DNA from: Escherichia coli
GTDB taxonomy: Bacteria > Pseudomonadota > Gammaproteobacteria > Enterobacterales > Enterobacteriaceae
Direction: 5' to 3' (one strand)
Length of the DNA: 64,000 bases
NCBI RefSeq assembly: GCF_048403405.1
Contig: NZ_CP183129.1
Shown here: positions 1-64,000 of the stretch, in pieces
How the letters are laid out: the number at the start of each line of letters is the position of its first letter
How positions within the stretch are numbered: the first letter of the stretch is position 1
Position numbers and translations under genes: made by a program
The notes under the pieces: generated by a model
Databases searched by the model: none
The model's input: the letters and a program-made list of their open reading frames with translations, nothing else
Told to the model about the DNA's origin: nothing

Positions 1-18
1 GAAGTGTGGTTTGCGGGT

Positions 19-1704
19 ATGTACGATTTTAATCTGGTGTTGCTGCTGCTTCAGCAGATGTGCGTTTTTTTAGTCATTGCGTGGTTAATGAGTAAAACGC
101 CATTATTCATACCGTTAATGCAGGTCACGGTTCGTCTGCCGCATAAATTTCTCTGCTACATCGTCTTTTCCATCTTCTGCATCATGGGCACCTGGTTTGG
201 GCTGCATATTGACGATTCTATTGCCAATACCCGTGCGATAGGCGCGGTAATGGGCGGCTTACTCGGCGGCCCGGTCGTCGGTGGGCTGGTTGGTCTGACC
301 GGCGGGTTACATCGATATTCGATGGGGGGCATGACCGCGCTAAGTTGCATGATCTCGACCATCGTTGAAGGATTGCTCGGCGGCCTGGTACACAGCATCC
401 TGATCCGTCGCGGGCGCACTGATAAAGTCTTTAACCCCATTACCGCCGGTGCCGTCACGTTCGTCGCTGAAATGGTGCAAATGCTGATCATCCTGGCGAT
501 CGCCCGACCTTATGAAGATGCGGTGCGTCTGGTGAGTAATATTGCTGCGCCAATGATGGTCACCAATACCGTCGGCGCGGCGCTGTTTATGCGTATATTG
601 CTCGATAAACGCGCGATGTTTGAAAAATACACTTCGGCTTTTTCTGCCACTGCGCTAAAAGTGGCTGCCTCGACGGAAGGCATTTTGCGCCAGGGGTTTA
701 ACGAAGTGAACAGCATGAAAGTGGCACAGGTGCTGTATCAGGAGCTGGATATTGGTGCAGTCGCGATTACCGATCGAGAGAAATTGCTGGCCTTTACCGG
801 AATTGGTGACGACCACCATTTACCCGGCAAACCGATTTCTTCGACTTATACCTTAAAAGCGATTGAAACCGGTGAAGTGGTCTACGCTGATGGCAACGAA
901 GTACCTTATCGTTGCTCTTTGCATCCGCAATGCAAACTGGGATCGACGCTGGTCATTCCGTTGCGTGGCGAAAATCAGCGGGTGATGGGCACCATCAAAT
1001 TGTATGAAGCCAAAAACCGTTTATTCAGTTCAATCAATCGCACGCTGGGTGAGGGGATTGCGCAACTACTTTCGGCGCAGATCCTTGCCGGGCAATATGA
1101 GCGGCAAAAAGCGATGCTCACCCAGTCAGAGATCAAACTGCTTCACGCTCAGGTGAACCCCCATTTTTTGTTTAATGCGCTTAACACCATTAAAGCGGTG
1201 ATCCGTCGCGACAGCGAACAGGCCAGCCAGCTGGTGCAGTATCTTTCCACTTTTTTCCGCAAAAACTTAAAGCGGCCTTCGGAGTTTGTTACTCTCGCCG
1301 ACGAAATTGAACATGTGAACGCTTATCTGCAAATTGAAAAGGCGCGCTTCCAGTCGCGGTTGCAGGTCAATATTGCTATTCCGCAAGAATTATCCCAGCA
1401 GCAATTGCCCGCGTTTACCCTGCAACCGATAGTGGAAAACGCCATTAAACATGGGACATCACAACTGCTGGATACAGGGCGAGTGGCAATCAGCGCCCGA
1501 CGTGAGGGGCAACATTTGATGCTGGAGATCGAAGACAATGCCGGTTTGTATCAACCGGTAACCAATGCCAGTGGGCTGGGGATGAATCTGGTGGATAAGC
1601 GTTTACGTGAACGGTTTGGCGATGACTATGGGATAAGCGTCGCCTGTGAGCCTGATAGTTACACCCGAATAACGTTACGACTACCATGGAGGGACGAGGC
1701 ATGA
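19..1704 (+). CDS. btsS: LytS-family sensor histidine kinase BtsS (YehU)
   Basis: ORF track 4..1704; ATG at 19 gives 561 aa. Hydrophobic multi-TM N-terminus, H-box [11 protein letters not shown]-box GLGMNLV. Stop overlaps the downstream response-regulator start (ATGA). Confidence 0.9.
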
Positions 1705-2420
1705 TTAAAGTCTTAATTGTCGATGATGAACCGCTTGCACGGGAGAACCTGCGCGTATTTTTGCAGGAGCAGAGCGATATTGAAATCGTTGGAGAGTGTT
1801 CAAACGCCGTAGAAGGGATCGGCGCGGTGCATAAACTGCGCCCGGATGTGCTGTTTCTCGATATCCAGATGCCGCGCATCAGTGGTCTGGAAATGGTGGG
1901 GATGCTCGACCCCGAACATCGACCGTATATCGTTTTTCTCACCGCGTTTGACGAATACGCTATTAAAGCCTTTGAAGAACATGCCTTTGACTATCTGCTG
2001 AAGCCAATTGATGAAGCGCGACTGGAGAAAACGCTGGCGCGTTTGCGTCAGGAACGCAGTAAGCAGGATGTTTCGCTGTTACCGGAAAATCAACAGGCGC
2101 TGAAATTTATCCCTTGTACGGGGCATAGTCGGATCTATTTGCTGCAAATGAAAGATGTGGCATTTGTCAGCAGTCGGATGAGCGGTGTCTACGTTACGAG
2201 TCACGAAGGGAAAGAGGGCTTTACCGAATTGACATTACGTACCCTGGAAAGTCGTACACCACTACTGCGCTGCCATCGTCAGTATCTGGTTAACCTCGCG
2301 CATTTACAGGAGATTCGTCTGGAAGATAACGGCCAGGCCGAGTTGATTTTGCGTAATGGCTTAACCGTGCCGGTCAGCCGCCGTTATCTGAAAAGCTTAA
2401 AAGAGGCGATTGGCCTGTAA
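1701..2420 (+). CDS. btsR: LytTR-family response regulator BtsR (YehT)
   Basis: ORF 1686..2420 trimmed to the ATG at 1701 ([16 protein letters not shown] receiver start); C-terminal LytTR-type region; translationally coupled to btsS. Confidence 0.9.
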
Positions 2421-2466
2421 AAGGCTGCTAAAATGGCTTTTTGCCTCATCAACACCTGAAGGCCTC

Positions 2467-2937
2467 ATGCTAAGTAACGATATTCTGCGCAGCGTGCGCT
2501 ACATTTTGAAAGCCAATAATAATGACCTGGTGCGTATTCTGGCGCTGGGTAATGTCGAAGCCACCGCGGAACAGATCGCCGTCTGGCTACGTAAAGAAGA
2601 CGAAGAGGGTTTTCAGCGTTGTCCGGACATTGTTTTGTCGTCATTCCTCAATGGCCTGATTTATGAAAAACGCGGCAAGGATGAGTCTGCTCCGGCACTG
2701 GAGCCGGAACGTCGCATTAATAACAACATCGTGCTGAAAAAATTACGCATCGCGTTTTCGCTGAAAACCGATGATATTCTGGCGATCCTCACCGAACAGC
2801 AGTTCCGCGTTTCGATGCCGGAAATTACGGCGATGATGCGTGCACCGGATCATAAAAACTTCCGCGAATGCGGCGATCAATTTTTACGTTATTTTCTGCG
2901 TGGACTGGCAGCGCGCCAGCATGTGAAGAAAAGCTAA
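2467..2937 (+). CDS. yehS: DUF1456-family protein YehS
   Basis: ORF 2410..2937 trimmed to the internal ATG at 2467 (MLSNDILRSVRYIL...), matching the recalled 156-aa YehS; synteny after btsR. Confidence 0.8.
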   Translation: MLSNDILRSVRYILKANNNDLVRILALGNVEATAEQIAVWLRKEDEEGFQRCPDIVLSSFLNGLIYEKRGKDESAPALEPERRINNNIVLKKLRIAFSLKTDDILAILTEQQFRVSMPEITAMMRAPDHKNFRECGDQFLRYFLRGLAARQHVKKS

Positions 2938-2946
2938 GACGGGTAT

Positions 2947-2972
2947 GGCGGCCATGCAAAAACATGGCCGCC
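2947..2972. terminator. bidirectional hairpin between convergent yehS and yehR
   Basis: Perfect 10-bp inverted repeat ggcggccatg / catggccgcc (2947-2956 and 2963-2972) with a caaaaa loop, lying between the two converging stop codons. Confidence 0.6.
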
Positions 2973-2978
2973 GACAGA

Positions 2979-3440
2979 TTATTTCACTTCTTTAAAACCA
3001 GCGGCTTTCATCACCAGTTCCATTTGCGCCATAGTGATACCTTTTTTGGCATCTTCAGCAGAAACGTTGATTCCTGAAATACCCTGCAGGGCTTTGAAAT
3101 CCACTTTTTCCATATCGATAGTCACGTTTTCCTGCGCGTAGGTATCGGTATAGGTTAATTTTTCTTCAACACCCGCGATGTTTTTGTATTTGGCGCTTAA
3201 CGGCTCAAGTGTCTTGGCAGCATCTTCTTTGGTGGTTGCACCAATGGAGGCAAATTGAATTTTGGTTTCAGAAGATTGCTTAAGCACCTTGTCACCTTTG
3301 TAGACATAGGTAATGGCAATTTCAGTACCGTTCAGATTGGCGCTGAATTTTTTCGATTCTTCTTTGTCACCGCAGCCAGCAAGAGAGAAAACCAGAACAG
3401 ATGCAACAACGAGGGAAAACAGCTTATTGAAAGCCTTCAT
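2979..3440 (-). CDS. yehR: lipoprotein YehR (DUF1307)
   Basis: ORF 2979..3452 trimmed to the ATG at 3440 (MKAFNKLFSLVVASVLVFSLAGC); signal peptide with lipobox LAGC. Confidence 0.8.
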   Translation of the reverse strand: MKAFNKLFSLVVASVLVFSLAGCGDKEESKKFSANLNGTEIAITYVYKGDKVLKQSSETKIQFASIGATTKEDAAKTLEPLSAKYKNIAGVEEKLTYTDTYAQENVTIDMEKVDFKALQGISGINVSAEDAKKGITMAQMELVMKAAGFKEVK

Positions 3441-3564
3441 GTAAAACTCCATTTTATTTAATCAAGAAACTGGTGACTCTCACCAGGGGCTATATAGGAT
3501 ATGCCTAATACCGTGGCGTGAGCAGTCCGGAACTGGAGTGGAACTCTTAGTAAAAAGCACTATT

Positions 3565-5565
3565 TCATCCTTGTTGCTGAAGCATGGGGAATAATTGTTC
3601 GCAAAGCAAAACACCGTTATTCATTGCTTCTACCCGTGCCTCGCTTTCTGTATTACGAAATTGTGCCAACACATGTGCCAGCCGATAAAAACCGACCGCG
3701 GTGAGGTCATTCGCCAGCAACTCTGCCTGACCAATAGCACTCTGTTCCTGATAGCGCCAGCCGTTATGGAGCAGTTGAATAAGTAACGCCTGGCAGCGCA
3801 TCAGCAACTGATGAGCGGTAGACGGCACAGGCAAAACGCTGGCAGAAGGTAGCGGTGCCACAGGCGCAGTTTCTGCGTCCAGCGCCCAGGCGCGGGTTTT
3901 TGTCATCATCACCCGTGGTTCCAGTGTCAATTGCCCCTCTACAAAGCTGACAAAGCCAGAAACCAGACTCACGGGGTCGTCTGTTTGTTGCAAAAGCGCC
4001 GCCATGCGTTCAACGGCATAAGGCGCGCTGGCTGAGGCTGGCAGTGATAACGTCAGCAGATTATCTTCACCTTCGCCGCTGATTACCTGCGCATCCAGCG
4101 TCTGGCGGCTGCTATCCCAACCGAGCGAAATACACTCAGCGACCGGCAGAATAAATAAGTTATCGACCTGATTAAGAGGCCGTATGCAGGCGGGAGGACG
4201 CTGGCGTAAATATTCCCGCAAAGCCACAATGCCCGGCTGGCGCAATGGCGCGCTCAACATTTGCCAGGCATCAGGCGACAGCGGCACAACGCTGCTTAAG
4301 CGGTTGCGGGTAGCTAACAGCAGCTCGCCATCGGCACTGCGTTTTGCTGCTTGTGAAACAATTTGCCCGCCCGCCAGTGCGCCAGCCTGAAAACTAAACA
4401 GCCGACGCGTAGCTGCCGGTGAGTTTTCCTGTTCACTTCGCGGCCAACTGCGCGAAAGGTGCAAAATACTGCCGGTGTCGGGATCGGTAAACCAGATGCG
4501 TAAACCATAATGCTCAATATCCTGCCAGCAACGCATACCTAAAGACACCAGCCGCAGATGATCAAGCTTTGCTTCTCCGGCAATGCCAGCGCCAACGACC
4601 GTGCGCCACGGCACAGGAGGAACTTCACCAACACTGTCGCGCCGGGTCATCTCTTGTGCGCAATTTAATCGACTGTTTAATGCCGCAAGCTGACGTAAGC
4701 ATTCTCCGGCATAATAGTGGCTGGCGCGGGCGTGGAAGGCATCAACGCTGGCGCGCAGTTGCCGTAGCGATTCACTCACCCATCGCCAGTTGCAGCGTTC
4801 CGCCGCCTGCTGCGCGCGGCTGAAAGCGGCCTCGTAGTGAATAAGCGGCTGGCTGATGCCGCTCAGCCATAATGCCTGGCTTAGTTGTTGAACATATTGA
4901 CGACACGTTTTGCCTTCTTCGCTGGCAAACGGATCGTCAGATGATGTGACGTGTTCGCTGCGCATCTGCCAGATTAAATGAGTCAATTCCGCTTGCTGCG
5001 CTTTTGCCTGGACAAAGGCCTGTACTGCCAGTACGACATGTTCGCAAAGTGTGCCTTCAATACAATCACAGCGTGCGAAGCGAATGCTGCTGCGGGAATA
5101 AAAACGTACATCGCTCATCGGTAAGCGGGCAGAGGGAATTTCGCCCGGCGTACAGAACAACTCAATGGTGATGCCTTTAGCGACCAGTGCCTGTGCGCGT
5201 TTGCGGGTGGCATCGGGCAGGGTAGCCAGTTCTTCCAGCCAGATTGCCGGATCCCACTCTTCTTCTTTTTCCGTAGGCTGGGTGGTGGCGCAAAGTCGCT
5301 GATAACTTAAAACCAGCATCACGCGATGGCGGCACATGCCGCTGGCCCCGCAGCTGCACTGAGCCTCTTTCAGTGCCTGACCGTTCGCCAGCTGGGTGCG
5401 GACACCGTCACTGAAGGTGGCGATTAAAGCGCCGTTCTCATGGCTGATCTCCGGGACGTTGCCATTTTCCAGTTCCTTAAGACTGCGCTTAACAAAACCG
5501 GCATTGCTTAACGCTGTCAGGGGCTGCGGTGTCAGTTCTAATAATTCCGGACGTAGTGAATTCAT
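3565..5565 (-). CDS. yehQ: SWIM zinc-finger protein YehQ
   Basis: ORF 3565..5589; start chosen at the ATG at 5565, which has a GGAGA SD and overlaps the yehP stop (ATGA). Two CxCx5CxH SWIM-like motifs (CSCGASGMCRH, CDCIEGTLCEH). Confidence 0.75.
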   Translation of the reverse strand: MNSLRPELLELTPQPLTALSNAGFVKRSLKELENGNVPEISHENGALIATFSDGVRTQLANGQALKEAQCSCGASGMCRHRVMLVLSYQRLCATTQPTEKEEEWDPAIWLEELATLPDATRKRAQALVAKGITIELFCTPGEIPSARLPMSDVRFYSRSSIRFARCDCIEGTLCEHVVLAVQAFVQAKAQQAELTHLIWQMRSEHVTSSDDPFASEEGKTCRQYVQQLSQALWLSGISQPLIHYEAAFSRAQQAAERCNWRWVSESLRQLRASVDAFHARASHYYAGECLRQLAALNSRLNCAQEMTRRDSVGEVPPVPWRTVVGAGIAGEAKLDHLRLVSLGMRCWQDIEHYGLRIWFTDPDTGSILHLSRSWPRSEQENSPAATRRLFSFQAGALAGGQIVSQAAKRSADGELLLATRNRLSSVVPLSPDAWQMLSAPLRQPGIVALREYLRQRPPACIRPLNQVDNLFILPVAECISLGWDSSRQTLDAQVISGEGEDNLLTLSLPASASAPYAVERMAALLQQTDDPVSLVSGFVSFVEGQLTLEPRVMMTKTRAWALDAETAPVAPLPSASVLPVPSTAHQLLMRCQALLIQLLHNGWRYQEQSAIGQAELLANDLTAVGFYRLAHVLAQFRNTESEARVEAMNNGVLLCEQLFPMLQQQG

Positions 5566-6698
5566 GACTGAAGATTCTCCGCAAGCCATGATGCCAGCTC
5601 GCCCGGTGTCATGGCGGCTATTTGTGCGCCGACATTAACCAGCGCCTGGGCCGTATCGTGGTCATAGCAAGGTGTTGCGGTGCTATCGAGCGCCGCCAGT
5701 CCCAGTACTTTGATGCCGCTCTGGACACACTTTTTCACCTGATGCGTCAGTAATGATGATGAACCCCCTTCATAAAAATCGCTCACGAGGATAATGACGC
5801 TTTTTGCTGTTTGTTCAATAAGTTGCCGACCATACTCTACGGCACTGGCGATATTGGTTCCGCCGCCTAATTGCACTTTCATTAATAACTCTACCGGATC
5901 GGCAACGTCGGCGGTGAGATCGACGACGCTGGTGTCAAACGCCACCAGATGGGTACGAATGCCGGGTAACTGCCATAAACAGGCCGCCATCACCGCAGAG
6001 TGGATCACCGAGTCAACCATCGATCCGCTTTGATCAACCAGTAAGACCAGTTGCCATTGATCGCTATGGCGCTTAATGCGGCTGTTAAAGCGGGGGGATT
6101 CGATATACAACTTGCCGTGTTGCGGATGCCAGTGTTGCAGGTTGGCACGCAGGGTACTTTTGAAATCGAAATTACGCGCCAGTGGAATAAATGAGCGGCG
6201 ACGGCGATCGCGGACACCAGAAAAAGCCTGGCGAACTTCCTTTGCCAGTCGCGCCATAATCTCTTCAACAACCTGGCGCACTATCCGGCGGGCGGCAGCC
6301 AGCACTTCGGGATTCATCAGATGTTTGGTGTGCAAAACGGCGCGTAGCAGGCTTTCAGAAGGCTGCATACGTTCCAGCACGTCGAGATTCGTCACCACAT
6401 CTTCAATGCCGTAGCGCAGTACGGCATCGCTTTCCAGCCGCTCAATCACCCGTTGCGGAAACAGTGTGTGAATACTGTTGATCCACTCAGGGGTGGTGAA
6501 ATTTGAGTCACCTAATCCACCGGAGCGTTCACCACGCTGGAGCCGTTCAGGATCGCGCCCATACAGCCACTCCAGCGCGTGGTCTATCTGCCGGGCGTTG
6601 TCATCCAGCCCACAAAGCGTCGTTTCTGCCGCTTCGCCAAGAATTAATCGCCAGCGTTGTAGCTCACGGGTGGTCAGAAGATCGTTCAGTTCAGACAT
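5562..6698 (-). CDS. yehP: von Willebrand factor A (VWA) domain protein YehP
   Basis: ORF 5562..6926 trimmed to the ATG at 6698 (MSELNDLLTT..., 378 aa). MIDAS-like motif DQSGSM; start overlaps the yehM stop by 8 nt. Confidence 0.85.
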   Translation of the reverse strand: MSELNDLLTTRELQRWRLILGEAAETTLCGLDDNARQIDHALEWLYGRDPERLQRGERSGGLGDSNFTTPEWINSIHTLFPQRVIERLESDAVLRYGIEDVVTNLDVLERMQPSESLLRAVLHTKHLMNPEVLAAARRIVRQVVEEIMARLAKEVRQAFSGVRDRRRRSFIPLARNFDFKSTLRANLQHWHPQHGKLYIESPRFNSRIKRHSDQWQLVLLVDQSGSMVDSVIHSAVMAACLWQLPGIRTHLVAFDTSVVDLTADVADPVELLMKVQLGGGTNIASAVEYGRQLIEQTAKSVIILVSDFYEGGSSSLLTHQVKKCVQSGIKVLGLAALDSTATPCYDHDTAQALVNVGAQIAAMTPGELASWLAENLQS

Positions 6699-8970
6699 GG
6701 AAAACTCCCCAGTGTTGCAGCGATGCCAGTGCCTGCTGTTCGAGTTGTTGATGATGTGCAATGGCTTGCGGTGGACAATGCAACGGCATTTGCAGCGCTG
6801 AAACGGGAAGCTGTGCGAGCTGGTAATGCTCAAGCACCTGATGCGCCAGCGTCCCGCGTTCTCGTGGTGGTAGCCAGGCCATCGCCGCGCGTAAATCGGG
6901 CAGGGCGTTAATAAAATCGTCGTCACTCAGTTGATTTAAATGACTACTGAAACCGGCGATAAATGCCGGCTGACAGGCCAGTTGATGGCGGGCCAGCGCC
7001 AGCAAACCGTGCAGCGCTTCGCCGGATTGTGCCGGGGATAATTGCGCCAGCATTGTCAGCGCCGCTTCGGCACTGGCGTTGGGATGTTCCAGACGCATCA
7101 GTGCGCCAAGAGCCGCGCCGCGATCCAGCGCCGGGGCATGAATCGCCTGACTGCGGCGCTCCAGTAAGGCTACCGCCGCAGAAAGCGAAACGCCGGGTAA
7201 ATTAACGCCGCTATGTAGATCGCGCAGGATATGGCAAAGCGTCTGCCAGCTATGCAGGTGAGCGTGAAACTCCTTTTCATCTGGTCTGCCGTTAGATTCA
7301 CACAGCCACAGCGTGCGATCGATAGCCGCGCATAACGTCGTTTGTAATATCTGCGCGCCTTGCATACCGCTAATTTCATCCAGCCGCCATAAGGCATATA
7401 GCACTTCCAGCGCCTGGCCCATTTCGGCAAATTGATTTTCCTGGGCGATTAATAATGTGAGTTGCTCCAATAATTGTTGACTGAAGGACGCCAGACCCGC
7501 TAACGCCGCCTGGCTAAGACATGTGGTGATGCAGCCGATTCCACCCGCGTCCAGCATATCGGCTTCTAATTTATGGCGTGCGGCTTCCTGGAGTGTTGCA
7601 CCAAAGCAGGCGGCCTCAATCAATGCCGCATGTTGGCTAAGCGGGCGGGTTAATTTCCAGCGTTCTTCACCGTTGCCTGCAAGTGTCAGTGTACTTCCCT
7701 GCTGGCGCACAACCCCTGGGATCTCCAGTATTACCAGCCGATGTAACACCTGACTTTGCGCCAGTCCATTGGAGTTAAAGCGATTTAAGGTAAGCTCCGC
7801 CGGAAGAGAGATTGCGGTACGTTCCAGTTCGCAGGTGACATCTTTTGGCAGAGGCGGTTGTGGCGTAGAAGGGGCAAGTTTACCGAATCCGTCACCCGCT
7901 AATGTGTCTATCAACGTTAGCAGAATCGGATCGGTATCGGGATGAATAACGCCGCGATAGCTCCACGGCAACGGCGCATTCAGGGCTTCTTTAATCAGCG
8001 ATCCTGCTATGGCATCCAGCCAGTCAGTGCGTAACGGTAGTGTATGACCGCGCAACTGTGCCAGTGCCATCGCATGCAGATGAGCGGCAGCCATATCCGC
8101 GGTCGAAGCAGGCAACTTGTGCTGGCGCAAACGGGTGAGAACCGTTTTTAGCAGTTGTTCTCCCGCCTGCTGTAAGCCCCACTGCCAGCACCAGTTTTGC
8201 CAGACCGGGGCAGGCATTCCTGAAAGGTATCCTGCCAGCACATCAAGGCGCTTTTCACTGTAGGGGGTGAGATAACAACCTGTAACGGCATCATCCAGTA
8301 AGAGCAATTCTGGCGTGTTAATTACCTGCAGACATTCGCGCCACATTTTTGCCAGTGCCGGAGCGTGCCAGCCACCGCAGACAACTAACACGTCGCCATT
8401 ATTTTGCTGCATCGCCCATCCAATCCAGCGGGCCATAAAGGCTTCGCGCTGACGATTGAGAGCATCTCCGGGGGAGTCGCCCCGCAGTTGGGCAAAATAG
8501 TGCGCAAGTGCAGAGGGTAATGCAGTTTGCTGGCTTTCATCTTCGAACAAGTGATCCCACAGGGTGTCGCTGTTATCCATGCGGGTGGCACGCAGCAGCA
8601 AGGTCTGGCTTTCCTCTTGCGTATCAGGCGAATCGTCCTCTTCTTCACTCTGCGCCCAGCAAGGCAAATCGATGAAGTAAGTTTGTGCCTGAATACGACG
8701 AGCGGCTTGTAGCGCCTGCCACTCCGGCGAAAATTCAGCAAATGGCGTCCAGGCACCACGCCCGGGGGCCGCACCGTCCTGATACTGGCAATAACTGTAA
8801 ATAGCTACCGGAAGCTGGTGAGCTAACAACAGTTCGTCTACCCGGTCATTAAAATCAGCCGGGCCTTCAATCAACACGTATCGTGGCCGCTGGCTTTCGA
8901 TTAACGATTTCACCAGCCGGGCGCAGGCCGGACTATGATGCCGGATGCCGACAATTAACGGCTCGCTCAT
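6691..8970 (-). CDS. yehM: uncharacterised protein YehM
   Basis: ORF 6691..9111 trimmed to the ATG at 8970 (MSEPLIVGIRHHS..., 759 aa); operon position between yehL and yehP. Confidence 0.8.
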   Translation of the reverse strand: MSEPLIVGIRHHSPACARLVKSLIESQRPRYVLIEGPADFNDRVDELLLAHQLPVAIYSYCQYQDGAAPGRGAWTPFAEFSPEWQALQAARRIQAQTYFIDLPCWAQSEEEDDSPDTQEESQTLLLRATRMDNSDTLWDHLFEDESQQTALPSALAHYFAQLRGDSPGDALNRQREAFMARWIGWAMQQNNGDVLVVCGGWHAPALAKMWRECLQVINTPELLLLDDAVTGCYLTPYSEKRLDVLAGYLSGMPAPVWQNWCWQWGLQQAGEQLLKTVLTRLRQHKLPASTADMAAAHLHAMALAQLRGHTLPLRTDWLDAIAGSLIKEALNAPLPWSYRGVIHPDTDPILLTLIDTLAGDGFGKLAPSTPQPPLPKDVTCELERTAISLPAELTLNRFNSNGLAQSQVLHRLVILEIPGVVRQQGSTLTLAGNGEERWKLTRPLSQHAALIEAACFGATLQEAARHKLEADMLDAGGIGCITTCLSQAALAGLASFSQQLLEQLTLLIAQENQFAEMGQALEVLYALWRLDEISGMQGAQILQTTLCAAIDRTLWLCESNGRPDEKEFHAHLHSWQTLCHILRDLHSGVNLPGVSLSAAVALLERRSQAIHAPALDRGAALGALMRLEHPNASAEAALTMLAQLSPAQSGEALHGLLALARHQLACQPAFIAGFSSHLNQLSDDDFINALPDLRAAMAWLPPRERGTLAHQVLEHYQLAQLPVSALQMPLHCPPQAIAHHQQLEQQALASLQHWGVFHV

Positions 8971-8980
8971 GCATCTTTCC

Positions 8981-10069
8981 TCACGGCAGGCGGTGGCGAG
9001 CTTGATAATAAGCCTGCCAGTGAGCTTCTTTATGTGTGGCGACGCGCTGTTCGAAGTAACGGCGCAGACGCGCGCGATCTTCTTCGTTATCTTTGACGAT
9101 GGTTCCGGCAATACAGTCCACCAGGTCGGCAGGCTCCCCCGCGCGATTCGCTAAAAACCAGGCGCGGACACCCACAGCATGGGCCACGTTAACGGCTTCA
9201 GCGGTGGACATAATCGCTGTCAGTGTATCCATTGACGTTTTCTTTTCGCCGTTGGCACGCAGATCGCGGAACGTGCGCACCAGTAATTCCAGTACCGCGT
9301 CAGGCACTTTATGCGGAATACCGCTATGGGCCAGCAAACGCGCCGAAGCACTGGCAACCAGTTCCAGCTCCTGGGCGAAATCCATAATCGGAAAGACAGT
9401 TTCAAAATCGAAGCGACGCTTTAGCGCAGCACTCATTTCATTGACGCCGCGATCGCGGGTATTGGCAGTGGCAATAATATTAAAGCCTTCCCGCGCATAG
9501 AGCTGACTGGCTTCACCAGTGAGTTCCGGCACCGTCATTACCCTGTCAGAAAGCATACCTAACAGACAGTCTTGTACTTCCAGCGGTGTACGCGTTATCT
9601 CTTCAAAACGGACGATTTTGCCGTCGCGCATTCCCTGGTAAAGCGGGGCAGGGACCAGCGCTTCCGTTGATGGACCATGATTGATAAGCAGAGCGTAGTT
9701 CCAGCCGTACTTGATTTGATCTTCGGTGGTAGATGCGCCGCCCTGGATGGTTAACCCGGCATCGCCGCTAATAGCGGTTGCCAGTAATTCAGACAGGAGA
9801 GATTTTGCGGTGCCAGGTTCCCCCACCAACATCAAACCGCGCCCGGTGGCAAGAGTGACTAACATACGTTCGACAGCGGAGGGACTAATCACCACTTTAC
9901 GGCTAATATTTTGCGCGCTATCGCCAAGGATAAAAGCACGGGCCGCAGGCAAACTTAACTGCCAACCGGGCGGGCAAGGTGCGTTATCATTTTGTTTTAA
10001 TTTTGCCAGTTCATCGGCGTATAACACAGCAGCAGGCGGACGCTGCAGATGATTATTCTGCGGTGACAT
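8981..10069 (-). CDS. yehL: MoxR-like AAA+ ATPase YehL
   Basis: ORF 8981..10135 trimmed to the ATG at 10069 (MSPQNNHLQ..., 362 aa). Walker A GEPGTAKS; Walker B-like IVRFEE. Confidence 0.85.
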   Translation of the reverse strand: MSPQNNHLQRPPAAVLYADELAKLKQNDNAPCPPGWQLSLPAARAFILGDSAQNISRKVVISPSAVERMLVTLATGRGLMLVGEPGTAKSLLSELLATAISGDAGLTIQGGASTTEDQIKYGWNYALLINHGPSTEALVPAPLYQGMRDGKIVRFEEITRTPLEVQDCLLGMLSDRVMTVPELTGEASQLYAREGFNIIATANTRDRGVNEMSAALKRRFDFETVFPIMDFAQELELVASASARLLAHSGIPHKVPDAVLELLVRTFRDLRANGEKKTSMDTLTAIMSTAEAVNVAHAVGVRAWFLANRAGEPADLVDCIAGTIVKDNEEDRARLRRYFEQRVATHKEAHWQAYYQARHRLP

Positions 10070-10180
10070 ATATTCATCCCTGAAATGTATTAATGAAATA
10101 AACGATATTTTACGCGCAATAAATGTTTGGCGCATTAGTTGTTTGAGCGAAAAATATCTGGAAAGCAGATCACAGTAAAT

Positions 10181-10204
10181 AAAAAAACCTGCTGGTGAGG
10201 CAGG
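10181..10204 (-). terminator. rho-independent terminator of the OrzO-like sRNA
   Basis: Hairpin cctgc-tggtgag-gcagg (10188-10204) flanked on the plus strand by aaaaaaa (10181-10187), i.e. a 7-U tract after the hairpin on the minus strand. Confidence 0.65.
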
Positions 10205-10263
10205 TTCTTTTATTTACTATTTTCAGGCCCAACACCGCAGCCTGTGCAACATCGTGTTCCAAC
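10181..10263 (-). ncRNA. orzO: OrzO-like antisense sRNA (type I antitoxin), divergent from the zorO-like toxin gene
   Basis: Minus-strand promoter TTGCAA (10293-10298), 17-nt spacer, TATAAT (10270-10275); roughly 85-nt transcript ending at the terminator. Its 5' region is the reverse complement (19/20) of a leader segment of the downstream toxin mRNA. Confidence 0.6.
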
Positions 10264-10269
10264 GAACGA

Positions 10270-10320
10270 ATTATAACCATCGGTGGACCCCGTTGCAATT
10301 AAGATAATGAGATTTATAAT
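10270..10320. promoter_or_regulatory. divergent promoters sharing one palindromic -35 hexamer
   Basis: TTGCAA at 10293-10298 is its own reverse complement. A TATAAT lies 16 nt downstream on plus (10315-10320) and another 17 nt downstream on minus (10270-10275). Confidence 0.55.
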
Positions 10321-10409
10321 CCAGACGGTTGGGACGTTGCGCCGGATCGGACCAATTTTAAGTCCTGGCTACCGGACGGGTGGTGCTGCAGGTGGTGCCC
10401 TGATCCGGA

Positions 10410-10429
10410 GTGCAACATCGTGGTCCAAC
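10410..10429 (+). promoter_or_regulatory. predicted sRNA target site in the zorO-like leader
   Basis: gtgcaacatcgtggtccaac is a direct repeat (19/20) of 10244-10263, the region transcribed on the opposite strand as the sRNA 5' end. Confidence 0.55.
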
Positions 10430-10501
10430 ATACGTAAACCAGTATCGACAGGCAGTGTAAGGGTAAGGTGCTGGTGTTGCGCTCCTTAATAAGGAGAGCG
10501 G

Positions 10502-10591
10502 ATGGACACGCTGACACAAAAGTTAACCGTGCTCATTGCCGTACTGGAGCTATTAGTGGCTCTGTTACGGTTGATTGATTTGTTGAAGTAA
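10502..10591 (+). CDS. zorO: 29-aa hydrophobic type I toxin, ZorO-like
   Basis: Not in the ORF track (below its size cut-off). ATG at 10502 with AGGAG SD at 10492-10496; peptide MDTLTQKLTVLIAVLELLVALLRLIDLLK; roughly 175-nt leader; matches my recollection of ZorO from EHEC. Confidence 0.7.
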   Translation: MDTLTQKLTVLIAVLELLVALLRLIDLLK

Positions 10592-10612
10592 TGGGCAAAT
10601 TGAAACGCATCT

Positions 10613-10636
10613 AAGGGGGAATACCGTTTCCCCCTT
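10613..10636. terminator. hairpin between convergent zorO-like gene and yehK
   Basis: aggggga (10614-10620) pairs with tccccct (10629-10635), between the two stop codons; U-tract is weak. Confidence 0.45.
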
Positions 10637-10644
10637 TAATAAAG

Positions 10645-10965
10645 CTATTTTTCTATTTCTTGGTTGAATATATTCTGTAGTTCGCGATTAAAAATGGCTA
10701 TTACCGTTTCTGGTGATTCGCCCCGTAATTTTCGCTCATCAATAAACTCATCTCTTATATAAATCAACGCATCATTTATTAGCGGGTCGACATCCTCTCG
10801 ATCACGTTGATGAAATGTTGGATGTAGCCGGAATCGCTCCAGTCGGTAGACGGAACCTGTAAATAATTCAGAGCATTTATGGATCTCAAGTCTGAAGGAA
10901 AACGGATCTTCAGGTACAGGGACCTCATAATCGTAAATAGCAACCAGCTCTTTTTGCACGATCAT
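10645..10965 (-). CDS. yehK: small conserved hypothetical protein (YehK-like)
   Basis: 106-aa ORF 60 nt downstream of yehI on the same strand; size and position match recalled yehK. Confidence 0.55.
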   Translation of the reverse strand: MIVQKELVAIYDYEVPVPEDPFSFRLEIHKCSELFTGSVYRLERFRLHPTFHQRDREDVDPLINDALIYIRDEFIDERKLRGESPETVIAIFNRELQNIFNQEIEK

Positions 10966-11025
10966 CGCTTTTCCCGGTGGCAGGTCGTGTTAATAACGGG
11001 CAGTCGCATCACTGCCCGCTGTGTT

Positions 11026-14000
11026 TTAATGGAAAATGACGTCGGGTGCGCTTAACGCTTCACTCAAATCAAACACATCAAGTTCGGCAAAAGTGACAGA
11101 TTTATTGTCACGGTATACATGAAGAGAACGGAAGCTCATTAGCGCTTTGCTATCAACATTGTAGTGGTTAAAACCGGATGAAAACTTAAGGACCAGCCGG
11201 TACTCGCCCAGGTCATAGACAAATGCATTCTCATAGCCTGACTCCCAGCCTTTGTATCGCATTCCCATAAGTTGCCCAACGGTAGCAGATTTACCTTCCC
11301 AGCGATTCAAACTATTACTGGCTGACTCGTCAGGCGTGAGCAGTACTGTGCGCCGTGCCAATTGGCGAAAAGGCGGCATAATTTCGTAATCGGCAAAAAG
11401 CTGTGCAAACTCACTGCGCATTTCTGCTGCCATTTCTAACGGGTGGGCAATGCCAATCAGAGCATCGGCAGGCAGGTCAATTGGCTCATCTTGCTCATTG
11501 CAGAACTCCCCCTCAGCGGCCACACGAAAGGCGTTGAGTAAACGACGCGGTTCATTTGCCGGATAAACACCCCATATTAATCGCTGAGTAACCAGACGGG
11601 TAAAGGGATGATTAACAAACAGAGAATGAAAATCTGCCAGCGACCAGCGTCGGGTGGTGCGCAGGGCAGTTTCAAGACGCGGGAGCAGGTTTTTGCTCAC
11701 CTGAGTGGCATCTTTTTTTAGCCCTTTTAGTCGGGCCAGTGCCTCGGGTGCTTTCAGTTGATCGTCATCGGCGCGCAACCGGGGAACGCTTTTCTGGCGA
11801 ACGTTTTGCTGATCAAAGATAACCGGGTTAAGGTTTTCATCGAAGCGAACGGTAAATTGCCGTGGACCAAAATCAAAAATCAACGCCTGCGGATCATCAA
11901 GACCCAGTGTTGGGACTAATCTGTCCGCTAACTGTTCCTGGCTTAGCCCTCGATTTTCTGCGACCACCTGAAGAAATTCCGCCGCGTTATCACGTAAGGG
12001 GCGGGATTTCGCCCGTTGCGATATATGATGCAGCTGTATCAGTGCCATATCATTATTCATCTGAGTAAGTATGTTCAGGCCGCTGACGGCACGGGCAGAT
12101 TTGCCTTCCTGTGGCCAGGCAAGGATCTGTGTCGTCAGATCCCGTGCCGTGCTTTCGTCGCCAAAGAGACTTAACGCCAGAAATGCCCAGTTGTCTTTTG
12201 CGGGAGCACCAGCTTGTTGCCACGCGGTGAAAAGATCCCAGGCAAAAGCTGCCAGCGTTTGCGGCTGGCAGAAAGTTTTCAGTTGTTCCAGTCCGCTATA
12301 AAAACGTCCGCCCTGGGTAAAGCGCAGCATTTCGCCGATAATTTCCAGTGCGTCATCGGTAACAGGCTGATTATTCGTGATAAGGCGCGGCCTGGACCAC
12401 ATTGCCGGCTGCCAGAAATCAGGGGCTTTTGGAATGCGTGTCGGGTAAATCTCTATTGGACTCTGTTTAAGTAAATGCTCCAGGGCAGGCCATACATCTG
12501 TACGCTGCCAGCGGTTTGCCGCGGTTTGCAGCAATTCACCATGTCCCTGTTCGTAAAGTAAACGTAGGGCAAGTAATGCAGCTTCGCTATTATCGCTGGA
12601 TTTGGTGAAGACAAGAGGGATAAGTGCAGTAGCCGTATGTTCCGGCCATTGTAAAATCCACTGGCGAGCCAGATCACGCTGCGCCGCGAAACGTCGCCAG
12701 ACGCGGGCAACGGGCAGGGCCAGTTCTGTTGCGCCAAAATTTAAAATTAACGGAAATGTTTCTTTTGGACGATATGAAAAAGCCAACAGCAGACCTGGTA
12801 GAGCATCCAATCCGAAGATACTGAGAAAATAGTCCTCACCCGCGAACAGATGCTTTTTCTCATTGATACGTAGCCAGAAAGTCAAAGCCATCTCACGCGG
12901 CAACTGTGCCAATAAATACAGGTTCCAGATACTCTTTTCCCGACGATAGCGTGAGTAGCTGTCATTTTCCCATATGTTAATTAACACTTCTACGTGACCG
13001 CTGCGAAGCGCCTGTTCTGCTAATTGTGCTTCCGGGGAGTTCCAGCCATTCAGGATCTCTTCAACCCGCCCCTGGTAGTAATGCCACTGAACAATGAGTG
13101 AATTGCGTGCAGCATCCAGTTTTCCGGGGAGTATATAATTCAGAAACAGCCATACATCATCTCCAAAACCCAGCTCCTGTAGTACAACTCGTCCACTTTT
13201 ATGTTCCATGCGTTCCGCAAGAGATTCCGTGCTGAAATAACGGGCAGACTCAGTGGCGGCAAGCCTCTCTCGTTCGCCTGGTTGCCAGTAAACTTGCGGC
13301 GTTAATTCGAACGGTGCCAAATCAAGACGTGGAACTGTCATTTTTTTCTTACTACGCCACGGTGGTGAAACGAGGATTTCAGGCATTTGGCTGTTATCGG
13401 TGCTATCAATAACCGTTTTAGGCGGTGCCGATAAATAACTATTCAGCACTGACCGGGCTTGAGTACTTAACCACGGCATCACCTCTTCTGCCAGTTGTGG
13501 CTGCGATGCCATCAGCGTTTGTAACAGCGTACGCCAGTATTCATCACGTGCTTTTTGCTGTGCAGGCAGCTTTTTGTCTTCGATGATTGGATAACCAGGG
13601 CGCGTAGGTGGTTCTTTTAGCGCCAGCAGTTCTGCCAGTGCGGCAAGCGTCGCATGGGGGAAATTTTTACTGTATTTAGCTACACGTTGCAGGCTGGGTT
13701 TGTTTTTATCAGCAACTAACAGCAGGGTGCGGATGACCTGCGGATGGTTAATTTGTACCAGCAGACTGCCGCAATCTTCTTTATGGGCATACATTGCCAG
13801 GCGTGGAACGGCTGCCAGTCCTTGTTCGCGCAAAAGGGCAGCGCAGGCCGCGTAGCCGAAGTGGTTTTCATGCGACATGTAGCTGGCTTCCCGATCGCTA
13901 AATATATCCTGGCTCCAGTAGCGTTCGAGTTTTCTCACCGCTCTGGGGTCAATAGCAACAACTTTTAACCACTCCTTAGAATGAAAATGAGTCCACGGGC

Positions 14001-14658
14001 ATTCAAGGCTTACCAACTCATTGGCGATTTCTGGTTTTTCCGGGAGGATCAGAGCAATAAAAGGGCGGCGAACTTTGGTTATTCCTGGCAGTGCGGCAAT
14101 GAGTTTGTCGGCGCAACGCTGCCAGCTGCTTTCCTCTGCCAGAGAGAGATGCTTACGCAGTCGGAGATCGAATTCGTTATAGGTTTCTGATCGATAACCA
14201 TAGCCATAATCCTCGTTCTGATACTGCAATGTCACTAGCAGAGGATCACTTTCATAACATCGTGTAATAAACTGGCGTGCAATCACCACCTCAGTCGCAT
14301 ATTCCAGTCCCTCTTGTTGGACGATTTCGTCGAGCAACTGTTGGCTATCATTTTGCGCGATACAGGCTAGCGCCGCCATTGTCCGGGCCGGAACTGAGGG
14401 TTTGTGTTCGCCAATCAAGTTGATGGCCTGCGTAATGGCCGACTGCCACTCCAGTGAAAAATTTTCATAACGCCAGACAATGTTTTTTTTCTTCTCAGCT
14501 TTTTGTAGCAATTCATCACCCAGTGTCTGGATGAGGCTTTCAGTGATAACAGGCACCGGTTCGCCCGGCCAACTGCGATGGCTGAGCGGCGTTTTGCCTT
14601 TTTTATATTTCAGTTCCACTTGGGCGTTATCCGCCAGCCACGGTAATTCCTTGTCCAT
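11026..14658 (-). CDS. yehI: DUF4132-family giant protein YehI (1210 aa)
   Basis: Full ORF from the track. C-terminal region shares motifs with the two upstream paralogs (DFGPRQFTV, HPLEM..FAQLFADYEIMPPFRQL); no N-terminal WGR domain. Confidence 0.85.
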   Translation of the reverse strand: MDKELPWLADNAQVELKYKKGKTPLSHRSWPGEPVPVITESLIQTLGDELLQKAEKKKNIVWRYENFSLEWQSAITQAINLIGEHKPSVPARTMAALACIAQNDSQQLLDEIVQQEGLEYATEVVIARQFITRCYESDPLLVTLQYQNEDYGYGYRSETYNEFDLRLRKHLSLAEESSWQRCADKLIAALPGITKVRRPFIALILPEKPEIANELVSLECPWTHFHSKEWLKVVAIDPRAVRKLERYWSQDIFSDREASYMSHENHFGYAACAALLREQGLAAVPRLAMYAHKEDCGSLLVQINHPQVIRTLLLVADKNKPSLQRVAKYSKNFPHATLAALAELLALKEPPTRPGYPIIEDKKLPAQQKARDEYWRTLLQTLMASQPQLAEEVMPWLSTQARSVLNSYLSAPPKTVIDSTDNSQMPEILVSPPWRSKKKMTVPRLDLAPFELTPQVYWQPGERERLAATESARYFSTESLAERMEHKSGRVVLQELGFGDDVWLFLNYILPGKLDAARNSLIVQWHYYQGRVEEILNGWNSPEAQLAEQALRSGHVEVLINIWENDSYSRYRREKSIWNLYLLAQLPREMALTFWLRINEKKHLFAGEDYFLSIFGLDALPGLLLAFSYRPKETFPLILNFGATELALPVARVWRRFAAQRDLARQWILQWPEHTATALIPLVFTKSSDNSEAALLALRLLYEQGHGELLQTAANRWQRTDVWPALEHLLKQSPIEIYPTRIPKAPDFWQPAMWSRPRLITNNQPVTDDALEIIGEMLRFTQGGRFYSGLEQLKTFCQPQTLAAFAWDLFTAWQQAGAPAKDNWAFLALSLFGDESTARDLTTQILAWPQEGKSARAVSGLNILTQMNNDMALIQLHHISQRAKSRPLRDNAAEFLQVVAENRGLSQEQLADRLVPTLGLDDPQALIFDFGPRQFTVRFDENLNPVIFDQQNVRQKSVPRLRADDDQLKAPEALARLKGLKKDATQVSKNLLPRLETALRTTRRWSLADFHSLFVNHPFTRLVTQRLIWGVYPANEPRRLLNAFRVAAEGEFCNEQDEPIDLPADALIGIAHPLEMAAEMRSEFAQLFADYEIMPPFRQLARRTVLLTPDESASNSLNRWEGKSATVGQLMGMRYKGWESGYENAFVYDLGEYRLVLKFSSGFNHYNVDSKALMSFRSLHVYRDNKSVTFAELDVFDLSEALSAPDVIFH

Positions 14659-14667
14659 GCTCTTTCC

Positions 14668-17600
14668 TTATTCAAACAGGGCTTCAATATCGTTAATGAG
14701 TTCGCTGGCGGTGATGTCGTCGAGCACGGAGAACTGCGCTTCCTGAGTTGAATTACTCCCCCAGCCATAGCTTTCCGCTTTGCCTTCCCATAGCCACAGC
14801 TTGCTTAAGACCTGCTCAGCGCTAAGATCGGCTGGTGACATACCCACCGCAAAACCTTCGTCGATTTCCATGATTAACGACCAGCGACCGAGAGGTTTGA
14901 TCATCCATCCGATCCAGCCTCCATCCTGTGGTTCGCCCTTTATCCAGCCTTTATTTGCCAGCCCCATGACCCGGCCGCTCGGGCATTTTCTGCCTGCCCA
15001 GCGGGTCAGTTCGCTGGCGTTGCGCTCGGCTTCTGTCAGGGCGTAACTGTTACGTTCAAGCTGACGGAACGGTGGTAGCAGTTCGTAGTCGGCAAAAAGC
15101 TGACCAAAGGCGACAGCATCCGTCGGTGATATTTCCAGAACGTGAGGAATGCCAACAGAGATATCGCCTTCCTGCAAGGTGAAAAGATCATCGTCAGCGG
15201 TGCTGTAGCTGTTATCTTCCGCCACCCTAAAGCACGCCTGTAGCTGGTTTTCGGCGCTATAAACGCCCCAAATCAGACGGCGGGTTAAGTGACGAACCAG
15301 CGGATGCTCAACCAGGAAGAGCTGAAAGTTTTCCGGCGACCAGCGGCGGCGCAGGCACATGGCGGATTCCAGCCTTGCTACCTGCTGGGCGGCGACGGTA
15401 CGCGCATCTTTTTTCAGCAATTTGTAGCGGTTAACAGCATCGTTTGCCTGTGATTCATCATCGCTTTTATTGGGTTTAGGTAAGTCTTTCAGGCGGCTGC
15501 CGGAAACATCGCGCACAAACGGTTTTAAGGTTTCATCAAAGCTGACGGTGAACTGCCGTGGGCCAAAATCCAGCAGCAGCGAACCGTTATCATCCAGACC
15601 GAGAGCCGGTGCTAACCGATCTTCAAGCTCCGCTACCGTCAGTTCGCGACTTTCGGCAATGTCGGCAATTTTCTCTTTCGCCCGCTCCTGTAATGCTTTG
15701 AATTTCAGTTTCTGGGCAATGCCGTTAAGCTGCATCAGGGCGATATCACTACTGATAGCGGCGAGGATATCCAGCCCGACGGTGGCGCGTTTATGCTGGG
15801 ATTCACCAGGCCAGGCGCGTATTAATGGCGTCAGTTTGCGGGCGGTGTCATCGTTACCGAGAACGCCTAACGCAGTGAACGCCCAACTCTCTTTCGACGG
15901 CGCGCCAGCGGTCTGCCAGGCGGTAAACAGATCCCAGGCAAATTCAGCCAGTGAGTCGGCGGTACAGGCATCTTTCACCTGCAATAATCCCGGATACAGC
16001 GCCTCCTCCTGATGGAAGCGGAGCATTTCACCGAGGTGCTGGAGTGCGCTATCGGGCAGTGATTGGGCATTTGCTTTTAATACCGGGCGGGTCCAGATCG
16101 ATGGCTGATAAAAGGCCGGAAGAGTGGGGATTTTTGTCGGGTGATTATCTAAGGGATCGAGCGCAAGCATAGCGTTCACCGCATCTGTTACTTCCGGCTG
16201 GTTATAACGCCGGGCGATTTCTTGCAGTAATGGTTGATGACCGTTTTCGGTAAGCATACGCAATGCAGCGCGGGCGTTATCCTGTGCTTCACCGGCTTTG
16301 CCGAGCGCCGCAGACAGCAGGCCGGTAATGGCGTGTTCCGGGTATTTCAGCAGCCAGGTGCGGGCGTCTTGTCGTAGGGTTTTGAGTTTGTTGAAGGCGC
16401 GGGCGACGGCAGGTGCCAGCTCACTCGCTGCGAAGTAATTCGTTATGGGCAAGGCTTCCTGTGGATAGCGTGCAAGTGAGTTTACTAACCCAGGTAATCC
16501 TTTGAGTCCAAAATGTAACATGGCGTATTCGGTATCGGTATGCGGAGATAGAGTAAGGGCATTCCATGCTCTTACTGCTTTCTCCAGCGGCAATGTTGTC
16601 AAAATCCCCAAATGCCAATAATGCCCGGTAGGTGAATGAAACACCTTAAATTCACTTATTAAAGTTGAATAATCTTCATTTAGCCATGCCTCAACTACCG
16701 CTTCGGGAGCTTTAATATATGTACCAGCGATCCGTCGTTGAAAACCCATCCTTGCCAACAGATTGGCAGTACTTTCTTCATGACTAACCGTGATGTGTTT
16801 TGAATACCAGATATATTTCGCCAAAAGTTGATTACTGATTTCTTCTGTCAGATAACTGATTGGCTCAATACCTAATGGTGCTAAATCAAGCACTGGAATC
16901 GGCGATTTTTTCTTTTTCGAAAGCCATGGTGGGGAGACTACTATGGCCGGCAGTAGATCGGCGCTGGCATGGTTTGAGGGCTGTGTCAGTTGTTGCTGGC
17001 ATGATTTCAGCACTGCAACTGCGGGTGTCGAAAGCCAGGGAATGACCTGTTCTGCTAGTGTCGGTTGCGAGATAAGCATCGTCATTAGCATAATGCGCCA
17101 ACTATTCTCTTCTTTTTGCACTAGAAGTTCCGCCAGTGCTGCCAGTGCTGCGTGTGGGAACGCAGCGCAGGCTTTCGTCATTCGATCGTGACAGCGTTTA
17201 GTATGCCCTGCTACACGTATAAGCAGTGTTAATGCGAACGGATGATTGATATGACGCAACACATCGGCGCAGTAGTCACTTGCGACATAGGGAGCAAATC
17301 GGGGCAGGGCCGCAACACCTTGCTCCTGTAATACGGTGGCTGACCATATCGCACCACAATAGTAATCATCAAAAATGGCATATGGCTCGTGATATTTTTC
17401 TAATGAGGCAAGAATGTGCTCATCAGTCGCCACTATTTTTAGCCACTCCAGCGAGGGTAATTTCTTTTGCCCCAGTAGACGCTGGGCAATTTCATGTGCA
17501 ATTTCTGGTTTTTCGGGCAATAACAAAGCAATTAATGGTTGCCGCCATTCTGGAATATGTGGAACTGCGGCAATAAGTTTTTGTGCACATTTTTGCCAGA

Positions 17601-18462
17601 GAGACTCTTCCGCCAGTGATAAATGTTTACGTAGGCGTAATTCAAAGCTGGAATATTGCTGCAAATAATCAGGTGAAATGCCAGACGACAGGAAAACAAT
17701 ATTATTGTTGACATAATCCCATTCAATAGATATTTGTTGAAGATGTATTATTACATCAGTAGCATATTCCAGACCGCCTTCCTGAATAATCTGATCCATA
17801 ACATCCGCACGCTCTTTATATCTCGTGCAGTGCAGTTCAAGTGCCGCGAGTACAGCCATTACCGGTGATGGTAATTTTGTCGTTTTCGGGCTGTTAATCA
17901 GATCGATCGCCTGAGCGATGAAGTTTTGCCACTCTAAAGTACAGGCGCTGAAGTCAAATGTAGCTGTTTTGTTATCCCGTTGCGACACGCCACAGGCTAA
18001 GCGACGTAACTGGGTTAATTTATCTACAGGTGTAACAGGATCTCCGGGAAAGCGGCGATGGCTTAAGGTGGTGGGTACGACTTCAAGCGGAAAAACGACA
18101 GCAATATCTTTTGCCAGCCACGGTAAAATAACGTCTGTATTTTTGTCAGCCACGTAGAATTCTGGTGTAACTGAGGGCTGTTCCTGAATGATGGTAGAAA
18201 AGTCAGATAATTCGAGAGATTTCGTTACCGTTCGAGTATGTTTCGATGTAGCATTCTCCGCATGTTCCACATACCCCTTTTTCGTTTTCTCCGCAATCAG
18301 CTTGAGTTCCGCTTTTTCCGCCGCCGCAGCATCTGCAAAGCTTTTTACCTGACTTTGCCCGTTGGTGCCGACTTTGCCCCAACTGATATTCAGTTCGTTT
18401 CCCTGCTGCTCCACCGCCCAGAATTTATGTGATTTTTCGTCCTGATAAATATAGGTTTTCAT
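14668..18462 (-). CDS. MolR-like giant protein, N-terminal WGR domain plus DUF4132 (1264 aa)
   Basis: N-terminus MKTYIYQDEKSHKFWAVEQQGNELNISWGKVGTNGQ (WGR signature); C-terminal DUF4132-like region; 9-nt gap to yehI. Confidence 0.85.
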   Translation of the reverse strand: MKTYIYQDEKSHKFWAVEQQGNELNISWGKVGTNGQSQVKSFADAAAAEKAELKLIAEKTKKGYVEHAENATSKHTRTVTKSLELSDFSTIIQEQPSVTPEFYVADKNTDVILPWLAKDIAVVFPLEVVPTTLSHRRFPGDPVTPVDKLTQLRRLACGVSQRDNKTATFDFSACTLEWQNFIAQAIDLINSPKTTKLPSPVMAVLAALELHCTRYKERADVMDQIIQEGGLEYATDVIIHLQQISIEWDYVNNNIVFLSSGISPDYLQQYSSFELRLRKHLSLAEESLWQKCAQKLIAAVPHIPEWRQPLIALLLPEKPEIAHEIAQRLLGQKKLPSLEWLKIVATDEHILASLEKYHEPYAIFDDYYCGAIWSATVLQEQGVAALPRFAPYVASDYCADVLRHINHPFALTLLIRVAGHTKRCHDRMTKACAAFPHAALAALAELLVQKEENSWRIMLMTMLISQPTLAEQVIPWLSTPAVAVLKSCQQQLTQPSNHASADLLPAIVVSPPWLSKKKKSPIPVLDLAPLGIEPISYLTEEISNQLLAKYIWYSKHITVSHEESTANLLARMGFQRRIAGTYIKAPEAVVEAWLNEDYSTLISEFKVFHSPTGHYWHLGILTTLPLEKAVRAWNALTLSPHTDTEYAMLHFGLKGLPGLVNSLARYPQEALPITNYFAASELAPAVARAFNKLKTLRQDARTWLLKYPEHAITGLLSAALGKAGEAQDNARAALRMLTENGHQPLLQEIARRYNQPEVTDAVNAMLALDPLDNHPTKIPTLPAFYQPSIWTRPVLKANAQSLPDSALQHLGEMLRFHQEEALYPGLLQVKDACTADSLAEFAWDLFTAWQTAGAPSKESWAFTALGVLGNDDTARKLTPLIRAWPGESQHKRATVGLDILAAISSDIALMQLNGIAQKLKFKALQERAKEKIADIAESRELTVAELEDRLAPALGLDDNGSLLLDFGPRQFTVSFDETLKPFVRDVSGSRLKDLPKPNKSDDESQANDAVNRYKLLKKDARTVAAQQVARLESAMCLRRRWSPENFQLFLVEHPLVRHLTRRLIWGVYSAENQLQACFRVAEDNSYSTADDDLFTLQEGDISVGIPHVLEISPTDAVAFGQLFADYELLPPFRQLERNSYALTEAERNASELTRWAGRKCPSGRVMGLANKGWIKGEPQDGGWIGWMIKPLGRWSLIMEIDEGFAVGMSPADLSAEQVLSKLWLWEGKAESYGWGSNSTQEAQFSVLDDITASELINDIEALFE

Positions 18463-18474
18463 TGCAAAGTCCTT

Positions 18475-21400
18475 TTAATCAAAAAGTGATTCGATGTCGT
18501 TAATGAGTTCGCTGGCGGTGATGGCATCAAGCGCGGAGAACGTGAGCGAGGGCTGTGTACTGTAGCGTTCCCCTGGTGAAGTGATTTTTACGCTTTCAAC
18601 AGGTAGCAGGTCGCTATACCCCGTTTCGCCATAAATTAATGAAAAATGTTCTGTTTCAAGTTCGAGAGCGCCATAAGGGGTAGATTTGCGCATCGCATAG
18701 ACGCTGCCGCTTTCTTCCAGACGTTGCCAGCCTCGACGTTCCAGCCCGACAATGCGCCCGGCCTGGCAAAGACGTCCTTGCCAGCGTATCAATTCATGGG
18801 TATCACGTTCATTATCAGTAAGGTGGTAATAACCACGATCGAGTTGGCGAAAGGGAGGAAGCTTTTCGTAATCAGCATAAATTTGCCCAAATGCAGTGGC
18901 GGATTCAGGAGATATTTCCAGCACATGCGGTATACCGATGTTTCCTGCTGGCAGCGTGAATAACTCATCCTGCGCATCGCTGTAAGTGCTGTCTTCTGCG
19001 ACCCGGAAGCAGGCGATCAGCGTGTTTTCCTCAGTATATACCCCCCATAACACCCGTCGGGTTAAGTGACGTACCAGCGGATGCTCCACCAGAAACAGGC
19101 GGAACTGCTCTGCCGTCCAGCGTCTGCGCTGGCACATATCCTGCTCCAGACGATCAATCTGCTGGCTGGCAATGGCGTGCACATCTTTCTTCAATTGTTT
19201 GAAGAGGTTAACGGAGTCAGTTGCCAGTGTTTGATCATCGCTCTGATTTGGTTTGGGTAAATCTTTCAGGACTTTGCCGTTTGCATCGTGCACTACAGGT
19301 TTTAAGGTTTCGTCAAAACCAACGGTGAATTGACGTGGGCCGAAATCCAGTATCAGCGAGCCACTGTTATCAAGCCCTAAATCTGGAGCCAGGCGGTCTT
19401 CCAGTTCAGCCATAGTCAGCCCACGGTTTTCAGCAACTATGTTGATTTTCTCGCGGGCATGTTCCTGTAATGCTTTGAATTTAATTTTTCGCGCGATGCC
19501 ATTAAGCAGCATTAGCGCAACATCGCTGCCAATATCAGCTAATACATCCAGCCCGTAAACCGCGCGTTTATGCTGGGATTCACCCGGCCAGGCACGGATA
19601 AGCGGGGTTAATTTACGTGCGGTGTCGTCATTGCCTAAAATCCCAAGCGAAGTAAATGCCCAGTTTTCTTTTGCGGGTGCGCCAGCTTCTGTCCATGCCG
19701 TGTAGAGATCCCAGCCAAAGTCAGCCAGTGATTCGTGGGTGAAGGTCTCTTTGATGGTCGCCAGCCCAGCGTAGGAGGTAATGTCGCGTGGAAAGCTCAA
19801 CATTGTGCCCAGGTGGCGCATAGCGTCATCTGGCAGAGGCAGGTTGTTACTTTTAAGCCGTGGTCTGCGCCATAAGGTGAACTGATAAAAGCCGGGCAGT
19901 GGGGCGATTTTAGCGGGATATTCTTCCAGCGGATCGCTATCGAACAATGTTGCCAGCGCAGCTAAAACATCAGGTTGGTTGTATCTCCGGCCGATTTCTT
20001 CAATCGTTTCTCGCTGGTTTAATTTCACTAGCAGGCGGAATGCCTGGCGGGCATATTCCCGATTTTGGCACGGTTTGCCCAGCGCCAAAGGCAGTAGCCC
20101 GGCGGCGGCATGGCGCGGGTTATTTGCCAGCCAATTAATGGCATCCTTGTAAGCCATTTTTTTCTGTAATCGCTGCGCCATTGGTAAGGCTAGTTCACTG
20201 GCCCCAATAAAGAGGGTGAATATCCACAGTCGTTGATGATCTCGTTGCAAGCAGGTCATAAACGCAGGAATGGCCGTACTACCAAAAACTGCCAGAATCT
20301 CTTTCTCACCTGAATATCGCTCCTCAATGATTATTTGGTTGAGAAATGAAATCGCCTGTTGTCCCGGTAAGTAACAAAGCGCAGATAGATTCCAGCTTTT
20401 GTTGGCATTGTTGTGATATTTCGCAAACTCAGCTTTTAGTGCTGGAAAATCAAAGCGCAACAAGGCATCAACAGCGCTTTGCGGTATATATTTTTTTTCA
20501 TGTAAGTCATCTTCGCAATGCAGCCATTCATTAAAACCTAATTGCCAAAGGATTTGTTGTTCTGGTGTAAAAGGAATGAAAGATGTCTCCCAGCTTTCTT
20601 TTTCAATTAGTGGCAGGTCGGTAAATAAGGTTTGCTGTGATGACTGATATTGCGCGATTTCACTGAATCTGGATATGTCAGTATGACTGATTAACTCTGT
20701 AATTCCTGGCGTGATGTCAGTGACTGCAGGGATGGGAAGCACCGGTAAATCAAATACGGGTATTACATTCGTTTTCTTATTTATTACCCACGGTGGAGCG
20801 ACAAACAGCTCCGGCAACATATCCGCAGTGGCGTATTCACATTCTTCAGCGACTAACTGAGTACGACATTCAGATAAGATGCCTGCCGCTTTAGCATTAA
20901 CCCAGGGAATGACGTCAGTGACTAAATCTGGCGTGGCGGTAATCAGTTTGACAAGCGCTTTACGCCACTGTGCATCTTCATGTATTGCCAGTAAAGTTGC
21001 ATAAGCGGCAAGAGCCGCAGCGGGATGTTTTTGACAGGCTTTGCTTAAGTATTCCAGGTGCTTTTTCTTGCCAATTACACCGAGGATCAGAATTTGAATC
21101 GCATCCGGGTGATTCGTTTTCCATAGCCATTTGACAAGATCTTCAGTCTCGCTGATGCGCTCGAAGAGATAAGTGGGATTGTCAGAATGCTCTTCCGTAA
21201 ACTCAAGAAGTATCCGGCTTACACCGCGCACCCCATTATTTGCCAGCAACATTGCCAGATAAGCGCGAAAATCATGATACAACGGTGGGAAGTCGTATTT
21301 TTCTGCTGTAGTCAGAGCGGCGTCATCGGTTACCACCAGTCTTAACCAGGTCATCGCCGGAACGTTTTGATCTGCATAACGTAGCGCCATAGCATTGGCA

Positions 21401-22272
21401 ATATCCGGGCGTTCAGGGAGCAGTAACGCCGCAAAAGGTTGCCGTGCTGGGGATAGCGAGGGAATAGCAGCGAGAACTTTATCTACACAGCGTTGCCACT
21501 CATCTTCTGAAGCGAGTGAAAGATGATGACATAGACGTTGATGCCAGTTCGGTAGTGATTCTGCTTTGAGATCAGGGGGAATAATGGTGGTGACGTCGGC
21601 TTTTACTGGTTTATATTTGAGTTGAAGAGCGAGAAGGGCGATTTCAACGGTAGTTTCCAGACCACAGCGAATGACTAAGTCATCGACCAGTTCATCTGTA
21701 GAGTAAGAGTTCCATAAATTCCAGAGCAATGCCGCATCAGATTGTATACTTCCTGTTTGTTGATTATTCAGAATTCGCCTTTGTAACTCGGCAAACGCCA
21801 GCTGCCAGTTTTCAGGATAAGAGCGGTAATTATTGTCGGGGTCATATGCCCTGGTGTTATTCGCGATGCGCTTCCATATTTGGCCATCTTTGTACAGATA
21901 ATTGATCTCTCTGGGGCGAGAGCGATGAGGAAAAGCAAATCGATTAATATCGCCAGTTACCGGAATGACTGCATCATCAGCCACCCATGGGCGTTTGTTT
22001 TTACTCTCAGGGGAGGTTTCAACTTCAGGAGTGGCTTTGGTGATGGGGGGGATATGCACGTTTGCTAAAGCATTTTCCACATAGCCTTTTTTCGTTTTCT
22101 CTGCGATCAGCTTAAGCTCCGCTTTTGCCGCTGCCGCAGCATCCGCAAAACTTTTTACCTGGTTTTGCCCTTTGGTGCCAACTTTTCCCCAACAGATATG
22201 CAACTCGTTTCCCTGTTGCTCCACCGCCCAGAATTTATGTGATTTTTCGTCCTGAAAGATAAAGTGCCTCAT
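18475..22272 (-). CDS. MolR-like giant protein, N-terminal WGR domain plus DUF4132 (1265 aa), second paralog
   Basis: N-terminus MRHFIFQDEKSHKFWAVEQQGNELHICWGKVGTKGQ, near-identical to the adjacent paralog over about 60 aa; conserved C-terminal block; 12-nt gap to the next gene. Confidence 0.85.
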   Translation of the reverse strand: MRHFIFQDEKSHKFWAVEQQGNELHICWGKVGTKGQNQVKSFADAAAAAKAELKLIAEKTKKGYVENALANVHIPPITKATPEVETSPESKNKRPWVADDAVIPVTGDINRFAFPHRSRPREINYLYKDGQIWKRIANNTRAYDPDNNYRSYPENWQLAFAELQRRILNNQQTGSIQSDAALLWNLWNSYSTDELVDDLVIRCGLETTVEIALLALQLKYKPVKADVTTIIPPDLKAESLPNWHQRLCHHLSLASEDEWQRCVDKVLAAIPSLSPARQPFAALLLPERPDIANAMALRYADQNVPAMTWLRLVVTDDAALTTAEKYDFPPLYHDFRAYLAMLLANNGVRGVSRILLEFTEEHSDNPTYLFERISETEDLVKWLWKTNHPDAIQILILGVIGKKKHLEYLSKACQKHPAAALAAYATLLAIHEDAQWRKALVKLITATPDLVTDVIPWVNAKAAGILSECRTQLVAEECEYATADMLPELFVAPPWVINKKTNVIPVFDLPVLPIPAVTDITPGITELISHTDISRFSEIAQYQSSQQTLFTDLPLIEKESWETSFIPFTPEQQILWQLGFNEWLHCEDDLHEKKYIPQSAVDALLRFDFPALKAEFAKYHNNANKSWNLSALCYLPGQQAISFLNQIIIEERYSGEKEILAVFGSTAIPAFMTCLQRDHQRLWIFTLFIGASELALPMAQRLQKKMAYKDAINWLANNPRHAAAGLLPLALGKPCQNREYARQAFRLLVKLNQRETIEEIGRRYNQPDVLAALATLFDSDPLEEYPAKIAPLPGFYQFTLWRRPRLKSNNLPLPDDAMRHLGTMLSFPRDITSYAGLATIKETFTHESLADFGWDLYTAWTEAGAPAKENWAFTSLGILGNDDTARKLTPLIRAWPGESQHKRAVYGLDVLADIGSDVALMLLNGIARKIKFKALQEHAREKINIVAENRGLTMAELEDRLAPDLGLDNSGSLILDFGPRQFTVGFDETLKPVVHDANGKVLKDLPKPNQSDDQTLATDSVNLFKQLKKDVHAIASQQIDRLEQDMCQRRRWTAEQFRLFLVEHPLVRHLTRRVLWGVYTEENTLIACFRVAEDSTYSDAQDELFTLPAGNIGIPHVLEISPESATAFGQIYADYEKLPPFRQLDRGYYHLTDNERDTHELIRWQGRLCQAGRIVGLERRGWQRLEESGSVYAMRKSTPYGALELETEHFSLIYGETGYSDLLPVESVKITSPGERYSTQPSLTFSALDAITASELINDIESLFD

Positions 22273-22379
22273 TCTGCATCCCTGTAATTTTATCCAGTTG
22301 AATGCTGATGCTACCAGTATTTATGCGGGTTAGAGAGAGACAAAATCGCAAGAAAACAACTTTAGGAATTTATAAAGAA

Positions 22380-22403
22380 AAGGCGCTGTCGATACAGCGC
22401 CTT
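22380..22403 (-). terminator. metG rho-independent terminator
   Basis: 10-bp stem aaggcgctgt / acagcgcctt with a cgat loop; a U-rich tract follows on the minus strand (plus 22373-22379 taaagaaa). Confidence 0.65.
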
Positions 22404-22412
22404 GAAAGGAGA

Positions 22413-24446
22413 TTATTTCACCTGATGACCCGGTTTAGCACCGGCATCCGGGCTTAGCAGGAAAATATCTTTCCCGCCAGGACCGGCAGCCATCACCATG
22501 CCTTCGGAGATACCGAAGCGCATTTTACGTGGTGCCAGGTTAGCCACCATAATGGTATGACGACCAATCAGTGCCTGCGGATCCGGGTAAGCAGAACGAA
22601 TGCCGGAGAAGACATTGCGCTTTTCACCGCCGAGATCCAGCGTCAGGCGCAGCAGTTTGTCAGAACCTTCAACAAACTCTGCGTTTTCGATCAACGCCAC
22701 GCGCAGGTCAACTTTGGCGAAGTCGTCAAAGGTGATGGTTTCCTGAATCGGATCATCTGCCAGTGGGCCAGTTACTGGCGTGGCAGCTGCTTTCACTTCT
22801 TCTTTAGACGCTTCCACCAGTGCTTCAACCTGCTTCATGTCAATACGGTTATACAGCGCCTTGAACGGATTCACTTTGTGGCCCAGCAGCGGTTGCTGGA
22901 TACCATGCCAGGTCAGTTCTGTATTGAGGAATGCTTCTGCACGCTCGGTCAGTTTCGGCAGTACCGGCTTCAGGTAAGTCATCAGCACGCGGAACAGGTT
23001 TATGCCCATCGAGCAAATTGCCTGCAGGTCGGCATCGCGTCCTTCCTGTTTCGCCACCACCCACGGAGCCTGTTCATCGACATAACGGTTAGCCAGATCT
23101 GCCAGCGCCATGATTTCGCGGATCGCTTTACCAAATTCGCGGCTTTCCCACGCTTCACCAATCACTTCAGCGGCATCCGTGAAGGTTTTGTACAGTTGCG
23201 GGTCAGCCAGTTCGCTTGCCAGCACACCGTCAAAACGCTTGTTGATAAAGCCCGCGTTACGGGAGGCCAGGTTAACCACTTTATTCACGATATCGGCATT
23301 CACACGCTGAACGAAATCTTCCAGGTTGAGATCGATATCATCAATGCGCGAAGAAAGTTTCGCAGTGTAGTAGTAACGCAGGCTGTCGGCGTCAAAATGA
23401 TTCAGCCAGGTGCTGGCTTTAATAAAGGTGCCGCGAGACTTGGACATCTTCGCGCCGTTCACCGTCACATAGCCATGAACAAACAGGTTAGTCGGCTTGC
23501 GGAAGTTGCTGCCTTCCAGCATGGCAGGCCAGAACAGGCTGTGGAAGTAAACGATATCTTTACCGATGAAGTGGTACAGCTCGGCGGTGGAATCTTTCTT
23601 CCAGTATTCATCGAAGCTGGTGGTGTCGCCGCGTTTGTCGCACAGATTCTTGAAGGAACCCATGTAGCCAATCGGCGCGTCCAGCCAGACGTAGAAATAT
23701 TTGCCCGGTGCGTTCGGAATTTCAAAACCGAAGTACGGCGCATCGCGGGAGATATCCCACTGTTGCAGGCCGGATTCAAACCACTCCTGCATTTTGTTTG
23801 CCACCTGCTCCTGCAACGCACCGCTGCGGGTCCATGCCTGCAACATTTCGCTGAAAGAGGGCAGATCAAAGAAGAAGTGTTCGGAATCACGCATTACCGG
23901 CGTAGCGCCAGAAACCACCGATTTCGGCTCGATCAGTTCAGTCGGGCTGTAGGTCGCGCCGCAGACTTCGCAGTTATCGCCGTATTGATCCGGGGATTTA
24001 CATTTCGGGCAGGTGCCTTTTACAAAACGGTCCGGCAGGAACATGCCTTTTTCCGGATCGTAAAGCTGAGAGATGGTGCGGTTTTTAATAAAACCGTTCT
24101 CTTTCAGGCGAGAATAAATAAGTTCTGACAACTGGCGGTTCTCTTCGCTGTGCGTCGAGTGATAGTTGTCGTAGCTGATGTTAAAGCCTGCGAAATCAGT
24201 CTGATGCTCCTGACTCATTTCGCCAATCATCTGCTCCGGAGTGATACCAAGCTGCTGAGCTTTCAGCATGATCGGTGTGCCGTGGGCATCGTCGGCGCAG
24301 ATGAAGTTGACCTCGTGGCCGCGCATTCGCTGGTAACGGACCCAGACATCAGCCTGGATGTGCTCCAGCATATGGCCGAGGTGGATTGAGCCGTTAGCGT
24401 ACGGCAGTGCGCACGTCACCAGAATTTTCTTCGCGACTTGAGTCAT
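22413..24446 (-). CDS. metG: methionyl-tRNA synthetase
   Basis: ORF trimmed to the ATG at 24446 ([27 protein letters not shown], 677 aa). Class I synthetase HIGH-type motif, KMSKS, zinc knuckle CPKC..CEVC, C-terminal tRNA-binding region. Confidence 0.95.
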
Positions 24447-24577
24447 AGTAGGCATTACTTCTTAATAGTGAAAAGGGGTTAGATAGTACCAAATGGGAAA
24501 ATGTTAAGTAAGTACTTCTCTATATTCTTCAGGTAAACTATCAGCTGATGGTTTATCTATACAAAAAAGGAGTCGGG

Positions 24578-25687
24578 ATGAACGAACAATCCCAGGCCAA
24601 ATCACCAGAAGCCTTGCGCGCAATGGTCGCCGGGACACTGGCCAATTTTCAGCACCCAACCCTGAAGCATAACCTCACCACGCTGAAAGCGTTGCACCAT
24701 GTCGCCTGGATGGACGACACGTTGCATGTGGAACTGGTTATGCCATTCGTCTGGCATAGCGCGTTCGAAGAGTTAAAAGAGCAATGTAGCGCCGAACTGC
24801 TGCGCATCACCGGGGCGAAAGCTATCGACTGGAAACTGTCGCACAATATCGCCACCTTAAAACGCGTGAAGAATCAGCCGGGAATTAACGGCGTGAAGAA
24901 CATCATTGCGGTCAGCTCCGGTAAAGGCGGCGTGGGTAAATCCTCCACGGCGGTAAACCTGGCGCTGGCACTGGCGGCGGAAGGGGCGAAAGTCGGCATT
25001 CTGGACGCCGATATCTACGGCCCATCAATACCCACCATGCTGGGTGCAGAAAATCAGCGTCCAACTTCGCCGGACGGTACCCATATGGCACCGATTATGT
25101 CTCATGGACTGGCAACCAATTCAATTGGTTATCTGGTCACTGACGACAATGCGATGGTGTGGCGTGGTCCGATGGCGAGCAAGGCGTTAATGCAGATGTT
25201 GCAGGAAACCTTGTGGCCGGATCTCGACTATCTGGTGCTTGATATGCCGCCAGGCACCGGTGACATTCAATTGACACTGGCACAAAACATACCAGTAACT
25301 GGCGCGGTAGTGGTCACCACTCCGCAGGACATTGCGTTGATCGATGCGAAAAAAGGCATTGTGATGTTCGAGAAAGTCGAGGTTCCGGTGCTCGGTATTG
25401 TCGAGAACATGAGTGTGCATATTTGCAGTAACTGTGGTCACCATGAACCGATTTTCGGTACCGGTGGTGCAGAGAAACTGGCCGAGAAATATCACACGCA
25501 GTTGCTGGGGCAGATGCCGTTACACATCTCCTTACGTGAAGATCTCGATAAAGGCACGCCAACGGTTATCAGCCGTCCGGAGAGCGAATTTACCGCTATC
25601 TACCGCCAGCTGGCTGACCGCGTTGCAGCCCAGCTTTATTGGCAGGGAGAAGTCATTCCTGGCGAGATTTCCTTCCGCGCGGTCTAA
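24578..25687 (+). CDS. apbC: Fe-S cluster carrier ATPase ApbC/Mrp
   Basis: ORF 24548..25687 trimmed to the ATG at 24578 with AAGGAG SD (369 aa). P-loop SGKGGVGKSS and CxxC (CSNCGHH). Confidence 0.95.
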   Translation: MNEQSQAKSPEALRAMVAGTLANFQHPTLKHNLTTLKALHHVAWMDDTLHVELVMPFVWHSAFEELKEQCSAELLRITGAKAIDWKLSHNIATLKRVKNQPGINGVKNIIAVSSGKGGVGKSSTAVNLALALAAEGAKVGILDADIYGPSIPTMLGAENQRPTSPDGTHMAPIMSHGLATNSIGYLVTDDNAMVWRGPMASKALMQMLQETLWPDLDYLVLDMPPGTGDIQLTLAQNIPVTGAVVVTTPQDIALIDAKKGIVMFEKVEVPVLGIVENMSVHICSNCGHHEPIFGTGGAEKLAEKYHTQLLGQMPLHISLREDLDKGTPTVISRPESEFTAIYRQLADRVAAQLYWQGEVIPGEISFRAV

Positions 25688-25716
25688 CGCGTATTAACCT
25701 TTTTGGTTGTTTTTCA

Positions 25717-25757
25717 TACACCGCAGAGATGTTACATTGATGCGGTGTATTTGTTTT
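25717..25757 (+). terminator. apbC terminator
   Basis: tacaccgc (25717-25724) pairs with gcggtgta (25742-25749); followed by tttgttttt. Confidence 0.5.
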
Positions 25758-25949
25758 TGCCGCATTAATGAACACTTATTTAATGCTGCAAATATTCTGC
25801 GGACCTTCGTCCGAAACTCTATAAAGTCGATTGATCGTACAGGCAATGCTTCATTGTCATCCTTCGTGGCTGTGTAGTGGATGTACAGCTATAGTTTGTT
25901 ATGCACTCATTCTATCCAGGCATAACCTTTACTACAGGGATAACGTTCA

Positions 25950-26231
25950 ATGAATAAGTACTGGCTGTCAGGAATTATTTTTCTTGCCTATGGAATGGCT
26001 TCTCCCGCGTTCTCTTCACAGACTGCCACATTAACGATTAATGGCAGGATCAGTCCCCCAACATGCAGTATGGCTATGGTTAATGGTCAACCTCAACAGT
26101 ATTGTGGTCAGTTAACGTATGATGTTGATACCCGTCATCAGGTTTCTTCGCCAGTCAAAGGTGTAACGACAGAAGTGGTTGTTGCAGGTAGCGATAGCAA
26201 ACGTCGAATCGTGTTAAATCGCTACGATTAA
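25950..26231 (+). CDS. yehE: small secreted protein YehE
   Basis: 93-aa ORF with an N-terminal signal peptide; lies between apbC and the fimbrial operon. Confidence 0.7.
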   Translation: MNKYWLSGIIFLAYGMASPAFSSQTATLTINGRISPPTCSMAMVNGQPQQYCGQLTYDVDTRHQVSSPVKGVTTEVVVAGSDSKRRIVLNRYD

Positions 26232-26262
26232 TTTGCCACCCTGGTTTTTTAATCGGATTTAG

Positions 26263-26305
26263 AAAGCTGAAATCATTCGTGTGAATGATTTCAGCTTTTT
26301 TATTT
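26263..26305 (+). terminator. yehE rho-independent terminator
   Basis: 16-bp stem aaagctgaaatcattc / gaatgatttcagcttt with a gtgtg loop, then ttttatttat. Confidence 0.8.
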
Positions 26306-26526
26306 ATATCAATAATACCACTTACAAAAATCTGCATTAATTAATAGATGTGATAAATATTTAATATGCTTAAGTATTTGTTGTGTTTATATTGCAATAG
26401 TTAATTTGTTTTAAATCAATAAAACAATATGTTTACATTGCGGCAACTTTTTTGATGTGAGAAATTTGTTTCCAAGAGATACAGACTCTTAACAACCAAA
26501 AAATAAATTTTATTAAGGAACATATT

Positions 26527-27069
26527 ATGAAACGTTCAATTATTGCTGCCGCTGTCTTTTCTTCTTTTTTTATGAGCGCTGGGGTATTTGCCGCAGACGT
26601 TGATACCGGAACATTAACCATTAAAGGGAATATTGCAGAATCTCCGTGTAAATTCGAAGCGGGTGGCGATTCAGTAAGTATTAATATGCCAACTGTACCA
26701 ACCACTGTCTTTGAAGGTAAAGCTAAATACTCGACCTATGATGATGCAGTCGGTGTAACCAGCAGCATGTTAAAAATTAGCTGTCCGAAAGAAGTTGCTG
26801 GTGTAAAACTCTCGTTGATTACCAACGATAAAATAACCGGAAACGATAAGGCGATAGCCAGTAGCAACGATACCGTGGGGTACTATCTCTATTTAGGTGA
26901 TAACAGCGATGTCCTGGATGTTTCTGCACCTTTTAACATTGAGAGTTATAAAACAGCGGAAGGTCAATATGCTATTCCGTTTAAAGCAAAATACCTGAAG
27001 CTGACAGATAATTCAGTGCAATCAGGTGATGTGTTATCTTCTCTGGTTATGCGTGTGGCGCAGGATTAA
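26527..27069 (+). CDS. yehD: fimbrial major subunit YehD
   Basis: 180 aa; signal peptide; fimbrial-subunit fold features (a Cys pair, C-terminal beta-strand motif); first gene of the chaperone-usher operon. Confidence 0.85.
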   Translation: MKRSIIAAAVFSSFFMSAGVFAADVDTGTLTIKGNIAESPCKFEAGGDSVSINMPTVPTTVFEGKAKYSTYDDAVGVTSSMLKISCPKEVAGVKLSLITNDKITGNDKAIASSNDTVGYYLYLGDNSDVLDVSAPFNIESYKTAEGQYAIPFKAKYLKLTDNSVQSGDVLSSLVMRVAQD

Positions 27070-27149
27070 TAAATAAAACTTCAAGTTTCTCCAGGTAATA
27101 AACATGGCCGCTATCCCCATGGCGGCCTTTTAATTTAAGAGGCATTAAG

Positions 27150-27824
27150 ATGAAAGGATTATTAGCTTTACTCATTTCTTCTATGGTCCTTCCTGCACAT
27201 GCCGGTATTGTTATCTACGGGACGCGTATTATTTACCCGGCAGAAAATAAAGAAGTGATGGTGCAGTTGATGAATCAGGGAAACCGTTCTTCGCTGCTGC
27301 AGGCGTGGATTGATGATGGCGATACGTCGTTACCACCAGAAAAAATTCAGGTTCCTTTCATGTTAACGCCACCAGTGGCAAAAATAGGGGCAAATTCCGG
27401 GCAGCAAGTAAAAATCAAAATTATGCCGAATAAACTGCCCACTAATAAAGAGAGCATTTTTTATCTGAATGTTCTGGATATTCCACCAAATAGTCCAGAG
27501 CAAGAGGGCAAGAATGCACTGAAATTTGCAATGCAAAACAGAATTAAATTGTTTTACCGGCCTGCGGGTATTGCGCCAGTAAATAAAGCGACATTTAAAA
27601 AGTTACTGGTAAATCGCAGTGGCAATGGATTGGTGATAAAAAATGACTCAGCAAATTGGGTAACGATTTCGGATGTCAAAGCTAATAATGTCAAAGTCAA
27701 TTATGAAACTATTATGATTGCCCCCTTAGAAAGTCAGAGTATTAATGTCAAAAGTAATAATGCGAATAACTGGTATCTGACCATTATCGATGACCATGGC
27801 AACTATATTAGTGACAAAATTTAA
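27150..27824 (+). CDS. yehC: periplasmic fimbrial chaperone YehC
   Basis: 224 aa; signal peptide MKGLLALLISSMVLPAHA; PapD-like chaperone; an in-frame stop at 27099 precludes a longer N-terminus. Confidence 0.85.
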   Translation: MKGLLALLISSMVLPAHAGIVIYGTRIIYPAENKEVMVQLMNQGNRSSLLQAWIDDGDTSLPPEKIQVPFMLTPPVAKIGANSGQQVKIKIMPNKLPTNKESIFYLNVLDIPPNSPEQEGKNALKFAMQNRIKLFYRPAGIAPVNKATFKKLLVNRSGNGLVIKNDSANWVTISDVKANNVKVNYETIMIAPLESQSINVKSNNANNWYLTIIDDHGNYISDKI

Positions 27825-27839
27825 TTGCAGGAGCTGCCT

Positions 27840-30320
27840 ATGTTGAGAATGACCCCACTTGCATCAGCAATCGTAGCGTTATTGCTCGGCATTGAAGCTT
27901 ATGCAGCTGAAGAAACCTTTGATACCCATTTTATGATAGGTGGAATGAAAGACCAGCAGGTTGCAAATATTCGTCTTGATGATAATCAACCCTTGCCGGG
28001 GCAGTATGACATCGATATTTATGTCAATAAGCAATGGCGCGGGAAATATGAGATCATTGTTAAAGACAACCCGCAAGAAACATGTATATCAAGGGAAATT
28101 ATCAAGCGGTTAGGCATTAATACCGATAACTTTGCCAGCGGTAAGCAATGTTTAACATTTGAGCAACTTGTTCAGGGTGGGAGCTATACCTGGGATATCG
28201 GAGTTTTTCGTCTCGATTTCAGTGTCCCGCAGGCGTGGGTGGAAGAACTGGAAAGTGGCTATGTTCCACCGGAAAACTGGGAGCGGGGTATTAATGCGTT
28301 TTATACCTCTTATTATGTGAGTCAGTATTACAGCGACTATAAAGCGTCGGGTAATAGCAAGAGTACATATGTACGTTTTAACAGCGGGTTAAACTTACTG
28401 GGGTGGCAACTGCATTCTGATGCCAGTTTCAGTAAAACAAATAGCAATCCAGGGGGGTGGAAAAGCAATACCCTGTATCTGGAACGTGGATTTGCCCAAC
28501 TTCTCGGCACGCTTCGCGTGGGTGATATGTACACATCAAGCGATATTTTTGATTCTGTTCGCTTCAGCGGTGTGCGGTTGTTTCGTGATATGCAGATGTT
28601 GCCTAACTCGAAACAGAATTTTACTCCACGGGTGCAGGGGATTGCTCAGAGTAACGCGCTGGTAACTATTGAACAGAACGGTTTTGTGGTTTATCAGAAA
28701 GAGGTTCCTCCTGGCCCGTTTGCGATTACAGATTTGCAGTTGGCCGGTGGTGGAGCAGATCTTGATGTCAGCGTGAAAGAGGCGGACGGTTCGGTAACCA
28801 CCTATCTGGTGCCTTATGCAGCGGTGCCGAATATGCTGCAACCTGGCGTGTCGAAATATGATTTTGCGGCGGGTCGTAGCCATATTGAAGGGGCGAGCAA
28901 ACAAAGTGATTTTGTCCAGGCGGGTTATCAGTATGGTTTTAATAACTTATTGACGCTGTATGGCGGATCGATGGTCGCGAATAATTATTACGCGTTCACT
29001 TTGGGGACTGGCTGGAATACACGCATTGGTGCCATTTCCGTCGATGCCACGAAGTCGCATAGTAAACAAGACAACGGCGATGTGTTTGACGGGCAAAGTT
29101 ATCAAATTGCCTACAACAAATTTGTGAGCCAAACGTCGACGCGTTTTGGTCTGGCGGCCTGGCGTTATTCGTCGCGTGATTACCGGACATTTAACGATCA
29201 TGTTTGGGCAAACAATAAAGATAATTATCGCCGTGATGAAAACGATATCTATGACATTGCCGATTATTACCAGAACGATTTTGGCCGTAAAAATAGCTTT
29301 TCTGCCAATATGAGCCAGTCATTGCCAGAAGGCTGGGGTTCTGTGTCCTTAAGTACGTTATGGCGAGATTACTGGGGGCGTAGCGGCAGCAGTAAGGATT
29401 ATCAGTTGAGTTATTCCAACAACCTGCGACGGATAAGCTATACCCTCGCGGCAAGCCAGGCTTATGACGAGAATCATCATGAAGAGAAACGTTTTAATAT
29501 TTTTATATCGATTCCCTTTGATTGGGGTGATGACGTTACGACGCCTCGTCGGCAAATATATATGTCTAACTCAACGACGTTTGATGATCAGGGTTTTGCC
29601 TCAAATAATACGGGATTATCGGGAACCGTTGGAAGCCGGGATCAATTTAACTATGGGGTCAACCTGAGTCATCAGCATCAGGGAAATGAAACGACAGCTG
29701 GAGCGAATTTAACCTGGAACGCGCCGGTTGCGACAGTGAATGGCAGTTATAGTCAGTCGAGTACTTATCGACAGGCTGGAGCCAGTGTTTCAGGGGGCAT
29801 TGTCGCCTGGTCGGAGGGCGTTAATCTGGCGAACCGTCTTTCCGAAACGTTTGCAGTGATGAATGCGCCAGGAATTAAAGATGCTTATGTCAATGGGCAA
29901 AAATATCGCACAACAAACCGTAATGGAGTGGTGGTATACGACGGAATGACACCTTATCGGGAAAATCACCTGATGCTGGATGTGTCGCAAAGCGATAGCG
30001 AAGCAGAATTGCGCGGTAACCGGAAAATTGCCGCACCTTATCGCGGCGCGGTTGTACTGGTTAATTTTGATACCGATCAGCGCAAGCCCTGGTTTATAAA
30101 AGCGTTAAGAACGGATGGGCAACCATTAACGTTTGGTTATGAAGTCAATGATATCCATGGTCATAATATTGGCGTTGTCGGCCAGGGAAGCCAGTTATTT
30201 ATTCGCACCAATGAAGTACCGCCGTCGGTTAATGTGGCAATTAATAAGCAACAAGGACTTTCATGCACAATCACCTTCGGTAAAGAGATTGATGAAAGTA
30301 GAAATTATATTTGCCAGTAA
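27840..30320 (+). CDS. yehB: fimbrial outer-membrane usher YehB
   Basis: ORF 27825..30320 trimmed to the ATG at 27840 (MLRMTPLASAIVALLLGIEAYA, 826 aa); AGGAG SD upstream; usher size and position. Confidence 0.85.
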   Translation: MLRMTPLASAIVALLLGIEAYAAEETFDTHFMIGGMKDQQVANIRLDDNQPLPGQYDIDIYVNKQWRGKYEIIVKDNPQETCISREIIKRLGINTDNFASGKQCLTFEQLVQGGSYTWDIGVFRLDFSVPQAWVEELESGYVPPENWERGINAFYTSYYVSQYYSDYKASGNSKSTYVRFNSGLNLLGWQLHSDASFSKTNSNPGGWKSNTLYLERGFAQLLGTLRVGDMYTSSDIFDSVRFSGVRLFRDMQMLPNSKQNFTPRVQGIAQSNALVTIEQNGFVVYQKEVPPGPFAITDLQLAGGGADLDVSVKEADGSVTTYLVPYAAVPNMLQPGVSKYDFAAGRSHIEGASKQSDFVQAGYQYGFNNLLTLYGGSMVANNYYAFTLGTGWNTRIGAISVDATKSHSKQDNGDVFDGQSYQIAYNKFVSQTSTRFGLAAWRYSSRDYRTFNDHVWANNKDNYRRDENDIYDIADYYQNDFGRKNSFSANMSQSLPEGWGSVSLSTLWRDYWGRSGSSKDYQLSYSNNLRRISYTLAASQAYDENHHEEKRFNIFISIPFDWGDDVTTPRRQIYMSNSTTFDDQGFASNNTGLSGTVGSRDQFNYGVNLSHQHQGNETTAGANLTWNAPVATVNGSYSQSSTYRQAGASVSGGIVAWSEGVNLANRLSETFAVMNAPGIKDAYVNGQKYRTTNRNGVVVYDGMTPYRENHLMLDVSQSDSEAELRGNRKIAAPYRGAVVLVNFDTDQRKPWFIKALRTDGQPLTFGYEVNDIHGHNIGVVGQGSQLFIRTNEVPPSVNVAINKQQGLSCTITFGKEIDESRNYICQ

Positions 30321-30335
30321 TAGTCAGGTGGTTCT

Positions 30336-31370
30336 ATGAAAATTCGCATAATGCTATTTATATTAATGATGATGGTTATGCCAGTGAGCTATGCAGCATG
30401 TTATAGTGAGTTATCTGTTCAGCACAATTTGGTTGTTCAGGGGGATTTTGCACTTACTCAAACACAAATGGCGACCTATGAGCATAATTTTAATGATTCG
30501 TCATGCGTGAGTACAAATACTATCACCCCTATGAGCCCGTCGGATATTATTGTTGGACTTTATAACGATACCATTAAATTAAATTTACATTTTGAATGGA
30601 CCAATAAAAATAACATCACGTTGTCAAATAATCAGACCAGTTTCACCAATGGTTATTCGGTAACGGTGACACCTGCAGCCAGTAATGCAAAAGTGAATGT
30701 TTCTGCGGGGGGCGGCGGTTCAGTGATGATTAATGGAGTTGCGACATTATCCAGTGCTTCATCATCGACACGCGGGAGTGCCGCAGTACAATTTCTACTG
30801 TGTTTATTAGGTGGCAAGTCATGGGATGCATGTGTAAATAGCTACAGAAATGCATTGGCACAAAATGCAGGTGTCTATTCCTTTAATCTGGCATTGTCAT
30901 ATAACCCGATAACAACGACCTGCAAACCGGACGATTTATTAATTACTTTAGAGAGTACTCCCGTTTCACAATTACCAGCCACAGGTAACAAAGCAACAAT
31001 AAATAGTAAAAAAGGAGATATTATTCTGCGTTGTAAAAATTTATTAGGTCAACAAAATCAAACATCACGAAAAATGCAGGTGTATTTATCAAGTTCTGAT
31101 TTGTGGGGCAGTAGTAACACGATCCTGAAAGGTGCGGAAGATAATGGCGTAGGGTTTATTCTTGAAAGTAATGGTTCGCCAGTCACACTTTTAAATATCA
31201 CTAACAGCAGTAAAGGATATACAAATTTAAAGGAAGTTGCTGCGAAGTCAAAACTTACAGATACAACGGTTTCAATTCCGATAACTGCCAGTTACTACGT
31301 CTACGATACAAACAAAGTTAAATCTGGCGCACTGGAGGCAACCGCATTAATCAACGTGAAATACGACTAA
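30336..31370 (+). CDS. yehA: fimbrial adhesin-like tip subunit YehA
   Basis: 344 aa; signal peptide; last gene of the yehDCBA operon. Confidence 0.8.
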   Translation: MKIRIMLFILMMMVMPVSYAACYSELSVQHNLVVQGDFALTQTQMATYEHNFNDSSCVSTNTITPMSPSDIIVGLYNDTIKLNLHFEWTNKNNITLSNNQTSFTNGYSVTVTPAASNAKVNVSAGGGGSVMINGVATLSSASSSTRGSAAVQFLLCLLGGKSWDACVNSYRNALAQNAGVYSFNLALSYNPITTTCKPDDLLITLESTPVSQLPATGNKATINSKKGDIILRCKNLLGQQNQTSRKMQVYLSSSDLWGSSNTILKGAEDNGVGFILESNGSPVTLLNITNSSKGYTNLKEVAAKSKLTDTTVSIPITASYYVYDTNKVKSGALEATALINVKYD

Positions 31371-31426
31371 TAACAAGCAAGACGAGCAAGTGGCTAATAA
31401 TAAAAAATAACAAGGTGTCTGCATTT

Positions 31427-31453
31427 CCCCCTCATGATGAGGGGGCTTTTTTT
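31427..31453 (+). terminator. yehA rho-independent terminator
   Basis: Palindrome ccccctcat-g-atgaggggg (31427-31445) followed by cttttttt; the T-run overlaps the rcnB stop. Confidence 0.8.
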
Positions 31454-31790
31454 AGCGATGATAAAAAATCTCACCGTCGTAGGCTTTAATGATTTTACCG
31501 TCGGTGTCGCTGATCAACACGTACGCGCCACCCATATAGGTCCAGTGCGTCCCGGCATCAGGCGCGGGCAGGTTACGTAACTGCCACTGCTTAATGTTGT
31601 ACTCATCGGTGCGGTACATCTCTGGGACGGTATCGCCTGGTTTGAAATGCTTAAAGTCAGCAATGAAACTGCTTAACTCATACTTAGAAATTCCCGAGGT
31701 ATTGGTCGAACCCGCGGTGGCTGGTGCGGCCCAGGCGGCACTGGTAACCAGCAAAAGCGCACCCAGCAACATCTTATTTTTAATGGTCAT
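31452..31790 (-). CDS. rcnB: periplasmic Ni/Co homeostasis protein RcnB (YohN)
   Basis: ORF 31452..31970 trimmed to the ATG at 31790 (MTIKNKMLLGALLLVTSAAWA, 112 aa); signal peptide. Confidence 0.85.
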   Translation of the reverse strand: MTIKNKMLLGALLLVTSAAWAAPATAGSTNTSGISKYELSSFIADFKHFKPGDTVPEMYRTDEYNIKQWQLRNLPAPDAGTHWTYMGGAYVLISDTDGKIIKAYDGEIFYHR

Positions 31791-31906
31791 AAACTCTCCA
31801 CTTTGGGGATCTGTAATATCAGTCGCATATCTTTCCTGCCATACAATATAACTGGCAAGCGATATTTTGTTAGTGATCCCATGATTTCGTAAAAAGTGTA
31901 AATGAA

Positions 31907-31927
31907 AGGATGCCCTAAAAGCATCCT
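31907..31927 (-). terminator. possible rcnA terminator or attenuator hairpin
   Basis: aggatgc / gcatcct 7-bp stem with a cctaaaa loop; U-rich tract downstream on the minus strand. Confidence 0.35.
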
Positions 31928-32008
31928 TAGCGAGCAGAGAGTCAGCGGAAATAGCTGATTTAAGAATCATCCTGGGCTGAAGATAACATGCAAGCCTAAA
32001 GGATTGAG

Positions 32009-32833
32009 TTATCGCATTATGCCCATGAAGCCATGTACGCCCATATACACACCAACTAAGCCAATCAACAGACTGGAAAAATAGGGGGCGCGTTTAGCGA
32101 GAGTGTTAAATCCGCTCCAGCGTTTTGCGACCTGCTGAACGCTGATTGCTGCGCCAACGCCTACGGTGACAAGCGTTAACGCCAGGCCAATGCTGAAACT
32201 GACGACCAGTGTTGCGCCCAGTGTCAGGGCTTTCAACTGAATGCATATCAACAGCACGGTAATTGCTGCCGGGCAGGGGATAAGGCCACCGGTTAAGCCA
32301 AATAGCAAAATTTGCCAGTTGGTGACCTCTCTACCATCAAAGCGTCGTTTAATGTCATTGGCATGGGCTCGTGCATGGGCATCCTGATACTCGCCATGTT
32401 CGTGATGGTGATGATGTCCATGGTCGTGGTGATCTTCGTGATCGTGGTGATGATGCTCATGATCATGCTCGTGCATATTCTCCAGCCAGTTTCGTTCGCC
32501 GCGCCAGGTACGCCAGAACATCCAGAACGCGGTGCCAATAATGATCACTGCGGAAATCAACTGGAGCCACGGTTCTGCTGATTGAGCAGTAAAGCGCTTG
32601 CTGATCACCATCCCGCCAAAGGCAATCAACCAGACCACTGCGGTATGCGAAATGGTTGCTGCCAGTCCGAGCATCACCGCCTGTTTAATGGTGCCTTTGA
32701 TGGCGATGATAAACGCCGCCATCATCGTTTTTGAGTGCCCTGGTTCCAGGCCATGAAGCGCACCAAGTAAGATGGCGCTGGGGATGAAGAACCAGGCGTT
32801 TCCTTGCTGAAGAAGAGTTGTAAATTCGGTCAT
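32009..32833 (-). CDS. rcnA: Ni/Co efflux protein RcnA
   Basis: 274 aa; multi-TM protein with a His-rich loop HEHDHEHHHHDHEDHHDHGHHHHHEHGE. Confidence 0.9.
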   Translation of the reverse strand: MTEFTTLLQQGNAWFFIPSAILLGALHGLEPGHSKTMMAAFIIAIKGTIKQAVMLGLAATISHTAVVWLIAFGGMVISKRFTAQSAEPWLQLISAVIIIGTAFWMFWRTWRGERNWLENMHEHDHEHHHHDHEDHHDHGHHHHHEHGEYQDAHARAHANDIKRRFDGREVTNWQILLFGLTGGLIPCPAAITVLLICIQLKALTLGATLVVSFSIGLALTLVTVGVGAAISVQQVAKRWSGFNTLAKRAPYFSSLLIGLVGVYMGVHGFMGIMR

Positions 32834-32870
32834 GATAATAATTCTTAGTATTAATTCGGCAATCTGATTC

Positions 32871-32885
32871 TACTCCCCCCCAGTA
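32871..32885. promoter_or_regulatory. RcnR operator site 1 (TACT-C-tract-AGTA)
   Basis: tactcccccccagta in the rcnA-rcnR divergent intergenic region; matches the known RcnR TACT-G6-N-AGTA type site on the opposite strand. Confidence 0.75.
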
Positions 32886-32890
32886 CCTGA

Positions 32891-32905
32891 TACTACCCCC
32901 CAGTA
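32891..32905. promoter_or_regulatory. RcnR operator site 2
   Basis: tactaccccccagta, a second copy 20 bp from site 1. Confidence 0.75.
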
Positions 32906-32953
32906 GATTAATAGTGCTATGATTTTTCATATTCTTATTAACCAGGTGTTGCC

Positions 32954-33226
32954 ATGTCTCATACCATCCGTGATAAACAGAAACTGAAAGCGCGTGCCAG
33001 TAAGATTCAGGGCCAGGTCGTGGCGCTCAAGAAAATGCTCGACGAGCCGCACGAATGCGCTGCAGTTTTACAACAGATTGCTGCTATCCGTGGCGCGGTA
33101 AACGGTCTGATGCGGGAAGTGATTAAAGGTCATCTGACGGAACACATCGTTCACCAGGGGGATGAGCTAAAACGTGAAGAAGATCTGGATGTCGTTCTGA
33201 AGGTGCTGGATTCTTATATCAAATAA
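32954..33226 (+). CDS. rcnR: Ni/Co-responsive repressor RcnR (CsoR/RcnR family)
   Basis: 90 aa; divergent from rcnA; family and size match. Confidence 0.9.
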
Positions 33227-33325
33227 TTTATTAACGCGATTGTAAAACTGCGGTTTTTACTCGTTTACAACGCGTGCGCTGGACATTACCATCCTCCTCT
33301 GCGATTTATCATCGCAATCAAACGA

Positions 33326-33445
33326 CTCGGGGTGCCCTTCTGCGTGAAGGCTGAGAAATACCCGTATCACCTGATCTGGATAATGCCAGCGTAGGGAAGT
33401 CACGGACCACCAGGTCATTGCTTCTTCACGTTATGGCAGGAGCAA
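33326..33445 (+). promoter_or_regulatory. TPP riboswitch (THI element) in the thiM leader
   Basis: Conserved aptamer motifs ggggtgcccttctgcgtgaaggctgagaaatacccgtatcacctgatctggataatgccagcgtagggaa immediately upstream of the thiM SD and ATG. Confidence 0.85.
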
Positions 33446-33448
33446 ACT

Positions 33449-34237
33449 ATGCAAGTCGACCTGCTGAGTTCCGCGCAATCTGCGCACGCGTTACATCTTT
33501 TTCACCAACATTCCCCTCTTGTGCACTGCATGACCAACGATGTGGTGCAAACCTTTACTGCCAATACCTTGCTGGCGCTCGGTGCATCCCCAGCGATGGT
33601 TATCGAAACCGAAGAGGCCAGTCAGTTTGCGGCTATCGCCAGTGCGTTGCTGATTAACGTTGGCACGCTGACGCAGCCACGCGCACAGGCGATGCGTGCC
33701 GCCATTGAACAGGCAAAACGCTCTCAAACACCCTGGACGCTTGATCCAGTAGCGGTGGGTGCACTCGATTATCGCCGCCGTTTTTGTCTGGAACTTCTGT
33801 CTCATAAGCCAACCGCCATACGTGGTAATGCTTCGGAAATCATGGCATTAGCTGGCGTTGCTAATGGTGGACGGGGAGTGGATACCACTGACGCCGCAGC
33901 TAATGCGATACCCGCTGCACAAACACTGGCACGGGAAACTGGCGCAATCGTCGTGGTCACTGGCGAGATGGATTATGTTACCGATGGACATCGTATCATT
34001 GGTATTCACGGTGGCGATCCGTTAATGACCAAAGTGGTAGGAACTGGCTGTGCATTATCGGCGGTTGTCGCTGCCTGTTGTGCGCTACCAGGCGATACGC
34101 TGGAAAATATCGCATCTGCCTGTCACTGGATGAAACAAGCCGGAGAACGCGCAGTCGCCAGTAGCGAGGGGCCAGGCAGTTTTGTTCCACATTTCCTTGA
34201 TGCGCTCTGGCAATTGACGCCGGAGGTGCAGGCATGA
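33449..34237 (+). CDS. thiM: hydroxyethylthiazole kinase
   Basis: 262 aa; recalled ThiM sequence and length; stop overlaps the thiD start (ATGA). Confidence 0.95.
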
Positions 34238-35034
34238 AACGAATTAACGCTCTGACGATTGCCGGTACTGATCCGAGTGGTGGTGCGGGGATTCAGGCCG
34301 ATCTTAAAACCTTCTCGGCACTTGGCGCTTATGGTTGCTCAGTGATTACTGCACTGGTGGCGCAAAATACCCGTGGCGTACAGTCGGTGTATCGCATTGA
34401 GCCTGATTTTGTCGCCGCCCAGCTCGATTCGGTGTTCAGCGATGTGCGAATCGACACCACTAAAATCGGTATGTTGGCGGAAACCGATATTGTTGAAGCG
34501 GTGGCAGAAAGGTTGCAACGTTATCAGATCAAAAACGTGGTACTTGATACCGTTATGCTGGCAAAAAGCGGCGACCCGCTGCTTTCACCTTCGGCGGTTG
34601 CTACGCTGCGCAGTCGATTATTGCCACAGGTTTCATTAATAACGCCAAACTTGCCCGAAGCTGCCGCCTTGCTCGACGCGCCACACGCGCGCACCGAACA
34701 GGAAATGCTGGAACAAGGGCGATCGCTGTTGGCGATGGGCTGTGGCGCAGTGCTAATGAAAGGTGGTCATCTGGATGATGAGCAAAGCCCGGACTGGCTG
34801 TTTACCCGCGAGGGTGAACAACGGTTTACCGCACCGCGCATTATGACCAAAAACACCCACGGCACTGGTTGTACACTCTCTGCGGCGTTGGCTGCACTAC
34901 GCCCGCGCCATACAAACTGGGCAGACACCGTCCAGGAGGCAAAAAGCTGGCTTTCATCGGCGTTAGCCCAGGCCGACACGCTGGAAGTTGGTCACGGTAT
35001 TGGTCCGGTTCACCACTTCCACGCGTGGTGGTGA
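34234..35034 (+). CDS. thiD: hydroxymethylpyrimidine / phosphomethylpyrimidine kinase
   Basis: 266 aa; PfkB-like kinase; translationally coupled to thiM. Confidence 0.95.
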
Positions 35035-35098
35035 GCACCTTACTATAGCTGCTTTGGTTATTGTCAGTATTTGGCGCTGACATTCAGGGATGAAACCA

Positions 35099-35917
35099 AT
35101 GCAGCTGAGAATCATCAGTCGAAAAAAATTCACCGCTTTATTATGCGCTCTTGGGCTAATTTCCATCGTTGCAATTTATCCGCGTCAGACGGTGAATTTT
35201 TTCTACTCGACAGCAATTCAGATTAAAGACTACATCCACTTCTACGGTTATCGCCCGGTTAAATCTTTCGCTATTCGCATTCCTGCCAGTTACACCATTC
35301 ATGGTATTGATGTTTCACGCTGGCAGGAGCGAATCGACTGGCAGCGGGTGGCAAAAATGCGCGACAACGGTATTCTCTTGCAGTTTGCCTTTATCAAGGC
35401 GACGGAAGGCGAAAAGCTGGTGGACCCCTATTTTTCGCGTAACTGGCAACTAAGCCGCGAAAATGGCCTGCTGCGCGGGGCGTATCATTATTTCTCCCCG
35501 TCGGTATCCGCTTCAGTTCAGGCGCGATTATTTCTGCAAACGGTGGATTTTGCCCACGGCGATCTCCCTGCCGTGCTGGACGTAGAAGAACGGGGAAAAT
35601 TATCGGCAAAAGAATTACGCAAGCGGGTAAGTCAGTGGCTAAAAATGGTCGAAAAACGCACGGGAAAAAAGCCAATTATTTACTCAGGAGCCGTTTTTTA
35701 TCACACGAATCTGGCGGGCTATTTTAATGAATATCCGTGGTGGGTGGCTCACTATTATCAACGTCGCCCGGACAATGACGGCATGGCCTGGCGCTTCTGG
35801 CAGCATTCCGACCGTGGACAGGTAGATGGCATTAATGGTCCGGTGGATTTTAATGTGTTTAATGGCACGGTGGAGGAGTTGCAGGCATTCGTTGATGGGA
35901 TTAAAGAAACGCCTTAA
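35099..35917 (+). CDS. yegX: glycoside hydrolase family 25 (lysozyme-like) protein YegX
   Basis: ORF 35090..35917; the ATG at 35099 is preferred on SD spacing (AGGGA 8 nt upstream), 272 aa; N-terminal TM or signal segment. Confidence 0.8.
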   Translation: MQLRIISRKKFTALLCALGLISIVAIYPRQTVNFFYSTAIQIKDYIHFYGYRPVKSFAIRIPASYTIHGIDVSRWQERIDWQRVAKMRDNGILLQFAFIKATEGEKLVDPYFSRNWQLSRENGLLRGAYHYFSPSVSASVQARLFLQTVDFAHGDLPAVLDVEERGKLSAKELRKRVSQWLKMVEKRTGKKPIIYSGAVFYHTNLAGYFNEYPWWVAHYYQRRPDNDGMAWRFWQHSDRGQVDGINGPVDFNVFNGTVEELQAFVDGIKETP

Positions 35918-35968
35918 ATAAGAAGCAGTGATATACTCCCACCAGATTCCCCGGCAGGAAAAAGACAA

Positions 35969-36715
35969 ATGGAACAAGCGCATACCCAGCTGATTGCCCA
36001 ACTGAACGAACGTATTTTAGCGGCGGATAACACGCCGCTTTATATTAAGTTTGCCGAAACGGTAAAAAATGCCGTGCGCAGCGGGGTGCTGGAGCATGGC
36101 AATATTTTACCCGGTGAGCGTGATTTAAGTCAGTTAACCGGCGTTTCGCGCATTACGGTGCGCAAGGCGATGCAGGCGCTGGAAGAAGAGGGCGTGGTGA
36201 CGCGTTCGCGTGGTTACGGTACGCAGATCAACAACATCTTCGAATACTCGTTGAAAGAAGCGCGAGGTTTTTCTCAGCAGGTGGTATTGCGCGGGAAAAA
36301 GCCCGATACGCTATGGGTTAACAAGCGTGTCGTGAAATGTCCCGAAGAAGTCGCGCAGCAGCTGGCGGTCGAAGCAGGAAGTGATGTCTTTTTGCTTAAG
36401 CGTATTCGCTATGTCGATGAAGAAGCGGTATCGATTGAGGAATCGTGGGTTCCGGCGCATTTAATTCATGATGTTGATGCCATCGGAATTTCTCTTTATG
36501 ACTACTTCCGCAGCCAGCACATTTACCCACAACGTACGCGTTCCCGCGTTAGCGCCCGGATGCCGGATGCCGAGTTTCAGTCACATATTCAGTTAGATAG
36601 CAAAATACCGGTGCTGGTGATCAAGCAAGTGGCGCTTGACCAACAGCAACGGCCTATTGAGTACAGCATCAGCCACTGTCGCAGCGATCTATACGTTTTT
36701 GTGTGCGAGGAGTAG
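35969..36715 (+). CDS. yegW: GntR-family transcriptional regulator YegW
   Basis: 248 aa; N-terminal winged HTH, C-terminal UTRA-like region; converges on yegV with a 27-nt 3' overlap. Confidence 0.85.
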   Translation: MEQAHTQLIAQLNERILAADNTPLYIKFAETVKNAVRSGVLEHGNILPGERDLSQLTGVSRITVRKAMQALEEEGVVTRSRGYGTQINNIFEYSLKEARGFSQQVVLRGKKPDTLWVNKRVVKCPEEVAQQLAVEAGSDVFLLKRIRYVDEEAVSIEESWVPAHLIHDVDAIGISLYDYFRSQHIYPQRTRSRVSARMPDAEFQSHIQLDSKIPVLVIKQVALDQQQRPIEYSISHCRSDLYVFVCEE

Positions 36716-37654
36716 TTCCTCGCGCGTTGGCGCACAATCACCGCCCCGATGCCCGACAACCCACGACGCCACTGCATTGCCCAGTAATACGGCATCCGCC
36801 AGTGGCAGACCAGAGGCCAGCCCGGCAAGTACGCCACCTGCATGACTGTCGCCCGCCCCAATGGTGTCTACAACTTGCGTTGGAAATGCCGGAATGCAGC
36901 CAGAAGCGTCGTTGCTGAAATACCATGCGCCCTCTTTATCGAGACGAATGATCAACGGCGCGGCAAATTTCTCCTGCCATTGCTTGCCAAGTGTTGTTAT
37001 CTCTGCGGATAAAGCAAAACGTTCGGCGGCAATCTCAGCCTCCTGACGATTGAGTGACACTAAAGGTCGACAGGCCATGATCCGCGCCAGTAATGCGTCC
37101 GGGATATCGCCAATACGTGGGCCAAAATCGATAAACGGCGTCACGTCTTGCAGCTTTTCCAGCCATTCCACTAACAATTCGCCGCAGGGCGAGGCCAGTT
37201 GATAACCGGAAAAATAGAGCAGGCTGCCAGGTGCAACGGTTAATCGCGCCAACCATTGGCGATTCCACTGATTTTCCACACCGCTGAACGACATAAACGT
37301 GCGTTCACCATCCGGCTCAACCAGCGCCAGACACCAGCCGTTATCGCCTTCGGCGTTATCGATCAGGCTGATTAAGCCCTCTTTTGCCATCCGGTTGCGA
37401 ATAATCTCCGCCCACACGCCCTGACCGAGCGGCAAGGCATTACCCGCTTCGATGCCGAGGCGCTTTAACGCCACGACAATATTCAGTGCGCAGCCGCCAA
37501 CGTTAACGCTCTGCTGTTTCAGTTCGATATCGCACCCACGCCAGGGGAGGGCATAAGCGTCGGCGATCACATCAATGACCGCCGCGCCGACGACCATCAC
37601 CGACTGACGCGTGGTTAATTCAGGCAGCAGCGTGTGTAATCGAGCGCCGCTCAT
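36689..37654 (-). CDS. yegV: PfkB-family sugar/nucleoside kinase YegV
   Basis: 321 aa; ribokinase-like motifs (GAGD, DTIGAGDSH); start overlaps the yegU stop. Confidence 0.85.
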   Translation of the reverse strand: MSGARLHTLLPELTTRQSVMVVGAAVIDVIADAYALPWRGCDIELKQQSVNVGGCALNIVVALKRLGIEAGNALPLGQGVWAEIIRNRMAKEGLISLIDNAEGDNGWCLALVEPDGERTFMSFSGVENQWNRQWLARLTVAPGSLLYFSGYQLASPCGELLVEWLEKLQDVTPFIDFGPRIGDIPDALLARIMACRPLVSLNRQEAEIAAERFALSAEITTLGKQWQEKFAAPLIIRLDKEGAWYFSNDASGCIPAFPTQVVDTIGAGDSHAGGVLAGLASGLPLADAVLLGNAVASWVVGHRGGDCAPTREELLLAHKNV

Positions 37655-38655
37655 ACCGCCTCCCGTTGTTGACGATATTTCGCCAGCGCTGTGGCATAGC
37701 GGTTGAAATCAAGCTGATTTACCGCATCCAGTTCCGCCTTTAACGCAGGATCGATAGCGTTAACGCCATGCAACGCGCCACAAATTGCTGTCGCCATAGC
37801 ACCGATGGTGTCTGTGTCGCCGCCAAGGTTAGCGCACAGGACGGCGCAACGGTTCGGGGCGGTTTGTGCCAGTTCAACCAGCGCAATGGCGCACGGAACG
37901 GACTCAATAGTGCTGGTACCTGCGCCAACGACCTGGTAAAGCTGTTCGCTGGCGGATTCGGTGCCGTCGGCATTGCGCACAATTTTCAGCGCAATCTCCA
38001 GACGTGCTGCCAGTGAGGCGCTGAAGGTAGTGATGCGTTTTTGTTGAGCATGTCGCGCAATTGAAGGCAGTGAATCAACAATTGCTGACCAGCTTTCTCC
38101 GTCAATGGCACGAGAAATCGCCCATGCGATGACTACCGCCCCCGCAACCGCCAGATCGGATTTATGTGTCGGGCTGGAGGCCAGCGCCACATCATCAATA
38201 AAGGAATCAACATCACGCGCCGGAAGCAAACAACCTAATGGCGAGACGCGCATCGCTGCGCCGTTGGTCACGCCGTTATTTTCCAGTTCAGCAACGGGTT
38301 TACCGTCGCGAATGGCGTTAAGCGCAATCTTCGAGGTCGGACCTAGTACGTTTTTGTTAAAGGCGTCGAAACGCAGCGCCCAGTCGAGAATATTACGCCC
38401 AATCAGATCCGGATCGATCTTGCCTTCACGTTCCAGTAACGCATCTGCCAGACACAGCGCCATCGAGGTATCGTCGGTGAATTCGGCGCGGTTAAAATAA
38501 CAGGCTGCGTTATTCTCCTTTGGTCCAGGCAGAAAACGATCAATCCAGCCAAAGTGTGCTTTAACGCGGCTGCGTGGCCAAAGCTCGGAGGGCATCCCCA
38601 TCGCATCCCCTAACGCCTGCCCATAAAGAGCACCGAGAATACGTTCTGTTTTCAT
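37651..38655 (-). CDS. yegU: ADP-ribosylglycohydrolase-family protein YegU
   Basis: 334 aa; operon position between yegT and yegV with 4-nt overlaps on both sides. Confidence 0.85.
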   Translation of the reverse strand: MKTERILGALYGQALGDAMGMPSELWPRSRVKAHFGWIDRFLPGPKENNAACYFNRAEFTDDTSMALCLADALLEREGKIDPDLIGRNILDWALRFDAFNKNVLGPTSKIALNAIRDGKPVAELENNGVTNGAAMRVSPLGCLLPARDVDSFIDDVALASSPTHKSDLAVAGAVVIAWAISRAIDGESWSAIVDSLPSIARHAQQKRITTFSASLAARLEIALKIVRNADGTESASEQLYQVVGAGTSTIESVPCAIALVELAQTAPNRCAVLCANLGGDTDTIGAMATAICGALHGVNAIDPALKAELDAVNQLDFNRYATALAKYRQQREAV

Positions 38656-39929
38656 TTAACTTCCCCTTGTGTCAACGCAATATCGCGATCATCGACCTTG
38701 ATAGCCGTAATTTCGTTGTCGGATTCGCGGAAAAAAATCATGAACAGCACGGCGATAATGGCAATCATCACCGCGCCAAAAGTCCACATCCCGGACCAGT
38801 TGAAAGTCAGTCCGTTTACCGGTTCCTGATAAGCGAACATCTTTTCCATCATCACACCGCCAAGACGATAGCCGAGCAAACTGCCGAAGCCCTGGCAGCA
38901 GAGCGTGATCAGCCCCTGCGCAGCGGTACGCATATGCACGGGGGCTTTTTTATCGACATAGATGTAAGCGGTAACGTAGTAAAAATCGTAACTTACTCCA
39001 TGCAGCAAAATGCCGAGGAACAGTAACGCGTAGGTGAAATATTCATCCGCACTACCGTAAATAAAGAAGCCATAGCGGATCGCAGCGGTGACCAGACCAA
39101 GTAATAATACCTTTTTGATACCAAAGCGTTTGGTAAAAAACGGCAATGCCAGCATAAAGAAGATTTCAGAAAACTGGCCGAGCGTCATCCAGCCAGTGGC
39201 GTTTTTCATACCGACTTCGGTCAGATAACCGTTGGCAAAGATGTAATAGAACGCCAGTGGCATCGCAAACAGGAATGAACAGAAGAAAAAGACGAGGAAG
39301 TTTTTATCGCGCAGCAGGATCAGCGCATCCAGGCCGAGCATGACTTTAATGTCCATTTTGCCGGTGCTTTTTGGCGGCGTGTCGGGCAGGAAAAACGCAA
39401 ACACACCGAGCAGAGCAGAACTTCCGGCGGTAATCAGCAGCGGGATGTTAGTCGGAGAGATATCGGCATAACCCAGCATTTGCGGCAAAAATCCACATGC
39501 CAGACCGGAGGCAATCCAGCCGATAGTGCCCATCACACGAATGCGTGGGAAATCACGCTCCACATCCGGCACGTTGGCAAAAGCGATACTGTTAGTCAGC
39601 GCAATGGTCGGCATATAGGTTAGCGAGTAGGCCAGCAGTAACGGGAAGAACCCGGCAAAAGTGGTCTGTTGCGCAGCGAAATACATCAGCGCCGCACCAG
39701 CGAACATCAATACCGCCAGCACTTTCTGCGCCGAGAAAAAGCGGTCAGTGATGGAGCCAACCAGAATTGGCGACAGGATCGCCGCAATGGCGGTACAGGC
39801 ATACGACCAGCCAATTTCTCCGGCACTAAAACCGCTTTTACTTAACCACAACCACAATGGCACAAACCACGCGCCCCAGATAAACCATTCAACAAACATC
39901 ATGAACGACAGCTTTGCTGTTGTTTTCAT
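38652..39929 (-). CDS. yegT: MFS nucleoside transporter YegT
   Basis: 425 aa; 12-TM hydropathy pattern; first gene of yegTUV. Confidence 0.85.
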   Translation of the reverse strand: MKTTAKLSFMMFVEWFIWGAWFVPLWLWLSKSGFSAGEIGWSYACTAIAAILSPILVGSITDRFFSAQKVLAVLMFAGAALMYFAAQQTTFAGFFPLLLAYSLTYMPTIALTNSIAFANVPDVERDFPRIRVMGTIGWIASGLACGFLPQMLGYADISPTNIPLLITAGSSALLGVFAFFLPDTPPKSTGKMDIKVMLGLDALILLRDKNFLVFFFCSFLFAMPLAFYYIFANGYLTEVGMKNATGWMTLGQFSEIFFMLALPFFTKRFGIKKVLLLGLVTAAIRYGFFIYGSADEYFTYALLFLGILLHGVSYDFYYVTAYIYVDKKAPVHMRTAAQGLITLCCQGFGSLLGYRLGGVMMEKMFAYQEPVNGLTFNWSGMWTFGAVMIAIIAVLFMIFFRESDNEITAIKVDDRDIALTQGEVK

Positions 39930-40185
39930 CTTTTAATTCCTTCATGACAGGTAATGTAAGGTACGCGATGACAATACCATTTAATGATACCTTTTAAATA
40001 CCTTTGCGGTGAAAACTTGACCGCGGTAACATTTTTTCTGATGAATCGAGCCAACAGAAAACGCTGAAAAAACATCCAAAAGATGGAAAAACTCGCCTGT
40101 AAAGACCAGGATTATGATTGCCCGCAAAAGGTGGGCCAGGACAATCCATAGCCGATATCCAATCGGAATTTACGGGAGCATAGTA

Positions 40186-41238
40186 ATGACAGATATTGCG
40201 CAGTTGCTTGGCAAAGACGCCGACAACCTTTTACAGCACCGTTGTATGACTATTCCTTCTGACCAGCTTTATCTCCCCGGACATGACTACGTAGACCGCG
40301 TGATGATTGACAATAATCGCCCGCCAGCGGTGTTACGTAATATGCAGACGTTATACAACACCGGGCGTCTGGCTGGCACAGGATATCTTTCTATTCTGCC
40401 GGTTGACCAGGGCGTTGAGCACTCTGCCGGAGCTTCATTTGCCGCTAACCCGCTCTACTTTGACCCGAAAAACATTGTTGAACTGGCGATCGAAGCGGGC
40501 TGTAACTGTGTGGCGTCAACTTACGGCGTGCTGGCGTCGGTATCGCGGCGTTACGCGCATCGCATTCCATTCCTCGTCAAACTTAATCACAACGAGACGC
40601 TAAGTTACCCGAATACCTACGATCAAACGCTGTATGCCAGCGTGGAGCAGGCCTTCAACATGGGCGCGGTGGCGGTTGGTGCGACTATCTATTTTGGTTC
40701 GGAAGAGTCACGTCGCCAGATTGAAGAAATTTCTGCGGCTTTTGAACGTGCGCACGAGCTGGGCATGGTGACTGTGCTGTGGGCCTATTTGCGTAACTCC
40801 GCCTTTAAGAAAGATGGCGTTGATTACCATGTTTCCGCCGACCTGACTGGTCAGGCGAACCATCTTGCGGCAACCATAGGTGCAGATATCGTCAAACAAA
40901 AAATGGCGGAAAATAACGGCGGCTATAAAGCAATTAATTACGGTTATACCGACGATCGCGTGTACAGCAAGTTAACCAGCGAAAACCCGATTGATCTGGT
41001 GCGTTATCAGTTAGCTAACTGCTATATGGGCCGGGCTGGGTTGATAAACTCCGGCGGTGCTGCAGGCGGTGAAACTGACCTCAGCGATGCAGTGCGTACT
41101 GCGGTTATCAACAAACGCGCTGGCGGAATGGGGCTGATTCTTGGACGTAAGGCGTTCAAGAAATCGATGGCTGACGGCGTGAAACTGATTAACGCCGTGC
41201 AGGACGTTTATCTCGATAGCAAAATTACTATCGCCTGA
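40186..41238 (+). CDS. fbaB: fructose-bisphosphate aldolase class I
   Basis: ORF 40114..41238 trimmed to the ATG at 40186 ([14 protein letters not shown], 350 aa) with GGGAG SD. Confidence 0.9.
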
Positions 41239-41262
41239 TACGCCTTATACGAACAGCACTAC

Positions 41263-41300
41263 CCCGTATGACGGAAAAGGCGTTTACGTCGCATCCGGCA
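41263..41300. repeat. REP-like palindromic element
   Basis: ccccgtatgacggaaaaggcgtttacgtcgcatccggca, which resembles the reverse complement of the REP consensus (GCCGGATGCG...). Confidence 0.45.
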
Positions 41301-41323
41301 TAAAAACACGCGCACTTTGCTAC

Positions 41324-41351
41324 GGCTTCCCTATCGGGAGGCCGTTTTTTT
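41324..41351 (+). terminator. fbaB rho-independent terminator
   Basis: cggcttccc-tatc-gggaggccg hairpin followed by tttttt. Confidence 0.75.
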
Positions 41352-41411
41352 GCCTGTCATTCTGATTAATTTTCGAATTGTCGTTTTTGTGATCATTATC
41401 TCGACATTTGA

Positions 41412-43611
<2,200 letters not shown>

Positions 43612-43620
43612 GGACGGTAT

Positions 43621-44073
43621 ATGACTAACCTGTTTGTTCGTAGCGGAATTTCTTTTGTCGATCGTAGCGAAGTTTTAACCCATATCGGTAATGAGATGCT
43701 CGCGAAAGGTGTGGTTCATGATACCTGGCCACAGGCATTAATTGCCAGAGAAGCAGAATTCCCTACCGGGATAATGCTTGAGCAGCACGCCATTGCAATA
43801 CCGCATTGTGAGGCGATTCATGCTAAGTCGTCAGCCATTTATCTGTTAAGGCCAACAAATAAAGTTCATTTTCAGCAAGCGGATGATGATAACGACGTGG
43901 CGGTATCGTTGGTTATTGCGTTAATTGTGGAAAATCCGCAGCAGCAATTGAAACTTTTACGCTGTTTATTTGGCAAGTTACAACAGCCCGATATCGTCGA
44001 GACACTAATCACTCTTCCTGAAACCCAGTTAAAGGAATACTTCACAAAGTATGTTTTAGATTCAGACGAATAA
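43621..44073 (+). CDS. gatA: PTS galactitol-specific EIIA
   Basis: 150 aa; operon position. Confidence 0.9.
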   Translation: MTNLFVRSGISFVDRSEVLTHIGNEMLAKGVVHDTWPQALIAREAEFPTGIMLEQHAIAIPHCEAIHAKSSAIYLLRPTNKVHFQQADDDNDVAVSLVIALIVENPQQQLKLLRCLFGKLQQPDIVETLITLPETQLKEYFTKYVLDSDE

Positions 44074-44103
44074 ATCCCTCTGTAACAATAAAAAGGACTA
44101 TTT

Positions 44104-44388
44104 ATGAAACGCAAGATTATTGTCGCTTGCGGAGGCGCGGTTGCGACCTCTACGATGGCGGCGGAAGAAATTAAAGAGTTGTGTCAGAGTCATAATATTC
44201 CTGTTGAATTAATCCAGTGTCGGGTTAATGAAATAGAAACCTATATGGATGGTGTGCATTTGATATGTACTACCGCCAAAGTTGACCGTAGTTTTGACGA
44301 TATTCCGTTAGTTCACGGCATGCCTTTTGTTTCTGGTGTCGGTATCGAAGCATTACAAAATAAAATTCTGACTATCTTACAGGGGTGA
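44104..44388 (+). CDS. gatB: PTS galactitol-specific EIIB
   Basis: 94 aa; N-terminal Cys (IVACGGAV) typical of EIIB. Confidence 0.9.
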
Positions 44389-44391
44389 CCT

Positions 44392-45747
44392 ATGTTTTCA
44401 GAAGTCATGCGTTATATTCTCGACCTCGGCCCTACAGTGATGCTGCCGGTTGTCATCATTATTTTTTCTAAAATATTAGGCATGAAGGCAGGCGATTGCT
44501 TTAAAGCGGGTCTGCATATCGGGATTGGCTTTGTTGGCATTGGCCTTGTGATTGGCTTAATGCTGGATTCCATTGGTCCGGCGGCGAAAGCGATGGCGGA
44601 AAATTTCGACCTGAATCTGCATGTGGTCGATGTCGGCTGGCCGGGCTCTTCACCAATGACCTGGGCGTCGCAAATTGCGCTGGTGGCGATTCCGATTGCG
44701 ATTCTGGTTAACGTGGCGATGTTACTGACCCGTATGACGCGGGTGGTAAATGTTGATATCTGGAATATCTGGCATATGACCTTCACCGGCGCGTTGCTGC
44801 ATCTGGCAACCGGTTCATGGATGATAGGGATGGCGGGTGTGGTAATTCACGCGGCGTTTGTTTATAAGCTCGGCGACTGGTTTGCCCGCGATACCCGAAA
44901 TTTCTTTGAGCTGGAAGGCATTGCTATTCCGCACGGTACGTCGGCGTATCTGGGGCCGATTGCGGTGCTGGTCGATGCTATCATTGAGAAAATCCCAGGC
45001 GTTAACCGAATTAAATTTAGTGCCGATGATATTCAGCGCAAGTTTGGCCCATTTGGCGAACCTGTCACCGTGGGTTTTGTGATGGGGCTGATTATCGGCA
45101 TCCTCGCGGGTTACGATGTCAAAGGTGTATTGCAGCTGGCGGTAAAAACGGCAGCAGTTATGCTGTTGATGCCACGGGTGATTAAACCCATCATGGATGG
45201 TTTAACGCCTATCGCTAAGCAGGCCCGTAGTCGTTTACAGGCGAAGTTCGGCGGTCAGGAGTTCCTGATTGGCCTTGATCCGGCGTTGCTGCTGGGGCAT
45301 ACGGCGGTGGTATCGGCAAGCCTGATTTTTATCCCGCTCACCATTTTAATTGCTGTTTGTGTTCCGGGTAATCAGGTACTGCCGTTTGGCGACCTTGCCA
45401 CCATCGGTTTCTTTGTGGCGATGGCGGTCGCCGTGCATCGTGGAAATCTGTTCCGCACCTTAATCTCGGGTGTCATCATTATGAGCATCACCCTGTGGAT
45501 CGCGACGCAAACTATTGGTTTGCACACCCAACTGGCGGCTAACGCTGGGGCGTTAAAAGCCGGAGGCATGGTGGCATCAATGGATCAGGGCGGTTCTCCC
45601 ATTACCTGGTTACTGATTCAGGTTTTCTCCCCGCAAAATATTCCCGGTTTCATTATTATCGGTGCCATTTATCTTACCGGTATTTTCATGACCTGGCGTA
45701 GAGCGCGTGGTTTTATTAAACAAGAGAAAGCCGTTCTCGCAGAATAA
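44392..45747 (+). CDS. gatC: PTS galactitol-specific EIIC
   Basis: 451 aa; polytopic membrane protein. Confidence 0.9.
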   Translation: MFSEVMRYILDLGPTVMLPVVIIIFSKILGMKAGDCFKAGLHIGIGFVGIGLVIGLMLDSIGPAAKAMAENFDLNLHVVDVGWPGSSPMTWASQIALVAIPIAILVNVAMLLTRMTRVVNVDIWNIWHMTFTGALLHLATGSWMIGMAGVVIHAAFVYKLGDWFARDTRNFFELEGIAIPHGTSAYLGPIAVLVDAIIEKIPGVNRIKFSADDIQRKFGPFGEPVTVGFVMGLIIGILAGYDVKGVLQLAVKTAAVMLLMPRVIKPIMDGLTPIAKQARSRLQAKFGGQEFLIGLDPALLLGHTAVVSASLIFIPLTILIAVCVPGNQVLPFGDLATIGFFVAMAVAVHRGNLFRTLISGVIIMSITLWIATQTIGLHTQLAANAGALKAGGMVASMDQGGSPITWLLIQVFSPQNIPGFIIIGAIYLTGIFMTWRRARGFIKQEKAVLAE

Positions 45748-45794
45748 TTTTTACCTGAGGGGGAGTTTATCCCCCTTAACAATCAGGAGTTTTT

Positions 45795-46835
45795 ATGAAA
45801 TCAGTGGTGAATGATACTGATGGTATCGTGCGCGTTGCAGAAAGCGTCATTCCTGAAATTAAACATCAGGATGAGGTACGGGTAAAAATTGCCAGCTCGG
45901 GCTTATGTGGTTCCGATTTACCCAGGATATTTAAAAATGGTGCACATTATTATCCAATAACGTTAGGCCATGAATTTAGCGGCTATATTGATGCGGTGGG
46001 ATCCGGTGTTGATGATTTACACCCTGGCGATGCGGTTGCCTGTGTGCCGTTATTACCCTGTTTTACTTGTCCAGAGTGTTTGAAAGGGTTTTATTCCCAG
46101 TGCGCAAAATATGATTTTATTGGCTCACGGCGTGATGGTGGGTTTGCCGAATATATTGTCGTTAAGCGGAAAAATGTCTTTGCTCTACCTGCGGATATGC
46201 CTATTGAGGATGGGGCTTTTATTGAGCCGATTACCGTTGGCCTGCATGCTTTTCATTTAGCGCAAGGTTGTGAGAATAAAAACGTTATTATTATTGGTGC
46301 CGGAACCATTGGCCTGCTGGCTATTCAGTGCGCTGTCGCGCTGGGAGCAAAGAGTGTGACGGCTATCGACATTAGCTCAGAAAAACTGGCACTGGCAAAA
46401 TCTTTCGGTGCGATGCAAACATTTAACAGCCTTGAAATGAGCGCGCCGCAAATGCAGGGCGTTTTACGCGAGCTGCGCTTTAATCAGCTTATCCTCGAGA
46501 CGGCTGGCGTCCCGCAAACCGTCGAACTGGCGGTAGAGATTGCCGGGCCTCATGCCCAGCTGGCGCTGGTGGGCACGTTGCATCAGGATTTGCATTTAAC
46601 ATCGGCAACGTTTGGCAAAATATTACGTAAAGAGCTGACGGTTATCGGCAGTTGGATGAACTACTCCAGCCCTTGGCCGGGGCAGGAGTGGGAAACGGCG
46701 AGCCGGTTGCTGACAGAACGTAAGTTAAGCCTGGAGCCATTAATCGCTCACCGTGGAAGCTTTGAAAGCTTCGCCCAGGCGGTGCGTGACATCGCTCGTA
46801 ATGCTATGCCGGGCAAAGTGTTGCTCATTCCCTGA
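45795..46835 (+). CDS. gatD: galactitol-1-phosphate 5-dehydrogenase (Zn-dependent MDR family)
   Basis: 346 aa; GHEFSG zinc-ADH motif; Rossmann GAGTIG. Confidence 0.9.
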   Translation: MKSVVNDTDGIVRVAESVIPEIKHQDEVRVKIASSGLCGSDLPRIFKNGAHYYPITLGHEFSGYIDAVGSGVDDLHPGDAVACVPLLPCFTCPECLKGFYSQCAKYDFIGSRRDGGFAEYIVVKRKNVFALPADMPIEDGAFIEPITVGLHAFHLAQGCENKNVIIIGAGTIGLLAIQCAVALGAKSVTAIDISSEKLALAKSFGAMQTFNSLEMSAPQMQGVLRELRFNQLILETAGVPQTVELAVEIAGPHAQLALVGTLHQDLHLTSATFGKILRKELTVIGSWMNYSSPWPGQEWETASRLLTERKLSLEPLIAHRGSFESFAQAVRDIARNAMPGKVLLIP

Positions 46836-46934
46836 AACCGCGGGCCAGCGTGATGCTGGCCCGGTATTGTGCAAAACAGATCATTCACCAATGGTCCCCC
46901 TTCGTTTACACTAGCCACAATTGAATATGGGTAA

Positions 46935-47714
46935 ATGACGATGAATTCATTCGAGCGAAGGAATAAGATCATCCAATTAGTGAATGAACAGGGAACCGTG
47001 CTTGTTCAGGATCTGGCGGGAGTATTTGCTGCCTCGGAAGCGACAATCCGTGCCGATTTGCGCTTTCTCGAACAAAAAGGCGTAGTTACGCGCTTTCATG
47101 GCGGTGCGGCGAAAATAATGTCCGGTAATAGTGAAACCGAGACTCAGGAAGTTGGGTTTAAAGAGCGATTTCAGCTCGCCAGTGCGCCAAAAAACAGAAT
47201 AGCGCAGGCGGCAGTCAAAATGATCCACGAAGGGATGACCGTTATTCTCGACAGCGGAAGTACCACAATGCTTATCGCCGAAGGTTTAATGACCGCCAAA
47301 AATATCACGGTGATTACCAACAGTCTCCCGGCGGCGTTTGCCCTTTCCGAAAATAAAGACATTACTCTGGTCGTCTGTGGTGGGACCGTCCGCCATAAAA
47401 CACGCTCGATGCATGGTTCCATTGCCGAGCGTTCATTGCAGGATATTAATGCCGATTTAATGTTTGTCGGTGCTGATGGTATTGATGCGGTTAATGGTAT
47501 TACGACCTTTAATGAAGGTTATTCGATTAGCGGGGCAATGGTCACAGCCGCAAATAAAGTGATTGCCGTTCTCGATTCATCGAAATTTAATCGTCGCGGT
47601 TTTAATCAGGTACTGCCAATCGAAAAAATCGACATTATTATTACCGACGATGCTGTGTCAGAGGTGGATAAACTGGCATTGCAGAAGACACGGGTGAAAT
47701 TAATTACGGTGTAG
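46935..47714 (+). CDS. gatR: DeoR-family repressor GatR (intact)
   Basis: 259 aa uninterrupted ORF (alternative ATG at 46941); N-terminal HTH, C-terminal DeoR sugar-binding region. Confidence 0.85.
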   Translation: MTMNSFERRNKIIQLVNEQGTVLVQDLAGVFAASEATIRADLRFLEQKGVVTRFHGGAAKIMSGNSETETQEVGFKERFQLASAPKNRIAQAAVKMIHEGMTVILDSGSTTMLIAEGLMTAKNITVITNSLPAAFALSENKDITLVVCGGTVRHKTRSMHGSIAERSLQDINADLMFVGADGIDAVNGITTFNEGYSISGAMVTAANKVIAVLDSSKFNRRGFNQVLPIEKIDIIITDDAVSEVDKLALQKTRVKLITV

Positions 47715-47725
47715 TATTGTTCTGT

Positions 47726-47759
47726 ATGCCGGATAAGGTTTTTACACCGCATCCGGCAT
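47726..47759. repeat. REP palindromic element
   Basis: atgccggataaggtttttacaccgcatccggcat, with inverted gccggat / atccggc arms, between convergent gatR and yegS. Confidence 0.6.
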
Positions 47760-47795
47760 TACGGATTCTCCCTGGTTCAAGAGAGAATAGTTTGA

Positions 47796-48695
47796 TTAAC
47801 GCAATAATGGACAATCTGGTGGTAATCGACAACGCAACGCCGCCGGAAGTATTTCAATATGGAAGTTTTGCCCACTCAACGGTTCGCCATCAAGATTAAA
47901 AGTGATTTCGTGTGGGGCTTGTATATCAAACCACGACGAAGCGCCTTCGATAATATTCGGGTTATCTTCGTCAGATTTTAAGGTTGATACGAGAGCTGGA
48001 AGAATTTCATCGCCGGTAAAAATGCGCAGTTGCAGCAGGCCATCGTTAATTAACGCGTTCGGGCACAATTGCTGACCGCCACCGGCCTGACGCCCGTTAC
48101 CAATACCAATGACCAGGGCGTCACCTTGCCAGTGAAAGTTTTCACCGCGGATCTCACAACGGTCCGGTTGCAGAGTATCCATGCGCATTAAGCCATGAAT
48201 GATGTAAGAGACGCCACCCAGCGCGGCTTTTAATTTTTCCGGCGTTTCTGTGGTAATACGCGTCCCAAATCCGCCTGTCGCCATATTAATAAAACAGGTT
48301 TGTTTGTTGACCTGCGCCATATCTATCGCAATGGCGTCACCGGCAATTGCCAGTTTCAGCGCCTTATCCAGTGCCTCAGGAATCCTTACACTGGTGGCAA
48401 AATCATTGGCGGTTCCTAATGGCAAAATTCCTAGCGCGGGTATGTCATCCCCCTCACACTGAATCAACGCCGTAGAAACTTCATTAATGGTGCCATCGCC
48501 ACCACCGGCAATCACCGTTGCGACGCTCAACTTCCGGGCCTCCTCTACATATCGTGCGGCATCGCCTTTCTCCCAAGTGACCCGCACATGGATCGTCATT
48601 CCTTCCTCACGCAACAGCATAATTGCTTCGCGCAATGGTAAATTGTCAGTACTTTTGCCATTAAGAATCAGTAAGCTGGCGGGAAATTCTGCCAT
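47796..48695 (-). CDS. yegS: lipid kinase YegS (DAGK catalytic domain family)
   Basis: 299 aa; GGDGT motif of the diacylglycerol-kinase-like family. Confidence 0.9.
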
Positions 48696-49109
48696 GATCG
48701 TATGTGCCTTTATGATTGGTCTGTAGATAGTGTAGAGCAGAAAAGAAAAGGTGGAGTCAGAACAGGATGAAAGTCGGAGGATAAAAAATCAGTTCAAGTA
48801 TGGAGGATTCGGTGGTTACCACCAGGAGCTTGCAATGGGGACAGTGAATGTTAACGGTAGCCATAGGTAAATTTCAAAAAAGAGCATATACCTAATATTC
48901 AACTAAACAGTGGCATCTTCAATATACTATTAAAAATATATTAACCCCCCCATGGGGTTACCCGGAAGGGCCTCCGTGTATGTAATTCCTACTTATGTAG
49001 GAAATGTTGTACAGAACATTTATTATAATCCTATTCAATTATAATAATCATGCCATTATTATATTTAAACACCAGAGCGTGTCGTTGGTATTTAATGGGG
49101 GAAGGTGAG

Positions 49110-49427
49110 ATGAAAAAGATAGCTGCTATATCATTAATTAGTATTTTTCTTATGTCTGGTTGTGCTGTGCATAATGATGAAACAAGTATCGGTAAATTTG
49201 GTCTTGCATATAAAAGTAATATTCAGCGTAAACTCGATAACCAATACTACACCGAAGCCGAAGCTTCTTTAGCCAGGGGCAGAATTTCTGGTGCAGAAAA
49301 TATAGTAAAAAATGATGCAGCTCATTTCTGTGTTACTCAGGGCAAAAAAATGCAGATAGTTGACCTGAAGACAGAAGGTGCAGGATTACATGGCGTCGCT
49401 CGTCTGACATTCAAATGTGGAGAGTGA
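49110..49427 (+). CDS. yegR: small lipoprotein-like protein YegR
   Basis: ORF 49050..49427 trimmed to the ATG at 49110 with SD (MKKIAAISLISIFLMSGCAVHN, 105 aa); lipobox MSGC. Confidence 0.7.
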   Translation: MKKIAAISLISIFLMSGCAVHNDETSIGKFGLAYKSNIQRKLDNQYYTEAEASLARGRISGAENIVKNDAAHFCVTQGKKMQIVDLKTEGAGLHGVARLTFKCGE

Positions 49428-49584
49428 GAATATTTTTTGGTAAGCGTCAAACATGCGCGTTCTGATTGTGCGTAGCCGGAACCTGTACGAGCACGATGCC
49501 GTTAAGTGAAAGGCATCGTGCTATGAAGGGGGATTCTATCGATGTGGTCAATGGAAGACGGTGACCAGGATACGGCTTATGCAT

Positions 49585-49671
49585 AAAAAATAAGCCCGTG
49601 TAAGGGAGATTACACAGGCTAAGGAGGTGGTTCCTGGTACAGCTAGCATTTTATGGGTTATGTTTTTCAGC
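49585..49671 (-). ncRNA. cyaR: CyaR (RyeE) sRNA
   Basis: Minus-strand sequence matches recalled CyaR (GCUGAAAAACAUAACCCAUAAAAUGCUAGCUGUACCAGGAACCACCUCCUUAGCCUGUGUAAUCUCCCUUACACGGGCUUAUUUUUU): terminator hairpin plus U6, anti-SD-like CCUCCUUA; adjacent to yegQ. Confidence 0.8.
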
Positions 49672-49705
49672 GAAACGGATGATAACCTTAATAAATGCAG
49701 CTGTA

Positions 49706-49721
49706 TGTGATCGGTTTCTAA
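49706..49721. promoter_or_regulatory. putative class II CRP site for the cyaR promoter
   Basis: TGTGA-N6-TCTAA centred about 42 bp upstream of the predicted CyaR 5' end; candidate -10 TATCAT at 49679-49684 on the minus strand. Confidence 0.4.
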
Positions 49722-49755
49722 GAATTTTCCATCCGGGAAAAATAATCGAAATTAA

Positions 49756-51117
49756 TCACTTACCGTGGGGGTTACGCGTGGTTTCCCCGGAGAAATTACG
49801 CATCAGGAGCGCGTAATTTAGCTCAAGATCCTGCGGCACCGGGATCCACACAGTATAACCATCGCCTGGTGCGACCGGCATAGCTTCACCTTTGGCGTTT
49901 TCCATATGCTCAAGGGTAAAGTTAATGTTGCCTTGCGGCGTCATCAGCTCAAGGCTGTCGCCAACGGAGAATTTATTTTTCACCGCTACCGCCGCGAGGT
50001 CGCCCTTGCGCTCACCGGTAAACTCACCAACAAACTGCTGGCGGTTAGAAACTGAATAACCGTATTCGTAGTTCTGATAATCGTCGTGAGTATGACGACG
50101 CAGGAAACCTTCGGTATAGCCACGATGCGCCAGACCTTCCAGAGTTTCCAGCAGGCTGGTATCGAATGGTTTGCCCGCAGCGGCATCATCGATAGCTTTA
50201 CGATAAACCTGTGCGGTGCGTGCGCAATAGTAGAAAGATTTGGTACGGCCTTCGATTTTCAGCGAATGCACGCCCATTTTGGTCAGGCGTTCTACATGGG
50301 CGATGGCGCGCAGATCTTTCGAGTTCATGATGTAAGTGCCGTGCTCATCTTCAAACGCGGTCATATACTCGCCCGGACGCTGGGCTTCTTCGATCATAAA
50401 CACTTTGTCAGTTGGTGCGCCGATACCCAGCGTCGGCTCAACATTTTGCACCGGAATCGGCTCGTACTTGTGTACGATGTTGCCAACGTCATCTTCTTTC
50501 CCTTCCTGGACGTTGTACTCCCAGCGGCAGGCGTTGGTGCAGGTGCCCTGGTTCGGGTCGCGCTTGTTGATATAGCCAGAGAGCAGGCAGCGACCGGAGT
50601 AGGCCATGCACAGCGCGCCGTGAACGAAGATCTCGATCTCCATATCCGGCACCTGATTACGAATCTCTTCAATCTCTTCCAGCGACAGCTCGCGAGAGAG
50701 GATCACGCGGGTCAGTCCCATTTGCTGCCAGAATTTCACCGTCGCCCAGTTCACGGCGTTAGCCTGTACCGAGAGATGGATCGGCATTTCAGGGAAGTGC
50801 TCGCGCACCAGCATAATCAGCCCTGGATCGGACATAATCAGCGCATCCGGCCCCATTTCCACCACCGGTTTCAGGTCACGGATAAAGGTTTTCAGCTTGG
50901 CGTTGTGCGGTGCAATGTTGACCACGACATAAAACTTTTTCCCCAGCGCATGGGCTTCATTAATGCCGAGCTGAAGATTTTCGTGGTTGAATTCGTTGTT
51001 GCGCACACGCAGGGAGTAACGTGGCTGGCCCGCATAAACAGCATCTGCGCCATAAGCGAAAGCGTAACGCATATTTTTCAGCGTTCCCGCCGGGGAAAGG
51101 AGTTCCGGTTTAAACAT
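49756..51117 (-). CDS. yegQ: peptidase U32-family protein YegQ (TrhP, tRNA U34 hydroxylation)
   Basis: 453 aa; U32 family features including a Cys-rich segment (CMAYSGRCLLSGY). Confidence 0.9.
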   Translation of the reverse strand: MFKPELLSPAGTLKNMRYAFAYGADAVYAGQPRYSLRVRNNEFNHENLQLGINEAHALGKKFYVVVNIAPHNAKLKTFIRDLKPVVEMGPDALIMSDPGLIMLVREHFPEMPIHLSVQANAVNWATVKFWQQMGLTRVILSRELSLEEIEEIRNQVPDMEIEIFVHGALCMAYSGRCLLSGYINKRDPNQGTCTNACRWEYNVQEGKEDDVGNIVHKYEPIPVQNVEPTLGIGAPTDKVFMIEEAQRPGEYMTAFEDEHGTYIMNSKDLRAIAHVERLTKMGVHSLKIEGRTKSFYYCARTAQVYRKAIDDAAAGKPFDTSLLETLEGLAHRGYTEGFLRRHTHDDYQNYEYGYSVSNRQQFVGEFTGERKGDLAAVAVKNKFSVGDSLELMTPQGNINFTLEHMENAKGEAMPVAPGDGYTVWIPVPQDLELNYALLMRNFSGETTRNPHGK

Positions 51118-51264
51118 AATTCTCTCGTTCTGATGACAGGTCAGATCCGCTTCACCTGATGAAGCGGCCAGGGGAGTGCCCCCACTTTAAGGGCGGGCAT
51201 TGTAGCGCTGTAGGGGGGAGCTGGTAAAGCGCCAGACGCCAACAACACGCGCCCGGCATCGTAA

Positions 51265-51597
51265 TTACGTATTGTCTTTCACCGTCTGGCTTGTGCCATT
51301 GGCTTTAACGGAGGCAATTCCGGTTTCACGAGATTGCGCGGTGGCGTACATCTGGCTGGAGCCGATAATTTGATGATTGGCGGCTTTCAGATTGAAATAG
51401 AATTTGCCGTTGCTTGCCGTTTTTTTCTCATAGCGTTCTTCTTGCGGGCTGTTGCTACGCACCGACGCGATACCCTTTTCCGCAGAGGCTTTTGAGGTAT
51501 ACAGCTCGCTGGTGAGGATAGTCTCACCATTGCCCGCTTTTAGCACAAACCGGAACTGATTATCACTGCTCTTACTGAGTTCAAACCAACCAGCCAT
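51265..51597 (-). CDS. yegP: UPF0339/DUF1508 protein YegP
   Basis: ORF 51265..51636 trimmed to the ATG at 51597 with AAGGAG SD (MAGWFELSKSSDNQFRF, 110 aa); two tandem DUF1508-like repeats. Confidence 0.85.
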   Translation of the reverse strand: MAGWFELSKSSDNQFRFVLKAGNGETILTSELYTSKASAEKGIASVRSNSPQEERYEKKTASNGKFYFNLKAANHQIIGSSQMYATAQSRETGIASVKANGTSQTVKDNT

Positions 51598-51776
51598 AAT
51601 GACTCCTTGATTGAAATTGCGTATCGAAAACAGCATCTAAAGGTACTGTTTGCCAATTAAAGTATGAGCGATTTTCTGGTGCCTGCCAGGGCGGAGAGAT
51701 CATGTCAGTTTGCTGACCATGCGTGGGATAATGTTGCCGGATCTGGTCTGAAGGCCATCTCCGGCAGGTAAAAATG

Positions 51777-52499
51777 TTAAACGATGCGGCAGGCGTCGGC
51801 TTCCCAGCGGTAACCGACGCCGTAAACGGCACGGATAAAGGACTGTTCGGCGTCGAGAGATTCCAGCTTGCGACGCAGGTTTTTAATGTGGCTGTCGATG
51901 GTGCGGTCGGTTACTACGCGGTAGTCGTCATAAAGATGATTGAGCAATTGCTCGCGGGAGAACACTTTTCCTGGTTCATGAGAGAGCGTTTTCAGCAGAC
52001 GAAATTCCGCAGGCGTCAGGTCAAGCATTTTTCCGCGCCATGAAGCCTGAAAACGACCTTCGTCGATAATCAACGGGCTTTCAGCATCCTGTTGCTGCAA
52101 CTCACGCTGCGGTTTGCAACGGCGCAAAATGGTTTTGACGCGCGCTACCACTTCCCGTGGGCTGTACGGCTTGCAGATATAATCATCTGCGCCAATTTCC
52201 AGCCCCAGCAGGCGGTCGATCTCTTCGATTTTTGCTGTCACCATCACGATCGGAATGTCAGAAAAACGACGAATTTCCCGACACAGCGTCAGGCCATCGG
52301 TGCCAGGGAGCATCAGATCCAGCAGGATCAGATCCGGTGGTGTCTGGCGCACATACGGCAGTACCTGATCGCCGTGGCTAATCAACGTTGGCGCATAGCT
52401 CGCAGCACGCAGATAATCAATGAGTAACTGCCCCAGCTTCGGTTCATCTTCCACGATCAAAATACGCGGTGTGTTTTCGTCGATTGGTAACTCGGTCAT
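51777..52499 (-). CDS. baeR: OmpR-family response regulator BaeR
   Basis: 240 aa; receiver domain plus winged-helix output; start overlaps the baeS stop. Confidence 0.95.
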
Positions 52500-53899
52500 A
52501 CTTCTCTCTGTAAATCCCGTTCCAGCGGTAACTCTACTGTAATGCTTACCCCGCCAAAAGGCGAATGGGCAGCAATAATGCGGCCATTATGTGCTTCAAC
52601 AATGTTCAGGCAAATCGCCAGCCCCAGCCCGGAACCGCCGCTGGCACGGTTGCGGGAGCCTTCGGTGCGATAAAAACGTTCAAACAATTTTTGTAGTTGA
52701 TCGTCACTGACACCCGGCGCACTGTCGGCAAAGGTCAGGCGCACCGTTTTGTCGTGCTGCCCGGCAGAGATTTTCAGGCTGCCGCCGCTGTCAGTGTAGC
52801 GCAGGCTGTTTTCAAGTAAGTTATTGAATAACTGCATTAAACGGTCGCGATCGCCAAATACAGTAATACTGTCTGGCAGGGAAAATTGCAGTTTCAGGCC
52901 ACGGCTGGCGAATCGTTCGCGAAATGCGCCGCCCGCCACTTCCAGCAGTGGGATCAAATCTACCGGTGCTTTTTGATAGGCGAGAGCGCCTTCATCAGAC
53001 ATCGACAACTGATGAAGATCGTCAACCAGTTTGGTCAGTGTACCGACCTCCGCCTGTAAAGACGCCACCGTCTCCGGCGTGAATTTACGCACGCCATCCT
53101 GAATGGCTTCCAGTTCACCGCGCAGCACCGCTAATGGCGTACGCAGTTCGTGAGAAATATCGGCCATAAAATCGCGCCGCATTTGCTGGTTTTTCTCCAG
53201 CGTGCTGGCAAGCTGGTTGAAGTCTTGCGCCAGTTTGCCCAGTTCATCTTCACTGGTGGGCGTTACGCGGGTAGTGAAATCGCCCGCCGCCAGTTTGTGC
53301 GTGCCGTCCACCAGCCGTTTTACCGGTGCCAGCAAACCACGCGCCAGCAGAAAGGTAGCGAGTGCCGCGAGTAACGTTGCCAGAGCGACAATCAGCCAGC
53401 TGGTTTGCCGCTGTTGTTTATCGAAATTGATATCAGTATTGCGGGTCAGTCGCTCAACAGGGGAGGCAATCACCGCGCCCACTTCCGCACCGTTGACCAG
53501 AATGGGTCGCCGTGTACCGTCAGGTGGAATCGGCGCTCGCGGACCAACCAGCACTTTGTTGTTTTGATCAACCACCCAGAACTGGGTACGCCAGCCGTGC
53601 GGTGGCATACCCGGGCCGGGTTTATCTTCCGAATTATCGTGTTCAAATGAACGCAGGATCTGAAAGACAAAGCGATCATTGTTGCGCAGGAAGCGCCAGT
53701 TGCCATGCTGCGCATACTGCTCGCCAAGCGCATCACTTAACAGTTGTAATCGCTGTTCATTACCATGCTTGATGTAATCAATAAAGCCACGCTCAAAACT
53801 GATACGCACCGCCCAGTGCATACTGATCAGCAAGACAATGCAGGTGGCGAAAATCGCCAGAAACAGTTTGCCGGTAATACCGGGTCGCCAGAACTTCAT
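52496..53899 (-). CDS. baeS: envelope-stress sensor histidine kinase BaeS
   Basis: 467 aa; two TM segments, HAMP, H-box [10 protein letters not shown], ATPase G-box. Confidence 0.95.
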
Positions 53900-55311
53900 T
53901 GCGCGCTCCTTTTTCGCCGCGAAATAGCTACATTTTGATGCGTATCGTTCGGCACTCTGGCAAAGATGAACGCCGGAAGGGCAATGATAAACGCCATGCT
54001 AAGCCAGGTGTACATAAAGACGGTTTGTGTGGTGCCGCTGTCGACGCTGACATGCTGCGAACCAAAAAGTCCCAGCAACAGCCCGGCGATGGTGACGCCG
54101 ATACTCATCGACAATTGCATAATCATCGACAGCAGGCTGTTTCCGCTGCTCGCCAGATTGTCCGGGAGATCTTTCAGCGTCAGGGTGTTCATGGAGGAGA
54201 AACGCGTCGAGTTGACCATCCCTTGTAAAAACAGGACGAACGGCAAAACGTAGTACCAGCCCAGCAGGGCGGTAGTCATAAACAACAGGGTGACCAGCGA
54301 CAGACCCAGCGTGGTCGCCACCAGTACCCGACGATAACCAAAGCGATTCACCACCTGTACCACAATTCGCTTCATCCCCATGCTGCCGAGCACCATCGGG
54401 ATCATCATCAGTCCGGCATGAAACGGTGAGAAGCCAAGGCCAATTTGCAGGAAAACCGGCGTCATAAAGGGCAACATGCCGCTACCGATACGTCCGGCAA
54501 AACTCCCCGCCAGGCCCAGCGAAAAGGTACGAGTACGGAACAGTTTCAGACTGAAAAGAGCGCGGTTGTTATTTCTGGCGTGCAGCAGATAAAGCACCAG
54601 TGCTACCACGCCAACTGCGACCAGGCCAGCAATCGCCAGCGGCGATAAACCTGTACCTTTACTGCCGTCCAGCGCCAGGGTTAATACCGCCATGCCAACC
54701 GCCAGCAATAAAAAGCCGAAGAGATCAAAGCGCCGCGTCTGCATGGTGTAGTTCGGCATTAACATCAGTGTGGCGATCGCACCGATAATCCCCACCGGAA
54801 TGTTGATCAAAAAGATCCAGTGCCAGGAGGCGTACTCCACCAGCAGGCCGCCGAGCGCCGGACCGAGCAGCGGCCCGACCTGACCGGGTAACGTGACAAA
54901 GGTCATCGCCGCCATATATTGCTCGCGCGGTACGATTTTCATCACCGTCAACCTGCCGACCGGCACCATCATCGCACCGCCAACGCCCTGTAACGCGCGT
55001 GCCAGCAACAGTTCGTTCAGCGTGCCGGAAAGCGCGCAAAACAGTGAACCGAGAGTAAACAGCACGATGGCGGTAAAGAAAATATTGCGCACGCCGACTT
55101 TGTCCGCCAGCCAGCCGCTGGCAGGCAACATCACCGCCACGGTCAGCACATAAGAGACAATGACCATGTGCATATGCAACGGACTTTCCCCGAGGCTTTG
55201 CGCCATTGAGGGAAGGGCGGTGTTAACGATGGTGGTGTCCAGCGACTGCATAAAGAAGCCGAAAGCCACAATCCACAATTGCCAGCGGGTGCTGTCGGGA
55301 AGATCTGTCAT
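53896..55311 (-). CDS. mdtD: MFS transporter MdtD
   Basis: 471 aa; 14-TM-like MFS; overlaps the baeS start. Confidence 0.9.
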
Positions 55312-58300
55312 TTACTCGGTTACCGTTTGTTTAGGTTTACGCGAAAAACGCAGCCGCAGACGGTCGAAAAAGAGATACACCACCGGCGTGGTATACAGCG
55401 TCAGGAGCTGACTCATTACCAGACCGCCGACAATGGTGATCCCCAGGGGTTGCCGCAGCTCCGAGCCGTCACCGCCCGACAATACCAGCGGCAGCGCGCC
55501 AAACAGTGCTGCCAGGGTGGTCATCATAATCGGGCGAAAACGCAGCAGACAGGCCTGGAAAATAGCTTCCTGCGGCGTCAGGTTACCGTGCCGTTGGGCT
55601 TCAAGCGCAAAATCGACCATCATAATGGCGTTTTTCTTCACGATGCCGATTAATAGCATGATCCCTATCAGGGCGATTAGGCTGAACGGGGCATTGAACA
55701 GCTCCAGCGCCAGCAGCGCTCCAACGCCCGCCGAGGGCAGGGTGGAGAGAATCGTCAGCGGATGTACGTAACTCTCGTAAAGGATACCCAGCACGATATA
55801 CACCGTGGCGATGGCGGCGATAATCAGGATCACCTGCGAGTTCATCGTCTCCTGGAATACCTGCGCCGTGCCGGCAAAACTGCCGCGCACCGTCGAAGGC
55901 ACGCCAAGTTGCGTCATTGCGCGATCGATCGCCGCACTGGCGTCCGAGAGCGATTTCCCGGTCGGCAGGTTGAACGAGATGGTCGAGGCTGCCGATAATC
56001 CCTGATGATTCACCGATAGTGGGGCATTCGCCGGTTGCCATTTAGCGAAATACGACAGCGGGATCGCTTTTCCTTCGTTATTGATAACGAACATTTTTTC
56101 CAGCGCGCTGATGTCCTGGGTATAGCGCGGATCCACTTCCATCACCACTTTATACTGGTTCATCGGCTGGTAAATGGTCGAGATTTGCCGCTGACCGAAG
56201 GCGTTATTTAAAAGGCTGTTGGCGGCCTGTACATCGATTCCCAGCCGTGCCATGGTGTCGCGGTCGTAAACCAGATTCATCTCCGCGCCGTTATCCTGCT
56301 GATCGGAGTTCACGTCCGCCAGTTCCGGCAACGTCGCCAGTTTTTTGCGGATTTTCGGCTCCCATTCGCGCAGTGCCGCCAGGTCGTCGGATAACAACGT
56401 GTACTGGTAGCTGGCGTTCGACTGACGCCCACCAACGCGAATATCCTGTACCGCCATCAGGAACAGATTCGCCCCCGGTTCTTTCGCCAGTTTTACGCGC
56501 AGACGGTCGATAATTTGCTGCGCCGTTTCGCTGCGTTCGTCGCGTGGCTTGAGGGTGATAAACATCATCCCACTGTTCACCCGCGAACCGCCGGTAAAGC
56601 CGGTGACATTATCCACCGCCGGATCGTCACGGATAATTTTCATAAAATCCTGCAACTTACCGCGCATCGCCTGAAACGAAATACTCTGATCCGCCTGTAT
56701 CCCGCCCATCAACACGCCGGTGTCCTGCTCCGGGAAGAAGGTTTTCGGGATCGAGATATACAGCCAGATATTCAGCGCAATGGTGCCAAGCAGCACCACG
56801 CCCACCAGACGGGTATGATTGAGCACCCATTTCAGCGACTTGCCATAGCCTTGTTGCAGGGCTACCAACATGCGACCAAAACCACGCAGTCGCTTTTGCT
56901 CGCGCGGCTTGCTGGCTTTCAGCATCCAGCCACACATCATCGGCGTTAGCGTCAGGGAAACCAGCAACGAAATACCAATGGCGACAGAAAGCGTCACGGC
57001 AAACTCGCGTAACAGTCGGCCCGGCAATCCGCCCATCAACAGCAGCGGTAGGAACACCGCCACCAGTGACAGACTCATCGACAGCACCGTAAAACCGACT
57101 TCGCGAGTACCTTGTAGCGCGGCCTGTAGCGGTTTCATCCCCGCTTCCAGATGACGGGCAATGTTTTCCAGCACCACGATGGCGTCATCCACCACAAAGC
57201 CAGTGGCGATGGTGAGCGCCATTAACGAAAGGTTATTGAGACTGAATCCGCACAGGTACATCGCCGCAAACGTACCAATCAGCGAAACCGGCACCGCAAC
57301 GGCGGGAATAATAGTGGCGCGACCCGAGCGCAGGAATAAAAAGACCACCAGAATCACCAGCGCCACCGAGATAATCAGCGTTTGCTCGACTTCTTCCAGC
57401 GAGGCGCGAATGGTGGGGGAGCGATCCTGGGCAATTTGCAGATCAATTGCCGCCGGAATGGTTTCCTGCAACTCCGGTAATTTTGCCCGGATGCTGTCAA
57501 CCGTCTGGATAATATTGGCTTCCGGCAGCTTGCGGATCATCAGCAAAATAGCCGGTTTGGCGTTGGTCATCCCGGCGTTGCGCACATCCTGCACCGAGTC
57601 GGTCACCGTCGCCACATCGCCCAGACGAACCGCGCCGCCGTTGTTGTAATGAATAATCAGCGGCTGATATTCAGCGGCGGTTTTTAGCTCATCGTTGGTC
57701 TGGATCTGCCAGCGGTGAGTGCTATCTTCCAGCGCCCCCTGCGGTTTACGCACGTTGGCATTGCTGATGGCGCTGCGCACATCGTCCAGCGACACGCCCT
57801 GATTAAACAGCGCCTGCGGATTCAGCCCGACGCGTACGGCGGGCAGCGAGCTGCCGCCAACATCGACATCACCGACACCGTCGATTTGCGAAATCGTCGG
57901 AGCCAGCTGCGTCGAGGCGAAATCGTACAGTTCACCCTGCGAATAAGTATCGGACGTTAGCGTGAGGATCATAATTGGCGCATCCGACGGGTTCGCTTTG
58001 CGATAGGTCGGGCGGCTGGGCATCCCGCTGGGCAGCAAACTTTGTGCAGCGTTGATCGCCGCCTGCACATCGCGCGCTGCGCCGTTGATATCCCGGTCAA
58101 AATCAAACTGCAAAATAATGCGCGTGCTGCCGAGCGAACTACTGGAGGTCATTTCACTAACCCCGGCAATGCGCCCAAGTGAGCGCTCCAGCGGCGTGGC
58201 AACGGAAGACGCCATTGTTTCTGGTGACGCACCGGGCAGCGAGGCGCTGACCATAATCACCGGAAAATCGACCTGCGGCAGCGGGGCGACCGGCAGCATA

Positions 58301-58389
58301 CGGAAGCCCAGTATGCCGCACAGGGTAATGGCGACCGACAGTAAAATCGTCGCCACCGGGCGGTAAATGAAGAGGGCAAAAAACTTCAC
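55312..58389 (-). CDS. mdtC: RND multidrug efflux pump subunit MdtC
   Basis: 1025 aa; RND permease; adjacent to mdtB with no gap. Confidence 0.95.
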
Positions 58390-61300
58390 TTACGCCTCCT
58401 CTTCATGACGGGCAAAGCGGCTTTTGGTCCACAATGCCAGGCGGTCGAATAGCAGATAAATCACTGGCGTGGTAAACAGAGTCAGCACCTGGCTGACAAT
58501 CAGACCGCCGACCATGCCGATACCTAACGGACGACGCAGTTCCGCGCCGACCCCGGTACTCAACATCAGCGGCAGCGCGCCAAGCAGTGCCGCCAGAGTG
58601 GTCATCAGGATCGGACGAAAACGCAACAGACAAGCCTGGTAAATAGCTTCGCGCGGCGACATGCCTTGCTCGCGCTCAGCAGCCAGCGCGAAGTCGATCA
58701 TCATGATGGCGTTCTTCTTCACGATACCGATTAGCAAAATAATGCCGATAATTGCAATCACATCCAGTTCGCTACCGGCAATCATTAACGCCAGCAGTGC
58801 GCCGACCCCTGCGGTGGGTAGCGTCGAGAGAATGGTGATCGGGTGAATAAAGCTCTCGTACAGAATGCCGAGCACGATATACATCGCCACCACCGCCGCG
58901 ACAATCAGCCAGACAGTGCTGCCCAGCGCCGACTGGAAGGCGAGGGTGCTGCCCTGGAACTGCGTGGTGATATCCACTGGCAGATTCAGCGTCTTTTCGG
59001 TGTCCATAATCGCCTGCACCGCATCGCCCAGCGAATAGTTATCCGGTACGTTAAAGGAGATGGTCGTTACCGGGAACTGATCCAGATGGTTGATGGAAAG
59101 CGGCGCAAAACGCTGCTCAATTTTGGCAATTGAGCTTAACGGCACCACGCCACCGTCGCTGCTGGTCAGGCGAATGGTATCCAGCGCCGCAAGCCCTGGG
59201 GTATTTTCGGTATTGTGCTCCAGCACCACGCGATACTGGTTGGCCTGAGTATAAATGGTGGAAATCAGCCGCTGACCAAACGCGTTGTACAGGGCGTTAT
59301 CGACATCCGCCATACTGATCCCCAGACGGCTGGCGCTGTCCCTGTCGACATTGACATACGCCACCAGCCCTTTGTCCTGCCAGTCGCTGGAGACATCAGA
59401 AAGCTGTGGCAGCTGCTGGAGTTTTTCCATCAACTGTGGCACCCAGGTACTGAGCGCATCCAGTGACGTGGCCTGCAAGGTAAACTGGTACTGGGTGCGG
59501 CTGACCTGAGTATCGATGGTCAGGTCCTGCGTTGGTTGCAGGAAGAGATCGACGCCCGGCACTTTATCCACCGCCGTTTGCAGACGGGCGATGACTTTTT
59601 GCACCCGGTCATCTCGTTCATCCAGTGGTTTGAGGTTGATCTGCAAACGCGCACTGTTCAGCGACGGGTTAGTGCCATCAACGCCAACAAATGAGGTCAG
59701 GCTTTGCACTGCCGGATCCTGCAAAATCACATCCGCGACCTGGCGTTGCCGCTGGGCCATATTGGCAAAGGAGCTGGATTGCGGTGCCTGCAAAGTGCCC
59801 TGAATAATGCCGTTGTCCTGTACCGGGAAGAAACCTTTCGGAATGAATACCCACAAGAGAACACTAAGCAGCAGCGTGCTGAGTGCCACGCTTAAGGTCA
59901 GCCACGGATGATTCAGCACTTTCGCCAGTCCACGACCATAGGCGGCGATTATCCTGTCGAACATTTTCTCCGAGGCTCGGGAGAAGCGATTCTGTTTACG
60001 CAGCGACTCCTGGCTGAGCATCCGCGCGCACATCATCGGCGTCAGAGTCAGCGACACCACGGCTGAGATCAAAATCGCGACTGCCAGAGTAATAGCAAAT
60101 TCGCGGAACAGTCGCCCGACGATATCGCCCATAAATAGCAGTGGGATCAACACTGCAATCAGTGAGAAGGTCAGCGAGATAATGGTAAAGCCGATTTCAC
60201 CCGCGCCTTTGAGCGCCGCCGCCAACGGTTTTTCGCCTTTTTCGATATAGCGGGAAATGTTTTCGATCACCACGATGGCGTCATCGACCACAAATCCGGT
60301 GGCGATAGTTAACGCCATCAGCGTCAGGTTATTGATTGAAAAATCGAGAAACACCATGACCGCGAAGGTGCCGATTAACGACAGCGGCACTGCGACGCCG
60401 GGAATGATAGTCGCCGGAATATTACGCAAAAACAGGTAGATAATCATGACTACCAGCGCGATAGCCATCATCAATTCAAACTGAGTATCATCGACGGATG
60501 CGCGAATATTGGTGGTACGGTCAGAAAGTACCGTCACTTTTACCGATTTCGGCAAACTCTCGGTGAGTTGTGGCAGCATCTGCCGGATGCTGTCGGCGGT
60601 GGAGATAATGTTAGCACCGGGCTGGCGCTGAACATTCATCACGATGGCCTGTTCTTTGTTCGCCCACGCGCCGAGCCAGCTGTTTTCTGCGCCTTGTTCT
60701 ACGGTTGCGACATCGCCAAGACGAATCGGCGCGCCGTTCTGGTAGGCGATGATCAGCTGGCGATACTCTTCGGCGGATTGCATCTGGTCGTTCGCGGAAA
60801 GCGTGACCGCACGGGAAGGGCCGTCGAGGCTACCTTTTGCCGAGTTAACGTTAGCGCCGGTAATAGCGGTGCGCACGGTTTCGCTGGTCAGGCCGAGGGC
60901 GGCAATCGCCTGAGCGTTAAGTTTGACACGAACAGCCGGACGCTGGCCGCCGGAAAGCGTCACCAGGCCGACACCGGAAATCTGCGAGATTTTCTGCGCG
61001 ACGCGGGTTTCCACCATATCTTCCACTTGCGTCATTGGCATGGCGGTTGAGGTGACGGCGAGCGTCATGATTGGTGGATCTGCCGGGTTCACTTTGCTGT
61101 AAACCGGCGGGTTAGGCAGATCGCTCGGCAACAAGTTGGTCGCAGCGTTAATCGCGGCCTGCACTTCCTGCTCGGCGACATCCAGCGGTAATGTTAGCTG
61201 GAACTGTAAGGTGATAACTGACGCACCGCCGGAACTTTGCGACGACATCTGTTTCAGGCCAGACATCTGCCCAAACTGGCGTTCAAGCGGCGCGGTAACG

Positions 61301-61512
61301 GCAGAGGTCATGACATCCGGGCTCGCACCTGGGTAGAGCGTGACTACCTGAATGGTCGGATAGTCCACTTCCGGCAGCGCCGAAACGGGCAGGGCTCTAT
61401 AACCGATAATCCCAGCGAGTAAGATCGCCACCATCAGCAGCGTGGTGGCGACAGGACGCATAATAAACAGGCGCGACGGGCCGCCTGTGCTGCTCGGGGG
61501 TAACACCTGCAT
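58390..61512 (-). CDS. mdtB: RND multidrug efflux pump subunit MdtB
   Basis: 1040 aa; RND permease paralogous to MdtC. Confidence 0.95.
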
Positions 61513-62759
61513 CAGGAGCGTGCTCCTTTTTTCGCGTATTCGCGGCTGGTGGCTTTCTCTTCCGGAGTGGTGGCGCTCTGGGCTTCCACTACTTCCACTT
61601 TCGCCCCTTCGGTCAGGCGATCAATGCCGTCTGTCACTACGCGGTCGCCCGCAGAAATACCTGCGCGGATCACCACTTTCTGACTGTCCTGAATGCCCGG
61701 CGTCACCAGATGTTTGCTGACCTTGTTTTCGCTATTCAGCACCCAGACAAAATGGCCTTCGTTGCCCATTTGCAGAGCGGCGGTGGGGATCACCACGGCG
61801 TTTTGTTCGGTGTCGACTAACATACGCGCGTTAACAAACTGATTGGGAAACAGCGCATCATCCTGATTATTAAAGCGTGCTTTCACTTTAATCGTACCGG
61901 TAGTGGCATCGATTTGGTTATCGAGGCTTAACAGCGTGCCTTCACTTAATTTCTTCGAGTTGGTGCGATCCCAGGCTTCTACCACCAGCGGTTTTCCGGT
62001 TTTTTGCGCCTGTACTACGGTAGCGATATCGCTTTCCGGCAGGGTAAAGAGCAAATCGATAGGATGCGTCTGGGTGATCACCACAATCCCGGTGGTATCA
62101 CCACTGGAGATTTGGTTACCAACATCAACCTGCTTGAGACCAACGCGACCATCGATTGGTGCGGTGATGCGGCTCCAGTCGAGCTGCAGCTGCGCGCTGG
62201 CGACGCTTGCTTCATCAGCCTTAATGGTGCCTTCGGTTTCACTGACCAGCGCCTGTTGGGCATCCAGCTCCTGGCGGGAGACAAGATTGGTTTTTGCCAG
62301 TTGTTGATAACGCGCCAGGTCACGGCGGGCGTTGGCAAGCGTGGCTTTATCTTTTGCCAGTTGGCCCTGGGCTTGTGCTAATGCAACTTTGAACTGGCTT
62401 GGGTCAATTTCTGCCAGTAAATCGCCTGCTTTGACCTGCTGGCCTTCCTGGAAATGTAACGCCATCAGTTGACCGTCCACGCGGCTGCGCACCGTAACGG
62501 TATTAGCGGCGGTAATGGTGCCAAGCCCGGTGAGATAACGTGGCACAGCTTGTTCTACGGCAGTCGCCGCCTGAACCGGGGCTAATGGGCCGGCACGCAT
62601 ACCACGGCGACCACCCGCTGGCGATTGCTGCGCTTGTTTCGTCGCCCCTGGGGCTGCACTCTGGGAGTCATTGCGGCCTTGCCAGAACCAGAATGCGGCG
62701 ATGGCGGCGATAACCAACACGATTACGATTACCCAACGGGATTTATAACTGCCTTTCAT
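61512..62759 (-). CDS. mdtA: RND efflux membrane fusion protein MdtA
   Basis: ORF 61512..62906 trimmed to the ATG at 62759 ([14 protein letters not shown]..., 415 aa); TM anchor then periplasmic adaptor domains. Confidence 0.9.
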
Positions 62760-62812
62760 CGTTAAGAGTTTCTCTTCCTGAAACGTTTCACGGAATGATA
62801 CTAGTGTAGCCA

Positions 62813-62830
62813 GCCAATAAGGGAGAAAAA
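62813..62830 (-). promoter_or_regulatory. BaeR box upstream of mdtA
   Basis: Minus strand reads TTTTTCTCCCTTATTGGC, matching the recalled BaeR consensus TTTTTCTCCATDATTGGC; about 55 nt upstream of the mdtA start. Confidence 0.65.
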
Positions 62831-62984
62831 TGGAGGAATTATGAAACACTGTCGGGAATCGTCTGAATGACGGGCACATTTGCGAGCACGCATCCAGTAA
62901 TAACACATGAAACTATTTTATCTGCAAGTTAGCGATAGACTGCTTGCATGGCGAAAGGAGGTAAGCCGCCGTTTTCAGCGGGAC

Positions 62985-63130
62985 GCTGAAACGGGAAAGC
63001 CCCTCCCGAGGAAGGGGCCTTAAATAAGGAAAGGGTCATGATGAAGCTACTCATCATCGTGGTGCTCTTAGTGATTAGCTACCCAGCATACTAAGACTAC
63101 CAGGGCGGGGGAAACCCCGCTCTACCCTCA
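62985..63130 (-). ncRNA. sibB: Sib-family antisense sRNA, copy 1 (approximate bounds)
   Basis: Candidate minus-strand promoter TTGACA (63160-63165), 17-nt spacer, TACTTT (63137-63142); transcript would cover the whole ibs ORF and SD in antisense. Ends are estimated. Confidence 0.45.
63038..63094 (+). CDS. ibsB: Ibs-family 18-aa hydrophobic toxin (IbsB-like)
   Basis: Not in the ORF track (below its size cut-off). atgatgaagctactc... encodes MMKLLIIVVLLVISYPAY; SD aaggaaaggg upstream. Confidence 0.75.
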   Translation: MMKLLIIVVLLVISYPAY

Positions 63131-63312
63131 CTCCTGAAAGTATGCCTTCACGATAAGATTGTCAATCTGCAGGCTTTGCAGTCTGCGATCCTGCCAGCAA
63201 ATATTCTTTGCGAGACGTTACGCAATAATCACACTGGAAACTATTTTATCCGCAAGTCAGCGATAGACTGCATACAGGGCGAAAGGAGGTAAGCCGACGA
63301 TTTCAGCGGGAC

Positions 63313-63458
63313 GCTGAAACGGGAAAGCCCCTCCCGAGGAAGGGGCCTTAAATAAGGAAAGGGTCATGATGAAGATACTCATCATCGTGGTGCTCTTAGT
63401 GATTAGCTACCCAGCATACTAAGACTACCAGGGCGGGGGAAACCCCGCTCTACCCTCA
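63313..63458 (-). ncRNA. Sib-family antisense sRNA, copy 2 (approximate bounds)
   Basis: Same promoter elements shifted by 328 bp (TTGACA at 63488-63493 on the minus strand). Confidence 0.45.
63366..63422 (+). CDS. Ibs-family 18-aa toxin, second IbsB-like copy
   Basis: MMKILIIVVLLVISYPAY; differs from copy 1 by L4I. Confidence 0.75.
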   Translation: MMKILIIVVLLVISYPAY

Positions 63459-63644
63459 CTCCTGAAAGTATGCCTTCACGATAAGATTGTCAATCCGCAG
63501 GCTTTGCAGTCTGCGATCCTGCCAGCAAATATTCTTTGCGAGTCGTTACGCAATAATCACAGAGGAAACTATTTTGGTCACGCGTTAGCGATAGACTGCA
63601 TTCAGGGCGAAAGGAGGTAAGCCGACGATTTCAGCGGGACGCTG

Positions 63645-63793
63645 AAACGGGAAACCCTCTCCCGGAGAAGAGGGCTTTTAATAAGGAAAGGGTTATGATG
63701 AAGCACGTCATCATACTGGAGATACTCTTAGTGATTAGCTTCCAGGCTTACTAAGAACACCAGGGGGAGGGAGAAACCTCTCCCTAACCCTCA
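63645..63793 (-). ncRNA. sibA: Sib-family antisense sRNA, copy 3 (approximate bounds)
   Basis: TTGACA at 63823-63828 on the minus strand; the -10 region has diverged (TAATTT-like); antisense to the third ibs ORF. Confidence 0.4.
63695..63754 (+). CDS. ibsA: Ibs-family 19-aa toxin (IbsA-like variant)
   Basis: MMKHVIILEILLVISFQAY; same leader context; carries a Glu in the hydrophobic core. Confidence 0.65.
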   Translation: MMKHVIILEILLVISFQAY

Positions 63794-63974
63794 CTCCTGA
63801 AATTATGTCACTCCGCCCTTAGTGTCAATCGACGGCTCTCCGTTCTTGCGAGGCGAATAGCAAAATTTTCTGCGCCGCCGGGCCTAATTCTGAAAGTTTC
63901 TTCGTTTGCTCTTATTTCATTATTGCAATCGGTATGATACCGGGCCTCAATAATTCTCTAAGAAAGGATTTCTT

Positions 63975-64000
63975 ATGAGCGAACAAATCACGTTTGCCAC
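63975..64000 (+). CDS. 5' end of an unidentified ORF truncated by the window edge
   Basis: ATG at 63975 preceded by AAGGA SD at 7-nt spacing; reads MSEQITFA...; only 26 nt are visible. Confidence 0.35.

What the first reader, a model, noticed from the sequence alone, without database searches (positions are those of the whole stretch)
11026..22272. Tandem array of three giant DUF4132 paralogs, two carrying an N-terminal WGR domain, both apparently intact
Seen in sequence: three consecutive co-directional ORFs of 1265, 1264 and 1210 aa separated by only 12 and 9 nt. The two upstream copies begin with nearly identical WGR-type N-termini (FQDEKSHKFWAVEQQGNEL..WGKVGT.GQ.QVKSFADAAAA.KAELKLIAEKTKKGYVE), and their DNA is also near-identical across this roughly 180-nt stretch while the central regions have diverged, which suggests gene conversion or selection on the WGR module. 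All three share the C-terminal DUF4132 block. Established knowledge (from memory): in K-12 the corresponding molR is fragmented into pseudogenes and only yehI is intact; the WGR domain is a nucleic-acid-binding module best known from PARP enzymes. Inference: an intact, duplicated WGR-DUF4132 system of unknown function.
Basis: partly seen in the sequence, partly recalled or inferred. Interest (0 to 1): 0.65.

Follow-up and report, generated by a model that had tools for sequence, protein, structure and literature searches.

The report
E. coli molR–yehI DUF4132 gene array
Three large neighbouring E. coli genes of unknown function are real, intact, ancient paralogues: this is the already catalogued, DNA-damage-inducible molR/yehI locus, which belongs to a widespread five-gene ATPase system that nobody has characterised.

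Summary
Three co-directional intact ORFs of 1265, 1264 and 1210 aa lie 12 and 9 nt apart. The first two carry WGR and DUF4132 domains; the third (yehI) carries DUF4132 only.

It is not a new duplication or an assembly artefact:
- The window is E. coli.
- Gene A occurs in 1643 of 5426 complete genomes, including ST131 and O157.
- Klebsiella spallanzanii has one-to-one orthologues of all three genes in the same order.

The common two-copy form (K-12 type) is a deletion derivative. Its junction lies inside the WGR-coding stretch, which A and B have homogenised by gene conversion.

The proteins have no enzyme fold. They consist of a WGR head, a disordered linker, a fast-evolving alpha-solenoid and a strongly conserved 520-aa C-terminal module.

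Across Proteobacteria, Myxococcota, Actinobacteria and Acidobacteria, one to six or more such genes sit directly upstream of yehL (MoxR AAA+), yehM (DUF5682), yehP (vWA) and yehQ (SWIM).

A LexA box lies 7 nt before gene A, and molR is a listed SOS gene. Deinococcus DUF4132 and WGR proteins are also damage-induced.

Best reading: these are damage-induced, interchangeable adaptor or sensor subunits of the YehLMPQ remodeller. The function is untested. The locus is catalogued and of moderate interest.

The parts
22280..22299 (-). LexA (SOS) box AACTGGATAAAATTACAGGG, 7 nt upstream of the gene A start codon
22380..22403 (-). metG intrinsic terminator, the upstream boundary of the operon
   Evidence: 10-bp stem with 6 GC pairs followed by a T-run.
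18475..22272 (-). Gene A: WGR + alpha-solenoid + DUF4132 protein, 1265 aa (RefSeq WP_001215556.1)
   Evidence: The central region is present in 1643 of 5426 E. coli genomes. Orthologous to the first Klebsiella spallanzanii copy.
22070..22257 (-). Gene A WGR-coding stretch (nt 16-203), homogenised with gene B; a conversion tract and the deletion crossover zone
   Evidence: There are no fixed A/B differences between nt 16 and 167, and polymorphisms are shared between the paralogues.
18727..19278 (-). Gene A DUF4132 domain (residues 999-1182)
   Evidence: Pfam PF13569, 8.9e-48.
14668..18462 (-). Gene B: WGR + alpha-solenoid + DUF4132 protein, 1264 aa; orthologue of K-12 molR (yehF/yehH) (WP_000860770.1)
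   Evidence: It is 92% nt identical to the K-12-type gene over its full length.
18260..18447 (-). Gene B WGR-coding stretch (nt 16-203), partner of the conversion tract
14671..16230 (-). Gene B conserved C-terminal module (residues 745-1264), which includes DUF4132 (988-1173; window 14944-15501)
   Evidence: 45-66% identity to family representatives, and 5878 clusters at 50% identity with E <= 1e-3. 30 invariant columns. AlphaFold pLDDT 93.6.
11026..14658 (-). Gene C = yehI: WGR-less DUF4132 protein, 1210 aa (DUF4132 at residues 954-1138; window 11245-11799)
   Evidence: Orthologous to the third Klebsiella spallanzanii copy.
10645..10965 (-). yehK, a small ORF (106 aa) that ends the A-B-C-yehK gene run; no homologue was found in the other 74 loci
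8981..10069 (-). yehL: MoxR-type AAA+ ATPase (Walker A GEPGTAKS)
   Evidence: AAA_5 genes follow DUF4132 genes in other phyla.
6691..8970 (-). yehM: DUF5682 protein
   Evidence: Pfam PF18934, 1.5e-96. Conserved synteny.
5562..6698 (-). yehP: vWA protein with an intact MIDAS motif (DQSGS...T...D)
   Evidence: Homologues match VWA_CoxE.
3565..5565 (-). yehQ: protein with two SWIM zinc fingers (CxC...CxH)
   Evidence: Pfam SWIM 9.7e-4, sequence, synteny.

Best explanation
A, B and C are the ancestral enterobacterial molR-like (A, B) and yehI (C) paralogues. They are non-enzymatic adaptor or sensor proteins with four parts:
- a WGR nucleic-acid-binding head (lost in C);
- a disordered linker;
- a fast-evolving alpha-solenoid;
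- a strongly conserved 520-aa C-terminal module containing DUF4132.

Together with yehK they form one tightly packed gene run, apparently an operon, behind a LexA box, so they are induced by DNA damage. They act as alternative target-recognition subunits of the machine encoded next door: YehL (MoxR AAA+ ATPase), YehM (DUF5682), YehP (vWA with MIDAS) and YehQ (SWIM).

Proposed sequence of events:
1. LexA cleavage de-represses A-B-C.
2. The WGR heads tether the proteins to broken, nicked or otherwise abnormal nucleic acid.
3. The variable solenoids bind different clients.
4. The invariant C-terminal module docks on the conserved YehM/P/Q core.
5. YehL ATP hydrolysis remodels or dismantles the bound complex.

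Shown here: gene structure, domains, folds, synteny, copy-number variation, conversion, purifying selection and the SOS box. Taken from the literature: LexA control, and damage induction in Deinococcus. Inferred: the adaptor role, nucleic-acid binding, docking and remodelling.
For: Architecture:
- WGR confirmed by HMM, by fold and by alignment to the PARP3 'RWGRVG' motif.
- The rest of the N-terminal 744 aa is helical repeats (pLDDT 88).
- The C-terminal module models at pLDDT 93.6 and has no enzyme-like neighbour.
- Only WGR and DUF4132 are detected in 79 family members.

One machine with a variable number of adaptors:
- In 36 loci with at least 7 kb on both sides, 27 carry all four of yehL, yehM, yehP and yehQ immediately downstream and co-directional, and 30 carry at least one.
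- Copy number is 1 in 50 loci and 2-6 in 21.
- The taxa span Gamma-, Beta- and Deltaproteobacteria, Myxococcota, Actinobacteria and Holophagales.

Variable versus conserved halves:
- Identity to family members is 17-37% in the N-terminal/central part and 45-66% in the C-terminal module.
- Between E. coli alleles, dN/dS is 0.3-0.6 centrally and 0.02-0.2 in the C-terminal module.

The genes are maintained:
- Whole-gene dN/dS is 0.12-0.30.
- One-to-one orthologues exist in Klebsiella.

The partner proteins look active:
- Walker A in YehL, MIDAS in YehP and SWIM motifs in YehQ are intact.

Link to DNA damage:
- The SOS box is at 22280-22299.
- molR is listed among genes with known SOS boxes (PMC6590174).
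- D. radiodurans DRA0166 (DUF4132) and DR2173 (WGR) are bound by DdrO and induced by mitomycin C in an IrrE-dependent way (PMC8533742).
Against: - No experiment links these proteins to YehLMPQ, to DNA or to any phenotype.
- In E. coli, yehK and a zor-orz toxin-antitoxin locus separate the array from yehL, so co-regulation with yehLMPQ is not shown.
- No E. coli-type LexA box was found upstream of 51 arrays in other taxa. SOS control may therefore be an Escherichia peculiarity.
- The genes are often inactivated: K-12 B, O157 A and B, APEC O1 yehI, and IS or transposon insertions. That argues against an important housekeeping repair role.
- The E. coli copies have W-G-K rather than W-G-R.
- Whether the giant proteins are adaptors or the clients of the ATPase cannot be told from sequence.
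Confidence: 0.45

Rival explanations
1. Anti-phage or anti-mobile-element conflict system. The paralogue arrays would be a diversifying repertoire of sensors for invader molecules. The MoxR-vWA pair would be the ATP-dependent switch, as proposed for the VMAP-type ternary systems. SOS induction would couple the system to prophage induction or to damage caused by invaders.
For: - Copy-number variation, with 1 to 6 or more copies.
- Deep and mosaic allelic lineages in E. coli: B alleles reach dS 0.7, with blocks at 71% nt identity or unalignable.
- Frequent pseudogenisation.
- A conceptual precedent in the MoxR-vWA ternary conflict systems (PMC7159879).
Against: - No PADLOC model matches any of the eight proteins.
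- No homologue in 50,697 phage records, and only 28 of 72,556 plasmid records, several of which are mislabelled chromosomes.
- The locus sits at a fixed position between the core genes metG and yehR/btsSR, not in an island.
- No window reaches dN/dS above 1.
- The neighbouring metG is also unusually diverse (dS 0.1-0.23), so the allelic depth may be regional.
- No recognisable effector (nuclease, protease, NADase) is present.
Confidence: 0.2
2. The giant DUF4132 proteins are the clients rather than the adaptors. By analogy with BchH/CobN in the chelatases, the AAA+/vWA pair would act on the ~1200-aa subunit itself, loading, unloading or activating something bound in its solenoid.
For: - The three-part logic (MoxR-class AAA+, vWA with MIDAS, and a 1200-1400-aa partner) resembles Mg- and Co-chelatase. 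This resemblance is from established knowledge and was not tested here.
- A nearly invariant C-terminal helix containing S-E could be a MIDAS ligand.
Against: - No CobN/Mg-chelatase Pfam match in 79 family members.
- The extra conserved partners DUF5682 and SWIM have no counterpart in chelatases.
- A WGR head is not expected on a metabolic client.
Confidence: 0.12
3. A classical MoxR-vWA maturation chaperone for a metalloenzyme, in line with the legacy name 'molybdate metabolism regulator'.
For: - The vWA protein matches VWA_CoxE, the family of the CO-dehydrogenase maturation factor.
- Characterised MoxR systems mature enzyme complexes (PMC3893208).
- The legacy molR genetics (from memory).
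Against: - No metalloenzyme or molybdenum gene is conserved next to the cassette in 71 loci.
- K-12 carries molR as a pseudogene yet makes molybdoenzymes (established knowledge).
- Molybdenum genes did not co-vary with DRA0166 in Deinococcus (PMC8533742).
- No regulator-type DNA-binding domain is present.
Confidence: 0.08
4. Decaying relics with no current function, or an assembly artefact.
For: Inactivated copies occur in K-12, O157 and APEC O1, and IS or transposon insertions are tolerated.
Against: - About 3.7-kb ORFs remain intact here and in many genomes.
- dN/dS is 0.12-0.30.
- Orthologues are retained in Klebsiella.
- The family has 5878 clusters at 50% identity.
- The identical arrangement is seen in over a thousand independent complete assemblies.
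Confidence: 0.05

Closest known systems
YehL subfamily of MoxR AAA+ ATPases, and MoxR-vWA chaperone pairs in general (RavA-ViaA, CbbQ-CbbO, NorQ-NorD, CoxD-CoxE)
   Same: - A MoxR-class AAA+ ATPase (YehL) is encoded with a vWA protein that has an intact MIDAS motif.
- YehL is one of the seven named MoxR subfamilies, and E. coli YehL is its type member (PMC3893208).
   Different: - No member of the YehL subfamily has been characterised.
- This cassette adds DUF5682, a SWIM protein and one to six or more WGR-DUF4132 giants.
- No enzyme client is encoded nearby.
MoxR-vWA-centred ternary conflict systems (VMAP, iSTAND, FtsH and beta-propeller types; Kaur et al. 2020, PMC7159879)
   Same: A MoxR-vWA core plus an additional large, variable component proposed to be the sensor. 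The regulatory logic is ATP-dependent.
   Different: - The third components differ: WGR-DUF4132, DUF5682 and SWIM are not among the four described types.
- No effector domains are fused to the vWA protein.
- The system is found in unicellular enterobacteria at a fixed chromosomal site.
WGR domain of PARP1/2/3 (DNA-break sensing)
   Different: There is no ADP-ribosyltransferase, helical-domain or zinc-finger module. The head is joined by a disordered linker to an alpha-solenoid. DNA binding is untested.
Deinococcus radiodurans DRA0166 (DUF4132) and DR2173 (WGR), members of the DdrO/IrrE radiation-desiccation regulon
   Same: They share the same Pfam domains and are induced by DNA damage (ChIP-seq and western blots after mitomycin C; PMC8533742). 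This parallels LexA control of E. coli molR.
   Different: The regulator is different (DdrO, not LexA). WGR and DUF4132 are on separate proteins. Their sequences and gene neighbours were not examined here.
Mg-chelatase and cobaltochelatase (BchI/BchD/BchH, CobS/CobT/CobN)
   Same: An AAA+ ATPase, a vWA/integrin-I subunit and a 1200-1400-aa partner subunit. This is an analogy from established knowledge.
   Different: No sequence match to CobN/BchH. The extra DUF5682 and SWIM partners and the WGR head have no counterpart. There are several paralogous large subunits.

Membership tests
Pfam WGR (PF05406) | HMM match above threshold, and the WGR fold | tested here: met
Pfam DUF4132 (PF13569) | Full-length HMM match | tested here: met
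   A 8.9e-48, B 3e-51 and C 1.2e-46, covering model positions 1-179 or 3-179 of 179.
YehL-type MoxR-vWA cassette | MoxR-class AAA+ ATPase with Walker A and Walker B motifs | tested here: met
   YehL has GEPGTAKS and VRFEE. Homologues carry Pfam AAA_5.
YehL-type MoxR-vWA cassette | vWA partner with a MIDAS motif (DxSxS...T...D) | tested here: met
   YehP has DQSGS, GGGTN and VSDF. Homologues match VWA_CoxE.
YehL-type MoxR-vWA cassette | Conserved co-directional synteny of DUF4132 gene(s), AAA_5, DUF5682, vWA and a SWIM-like gene across distant taxa | tested here: met
   27 of 36 fully flanked loci have all four partners.
E. coli LexA (SOS) regulon | SOS box (CTG-N10-CAG with an AT-rich spacer) in the promoter region | tested here: met
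E. coli LexA (SOS) regulon | LexA binding and damage-inducible, LexA-dependent transcription | not testable with these tools
   Literature only: molR is listed among LexA-regulated genes with a known SOS box (PMC6590174 Table 1).
Known anti-phage defence systems (PADLOC-DB v2) | A match of any component to a defence-system HMM | tested here: not met
   0 families for A, B, C, YehK, YehL, YehM, YehP and YehQ.
'MolR family transcriptional regulator' / 'molybdate metabolism regulator' (legacy annotation) | A regulator-type DNA-binding domain, or conserved linkage to molybdenum genes | tested here: not met
   Only WGR and DUF4132 were detected. No molybdenum genes are conserved in the neighbourhoods.
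PARP enzymes | ADP-ribosyltransferase catalytic domain | tested here: not met
SUKH / YugN-like / CdiI-type small binding domains | Significant fold match of the terminal alpha/beta domain | tested here: inconclusive
VMAP-type MoxR-vWA ternary conflict systems | Presence of a VMAP third component and effector domains on the vWA protein | not tested
   No VMAP profile was available. YehP is 378 aa with no extra domain, and the paper's four types do not include DUF4132, DUF5682 or SWIM.

The most novel reading that the evidence does not exclude
The cassette would be a widespread, uncharacterised surveillance machine for damaged or foreign nucleic acid. Arrays of WGR-headed alpha-solenoid adaptors would recognise different lesions or invader complexes and hand them to a MoxR-vWA-DUF5682-SWIM remodeller. 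That would make it a bacterial counterpart of PARP-style break sensing that works without ADP-ribosylation. It would have been recruited independently into the LexA regulon in Escherichia and the DdrO regulon in Deinococcus.
Probability: 0.25. Interest if true: 0.75.

Novelty: already known. Interest (0 to 1): 0.4.

Why it matters
molR has sat in lists of SOS genes for 25 years without a function. DUF4132 comprises thousands of protein clusters, and YehL is the only one of the two E. coli MoxR ATPases that remains unstudied.

Three points from this analysis turn an annotation oddity into a testable problem:
- The giant WGR-DUF4132 proteins are the variable-number partners of YehLMPQ across phyla.
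- Their variable and conserved halves are sharply separated.
- K-12 carries a degraded copy of the locus.

The practical consequence is that the right strain to study is one like this window's, with all eight genes intact, and not K-12. The right first assays are DNA-damage and phage challenge.

The conversion tract also explains how E. coli switches between the three-copy and two-copy states.

Tried and rejected
- PADLOC on all eight proteins gave no hits.
- NCBIfam matched only the WGR head, to a Leptospira WGR-LRR family far below its cut-off. For the partners it gave only weak GvpN/MadB matches for YehL.
- The search for homologous proteins with B returned only E. coli alleles, so it was no use for distant context.
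- Sequence searches of the PDB found nothing for the DUF4132 module (only a WGR match to 2ra8). YehM and YehQ as single sequences had no meaningful match: none for YehM, and only E = 2.8 hits for YehQ. A 25-sequence YehM profile gave only spurious coiled-coil matches.
- I tested the idea that YehM is a TraB/Tiki-like hydrolase, based on its GxRHH and CGGxH motifs. hhalign against E. coli YbaP aligned only one motif at probability 0.15%, so the idea is unsupported.
- I looked for positive selection between alleles and found no 60-codon window with dN/dS above 1.
- I looked for LexA boxes upstream of arrays in 51 other loci and found none.
- Literature searches for DUF4132, DUF5682, the yeh genes and WGR+MoxR+SWIM+vWA found no functional study. 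The Snider & Houry 2006 paper that defined the YehL subfamily is not held.
- The assembly-duplication reading is rejected.


Full report
**1. Observation**

The minus strand carries three uninterrupted ORFs:
- A: 18475-22272, 1265 aa
- B: 14668-18462, 1264 aa
- C: 11026-14658, 1210 aa

The gaps between them are 12 and 9 nt, and each gap contains a Shine-Dalgarno-like purine run.

Pfam finds the following:

| Gene | WGR | DUF4132 |
|---|---|---|
| A | 5-67 | 999-1182 |
| B | 7-69 | 988-1173 |
| C | none | 954-1138 |

Pairwise amino-acid identity is 47% (A-B), 41% (B-C) and 34% (A-C). The WGR-coding 5' stretch of A and B is 87.7% identical in DNA over nt 9-203. That is elevated but not near-identical. 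The last 66 nt of A and B are 82% identical.

**2. What and where it is**

The window is Escherichia coli. The 14.1 kb from yehK to apbC is 100% identical to strain 4621.

RefSeq annotates this gene order, with none of the eight genes flagged as a pseudogene: metG, DUF4132 protein, 'WGR and DUF4132 domain-containing protein', yehI, yehK, yehL (ATP-binding; MoxR), yehM (DUF5682), yehP (vWA), yehQ (SWIM).

MG1655 has only a fragmented B orthologue (yehF plus the yehH pseudogene) and an intact yehI.

The A-specific central 2.2 kb is found in 1643 of 5426 complete E. coli genomes. The alleles fall into four identity classes:
- 99% or more: 313 genomes
- 95-99%: 179
- 90-95%: 192
- 80-90%: 959, including ST131 and O157:H7

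A paper on ST131 already calls these three genes the 'DUF4132 region', because a blaCTX-M-15 transposon inserts there (PMC9334617).

**3. Age of the paralogues, conversion and deletion**

Klebsiella spallanzanii has three tandem copies in front of yehLMPQ. In a neighbour-joining tree of the C-terminal modules, each copy pairs one-to-one with E. coli A, B or C, at 67, 79 and 65% identity. The triplication therefore predates the split of the two genera. Erwinia and Serratia have one copy.

The conversion evidence comes from comparing two regions:

| Region | E. coli A vs E. coli B | E. coli B vs Klebsiella orthologue |
|---|---|---|
| nt 16-198 (WGR) | 85-91%, as close as alleles of one gene | 75% |
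| C-terminal 1560 nt | 67% | 73% |

Between nt 16 and 167 there are no fixed A/B differences, but many polymorphisms are shared. Third-codon-position identity is 80% there, against about 35% elsewhere. This pattern is concerted evolution by gene conversion, not protein-level constraint alone.

**4. Selection and decay**

Nei-Gojobori dN/dS between alleles:

| Gene | dN/dS |
|---|---|
| A | 0.20-0.26 |
| B | 0.14-0.30 |
| C | 0.12-0.26 |
| metG | 0.00-0.05 |

No 60-codon window exceeds 1. The N-terminal/central parts run at 0.3-0.6 and the C-terminal modules at 0.02-0.2.

Allelic lineages are deep. B reaches dS up to 0.7 and has mosaic blocks. However, metG itself shows dS of 0.1-0.23, so part of this depth is regional.

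Inactivated copies are common:
- O157: A has an internal stop and B is split.
- K-12: B is fragmented.
- APEC O1: yehI is frameshifted.
- IS4, IS1203 and IS1 insertions occur.

**5. Protein architecture**

AlphaFold models built with family alignments are confident.
- No enzyme fold or Pfam enzyme family appears in 79 family members.
- The C-terminal module is the conserved part, at 45-66% identity with 30 invariant columns. The N-terminal/central part is at 17-37%.
- The family is large: 5878 clusters at 50% identity. Of 105 full-length representatives, 91 start with WGR.

**6. The system it belongs to**

I examined gene neighbourhoods of distant homologues and 71 loci from a scan of one genome per species, using tblastn with the E. 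coli partner proteins.
- The same co-directional order recurs: [WGR-DUF4132] x N, AAA_5 (YehL), DUF5682 (YehM), VWA_CoxE (YehP), SWIM-like (YehQ).
- Of 36 loci with at least 7 kb on both sides, 27 have all four partners. The six with none are solo copies in Massilia genomes that carry the cassette elsewhere.
- N is 1 in 50 loci and 2-6 in 21. Massilia has arrays of at least six.
- YehL, YehP and YehQ in the window keep their Walker A, MIDAS and SWIM motifs. YehM is a full-length DUF5682 protein.
- No component matches PADLOC.
- No phage record carries the module, and only 28 of 72,556 plasmid records do.

**7. Regulation**

Seven nt upstream of the A start codon lies AACTGGATAAAATTACAGGG, at 22280-22299. 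It is a CTG-N10-CAG box with an AT-rich spacer.
- It is the only such site in the 64 kb.
- The bare CTG-N10-CAG core occurs 27 times in the window, so the core alone is not diagnostic.

molR is listed among E. coli LexA-regulated genes with a known SOS box, in PMC6590174 Table 1, which is based on Fernandez de Henestrosa 2000 and Courcelle 2001.

Independently, in Deinococcus radiodurans the DUF4132 protein DRA0166 and the WGR protein DR2173 have DdrO sites. They are induced by mitomycin C in an IrrE-dependent manner (PMC8533742).

I found no E. coli-type LexA box upstream of 51 arrays in other taxa.

**8. Mechanism**

The best-supported reading is that A, B and C are damage-induced, interchangeable adaptor or sensor subunits of the YehLMPQ MoxR-vWA machine:
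- a nucleic-acid-binding WGR head;
- a variable solenoid for client recognition;
- a conserved C-terminal module for docking;
- remodelling driven by the YehL ATPase.

The general logic for MoxR-vWA pairs is that the vWA captures a peptide and the ATPase releases it remodelled. This follows PMC7159879 and PMC3893208.

Shown here: anatomy, synteny, conservation pattern and the SOS box. Inferred: binding, docking and remodelling. Confidence is 0.45.

Rivals:
- a conflict or defence system with a diversifying sensor repertoire (0.2);
- the giants as clients, as in the chelatases (0.12);
- metalloenzyme maturation or the legacy 'molybdate regulator' role (0.08);
- relic or artefact (0.05 or less).

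**9. Comparison and novelty**

The closest named kind is the YehL subfamily of MoxR ATPases. This locus is its type example, and no member of the subfamily has been characterised. It differs from RavA-ViaA, CbbQO, NorQD and CoxDE, and from the four MoxR-vWA ternary conflict systems, in its partners: WGR-DUF4132, DUF5682 and SWIM.

As a sequence feature the array is already known. It is annotated, it has been reported as a 'DUF4132 region', and molR is a textbook SOS gene. This analysis adds:
- the ancestral three-copy state;
- the conversion and deletion mechanism;
- the split between variable and conserved halves;
- the phylum-wide pattern of one machine with a variable number of adaptors.

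Interest is moderate (0.4). This is an unsolved but catalogued system and is now easier to test.

**10. Dead ends**

These are listed under 'tried and rejected'. The main ones:
- No structural or profile link gives the DUF4132 module or DUF5682 a biochemical activity.
- There is no sign of positive selection.
- There is no defence-database match.
- The LexA box is not conserved outside Escherichia.

Noticed in passing
window 10181-10256 (-) and 10502-10591 (+): A zor-orz type I toxin-antitoxin locus lies between yehK and yehL. It comprises an OrzO-P antitoxin sRNA (Rfam RF02083, 101 bits) and a divergent 29-codon zorO-like ORF (MDTLTQKLTVLIAVLELLVALLRLIDLLK). There is one copy here. The literature reports it absent from MG1655 and present in tandem in O157 (PMC2887945).
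   Followed up: partly
window 3565-5565 versus L082 15601-17445 (MG1655): yehQ is 666 aa in this strain but 614 aa in K-12 MG1655, so the K-12 copy looks C-terminally shortened. Together with the molR pseudogene, this suggests that K-12 carries a degraded version of the whole system.
   Followed up: no
window 22413-24446 (metG) and the whole yeh neighbourhood: metG alleles differ by dS 0.1-0.23 between E. coli strains. B alleles contain blocks at about 71% nt identity or that cannot be aligned. The region is a high-diversity, mosaic zone, so allelic depth alone is not evidence of diversifying selection on the DUF4132 genes.
   Followed up: partly
L035, L036, L053, L062, L065 (Massilia spp.): Arrays of four to at least six tandem WGR-DUF4132 paralogues, plus solo copies elsewhere in the same genomes. 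This is the most extreme expansion of the family seen here.
   Followed up: partly
window 6691-8970 (yehM), alignment A3: DUF5682 has invariant His, Cys, Glu and Asp positions: G8-x-R10-H11, P14-x-C16-A17, E35-G36-P37-x-D39, H51, D101, D139, E143 and C198-G199-G200-x-H202. This looks like a metal or active site. A TraB/Tiki-like relationship was tested against YbaP and was not supported (hhalign probability 0.15%).
   Followed up: partly
window 18475-18540 and 14668-14733 (3' ends of A and B): The last 66 nt of A and B are 82% identical, against 64% for the corresponding Klebsiella paralogues. The encoded C-terminal helix (…SELINDIE.LF[DE]) contains a Ser-Glu pair that is nearly invariant across the family. 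This could be a second conversion tract or a docking motif.
   Followed up: partly
plasmid collection hits H71, H72, H78 and others: Several E. coli 'plasmid' records that carry metG and DUF4132 genes are 4-5 Mb long, so they are chromosomes mislabelled as plasmids. A few 180-440-kb records also carry this chromosomal segment.
   Followed up: no
window 10997-11018: A GC-rich 8-bp-stem hairpin (CGGGCAGT…ACTGCCCG) sits between the yehI stop codon and the yehK start codon, with no clear T-run on the coding strand. It could be an attenuator or an mRNA-stability element within the operon.
   Followed up: no

Follow-up and report, generated by a model that had tools for sequence, protein, structure and literature searches.

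The AT-rich control region of the cryptic yehDCBA fimbrial operon of Escherichia coli and the hairpin that follows its subunit gene

A terminator or hairpin after the major subunit gene belongs to the general background of fimbrial operons. The hairpin after papA was reportedly described by Baga et al. in 1985 and again in 1988. The hairpin region between fimA and fimI is annotated as the sRNA FimR2, which is generated by RNase E (PMC9723502), and this precedent implies that such spacers can do more than terminate. Upstream of the subunit genes, the described counterparts are the promoter islands, which are AT-rich regions with many potential transcription starts that are bound by RNA polymerase and in which transcription is almost silent (PMC3661553). 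The spacer between yehE and yehD is one of the 78 islands of E. coli in that list (island 2190229_357), together with the spacers located 5' of yadN, sfmA, elfA, yraH, ybgD and yfcV; for the f9 promoter, in vitro binding of H-NS is reported (PMC3966885).

In its entry, island 2190229_357 is flagged as bound by H-NS in two ChIP datasets, those of Kahramanoglou and of Oshima (PMC3661553), and yehDCBA is present in an H-NS regulon list, in which SlyA overproduction is found to raise its expression 3.6-fold (PMC5797941). The operon has been termed cryptic and H-NS-repressed, and its derepression on removal of hns is reported (Korea et al. 2010, as quoted in PMC5797941 and PMC3559732). H-NS occupancy and repression of this locus have thus been shown experimentally by others, and the H-NS interpretation of the spacer is already published, both for this exact spacer and in general. 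In the preliminary description of this DNA, made from sequence, the region had been read as an H-NS target in front of a cryptic, silenced operon; both readings are borne out by the published ChIP binding, the regulon listing and the reported repression, and the proposed checks of H-NS binding by ChIP and of expression in hns mutant cells are in essence already published and agree with it. The yeh locus also lies within a static extended protein-occupancy domain, and because loss of this occupancy alone does not induce yehDCBA (bioRxiv 10.1101/2024.06.20.599902), H-NS is not the whole story. Yeh is a core and ancient E. coli fimbria; the locus is syntenic in Escherichia, Salmonella and Citrobacter (PMC3559732), and Yeh affects virulence gene expression and gut colonisation of EHEC (PMC11287998).

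The window analysed here is a stretch of 64,000 nucleotides (64 kb) of an E. coli chromosome, and the features discussed are collected in Table 1. The gene order in RefSeq is metG (-), apbC/mrp, yehE, yehD, yehC, yehB and yehA, followed by rcnB and rcnA (-). The RefSeq coordinates are shared with the record of strain CFSAN061763, and a 1.3-kb query around the feature is 100% identical; the same query matches 5,413 of the 5,426 complete E. coli genomes. The yeh gene names given in the preliminary description are right according to the RefSeq products and, for YehE, YehD and YehC, according to Pfam. With a subunit, a PapD-like chaperone, an usher and an adhesin encoded in the same direction (Pfam, RefSeq products), yehDCBA is a chaperone-usher operon, and its G+C content is 0.42-0.43, compared with 0.50-0.51 in the flanks. 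The yehC/yehB and yehB/yehA junctions are 15 nt long and leave no room for a hairpin.

Table 1. Features of the yehE-yehA region, with positions in the 64-kb window.
Feature	Position	Strand	Details
yehE	25950-26231	+	RefSeq annotation; Pfam DUF2574, E 9e-51; small secreted protein
yehE intrinsic terminator	26261-26301	+	stem 26261-26278 / 26283-26300, loop GTGT, T6 26296-26301
Distal AT-rich segment	26306-26383	.	sequence varies, composition held
Proximal conserved block (putative core promoter, operators and 5' UTR of yehDCBA)	26384-26526	+	conservation
ArcA-P box	26407-26449	-	direct repeats, four in number and spaced by 11 bp; from the supplement of Park et al. 2013 (PMC3798270)
Candidate sigma-70 promoter	26410-26439	+	-35 TTTAAA 26410-26415, 18-nt spacer, -10 TACATT 26434-26439
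yehD Shine-Dalgarno AAGGA	26515-26519	+	GGA 26517-26519 is the reported CsrA contact
yehD, major fimbrial subunit gene	26527-27069	+	RefSeq annotation; Pfam Fimbrial PF00419
yehD-yehC hairpin and tail	27106-27136	+	arms GGCCGCTAT (27106-27114) and ATGGCGGCC (27119-27127), loop CCCC; tail TTTTAATTT (27128-27136); terminator-like in the window allele
yehC, chaperone	27150-27824	+	RefSeq annotation; Pfam PapD_N and PapD_C
yehB, usher	27840-30320	+	RefSeq annotation
yehA, adhesin-like	30336-31370	+	RefSeq annotation

The strong AT-richness and the A/T tracts that had been noticed between the yehE terminator and yehD are found as described. The G+C content is 0.226 at 26306-26526, compared with 0.505 across the whole window, and it is 0.251 when the complete 295-bp spacer (26232-26526) is considered. 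This is the most AT-rich place in the 64 kb, as shown by a sliding frame of 221 nt, for which the lowest value (G+C 0.213) is obtained at the frame that begins at 26296, while frames as AT-rich as 26306-26526 make up 0.04% of all frames and every one of them overlaps it. Elsewhere in the window the G+C content falls below 0.30 at one spot only, the yegS/yegR spacer near 49.0 kb. TA steps occur 12.2 times per 100 bp in 26306-26526, as against 4.7 window-wide (2.6-fold), and the A/T tracts of the spacer include AAAAAT at 26326, TTTTTT at 26448 and AAAAAAT at 26498.

In our own sigma-70 position-weight scan, whose output is a prediction, the 329-bp tile that contains the spacer has 38 promoter-like hits of at least 6 bits on the two strands, compared with at most 30 (median 4) in the 194 other tiles. 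The spacer therefore has the properties by which a promoter island is recognised, namely its AT content over about 300 bp and many sigma-70-like sites on both strands; with the ArcA site as anchor, island 2190229_357 corresponds to positions of about 26185-26541. The high-affinity motif of H-NS is said to be TCGATAAATT, from Lang et al. 2007. This motif is not enriched, there being one site with two mismatches in the whole spacer, and it is therefore not the basis of the H-NS binding.

The AT-rich stretch follows directly on the yehE terminator. The 18-pair stem of this terminator, with the core GCTGAAATCATTC / GAATGATTTCAGC, has a folding energy of -27.6 kcal/mol (z -7.4), and the terminator discriminant, calculated with ViennaRNA energies by the formula of d'Aubenton-Carafa et al. 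1990, is +34 for the core stem. Among 11 Escherichia sequences, 98.5% of the alignment cells are paired, four pairs have compensatory double changes and the T-tract TTTTTTATT is invariant. The yehE stem-loop is a bona fide intrinsic terminator, and yehDCBA is therefore most likely transcribed from a separate promoter within the spacer.

The conservation of the spacer was studied in an alignment of the window, K-12, five other E. coli sequences (including O157:H7 and E2348/69), E. albertii, E. whittamii and two further Escherichia species. A scan of the genome collection with YehD reached only Escherichia and one other Enterobacteriaceae genome, which is used as the outgroup (L009). Within E. 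coli the 295-bp spacer is very polymorphic, most genomes being 80-95% identical to the window. Two layers are seen in the alignment. In the distal segment the mean pairwise identity is 0.678, as compared with 0.696 at the third codon positions of yehD, and yet its G+C content stays between 0.18 and 0.31 in every orthologue; this segment is probably a nucleation or spreading platform for H-NS. In the proximal block the mean pairwise identity is 0.900, rising to 0.92-0.97 across 26399-26488, and the coding sequences of yehD (0.861) and yehE (0.841) are both below it. Although YehD of the outgroup has just 60% identity, the elements TTTAAATCAATAAAACA (26410-26426) and CAAGAGATAC (26473-26482) are retained in this genome, and the order of the elements is also unchanged there (TTTAAATCAATAAAACA, TTCACATTG, CAAGAGATAC, TCTTAACAA and an AAGGAA Shine-Dalgarno sequence). 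As judged from these comparisons, the spacer is not merely a generic AT-rich sink for H-NS, since its proximal 145 bp or so are strongly sequence-constrained. This bipartite constraint is a modest addition to the known picture. The conserved yeh motifs were not found at the seven other K-12 fimbrial operon loci that were fetched, and a regulator shared across the cryptic fimbrial operons, considered as a separate possibility, was rejected on this basis.

The best guess for the yehDCBA promoter is the TTTAAA-18-TACATT site in the proximal block, with a predicted start near 26446. At 10.09 bits it is the joint top hit of the position-weight scan on the + strand, together with an equally scoring site of the variable distal segment, and the outgroup keeps it as TTTAAA-18-CACATT. 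A stricter sigma-70 consensus scan of the spacer returns one site in all and none on the + strand. Park et al. 2013 record 'no TSS' for yehD (PMC3798270), so that the promoter assignment is only a prediction. Promoter predictions in DNA as AT-rich as this are in general unreliable.

The best candidate promoter is overlaid by the ArcA-P box of Park et al. 2013, whose published sequence maps to the window with one mismatch and is exact in K-12. With its four direct repeats the site has the form of an ArcA-P operator, for which two or more TGTTA-like repeats with a centre-to-centre distance of 11 bp are required, and the 11-bp-spaced TGTnA / TGTTT repeat pair is kept in the outgroup. The repeats score 1.4, 7.5, 6.1 and 3.7 bits, the box has a modest score of 12.3 bits, an ArcA ChIP-seq peak is reported at yehD in one of two replicates (3.9x), and yehDCBA is up 5.4-fold in an arcA mutant (PMC3798270). 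ArcA SELEX also hit yehD (PMC6134199). The box and the effect of ArcA are therefore known from the experiments of others, and occlusion of the promoter by ArcA-P is what the overlap suggests.

Further downstream, the yehD Shine-Dalgarno sequence AAGGA shows no variation among the orthologues. In EHEC, CsrA binds the yehD 5' UTR via the GG of the Shine-Dalgarno sequence and promotes expression, as shown experimentally by a gel shift on the yeh 5' UTR that is lost when GG is changed into CC; ethanolamine plus B12 induces YehD in the same organism (PMC11287998). Since the conservation of the proximal block exceeds that of the nearby genes and the block is recognisable in the outgroup, it may be a dedicated activation device beyond the promoter and the ArcA box, and separately the hairpin after yehD could release a FimR2-like sRNA; both ideas are speculative, and we think them unlikely. 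One candidate for such a device may be an RNA element in the 5' UTR, in which the arms UUGUU..AAGAG and CUCUU..AACAA are kept in the outgroup despite a +3/-3 pair of indels, and in which a UUCC might base-pair with the CsrA-bound Shine-Dalgarno sequence. The other may be a site for a further activator that would signal when Yeh fimbriae are to be made. RNAalifold gives -4.7 kcal/mol for the putative 5' UTR with almost no covariation, and because the block is nearly invariant no structure of the 5' UTR can be claimed from this calculation. An Rfam scan of 25500-27500 at a permissive threshold returned only chance-level matches to eukaryotic miRNAs and snoRNAs, far below the gathering scores.

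The inverted repeat between yehD and yehC, previously placed at 27103-27126, is real, although these coordinates are off by one to three bases and the exact extent of the stem-loop is 27106-27127. The stem has nine pairs, six of which are G-C, with a 4-nt loop and a folding energy of -15.7 kcal/mol. When compared with shuffled sequences this stability is modest by itself (z -2.5; 2 of 200 shuffles fold as well), and the hairpin is considered to be real because of its conservation, not because of its folding energy alone. In the nine distinct Escherichia sequences, 97.6% of the alignment cells are paired, as compared with 16-61% in slid controls, and two pairs show compensatory double changes from G-C to A-U, whereas the loop varies freely (CCCC, CCC, CTCC, ATTC). 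In each of the eight K-12 chaperone-usher operons that were examined (yeh, fim, sfm, yad, elf, yra, yfc and ybg), a stable hairpin forms in the spacer behind the first subunit gene, which supports the earlier remark that such hairpins are common in fimbrial operons; no usable open-access source was found for the general statement that a terminator follows the major subunit gene.

The tail of the hairpin depends on the allele. The discriminant is +13.5 for the window allele, with the window and K-12 alleles at +13 to +15, and it is -28 to -38 for the alleles without the T-tail. The T-tail is absent from O157:H7-type sequences, E. albertii, E. whittamii and the two further Escherichia species, where GGCCAGCATAAAT or a similar sequence is found instead. 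The T-tailed junction is present in 4,897 of the 5,426 complete E. coli genomes (about 90%), and the T-less junction in 368. In the window allele a G+C-rich stem-loop, a U-rich tract 3' of the stem and pairing that is kept in evolution occur together, the tail having just four U residues before its first interruption. The 'attenuator' interpretation that had been proposed is plausible rather than proven, because the T-tail is limited to the main E. coli allele. In our reading, selection acts on the stem as an RNA structure by which the 3' end of yehD is defined or stabilised, and partial termination at the hairpin is, for the window allele, rather to be expected than not. The Term-seq supplement of Adams 2021 (PMC7815308) has no entries for yehC, yehD or yehE, the operon being silent under those conditions.

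These data can be combined into one account, in which an AT-rich H-NS platform is joined to a conserved promoter core with its ArcA-P and CsrA sites and to a hairpin at the 3' end of yehD, and as a whole we consider this account likely to be correct. The control region of the cryptic operon would be 26232-26526, with the yehE terminator at its beginning. The distal 80 bp or so (about 20% G+C), constrained in composition only, and the AT-rich body of the operon would be bound by H-NS, which would spread and silence the operon, and RNA polymerase would be drawn to the many promoter-like sites of this platform and kept unproductive, as in the published behaviour of promoter islands. The real promoter would be held in the sequence-constrained proximal 145 bp or so, where ArcA-P on its operator would add anaerobic repression and where CsrA, on the GGA of the Shine-Dalgarno sequence, would raise yehD expression post-transcriptionally. 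SlyA overproduction would lift the silencing in part. The hairpin would mark the 3' end of the pilin message, to which the window allele adds a U-rich tail, and it would probably act both as a leaky intrinsic terminator and as a 3' stabiliser, so that yehD mRNA would exceed the mRNA of the chaperone, the usher and the adhesin.

The silencing part of this account can be compared with other explanations. If the operon were kept silent mainly at the proximal block, by sequence-specific repressors (ArcA-P or another factor) or by a missing activator, with H-NS secondary, it would be understood why this block is conserved above the level of the coding sequence and is still present in an outgroup at 60% identity, why the operon is derepressed 5.4-fold in the arcA mutant, why it stays uninduced when the occupancy domain is lost, and why ethanolamine plus B12 induces YehD in EHEC. 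Against this, H-NS occupancy by ChIP and H-NS repression are independently reported in the sources as quoted above, and expression is raised by SlyA, a known antagonist of H-NS. We regard the explanation by specific regulators as rather unlikely, and the two mechanisms are not mutually exclusive. Many fimbrial operons are phase-variable, and the spacer was therefore also considered as a phase-variation switch, either an invertible element of the fimS type or a Dam/Lrp switch of the pap type. The features of such switches are absent: the spacer has no GATC (3.9 per kb window-wide), and flanking long-range inverted repeats, a recombinase gene or a PapI/PapB-like gene are not found nearby, so that this candidate was rejected as next to impossible. 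The AT-richness could, finally, be a passive leftover of a horizontal origin or of a mutational bias, with no regulatory role, which would be in agreement with the nearly synonymous rate at which the distal half evolves, with the AT-richness of the entire operon (0.42 G+C) and with the flagging of the locus as a genomic island by GIST and IslandViewer. However, the G+C content stays at 0.18-0.31 in all orthologues despite the turnover of the sequence, the locus is ancient, with conserved synteny across Escherichia, Salmonella and Citrobacter (PMC3559732), and the spacer is marked as bound by H-NS in vivo in its island entry (PMC3661553), which makes a passive origin very unlikely.

For the hairpin, the main competitor of the leaky terminator is an RNA that acts mainly as a 3'-end protector or arises by RNase E processing, as a stabiliser of yehD mRNA or as the source of a FimR2-like sRNA. 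It would be in agreement with the conservation of the stem with compensatory changes but not of the U-tail, with the lack of a canonical tail in most of the equivalent hairpins of the other K-12 chaperone-usher operons, with the RNase E-generated FimR2 from the fimA-fimI hairpin region (PMC9723502) and with the RT-PCR result that the yeh locus of EHEC is one transcript (PMC11287998). EHEC carries the T-less allele, however, and this RT-PCR result therefore says little about the window allele; in addition, the stem of the window runs directly into TTTTAATTT and passes the terminator discriminant, and the window shares its T-tailed junction with 4,897 of the 5,426 complete genomes. The position of the hairpin, in the spacer 3' of the subunit gene, is that of FimR2, but GGA motifs, as bound by CsrA, were sought in 27070-27136 and none was found, and no RNA has been reported from the yehD-yehC spacer. 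A protecting or processed hairpin in place of a terminator is thus a possibility of some weight, though not the one that we favour. By comparison, it is hardly conceivable that the inverted repeat is just the beginning of the coding sequence of yehC, as would follow from the K-12 annotation of b2110 (239 residues), which starts inside the hairpin from an ATG that matches window position 27104. In the window an extra C in the loop puts this ATG out of frame, with a TAA after nine codons, other alleles carry further indels, and the ATG at 27150, from which RefSeq annotates 224 residues, has a conserved AAGAGG located 7 nt upstream. The start of yehC is probably annotated 15 codons too far upstream in K-12. 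The leaky terminator with a stabilising function, as set out above, is therefore kept as the preferred reading of the hairpin.

The yeh control region and its hairpin are real and ordinary. The spacer is of little importance except for housekeeping, as its main claim has been published before, and what is added here amounts to small refinements, namely the division of the constraint into two parts, an ArcA box that coincides with the promoter candidate, a T-tail that depends on the allele, and the yehC start of K-12. They provide a map for promoter dissection: within the spacer only 26384-26526 is constrained in sequence, the best promoter candidate is overlaid by the published ArcA box, and the T-tail after yehD is present in about 90% of E. 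coli genomes and not in O157:H7. The results on the constraint, the ArcA box and the T-tail are also a warning against the transfer of EHEC transcript data to K-12-type alleles.

When the yeh region is compared with the known systems, it shares its extreme AT content, its dense promoter-like sites, its H-NS occupancy and its very low transcription with the promoter islands and with the cryptic operons yad, sfm, elf/ycb, yra, ybg, yfc and f9, and there is no difference in kind. The refinement is that in yeh the composition-only behaviour is confined to the distal half, whereas the proximal half is sequence-conserved and specific to yeh. Like the multi-repeat ArcA-P operators of Park et al. 2013, the yehD box has 11-bp direct repeats over a putative promoter; in comparison with such operators it is weak (12.3 bits), with a ChIP peak in one replicate. 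Orthologous clusters at the same chromosomal locus are reported for the Salmonella stc and the Citrobacter yeh-type operons (PMC3559732). In yeh, as in fimA-fimI/FimR2 and papA, a stable stem-loop directly follows the first subunit gene and lies in the one intercistronic gap that is long. The yeh window allele differs from most of the other K-12 equivalents by its canonical U-rich tail, and it differs from FimR2, which is a processed RNA with GGA motifs, in that its hairpin is without GGA and no processed RNA is known from it.

The start codon of yehC, the chaperone gene of the yehDCBA operon, is placed differently in the annotations of K-12 and of this strain. In K-12, yehC (b2110) is annotated as a 239-residue protein starting from an ATG located within the yehD–yehC hairpin. 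The extra C in the hairpin loop of the window puts this K-12-type ATG out of frame, such that a TAA is reached 9 codons on, and RefSeq starts yehC of the window at the ATG at 27150, giving 224 residues. A conserved AAGAGG is found 7 nt 5' of the latter ATG. The true start of K-12 yehC probably lies 15 codons downstream of the annotated one.

The yeh locus exists as deeply diverged alleles within E. coli, as shown when comparing window 25950-27200 with other strains. The O157:H7-type allele (L010, O157:H7 Z1814) is ~80% identical to the window over this region, and its yehD–yehC junction type is present in 368 complete genomes. The yehD–yehC spacer of this allele is identical to that of Escherichia sp. 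E1V33 (L008), which suggests, from sequence comparison, either ancient allele sharing or recombination. The yehE–yehD spacer is also a target of insertion sequences. In strain NR1442 (L013, 2501-3700), an IS1 lies directly 3' of the yehE terminator, and this insertion is associated with loss of the promoter, of yehD and of the 5' portion of yehC. In strain MS 145-7 (match H7), an IS903-family element is found inside the region.

The start of YehD (TGTLTIKGNIAESPC) is similar to the N terminus of YehE (signal peptide plus TATLTINGRISPPTC), and the DUF2574 profile matches residues 1-44 of YehD weakly (E 8e-4, below the cut-off). YehE may be a remnant or a derivative of a fimbrial subunit.

Coordinates of the features discussed (window positions)
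Feature	Position	Strand	Detail
Top-scoring promoter-like site of the yehE–yehD spacer	26345-26312	minus	TTAATG, 17 nt, TG-TATTAT
YehE/YehD N-terminal resemblance, regions compared	yehE 25950-26231; yehD 5' end 26527-26660		
Nested inverted repeat	26467-26496		TTGTT..AAGAG / CTCTT..AACAA
Predicted pairing, UUCC with Shine-Dalgarno GGAA	26470-26473 / 26516-26519		RNAalifold
yehC start region	27104-27152		K-12 locus L002, 5601-5646
yehM, yehL and DUF4132 pseudogenes	6703-10070 and 18476-22272		RefSeq annotation

The arms of the nested inverted repeat are retained in the outgroup, whose YehD is only 60% identical, despite a +3/-3 indel pair, and strain E69 disrupts two of the inner pairs. The inverted repeat and the UUCC–GGAA pairing, both nearly invariant in sequence, are candidate structures. 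A short A-run (26498-26503), lying 3' of the conserved block and 5' of the Shine-Dalgarno, varies in length between strains (A6 in the window, A5 in K-12 and A4 in E69).

Elsewhere in the window, the sole other spot with G+C below 0.30 is 48979-49225, the yegS/yegR spacer upstream of yegR, which adjoins a site-specific integrase gene (49786 onward). In the RefSeq annotation of this strain, yehM is marked as a pseudogene on account of an internal stop, and yehL and one of the DUF4132 genes on account of frameshifts.

The best-scoring predicted promoter-like site of the yehE–yehD spacer faces away from yehD, and its antisense transcripts would run into the yehE terminator and the yehE gene. It is located in the distal, nonconserved part of the spacer, as expected of the spurious sites of promoter islands.

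Follow-up and report, generated by a model that had tools for sequence, protein, structure and literature searches.

The open reading frame directly behind gatD in the window (the whole 64,000-nucleotide stretch of Escherichia coli DNA analyzed here) very probably represents a wild-type, functional gatR, and the galactitol (gat) operon of this strain would thus be galactitol-inducible, unlike that of MG1655. The expectation of inducible regulation derives from a GatR protein identical to the allele of E. coli HS that restores regulation, from intact gat genes, and from conserved blocks in the gatY promoter. The first-pass annotation of an intact gatR was accurate and correctly interpreted, and what it describes is the wild-type state, already known, of a locus that has been studied in detail. 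The coordinates of the features are collected in Table 1.

Table 1. Features of the gat locus, with positions counted from the first nucleotide of the window.
Feature	Position	Strand	Basis or remark
fbaB terminator	41322-41345		
gat promoter/putative operator region, upstream of gatY	41346..41465	+	Promoter scan, repeats, seven-allele alignment
CRP-like site TGTGA-N6-TCTCG	41388-41403	+	Found by eye; overlaps the -35 element
Predicted -35 element, TCGACA	41401-41406	+	Promoter scan
Predicted -10 element, CATTAT	41425-41430	+	Promoter scan
gatYZABCD structural genes	41466..46835	+	Intact; predicted targets of GatR repression; ORF listing and length comparison
gatD	45795..46835	+	NCBIfam galactitol-1-phosphate 5-dehydrogenase equivalog, 726.6 bits against a cut-off of 550
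gatD-gatR intergenic spacer, 99 bp	46836..46934	+	
G+C-rich strong hairpin, CGGGCCAGC-GTGAT-GCTGGCCCG	46841..46863	+	Just 3' of the gatD stop; RNA fold
gatR maximal ORF	46935..47714	+	259 codons, ATG to TAG; ORF listing and raw sequence
DeoR-type helix-turn-helix (HTH), N-terminal, DNA-binding	46956..47114	+	Residues 8-60 of the 259-aa ORF; Pfam PF08220
DeoRC sensor/oligomerisation domain, C-terminal	47187..47648	+	Residues 85-238; Pfam PF00455
GAC, insertion site of IS3E in K-12	47237..47239	+	Codon 102, start of the sensor domain; uninterrupted in the window
yegS, lipid kinase, bounding the locus downstream	47796..48695	-	NCBIfam YegS, 489 bits against a cut-off of 284; annotation of matching genomes

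An uninterrupted DeoR-family reading frame of 259 codons had been reported after gatD. Its continuity and family were borne out by the ORF listing, the sequence, and the Pfam search, but the length applies to the maximal ORF, as the annotated coding sequence has 257 residues. In the RefSeq/PGAP annotation of the nearest genomes and in the MG1655 record, translation begins at the second in-frame ATG, at 46941. A weak GGGT Shine-Dalgarno-like motif was seen by eye 9 nt before 46941 and 3 nt before 46935, a spacing that favors the later start. Both domains of the family were detected in the product, the HTH (E = 1.3e-16; 60.5 bits against a cut-off of 21) and the DeoRC domain (E = 2.5e-51; profile positions 5-159 of 160). 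The presence of the two together excludes a chance ORF, and the gatR product is a member of the DeoR family of transcriptional repressors. Among solved structures, the only chain with an E-value of 1e-10 or lower was 7l6l_A, the C-terminal domain of the E. coli deoxyribose operon repressor, which aligned with residues 83-254, covering the sensor domain (E = 1.9e-11; 47 bits).

It was noted that the gene order fbaB-gatYZABCD-gatR-yegS is common to all compared E. coli, and that gatR lies directly downstream of gatYZABCD on the same strand, ahead of the convergent yegS. The genes gatY, gatZ, gatA, gatB, gatC, and gatD have the lengths found in TUM14771, HS, and O157, and each carries a single, terminal stop. 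The gatC gene (44392-45747; 451 aa) is intact in the window; the MG1655 record gives pseudogene status to gatC (b2092). Natural inactivation of gat was encountered in the raw-milk-cheese isolate E. coli CFSAN061771, whose gatY has an internal stop and is annotated as a pseudogene. Over its full length, between btsS and the ibs/sib locus that precedes yegL, the window aligns collinearly with the E. coli TUM14771 chromosome (NZ_CP128875.1; 99.8-99.98% identity).

We then compared the locus with that of K-12, where the first-pass annotation had placed an IS disruption of gatR and, with it, constitutive gat expression in MG1655. Both statements were confirmed. In the MG1655 genome (NC_000913.3), gatR (b4498) is a pseudogene joined from two pieces and labeled 'DNA-binding transcriptional repressor GatR, N-terminal fragment', and the element between the pieces is annotated 'insertion sequence:IS3E' (1258 bp, with insE5 and insF5). 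The constitutive expression of gat in MG1655 due to the gatR insertion is stated in three sources (PMC5850726; PMC3045373; bioRxiv 10.64898/2026.01.05.697630). When the window was aligned with the K-12 gatR flanks by BLAST, the alignment stopped at 47239 and restarted at 47237; at the K-12 junctions the IS3 ends are bordered by a duplicated GAC, a 3-bp target-site duplication. The window runs continuously across these positions and thus lacks the MG1655-type disruption. The same IS3E split of gatR is present in NEB5-alpha, a K-12 derivative. According to one source (PMC3045373), MG1655 has the disruption and the K-12 strain NCM3722 lacks it, so the insertion is not found in every K-12 strain. 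The inserted element is called 'IS1' in one sentence of PMC5850726, yet it is IS3E in the genome records.

The claim that no IS sequence occurs anywhere in the window also held, with the collinearity to TUM14771, the IS3 searches, and the plasmid comparison all in agreement. No match to IS3E DNA (blastn) or to InsE/InsF (tblastn) was found in the window, and the PGAP annotation of TUM14771 records no transposase in the collinear region. Three chunks of the window were searched by megablast against 72,556 plasmids and gave 25, 213, and 34 matching records, with no widely shared mobile segment detected by this search. An enterobacterial IS would be expected in far more plasmid records, and the low counts therefore speak against one. 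A hidden IS was considered for the 213 matches of the middle chunk (21001-43000) and was rejected, as the matches are metG/apbC copies on pLF82-like plasmids of about 110 kb. The apbC-metG segment (22412-25680) has counterparts on approximately 200 such E. coli plasmids, typed as non-mobilizable (for example pLF82, NC_011917.1), which carry their own metG and apbC at about 90% identity to the chromosomal genes.

Internal repeats in the window were limited to the sib units and to a short segment common to two DUF4132 paralogues. Three DUF4132 genes lie in tandem in the yehH/molR-yehI region, and two of them share approximately 186 bp at 88.7% identity (18260-18445 and 22070-22255); TUM14771 has three large intact paralogues there. 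Rfam identified three copies of SIB_RNA (Sib antitoxin), all on the minus strand (63023-63165, 63351-63493, and 63680-63828), and the interval from mdtA to yegL therefore holds three ibs/sib units of the type I toxin-antitoxin class. In TUM14771 and HS, two Ibs toxin genes are annotated at this locus, and the extra unit of about 330 bp accounts for the offset alignment at the end of the window. An OrzO-P antitoxin sRNA in the yehK-yehL intergenic region (10181-10256, minus strand; RF02083, 101 bits) points to a zor/orz type I toxin-antitoxin locus. The CyaR sRNA was located at 49588-49673 on the minus strand. The P2-like prophage remnant that lies beside cyaR in K-12 (ogrK, yegZ; 'PR-X') is absent from the window (49577-49673), from TUM14771, and from HS.

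The frequency of intact gatR was assessed with gatR alone as the BLAST query against 5426 complete E. coli genomes, which were classed by BLAST coverage. A match was present in 5109 genomes and absent from 317. The gene was full-length in one place in 4756 of the 5426 (approximately 88%) and split over two places in about 348 records. All four of the two-piece records that were sampled break at query nt 303-305, which is the K-12 junction, and belong to K-12 laboratory derivatives or look-alikes. Some genomes matched a longer query only at its yegS end, suggesting that the gat locus has been lost there. Intact gatR is the wild-type norm and K-12 the exception, and the intact gene is not special to the source strain.

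At the protein level, GatR of the window and K-12 GatR rejoined across IS3E are identical at 259 of 259 residues, and the 22 differences among 780 nt are all synonymous. On these alignments, the window gene is the ortholog of K-12 gatR (b4498). The comparison with HS likewise gave 22 nucleotide and no amino-acid differences, and the same protein (WP_001295426.1) is encoded by HS, TUM14771, and the window. GatR of O157:H7 differs from it by a single residue (E241D). Relative to HS, the gat proteins of the window carry 2 substitutions in GatY, 9 in GatZ, 4 in GatB, 3 in GatC, and 4 in GatD, and only GatR and GatA have none; the lack of GatR substitutions is consistent with purifying selection on the repressor. 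Sousa et al. replaced the gatR pseudogene of MG1655 with HS gatR and found the gat operon regulated again (PMC5850726). Given that the two proteins have the same sequence, the exact protein encoded in the window has been shown elsewhere to be an active repressor. When the MG1655 strain carrying HS gatR was placed in mice, gat-constitutive mutants arose with new IS insertions in gatR (PMC5850726). CRISPRi directed at intact gatR gave a strong de-repression signal in LF82 and CFT073 and none in MG1655 (bioRxiv 10.64898/2026.01.05.697630).

In the proposed mechanism, the HTH of GatR would bind a putative operator within the promoter region of gatY and thereby keep gatYZABCD off. Galactitol entering through the Gat PTS would be phosphorylated and supply a pathway sugar phosphate, and binding of this sugar phosphate by the DeoRC domain would release repression. 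The inducer is most likely galactitol-1-phosphate, by analogy with DeoR-family repressors that sense sugar phosphates. CRP probably adds activation of gatYZABCD, given the CRP-like site in the promoter. In MG1655, with gatR split by IS3E after codon 101, the operon is expressed constitutively.

The predicted promoter elements of gatY are surrounded by direct repeats (TTTGAAAACAAA / TTTGAAATCGAA) and inverted repeats (TGTCGTTT / AAACGACA) that were found by repeat search. These short blocks, namely the CRP-like site, the -35 and -10 elements, and the repeats, are invariant across seven divergent E. coli alleles, the window included. The operator assigned to this region is predicted, and we infer its integrity from these features. 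The fbaB-gatY intergenic region measures 227 bp in the window compared with 307 bp in HS and MG1655. Deletion of a gat operator was considered as the cause and was rejected, as the missing 78 bp are a REP/BIME-like unit that lies ahead of the fbaB terminator, outside the promoter. This unit lies between the fbaB stop and the terminator in MG1655 and HS and is lacking in the window and TUM14771, with the deletion point at 41289-41290.

Three other explanations of the locus were weighed against a functional, inducible gatR. The ORF might encode a different DeoR-family regulator, for example a paralogue of AgaR or SrlR, as the top NCBIfam models were AgaR (232.9 bits) and SrlR (226.3 bits), no GatR-specific model exists in NCBIfam, and the PGAP product name is only the generic 'DeoR/GlpR family DNA-binding transcription regulator'. 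However, both scores fall under their curated cut-offs (260 and 350, respectively), the product is 100% identical to the joined K-12 b4498 fragments annotated as GatR, and the position between gatD and yegS was constant in every genome examined. The name GatR therefore follows from orthology to b4498 and from synteny, which effectively refute the AgaR/SrlR paralogue; we consider such an identity scarcely credible. It is also very improbable that an intact-looking ORF encodes a protein inactivated by a subtle missense change, an explanation with no finding in its favor and already refuted at the sequence level by the absence of any amino-acid difference from the functional HS allele.

The main residual alternative is that gatR is intact but lineage-specific changes, in the gatY promoter/operator or elsewhere, have made gat expression constitutive or non-inducible or have shifted its set-point. 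The region upstream of gatY (41346-41465) is unusually polymorphic, far more so across E. coli than the flanking genes, and the window allele was matched by megablast in only 1325 of the 5426 genomes, and 816 of these matches had 90-95% identity. It differs from K-12 and HS at about 12 positions and by a 2-bp indel. Within the spacer of the CRP-like site, the window has A at 41394 where all six other aligned alleles have G, and the combinations at 41374-41375 and 41445-41446 are absent from those six. In addition, gat-constitutive mutants readily arise in the gut (Sousa et al., PMC5850726). Against altered regulation, every block that is invariant among the seven alleles is kept in the window, and the promoter allele recurs in many independent isolates (179 genomes at 99% identity or more) beside an intact gatR under strict purifying selection. 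A recurrent promoter allele next to a constrained repressor gene is not what one would expect of a repressor without an operator. We therefore regard altered regulation as improbable, and a functional GatR controlling an inducible operon remains the preferred reading.

The spacer between gatD and gatR was found to be conserved to an unusual degree for non-coding DNA, being identical (100%) in the window, MG1655, HS, and O157:H7. Among the 5103 genomes that have it, 3937 (77%) carry the identical spacer and most others are one base off. In contrast, over gatR itself only 20 genomes are at least 99% identical to the window and the typical difference is 1.5-4%; the spacer diverges approximately ten times more slowly than the synonymous sites of gatR. 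Such constraint on non-coding DNA suggests a regulatory element, which could be a gatR promoter and leader, possibly with autoregulation, or a hairpin involved in gat mRNA processing or stability. Presumably the gatYZABCD transcript has its 3' hairpin in the spacer, where the gatR promoter and leader would also lie. The hairpin has no T-run behind it and was not called an intrinsic terminator by the terminator scan, and the promoter scan found no consensus-grade gatR promoter in the spacer. The best candidate by eye, TTCACC-17-TACACT (46884-46912), agrees at only 8 of 12 positions and is not claimed as a promoter. An 8-mer (TCGTTTAC) that occurs both upstream of gatR and, in reverse orientation, in the gatY leader was considered as an operator and set aside, as about 0.3 chance matches are expected between two regions of about 100 bp; K-12 has TCGTTTG at this site. 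A role beyond a simple promoter, such as a GatR autoregulatory operator with an mRNA 3'-end hairpin setting the ratio of gatYZABCD to gatR, or a 3'-UTR-derived small RNA, is rather unlikely, and no such role for the spacer was found in the literature searched.

These results indicate that the galactitol operon of the source strain is in its ancestral, regulated form, as opposed to the laboratory state of K-12; the finding has little significance beyond correct annotation. In the mouse gut the gat locus is under selection, and gat-negative and gat-constitutive mutants sweep (PMC5850726, PMC5094792); a regulated starting state would be a useful background for colonization or evolution experiments. 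K-12 is a poor reference for gat regulation, given the share of complete E. coli genomes with an intact gatR.

Compared with GatR of K-12 (b4498) and HS (WP_001295426.1), the window gene has the same 257 annotated residues, the same neighbors (gatD and yegS), and an identical 99-bp spacer in front of it, and it differs by the synonymous substitutions and by the positions in the gatY promoter described above; the IS3E of MG1655 is absent from it. In E. coli, the N-acetylgalactosamine and glucitol PTS operons are repressed by AgaR and SrlR (GutR), respectively, both of the DeoR family. They share the two-domain architecture and align end to end with the gatR product (AgaR, E = 3.1e-69; SrlR, E = 4.4e-67), but the scores below the equivalog cut-offs and the different operon context mark them as paralogues of GatR. 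DeoR, the founding member of the family, responds to deoxyribose-5-phosphate; the likeness lies in the sensor domain matched by 7l6l, whereas the overall relationship is distant (47 bits) and the effector and targets are others. A passage of PMC7972205 that cites Nolle et al. 2017 states that GatR of Salmonella Typhimurium represses gat promoters and that deletion of its HTH abolishes repression. The Salmonella protein is thus likewise a repressor of gat promoters, but it belongs to a gat cluster of different organization, which includes the tagatose kinase gene STM3254.

What the first reader, a model, noticed from the sequence alone, without database searches (positions are those of the whole stretch)
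49428..49584. Short yegR-cyaR spacer containing a perfect 11-bp stem hairpin without a U-tract; K-12 prophage remnant apparently absent
Seen in sequence: agcacgatgcc (49490-49500) and ggcatcgtgct (49512-49522) form a perfect 11-bp stem with an 11-nt loop, not followed by a T-run on either strand, so it is not a canonical intrinsic terminator. Established knowledge (from memory): in K-12 a P2-like remnant (ogrK, yegZ) sits between cyaR and yegR; here only about 160 bp separate yegR from CyaR. Inference: this may be the unoccupied insertion site, and the hairpin could be an attachment-site remnant, a protein-binding palindrome or an RNA processing element.
Basis: partly seen in the sequence, partly recalled or inferred. 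Interest (0 to 1): 0.3.

Follow-up and report, generated by a model that had tools for sequence, protein, structure and literature searches.

The report
Empty P2 phage site beside CyaR
The short gap between yegR and the CyaR small-RNA gene is the known, here unoccupied, landing site of phage P2; the hairpin in it is real but is not part of that site, and it sits inside the worn-down remains of a much older P2-type insertion that brought yegR.

Summary
A perfect 11-bp stem (49490-49500 / 49512-49522, 11-nt loop, no T-run on either strand) lies in a 160-bp yegR-CyaR spacer, and the 629-bp K-12 remnant (ogrK, yegZ) is absent.

This is the unoccupied P2 attachment site. But the 27-nt crossover core is 49585-49611, the 3' end of cyaR, 63 bp from the hairpin.

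I found no sign that the hairpin is functional:
- It is single-copy.
- It matches no Rfam family.
- It has no U-tract.
- It varies within E. coli as much as its flanks do (5/22 stem sites against 30/99).
- It is not kept as a strong hairpin in a sister lineage.

New here: the whole 48783-49584 block (AT-rich DNA, yegR, hairpin) is an insertion into the ancestral cyaR-yegS junction. A degenerate core plus P'-like arm bounds it on the left. A P-arm-like segment (15/15 match to P2's Int site) plus the intact core bounds it on the right. It is an old P2-family fossil. Interest is low.

The parts
47796..48695 (-). yegS (lipid kinase), the ancestral neighbour of cyaR
   Evidence: 299-aa ORF. Annotated yegS in K-12 and other E. 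coli. In 51 of 66 species representatives its start lies 50-149 nt from the CyaR 3' end.
48696..48782 (.). Ancestral yegS upstream region, shared with Escherichia lineages that lack yegR
   Evidence: Homology to E. whittamii, Escherichia sp. E1V33 and strain E69 stops at about 48788-48792.
48783..48809 (+). Degenerate copy of the 27-nt P2 core (19/27), forming the left end (attL-like) of the old insertion
   Evidence: Alignment A3 puts it exactly where the yegR-less lineages have the cyaR terminator core.
48810..48838 (+). P'-arm-like sequence that follows the degenerate core
   Evidence: Core plus P' of P2 against window 48783-48838: 38/57 identical, score 19 against shuffles 8.7 +/- 1.4, 0 of 2000 shuffles as good. 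Alignment A4 includes the clear attL of E. albertii.
48942..48960 (-). Terminator-like hairpin with a T-run on the - strand, inside the AT-rich part of the island
   Evidence: Consensus scan. Not followed up.
49110..49427 (+). yegR, a small lipoprotein-like gene (PF27694) and the cargo of the island
   Evidence: ORF, homologues. Related genes sit in unrelated contexts in other genera. GC content 0.31-0.42 against 0.50-0.55 in the flanks.
49432..49433 (.). Point where some E. coli lineages keep 169 bp more, the N-terminal remnant of a second lipoprotein gene
   Evidence: tblastn to the 110-aa gene downstream of a yegR-like gene: 41% identity over 37 aa, E = 7e-7.
49490..49522 (.). The hairpin: 11-bp perfect stem, 11-nt loop, no U-tract
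   Evidence: Single copy per genome. No Rfam match. Polymorphism equals that of the flanks. Weak in the sister lineage.
49539..49568 (+). Fossil P arm: tcgatgtggtcaatg is identical to the P2 Int arm-binding site, and the second repeat is decayed
   Evidence: P2 annotation, alignment A2. Local score 38 against shuffles 14.8 +/- 2.2, 0 of 2000 as good.
49569..49584 (+). Shortened remains of the IHF-site region of the fossil P arm
   Evidence: 16-nt gap relative to P2. Rare haplotypes keep a 12-nt insert, TCAATCCGTCTC, that resembles P2 TAAATCCTTTTA by eye. The sister lineage keeps the full length.
49585..49611 (+). Intact 27-nt P2 core (attB), which overlaps the 3' half of the CyaR terminator and its U-tract
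   Evidence: 100% match to the P2 attP core. Prophage junctions fall at 49611/49612. K-12 has a duplicated core.
49588..49673 (-). cyaR small RNA gene
   Evidence: Rfam RF00112, 100.7 bits, E = 1.1e-19.
49756..51117 (-). yegQ / trhP
   Evidence: 453-aa ORF, K-12 annotation.

Best explanation
The spacer is the unoccupied state of the P2 attachment site that uses the 3' end of cyaR. P2 Int would exchange strands in the 27-nt core at 49585-49611, so a newly integrated prophage rebuilds the CyaR terminator from its own copy of the core.

The DNA between that core and yegS (48783-49584) is not ancestral chromosome. It is the eroded remainder of an earlier P2-family insertion at the same core. A decayed core plus a P'-like arm survive at the yegS side. 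A P-arm-like segment survives at the cyaR side. All phage genes are gone, and only a cargo cassette remains (yegR plus a now-destroyed second lipoprotein gene).

The hairpin lies in the interior of this relic, between the dead second gene and the fossil P arm. It takes no part in attachment and is not an intrinsic terminator. Most likely it has no sequence-specific function.

If yegR is transcribed (EvgA is reported to bind its promoter, and yegR was induced alongside acid-stress genes), the hairpin would fold as a -21 kcal/mol stem-loop in the 3' untranslated RNA. At most it would slow 3' exonucleases. That last step is inferred, not shown.
For: Core and junctions:
- The core is identical to the P2 attP core.
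- K-12 carries the 629-bp remnant between two core copies.
- 78 prophage-bearing loci diverge from the window at 49611/49612.
- cyaR is listed as a P2 insertion site in strains W, K-12 and B (PMC3032704).

Relic:
- In E. whittamii, Escherichia sp. E1V33 and strain E69 the cyaR terminator abuts the yegS upstream region.
- Across genera the CyaR-to-yegS gap is typically 50-149 nt, against 892 nt here.
- The left end matches P2 core plus P' (0 of 2000 shuffles, z = 7.5).
- The right end matches the P2 P arm (15/15, then gtgaccag; 0 of 2000 shuffles).
- Low GC content.
- The block is fixed in E. coli: the spacer is in 5400 of 5426 genomes and no genome has a contiguous ancestral junction.

Hairpin is not an attachment element:
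- It is kept in K-12 and beside prophages.

Hairpin is not a terminator:
- It has no U-tract.
- In MG1655, yegR (11.9-fold) and the downstream ogrK (6.6-fold) rise together (PMC5811628).

No selection detected:
- Variable sites: stem 5/22, loop 4/11, rest of spacer 30/99.
- About 20 of 97 assessable loci (100 sampled without regard to the hairpin) have imperfect stems.
- The sister lineage has only a -6.2 kcal/mol fold, z = -1.3.
Against: - The three commonest stem variants (C49492T, C49499T, C49521T) all keep pairing as G-U in the yegR-sense RNA and break it in the opposite sense. This hints at RNA-level constraint, but the counts are too small (3 preserving against 2 breaking transitions).
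- The sister lineage keeps a 6-bp stem around a shared loop motif (TTAAGTG..GAAAG). Three pairs are changed on both sides relative to E. coli, which could mean that the structure is conserved.
- No phage coding remnant is left in the block, and yegR is not found in any phage record other than records that include host flank. The cargo therefore cannot be tied directly to a phage.
- The left-end similarity is only 67% over 57 nt.
- No transcript 3'-end data were available.
Confidence: 0.6

Rival explanations
1. The hairpin is a functional 3'-UTR stem-loop of the yegR mRNA. RNA polymerase reads through it, and after Rho-dependent or distal termination 3'-to-5' exonucleases trim back to the stem. 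This fixes a stable 3' end and raises yegR mRNA half-life.
For: - It lies 62 nt after the yegR stop codon on the sense strand, with -20.8 kcal/mol and z = -5.6.
- The common stem variants become G-U pairs only in this sense.
- yegR has no canonical terminator before the cyaR terminator, which lacks a T-run in this direction.
- Co-induction of ogrK in K-12 fits read-through rather than termination.
Against: - The stem is no more conserved than its flanks.
- About one fifth of sampled E. coli have weakened stems.
- The distance to yegR varies by 169 bp between lineages.
- The sister lineage, with a 92% identical YegR, lacks a stable hairpin.
- yegR homologues elsewhere use ordinary terminators and have no such element.
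- A strain that has lost most of yegR still keeps the hairpin.
Confidence: 0.22
2. The hairpin is the decayed transcription terminator of the last operon of the ancient P2-family prophage. It would be the positional counterpart of the ogr/F-operon terminator, which sits 5 nt before the P arm in P2. It has since lost its U-tract.
For: - In P2 and in P2-like attR junctions of Citrobacter and Enterobacter, a G+C-rich terminator hairpin lies directly before the P arm.
- Here the hairpin lies 16 nt before the fossil P arm.
- In the sister lineage, homology to the window breaks exactly at the 5' edge of the hairpin (49490/49491). The hairpin therefore travels with the arm-side module.
Against: - There is no significant sequence similarity between the hairpin and the P2 ogr terminator (the local alignment starts only at tcgatg).
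- No phage in 50,697 records or in IMG/VR carries this hairpin apart from host flank.
- The 16 nt after the stem show no trace of a T-run.
Confidence: 0.12
3. The hairpin is junction-derived: a remnant of the attachment site or of imprecise prophage excision.
For: It lies in the spacer that holds attB and is adjacent to a real fossil of a P arm.
Against: - It is present unchanged in K-12 on the yegR side of the remnant.
- It is present beside 78 full P2-like prophages whose junction is at 49611/49612.
- The core is 63 bp away.
- P2 attP has no counterpart sequence.
Confidence: 0.02
4. The palindrome is a DNA binding site for a dimeric protein, for example a regulator of yegR or cyaR, or a nucleoid or recombination protein.
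For: Perfect 11-bp inverted repeat with arm centres 22 bp apart, about two helical turns. It is the best short-loop inverted repeat in the window outside a terminator.
Against: - It lies downstream of both convergent genes and far from either promoter.
- The arms vary in about 20% of E. coli, including changes that break the symmetry.
- It is single copy, so it is not a repeated operator motif.
- It is not conserved in the sister lineage.
- No known motif was recognised; that rests on memory only.
Confidence: 0.04

Closest known systems
Bacteriophage P2 attB at the 3' end of cyaR, and the K-12 cryptic remnant PR-X (ogrK-yegZ). From memory, this is the preferred site called locI in E. coli C.
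   Same: Identical 27-nt core at 49585-49611. Same neighbours (yegQ, cyaR, yegR, yegS). The window is the K-12 locus minus the 629 bp between the two core copies. cyaR is listed as a P2 insertion site in PMC3032704.
   Different: Nothing is integrated here. The hairpin is not part of this site.
P2 attP architecture: ogr terminator, P arm with Int sites, IHF site, core, Cox sites, P' arm
   Same: On the right side of the block the order is hairpin, P-arm-like Int site, then core. On the left side it is core', then P'-like sequence. Both mirror attR and attL of a P2 lysogen.
   Different: The second Int repeat is decayed. The IHF region is 16 nt shorter. The left core matches only 19/27. No int, cox, ogr or D sequence remains. 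The hairpin does not match the ogr terminator and has no U-tract.
E. albertii P2-like remnant carrying cdtABC at the same cyaR-yegS site
   Same: Cargo genes are bracketed by a P2 attL next to yegS and a truncated P arm plus core next to cyaR.
   Different: The E. albertii attL is well preserved (z = 41 against P2). Its cargo is a toxin operon of about 3.3 kb, and there is no yegR or hairpin.
Rho-independent (intrinsic) terminators
   Same: A stable G+C-containing stem-loop downstream of a gene.
   Different: No U-tract on either strand, an 11-nt loop, and likely read-through in K-12.
REP/BIME-type extragenic palindromes
   Same: An intergenic imperfect-to-perfect palindrome that can stabilise upstream mRNA.
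   Different: Single copy per genome. No REP consensus; a REP-like element in this window is at 47726-47759.

Membership tests
P2 attB / att core | Identity to the 27-nt P2 core AAAAAATAAGCCCGTGTAAGGGAGATT | tested here: met
   49585-49611 is 27/27 identical. The hairpin at 49490-49522 is outside it.
P2 attB / att core | Prophage-host junctions fall at this sequence | tested here: met
   78 occupied loci diverge from the window at 49611/49612. K-12 has the core on both sides of its remnant.
   The hairpin is identical in K-12 and beside full prophages.
Intrinsic terminator | G+C-rich stem-loop | tested here: met
   11-bp stem with 7 G-C pairs, -20.8 kcal/mol.
Intrinsic terminator | U-tract directly after the stem | tested here: not met
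   atgaaggggg on the + strand and cgtacaggtt on the - strand. Not reported by the terminator scan.
Intrinsic terminator | Stops transcription into downstream DNA | not testable with these tools
   Indirect only: ogrK, downstream of the hairpin in K-12, is co-induced with yegR (PMC5811628).
Degraded prophage / integrative-element relic | Block absent from related genomes exactly at a known att site | tested here: met
   E. whittamii, Escherichia sp. E1V33 and strain E69 join the yegS upstream region directly to the cyaR core. The short gap is general across genera.
Degraded prophage / integrative-element relic | Flanking direct repeats of the core with arm-type sequences | tested here: met
   Left: core' 19/27 plus a P'-like arm, 0 of 2000 shuffles. 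Right: P-arm-like plus the intact core, 0 of 2000 shuffles.
Degraded prophage / integrative-element relic | Remains of phage genes (int, ogr, D) | tested here: not met
   tblastn with P2 Int, Ogr and the D C-terminus finds nothing below E = 0.3.
Degraded prophage / integrative-element relic | Atypical base composition | tested here: met
   GC content 0.31-0.42 across 48900-49400 against 0.50-0.55 in yegS and yegQ.
Repeated extragenic palindromes (REP/BIME/ERIC) | Many copies per genome | tested here: not met
   Median of 1 place per genome in 5400 genomes.
Described structured RNA family (Rfam 15) | Match to a covariance model | tested here: not met
   Only CyaR at the gathering threshold. Nothing up to E = 1 over 48700-49600.
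Conserved RNA stem-loop | Stem more conserved than flanks, or compensatory changes | tested here: inconclusive
   Within E. coli: 5/22 against 30/99 variable sites, with no double changes. Against the sister lineage: 3 of 6 pairs changed on both sides, but only after a 2-nt register shift, and the fold is weak at z = -1.3.

The most novel reading that the evidence does not exclude
The yegR block is cargo of an ancient P2-family prophage that became fixed in E. coli and is now part of the EvgA-bound set of genes. The relic still shapes the biology of the site in two ways. First, the fossil P arm keeps one intact Int arm-type site next to attB. This makes the attL of new lysogens partly attP-like and may contribute to P2's preference for this site. 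Second, the hairpin acts as an RNA barrier that limits convergent yegR read-through into the CyaR terminator.
Probability: 0.1. Interest if true: 0.45.

Novelty: new member of a known kind. Interest (0 to 1): 0.2.

Why it matters
It matters little for the hairpin itself. It is a real, stable palindrome, but nothing shows that it is used.

The useful results are practical and evolutionary:

1. The attachment core is pinned to 49585-49611, inside the CyaR terminator. The spacer should be annotated as host-side flank. Prophage callers and two phage records wrongly include yegR as phage DNA.
2. yegR, an uncharacterised gene whose promoter EvgA is reported to bind, sits in what looks like an older P2-family relic at the same core. 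This makes cyaR a site of repeated, nested insertions, like the cdt-carrying remnant in E. albertii.
3. This explains why yegR is confined to E. coli and close relatives. It also warns that an "empty" attB can itself be phage-derived.

Tried and rejected
1. Hairpin as a feature of the yegR gene family: yegR-like genes in Enterobacter and three other contexts have no similar downstream sequence, and one has an ordinary terminator.
2. Hairpin carried by an extant phage: a blastn search of 50,697 phage records and an exact-pattern scan of IMG/VR returned only host flank of this locus. A YegR tblastn of phages gave the same result.
3. The 45-aa ORF on the - strand (49447-49584): no Pfam hit, and 25 of 29 haplotypes carry a 1-nt indel that shifts its frame.
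4. Longer-range RNA structure of the spacer: alifold on 29 haplotypes shows no compensatory pairs on either strand.
5. Tracing 49433-49538 to the 3' part of the dead second lipoprotein gene: only its N-terminal 37 aa are detectable, and only in lineages with the extra 169 bp.
6. Similarity of the left end to P2 under a stringent scoring scheme was not significant when core and P' were tested separately. It became significant only for the colinear core plus P' with scoring suited to diverged DNA.
7. More divergent alleles were sought through low-identity YegR clusters. They mostly returned noisy or ordinary E. coli contigs.
8. Literature: I found no paper on a transcript end or a function at the hairpin. 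De Lay and Gottesman 2009 was not held.
9. Searches were input errors.

Full report
**Observation**

The sequence read shows agcacgatgcc at 49490-49500 and ggcatcgtgct at 49512-49522. They form a perfect 11-bp stem around the 11-nt loop gttaagtgaaa. Neither strand has a T-run after the stem, and the terminator scan does not flag it.

The surrounding genes are:
- yegR, 49110-49427 (+).
- CyaR, 49588-49673 (-) (Rfam RF00112, 100.7 bits).
- yegQ/trhP, 49756-51117 (-).
- yegS, 47796-48695 (-).

The window is therefore the K-12 locus in reverse orientation, with a 160-bp yegR-CyaR spacer.

The hairpin alone folds at -20.8 kcal/mol as yegR-sense RNA and -19.3 in the opposite sense, both far below shuffles. 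The whole spacer gives z = -3.7 and -4.0. Simulated sequence gives about 0.3 such perfect short-loop hairpins per 64 kb, and the window has two. The hairpin is real and unusual for its spacer, but it is not an extreme event.

**The insertion site**

The K-12 interval carries the annotated cryptic prophage PR-X, with ogrK and the yegZ pseudogene, between cyaR and yegR. In the alignment the window matches K-12 from yegR through the hairpin up to aaaaaataagcccgtgta. K-12 then has 629 bp of P2 D'-ogr DNA, and the match resumes at a second copy of the same sequence that runs into cyaR.

The P2 genome record annotates this sequence as the attP core, with the following order:
- ogr terminator
- P arm (Int sites)
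- IHF site
- core
- Cox sites
- P' arm
- int

The window carries the core 27/27 at 49585-49611. That covers the U-tract, the 3' half of the stem and the loop of the CyaR terminator.

An exact-pattern scan of IMG/VR for the hairpin returned 78 loci. All are P2-like prophages at this locus with host flank. All align to the window from yegR to 49611 and then diverge into phage DNA.

The genome paper on E. coli W lists cyaR as a P2 insertion site that is occupied in W, K-12 (ogr-D') and B, and empty in Crooks (PMC3032704). That the site is the "locI" of the P2 literature rests on my memory only.

**The hairpin is not junction-derived**

It lies 63 bp from the core. It is present with an identical stem in K-12 on the yegR side of the remnant and beside the 78 prophages.

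**What else the hairpin is not**

- It is single-copy: the spacer is in 5400 of 5426 complete E. coli genomes, with a median of one place per genome. It is therefore not a REP-type repeat.
- It matches no Rfam family, even at E = 1.
- It is not a property of the yegR gene family. YegR (PF27694) has homologues at 48-83% identity in other bacteria, in unrelated contexts. None has similar downstream DNA, and one has an ordinary terminator.
- No phage carries it or yegR, except records that include host flank.
- It is unlikely to stop transcription. It has no U-tract. In MG1655, yegR (11.9-fold) and ogrK (6.6-fold) were induced together, along with ydeO and yfdX (PMC5811628). ogrK lies downstream of the hairpin on the same strand. 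EvgA is reported to bind the yegR promoter (PMC8147483). Read-through is my inference from these data, not a measured result.

**Is the hairpin under selection?**

The first sample was chosen by the hairpin itself, so I made a second scan with a flanking 21-mer. Of 100 loci, 77 have the perfect hairpin. Three are cut off by a contig end. About 20 have altered stems.

Across 29 haplotypes the variable sites are:

| Region | Variable sites |
|---|---|
| Stem | 5/22 |
| Loop | 4/11 |
| Rest of spacer | 30/99 |

The stem is no better conserved than its surroundings, and no pair shows a change on both sides.

The three commonest stem changes are C-to-T on the yegR-sense strand, giving G-U pairs in that RNA only. 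Two G-to-A changes break pairs. The counts are too small to read as direction-specific constraint. The variant hairpins still fold at -12 to -18 kcal/mol.

**A sister lineage**

One genome deposited as E. coli SCPM-O-B-8794, and four matching assemblies (L114, L215-L218), represent a separate lineage. Nucleotide identity to the window is 94.6% for yegQ and 87% for yegS. YegR is identical at 98 of 106 aligned positions. No RefSeq E. coli has this allele.

This lineage has the same arrangement. But homology to the window breaks at 49490/49491. The hairpin position holds only a 6-bp stem (AACATC/GATGTT) around a shared loop motif (TTAAGTG..GAAAG), at -6.2 kcal/mol and z = -1.3.

If a 2-nt gap is allowed, three of the six pairs differ from E. 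coli on both sides. That is suggestive of a conserved structure. It is equally expected from template-switch correction of a quasi-palindrome, and it rests on one comparison.

**The spacer is itself phage-derived**

*Right end.* Next to the core, 49539-49553 (tcgatgtggtcaatg) is identical to the first half of the annotated P2 Int P-arm site. Similarity continues through gtgaccag to 49568. A 16-nt gap then falls in the IHF region. The local score is 38 against 14.8 +/- 2.2 for shuffles, with none of 2000 as good. Rare E. coli haplotypes keep a 12-nt insert there that resembles P2 by eye. The sister lineage keeps a full-length arm.

*Absence in relatives.* A scan of one genome per species with a cyaR pattern gave 96 loci. 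In E. whittamii, Escherichia sp. E1V33 and strain E69 the cyaR terminator is followed directly by the yegS upstream region. There is no yegR, no hairpin and no arm. Homology to the window stops at about 48790. In 51 of 66 species where yegS is within reach, the CyaR-to-yegS gap is 50-149 nt. In the window it is 892 nt.

*Left end.* Exactly at the left breakpoint the window has aaaaaatcagttcaagtatggaggatt (48783-48809), a 19/27 copy of the core. It is followed by sequence that aligns with the P2 P' arm. Overall 38/57 positions match, with z = 7.5 and none of 2000 shuffles as good.

*A parallel in E. albertii.* E. albertii has a well-preserved P2 attL at the same place (z = 41). There it brackets three ORFs that I identify by size, order and recalled sequence features as cdtABC; no homology search was run.

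*Other features.* The block has low GC content. It retains no Int, Ogr or D coding sequence. It is fixed in E. coli. One strain has lost most of yegR by a 306-bp deletion and still keeps the hairpin.

*A dead second gene.* Some E. coli lineages carry 169 bp more at 49432/49433. This is the N-terminal remnant of a second lipoprotein gene that follows yegR-like genes elsewhere (tblastn E = 7e-7). The hairpin therefore lies between a dead gene and a fossil P arm.

**Conclusion and mechanism**

Shown:
- The core position and the prophage junctions.
- The hairpin persists in occupied sites.
- The block is absent from relatives.
- Both ends of the block resemble the P2 attachment arms.
- The polymorphism pattern of the stem equals that of its flanks.

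Inferred:
- A P2-family element once integrated at the cyaR core and was eroded down to its ends and a cargo cassette.
- Later P2 phages reuse the intact right-hand core.
- The hairpin is an interior leftover. It may derive from the terminator that precedes the P arm in P2-type phages, though no sequence similarity supports that.
- When yegR is transcribed, the hairpin would fold in the 3' untranslated RNA and could at most retard exonucleases.

I put about 0.6 on this overall picture with an inert or nearly inert hairpin, about 0.2 on a real mRNA-stabilising role, and little on the other readings.

**Novelty**

The empty P2 site at cyaR and the K-12 remnant are known. The hairpin is undescribed but unremarkable. 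Reading the yegR block as an older, nested P2-family relic is, as far as the searchable literature shows, not stated elsewhere. It is one more example of a familiar process.

Noticed in passing
L093 4950-8410 (E. albertii NBRC 107761): Between cyaR and yegS, E. albertii carries three ORFs of 258, 269 and 181 aa. From memory of their size, order and sequence features they look like the cytolethal distending toxin genes cdtA, cdtB and cdtC. They are bracketed by a well-preserved P2 attL and a truncated P arm.
   Followed up: partly
window 49432/49433; L188, L194, L197-L199, L201, L203-L206, L210: Some E. coli lineages have 169 bp more right after yegR. It is the decayed N-terminus of a second lipoprotein gene that is intact downstream of yegR-like genes in other bacteria (L090, L212).
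   Followed up: yes
L006-L083; phage records ON470606.1 and AY639599.1: IMG/VR prophage calls at this locus regularly start at the yegR start codon. Two GenBank phage records include yegR and the spacer, so host flank is filed as phage DNA.
   Followed up: partly
L092-L187: P2-type attR sequences (P arm plus terminator hairpin) abut the cyaR terminator in several Citrobacter and Enterobacter species. The 3' end of cyaR is therefore a P2-family landing site well beyond E. coli.
   Followed up: partly
L002 (E. coli ETEC4088, NZ_CP122629.1): The spacer is cut at window position 49478, 12 nt before the hairpin, and joined to truncated P2-like tail and baseplate genes. This is a strain-specific deletion into a prophage.
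   Followed up: no
L214 (E. coli FDAARGOS_1077): A 306-bp deletion removes most of yegR and the first part of the spacer (about 49167-49472) but leaves the hairpin and the fossil arm intact.
   Followed up: yes
window 48942-48960 (- strand): A terminator-like hairpin, TAACCCCATGGGGGGGTTA followed by a T-run, points towards yegS inside the AT-rich part of the island. Nothing obvious lies upstream for it to terminate.
   Followed up: no
window 47726-47759: A REP-like imperfect palindrome (ATGCCGGATAAGGT ... ACCGCATCCGGCAT) lies between the gatR-like gene and yegS.
   Followed up: no
window 26263-26298: A perfect 16-bp hairpin (GAAAGCTGAAATCATTC / GAATGATTTCAGCTTTTTT) followed by a T-run. It is the only other perfect short-loop hairpin of at least 11 bp in the window, and probably an ordinary terminator.
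   Followed up: no
window 49447-49584 (- strand): A 45-aa ORF starts next to the core. It has no Pfam hit, and most E. coli haplotypes have a 1-nt indel that breaks its frame, so it is not a gene.
   Followed up: yes
window 46400-52300: The flanking genes are only 96-97% identical to K-12, and just 11 of 5401 matching records share the spacer at 99% or more. The window therefore comes from an E. coli lineage that is rare among complete genomes.
   Followed up: no

Follow-up and report, generated by a model that had tools for sequence, protein, structure and literature searches.

What does the third toxin-antitoxin unit between mdtA and yegL represent in the Escherichia coli DNA analysed here, a stretch of 64,000 nucleotides that we call the window? 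K-12 carries two such units, and the third copy could be a duplication peculiar to the strain, an error of assembly, or an ordinary state of a locus whose copy number varies. Our answer is drawn from the anatomy of the array, its Rfam membership, its synteny and its population frequencies, all of them observed directly; expression, toxicity and repression at this locus we infer from the K-12 and Salmonella literature. We consider it very likely that the mdtA-yegL region consists of three tandem Ibs/Sib (SIB/QUAD repeat) type I toxin-antitoxin units, two of IbsB type followed by one of IbsA type, and that this arrangement belongs to a common and old copy-number polymorphism.

The gap between the two flanking genes measures 1,216 bp and is occupied by a single array of three head-to-tail units. 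On the left, mdtA (61512-62759, minus strand, start codon at 62757-62759) was placed from the RefSeq annotation of an identical locus and from the ORF list, and diverges from the array; on the right, yegL begins on the plus strand at 63976 and runs past the end of the window (63976-64000), as placed from the same annotation. By these flanking genes the array sits at the position that is occupied in K-12, in the mdtA-yegL intergenic region of Escherichia. Tandem Repeats Finder (TRF) delimits the array at 62898-63807, with a period of 328, 2.8 copies, 90% matches and a score of 1439, and a repeat search of the window gives start-to-start spacings of 328 and 328-335. Unit 1 (62879-63206) is IbsB-like, adjoins mdtA and is defined by TRF, by repeat families D1 and D2 and by alignment of the units. 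Unit 2 (63207-63534), a second IbsB-like copy, and unit 3 (63535-63870), which is of IbsA type and adjoins yegL, are defined by TRF, the repeat search and the unit alignment. The description in the initial annotation of three tandem units of about 328 bp holds, at 62879-63870.

The three units are not equally related. Units 1 and 2 are 93.9% identical and differ at 20 of 328 positions, and unit 3 is 22-25% divergent, with 74.7% identity to unit 1 and 78.0% to unit 2. Between units 1 and 2 the differences are concentrated in the leader, where 18 of 94 columns differ, as against only 2 of the 243 remaining columns. These figures bear on the simplest objection to a third unit, namely that it was created by the mis-expansion of a tandem repeat during assembly and that the true locus has two units, as in K-12. 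Mis-assembly from short reads can indeed occur in tandem repeats of about 330 bp. However, the units can be told apart by the differences just given, and an independent complete genome, GN02461 (NZ_CP095533.1), carries the 1.4-kb array region at 100% identity and departs from the whole window by 3 mismatches in 64,000 bases. Collinear three-unit arrays are also found in about 40% of complete genomes, and other strains that share the rare IbsA allele of this locus have three units too. Because the units diverge by 6-25% and the identical array is present in an independent complete genome, an assembly artefact is very unlikely.

On the minus strand, the SIB_RNA family of Rfam (RF00113) matches each unit over its full length, model positions 1-147, with scores of 141.6 bits in unit 1 (63165-63023), 140.8 bits in unit 2 (63493-63351) and 145.9 bits in unit 3 (63828-63680). 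The gathering score of the family is 56, and the E-values, 1e-30 to 1e-32, are far beyond chance. This model begins at the -35 box; the ends of the transcripts were taken from the sibA and sibB annotation of K-12 MG1655 (NC_000913.3), aligned to the window. They place a SibB-like RNA of 136 nt, Sib1, at 62994-63129 (130 of 136 positions shared with K-12 sibB), where it covers the ORF, its ribosome-binding site and 44 nt of leader; a second SibB-like RNA of 136 nt, Sib2, at 63322-63457 (129/136); and SibA, of 144 nt, at 63649-63792 (141/144 with K-12 sibA), all three on the minus strand. Each ibs ORF lies wholly inside the span of its Sib RNA, as do the AAGGAAAGGG ribosome-binding region and some of the leader, and each RNA overruns its ORF by 35-38 nt past the stop codon and by 44-46 nt past the ATG. 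The three RNAs have a multi-hairpin predicted fold that closes with a terminal hairpin of 11 bp followed by UUU, a predicted terminator. Compared with shuffled sequences, the folds are unusually stable, with a z of -3.9 for Sib1 (-59.6 kcal/mol), -3.7 for Sib2 and -4.4 for SibA.

Upstream of each RNA a putative promoter can be read from the sequence of the minus strand. For Sib1 (63137-63165) it comprises TTGACA at 63165-63160, a 17-nt spacer, TACTTT and 7 nt to the +1; for Sib2 (63465-63493), TTGACA at 63493-63488 with the same spacer, the same TACTTT and 7 nt to the 5' end; and for SibA (63800-63828), TTGACA at 63828-63823, again a 17-nt spacer, TAATTT and 7 nt to the 5' end. A generic sigma-70 promoter and terminator scan of 62700-64000 made no call at these Sib promoters and terminators, because their -10 boxes match only at 3 of 6 positions and their U-tracts are only 3 nt long; their positions were hence taken from homology to the K-12 ncRNA annotation. 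Boxes, Rfam matches and K-12-mapped ends agree with the earlier proposal that every unit carries a minus-strand TTGACA promoter placed to make a fully antisense RNA. PGAP leaves the Sib RNAs without annotation in the records examined, though all three are clearly present here.

The same strand contains two ATG-initiated ORFs of 42 codons in Sib1 and Sib2 (62929-63057 and 63257-63385) whose products are 90% alike in the ORF list, and these could be taken as real genes, which would make the repeat protein-coding on that strand. However, the palindromic ATGATGA...TCATCAT hairpin generates them mechanically; unit 3 has the frame split into ORFs of 27 and 34 aa that differ in sequence, and most of each 42-aa ORF lies beyond the mapped 3' end and terminator of the Sib RNA. 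On these three grounds minus-strand coding was rejected, and we give it practically no credence.

The plus strand of each unit carries a short hydrophobic ORF of 18-19 codons, translated exactly as in the initial annotation. The first (63038-63094) encodes the 18-residue peptide MMKLLIIVVLLVISYPAY, which is WP_001386901.1 and matches K-12 IbsB at 17 of 18 residues. The second (63366-63422) encodes MMKILIIVVLLVISYPAY, also of 18 residues, which is WP_012767742.1 and matches IbsB at 16 of 18. The third, ibsA (63695-63754), encodes the 19-residue MMKHVIILEILLVISFQAY, which is WP_072146903.1 and matches K-12 IbsA at 18 of 19. All three ORFs are intact, with a start codon, a ribosome-binding site and a stop codon. 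Their identical RefSeq sequences, which are also the three Ibs family toxins that PGAP annotates at the identical locus of GN02461, bear the name 'type I toxin-antitoxin system Ibs family toxin'. An NCBIfam HMM scan, for which each peptide was lengthened to the 20-residue minimum by two in-frame codons from upstream, found no Ibs model for the three peptides and returned only noise (E > 0.4). Membership of the peptides therefore rests on identity to named RefSeq proteins, and near-identity to K-12 IbsA and IbsB gives their homology to characterised Ibs toxins. Peptide identities, RefSeq names and the position between mdtA and yegL together confirm that the units are ibs/sib. One point in the earlier description needs correction: K-12 IbsB is MMKLLIIVVLLVISFPAY, and neither IbsB-like peptide of this array is equal to it, for both end in YPAY where the K-12 peptide ends in FPAY, and the peptide of unit 2 has I4 where K-12 has L4. 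A search of the conserved leader (in unit 1, about 62910-62945) for an ibs promoter gave no convincing -35/-10 pair; in K-12 too, this promoter and the 5' end of the mRNA are poorly defined (PMC2943612).

How these units would work can be read by analogy with better studied copies. Sib RNAs span all of the ibs coding sequence together with the ribosome-binding site, and act through two target recognition patches, TRD1 and TRD2 (PMC2943612; PMC4147584). The two patches are independent: TRD1 is the P5 loop, aimed at the ORF, and TRD2 is a single-stranded stretch before the terminator, aimed at the translation initiation region and aided by the P6 hairpin loop; they occupy the most variable parts of the family and determine cognate specificity (PMC2943612). 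The Sib RNA blocks translation, and RNase III processes the duplex (PMC4147584). When made in excess, IbsC depolarises the membrane (PMC8309996); the IbsA of Salmonella acts bacteriostatically and lowers ATP, and it both binds subunits a and b of Fo and inhibits the Fo sector of ATP synthase (bioRxiv 10.1101/2025.05.26.656083). Toxicity and its relief by Sib are known for the K-12 Ibs proteins and for Salmonella IbsA (PMC2943612, PMC8309996, PMC4147584, bioRxiv 10.1101/2025.05.26.656083). By analogy with K-12, the plus strand of each unit here would encode a hydrophobic membrane peptide of 18-19 residues which, when over-made, would depolarise the membrane and lower ATP. From its TTGACA promoter the minus strand would yield Sib RNA in abundance, 136-144 nt long and with full complementarity to some 45 nt of leader as well as to the ribosome-binding site and the ORF. 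Pairing would take place through TRD1, the P5 loop, which falls within the ORF, and through TRD2, the single-stranded stretch that spans the ribosome-binding site, and would lead to blocked translation and RNase III-dependent decay.

How common the third unit is was addressed in the complete E. coli genomes of RefSeq. The 1.4-kb region was matched in 5,419 of 5,426 of them. For a census of copy number we took a systematic sample of 60 rows down the ranking of 5,422 matching RefSeq records, classed by the annotated CDS under each match and by spot checks of individual loci. Three units were found in 24 of the 60 records and two, the K-12 state, in 25; four units were found in 8 records, one unit in 2, and the remaining record gave no match at the mdtA-yegL locus. 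A second sample of 40 rows yielded the same proportions. The locus hence holds one to four units, two and three being about equally common, and the three-unit state is ordinary: about 40% of the complete E. coli genomes show it, and RefSeq annotates it already. Arrays of four units occur in BL21(DE3), ST131 and HSP60, and arrays of three in O157:H7, O7:H15 ST70 and NY1601; PGAP names every one of these array ORFs 'type I toxin-antitoxin system Ibs family toxin'. The seven Ibs genes of O157:H7 Sakai (PMC2887945) fit with a three-unit array at mdtA-yegL. In these other three- and four-unit arrays of E. coli the tandem organisation is the same, always ending in an IbsA unit beside yegL.

Compared with ibsA/sibA and ibsB/sibB of K-12 (SIB, formerly QUAD1), the array described here has the same locus and the same unit architecture, with three units where K-12 has two. 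The K-12 pair was correctly given in the initial annotation, as NC_000913.3 lists sibA/ibsA and sibB/ibsB between yegL and mdtA, where sibA (144 nt) and sibB (136 nt) enclose their ibs genes. The array is also alike to ldr/rdl (LDR repeats) and to zorO-orzO/zorP-orzP in that a small hydrophobic toxin and an antisense RNA are duplicated within one intergenic region at a copy number that varies between strains (PMC2887945). The sequences are unrelated, however, and the pairing of Rdl and Orz RNAs is confined to the 5' UTR, in contrast to Sib, whose overlap takes in the whole ORF (PMC3919570). Tandem duplication and variable copy number of ibs-sib loci, with lineage-specific duplications and losses of ibs, were reported by Fozo et al. 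2010 (PMC2887945).

A different reading of the third unit, put forward in the initial annotation, is that this strain expanded its array through a recent duplication of a K-12-type ibsB/sibB unit. The Sib-coding parts of units 1 and 2 are one base apart, which looks recent, and in sister Escherichia genomes the locus has one unit or, at most, two: one each between mdtA and yegL in the E. albertii type strain and in Escherichia sp. MOD1-EC7003, and two in strain E69. Citrobacter werkmanii has one IbsA-like unit, with flanks that are only partly confirmed. These four loci were returned by a scan of genome contigs with a 25-nt leader motif and are too few to fix the ancestral copy number. Against a recent event stand the leaders. 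Those of units 1 and 2 differ at the 18 of 94 columns noted above, and a leader comparison shows that both types recur in unrelated strains, each being shared with unit 1 or unit 2 of those strains; the duplication therefore predates the strain. Moreover, three- and four-unit arrays are found in lineages as distant as O157:H7, ST131, BL21(DE3) and O7:H15, and neither IbsB-like peptide is equal to K-12 IbsB.

The K-12 unit itself points in the opposite direction. When compared with the three-unit array of NY1601, the K-12 ibsB unit differs at 1 of 94 columns from the leader of unit 1 and at 2 of 168 from the body of unit 2, as against 19 and 11 differences from the opposite halves. It looks like a chimera of a unit-1 leader and a unit-2 body, the footprint of a deletion by unequal crossover, and this suggests that K-12 more likely came to its two units by contraction. 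In O157:H7 a unit-2-type leader is joined to an IbsA body, which adds to the evidence that units exchange sequence. As for the near-identical Sib parts, they are better explained by gene conversion, since the closest relatives with the same IbsA allele (ST70 and M114) have a WPAY patch at TRD1 in unit 1. Taken at the scale of the strain, an expansion by recent duplication of an IbsB-like unit is thus not supported, and we regard it as improbable; at the scale of the genus it is plausible, and the array probably grew within Escherichia, long before the present strain. Our preferred reading, held with high confidence, is that three units are one state of an old one-to-four polymorphism made by unequal crossing-over and gene conversion, neither a novelty of the strain nor an artefact; the sequence itself offers nothing against it.

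Within this polymorphism, the pair of IbsB-like units shows a particular state. Sib1 and Sib2 differ by a single base, C at 63047 and A at 63375, which lies in the AUGAUGA hairpin loop and changes codon 4 from Leu in unit 1 to Ile in unit 2. The sequences of TRD1 and TRD2 are identical between the two units and, by the rules of Han et al., Sib1 and Sib2 should for this reason cross-repress, giving redundant double cover of both toxins. This is not the state of the three other three-unit arrays compared (NY1601, O7:H15 ST70/M114 and O157:H7), in which codons 4-5 and TRD1, the two variable patches, both differ between the IbsB-like units. Unit 1 looks as if it had been converted towards unit 2, because the closest relatives, O7:H15 ST70 and M114, carry WPAY in unit 1.

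Across strains, variation of IbsB type falls in these two patches: codons 4-5, in the AUGAUGA hairpin loop, and codons 13-17, in the P5 loop, that is, TRD1. The combinations vary by strain and most of them occur, LL, IL or WI at the first patch being found with YPAY, FPAY or WPAY at the second. The pattern suggests a shuffling of the modules, and the creation of new cognate pairs, through unequal crossover and gene conversion between neighbours. We put forward, tentatively and as a minority view among the readings of these sequences, that the array may be a recombination cassette for antitoxin specificity, whose effect would be reversed in this lineage: units 1 and 2 would have been homogenised, Sib1 and Sib2 made redundant, and IbsA perhaps disarmed or altered in its target.

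The last of these elements refers to codon 9 of ibsA (63719-63721), which reads GAG and encodes Glu, the K-12 codon being GTG, for Val. The V9E allele was searched for with a 55-mer centred on the variant base and so designed that no seed word of 28 bases could leave this base out; the allele was found in 15 of 5,426 complete genomes, the Val allele being found in 4,474. Other strains with V9E (O7:H15 ST70 and M114) also have three units. The change puts a charged residue midway along the hydrophobic core and lowers the mean Kyte-Doolittle hydropathy of residues 5-14 from 4.20 to 3.43. Since the toxicity of IbsC is reported to be determined by its hydrophobic centre (Mok 2010, cited through PMC9860968 and PMC8309996), V9E may attenuate IbsA, and the third toxin is perhaps not fully functional. 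SibA would remain fully complementary to its target, because both genes share the same DNA.

This raises the possibility of partial decay: at least one unit, that of IbsA V9E foremost, would no longer encode an active toxin, and relaxed selection would let the repeats persist, as with other families of intergenic repeats. Besides the hydropathy of V9E and what is reported of IbsC, it would agree with the observation that K-12 ibsA is tolerated even without SibA (PMC2943612), and relaxed selection is one of the options raised by Fozo 2010 (PMC2887945). On the other hand, none of the three ORFs is interrupted and all three Sib genes score in Rfam as full-length family members. In an alanine scan of Salmonella IbsA only H3 and L11 were essential (bioRxiv 10.1101/2025.05.26.656083), and the K3 and L11 equivalents, as read from the sequences, are kept in all three peptides here. 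The V9E allele, too, persists in the 15 sequenced genomes, which come from several continents and hosts. We consider partial decay a possible but rather doubtful description of the locus.

The feature is already known, and RefSeq has names for all three genes. The family and its mechanism have been in print since 2008-2010, as have the tandem organisation and the variation of copy number between strains, and the present analysis carries little weight as a discovery; as a check it is of practical use. K-12 is not the reference state for this locus: arrays of two, of three and of four units are each common, the last being the state of BL21(DE3). The near-identical Sib1/Sib2 pair is a natural variant for testing how much divergence Sib RNAs need to discriminate their targets, and the rare V9E allele of IbsA is a natural variant for testing which residues make Ibs peptides toxic.

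The mdtA-yegL gap contains three tandem ibs/sib units, the first two IbsB-like and the third of the IbsA type. Over the 136 nt in which Sib and ibs overlap in each of units 1 and 2, the two IbsB-like copies differ by a single base (position 63047 in unit 1 versus 63375 in unit 2), and this one difference between their antisense RNAs, Sib1 and Sib2, falls within the AUGAUGA hairpin, in its apical loop. The leaders of the same two units differ at 18 of 94 positions. On alignment, this pattern looks like gene conversion confined to the functional core of both units.

A minus-strand ORF of 42 codons also begins inside each of Sib1 and Sib2 (62929-63057 and 63257-63385, respectively), a mechanical product of the ATGATGA hairpin, whose reverse complement provides the start. 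These ORFs extend beyond the Sib terminator and their equivalent in unit 3 is split into 27 and 34 codons, so they are probably non-coding.

In unit 3, codon 9 of IbsA (63719-63721) is GAG, encoding Glu, and not GTG, encoding Val, which places a charged residue within the hydrophobic core of the peptide. Among the 5,426 complete genomes of E. coli, only 15 have the Glu allele, against 4,474 with the Val allele. Carriers of the Glu allele include O7:H15 ST70, MS 69-1 and M114, the latter from a mountain pygmy possum.

Comparison of the whole window with the complete genome of GN02461 (NZ_CP095533.1, 3423738-3487737, reverse complement) yields only three differences, at 20170, 22620 and 47144, so the source of the window is GN02461 or a strain very closely related to it. 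Annotation of that genome shows three consecutive large paralogous genes on the minus strand (DUF4132, WGR+DUF4132 and yehI; ~11026-22272), of ~1,210-1,265 aa, upstream of the yehK-yehL region. Two RNA elements of the window are ordinary in E. coli: the thiM TPP riboswitch (33318-33414, plus strand, 71.8 bits), which RefSeq annotates, and the CyaR/RyeE sRNA (49588-49673, minus strand, 100.7 bits), for which the GN02461 feature table has no entry.

The yehK-yehL gap itself holds another type I toxin-antitoxin module besides ibs/sib, in one copy (10181-10591). It comprises a 29-codon ORF on the plus strand, MDTLTQKLTVLIAVLELLVALLRLIDLLK (10502-10591), which we take to be a ZorO-like peptide, and an OrzO-P antitoxin on the minus strand (10256-10181), recovered as an Rfam match scoring 101.3 bits (gathering score, 60). 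For GN02461, RefSeq lists neither a CDS nor an RNA between yehK and yehL. According to Fozo 2010 (PMC2887945), most E. coli have this locus in tandem or single form, and MG1655 lacks it.

In the ibs/sib array of O157:H7 PV15-279, a leader of the unit-2 type precedes the IbsA-type body of unit 3 and unit 2 has a leader of the last-unit type; leaders and bodies have therefore been swapped between units. In strain 8600, an IS150 copy (1990-3142 of the extracted locus) occupies the expected place of the IbsA unit and the start of yegL, and one IbsB unit is left. Finally, we compared the ibsB unit of K-12, which has two units, with the three-unit array of strain NY1601. It differs from the unit-1 leader in 1 of 94 columns and from the unit-2 body in 2 of 168, versus 19 and 11 differences from the opposite halves. 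Judged by these alignments, ibsB of K-12 lies in a chimeric unit that joins the leader of unit 1 to the body of unit 2 from a three-unit array, which suggests that the two-unit state of K-12 arose by unequal-crossover deletion.
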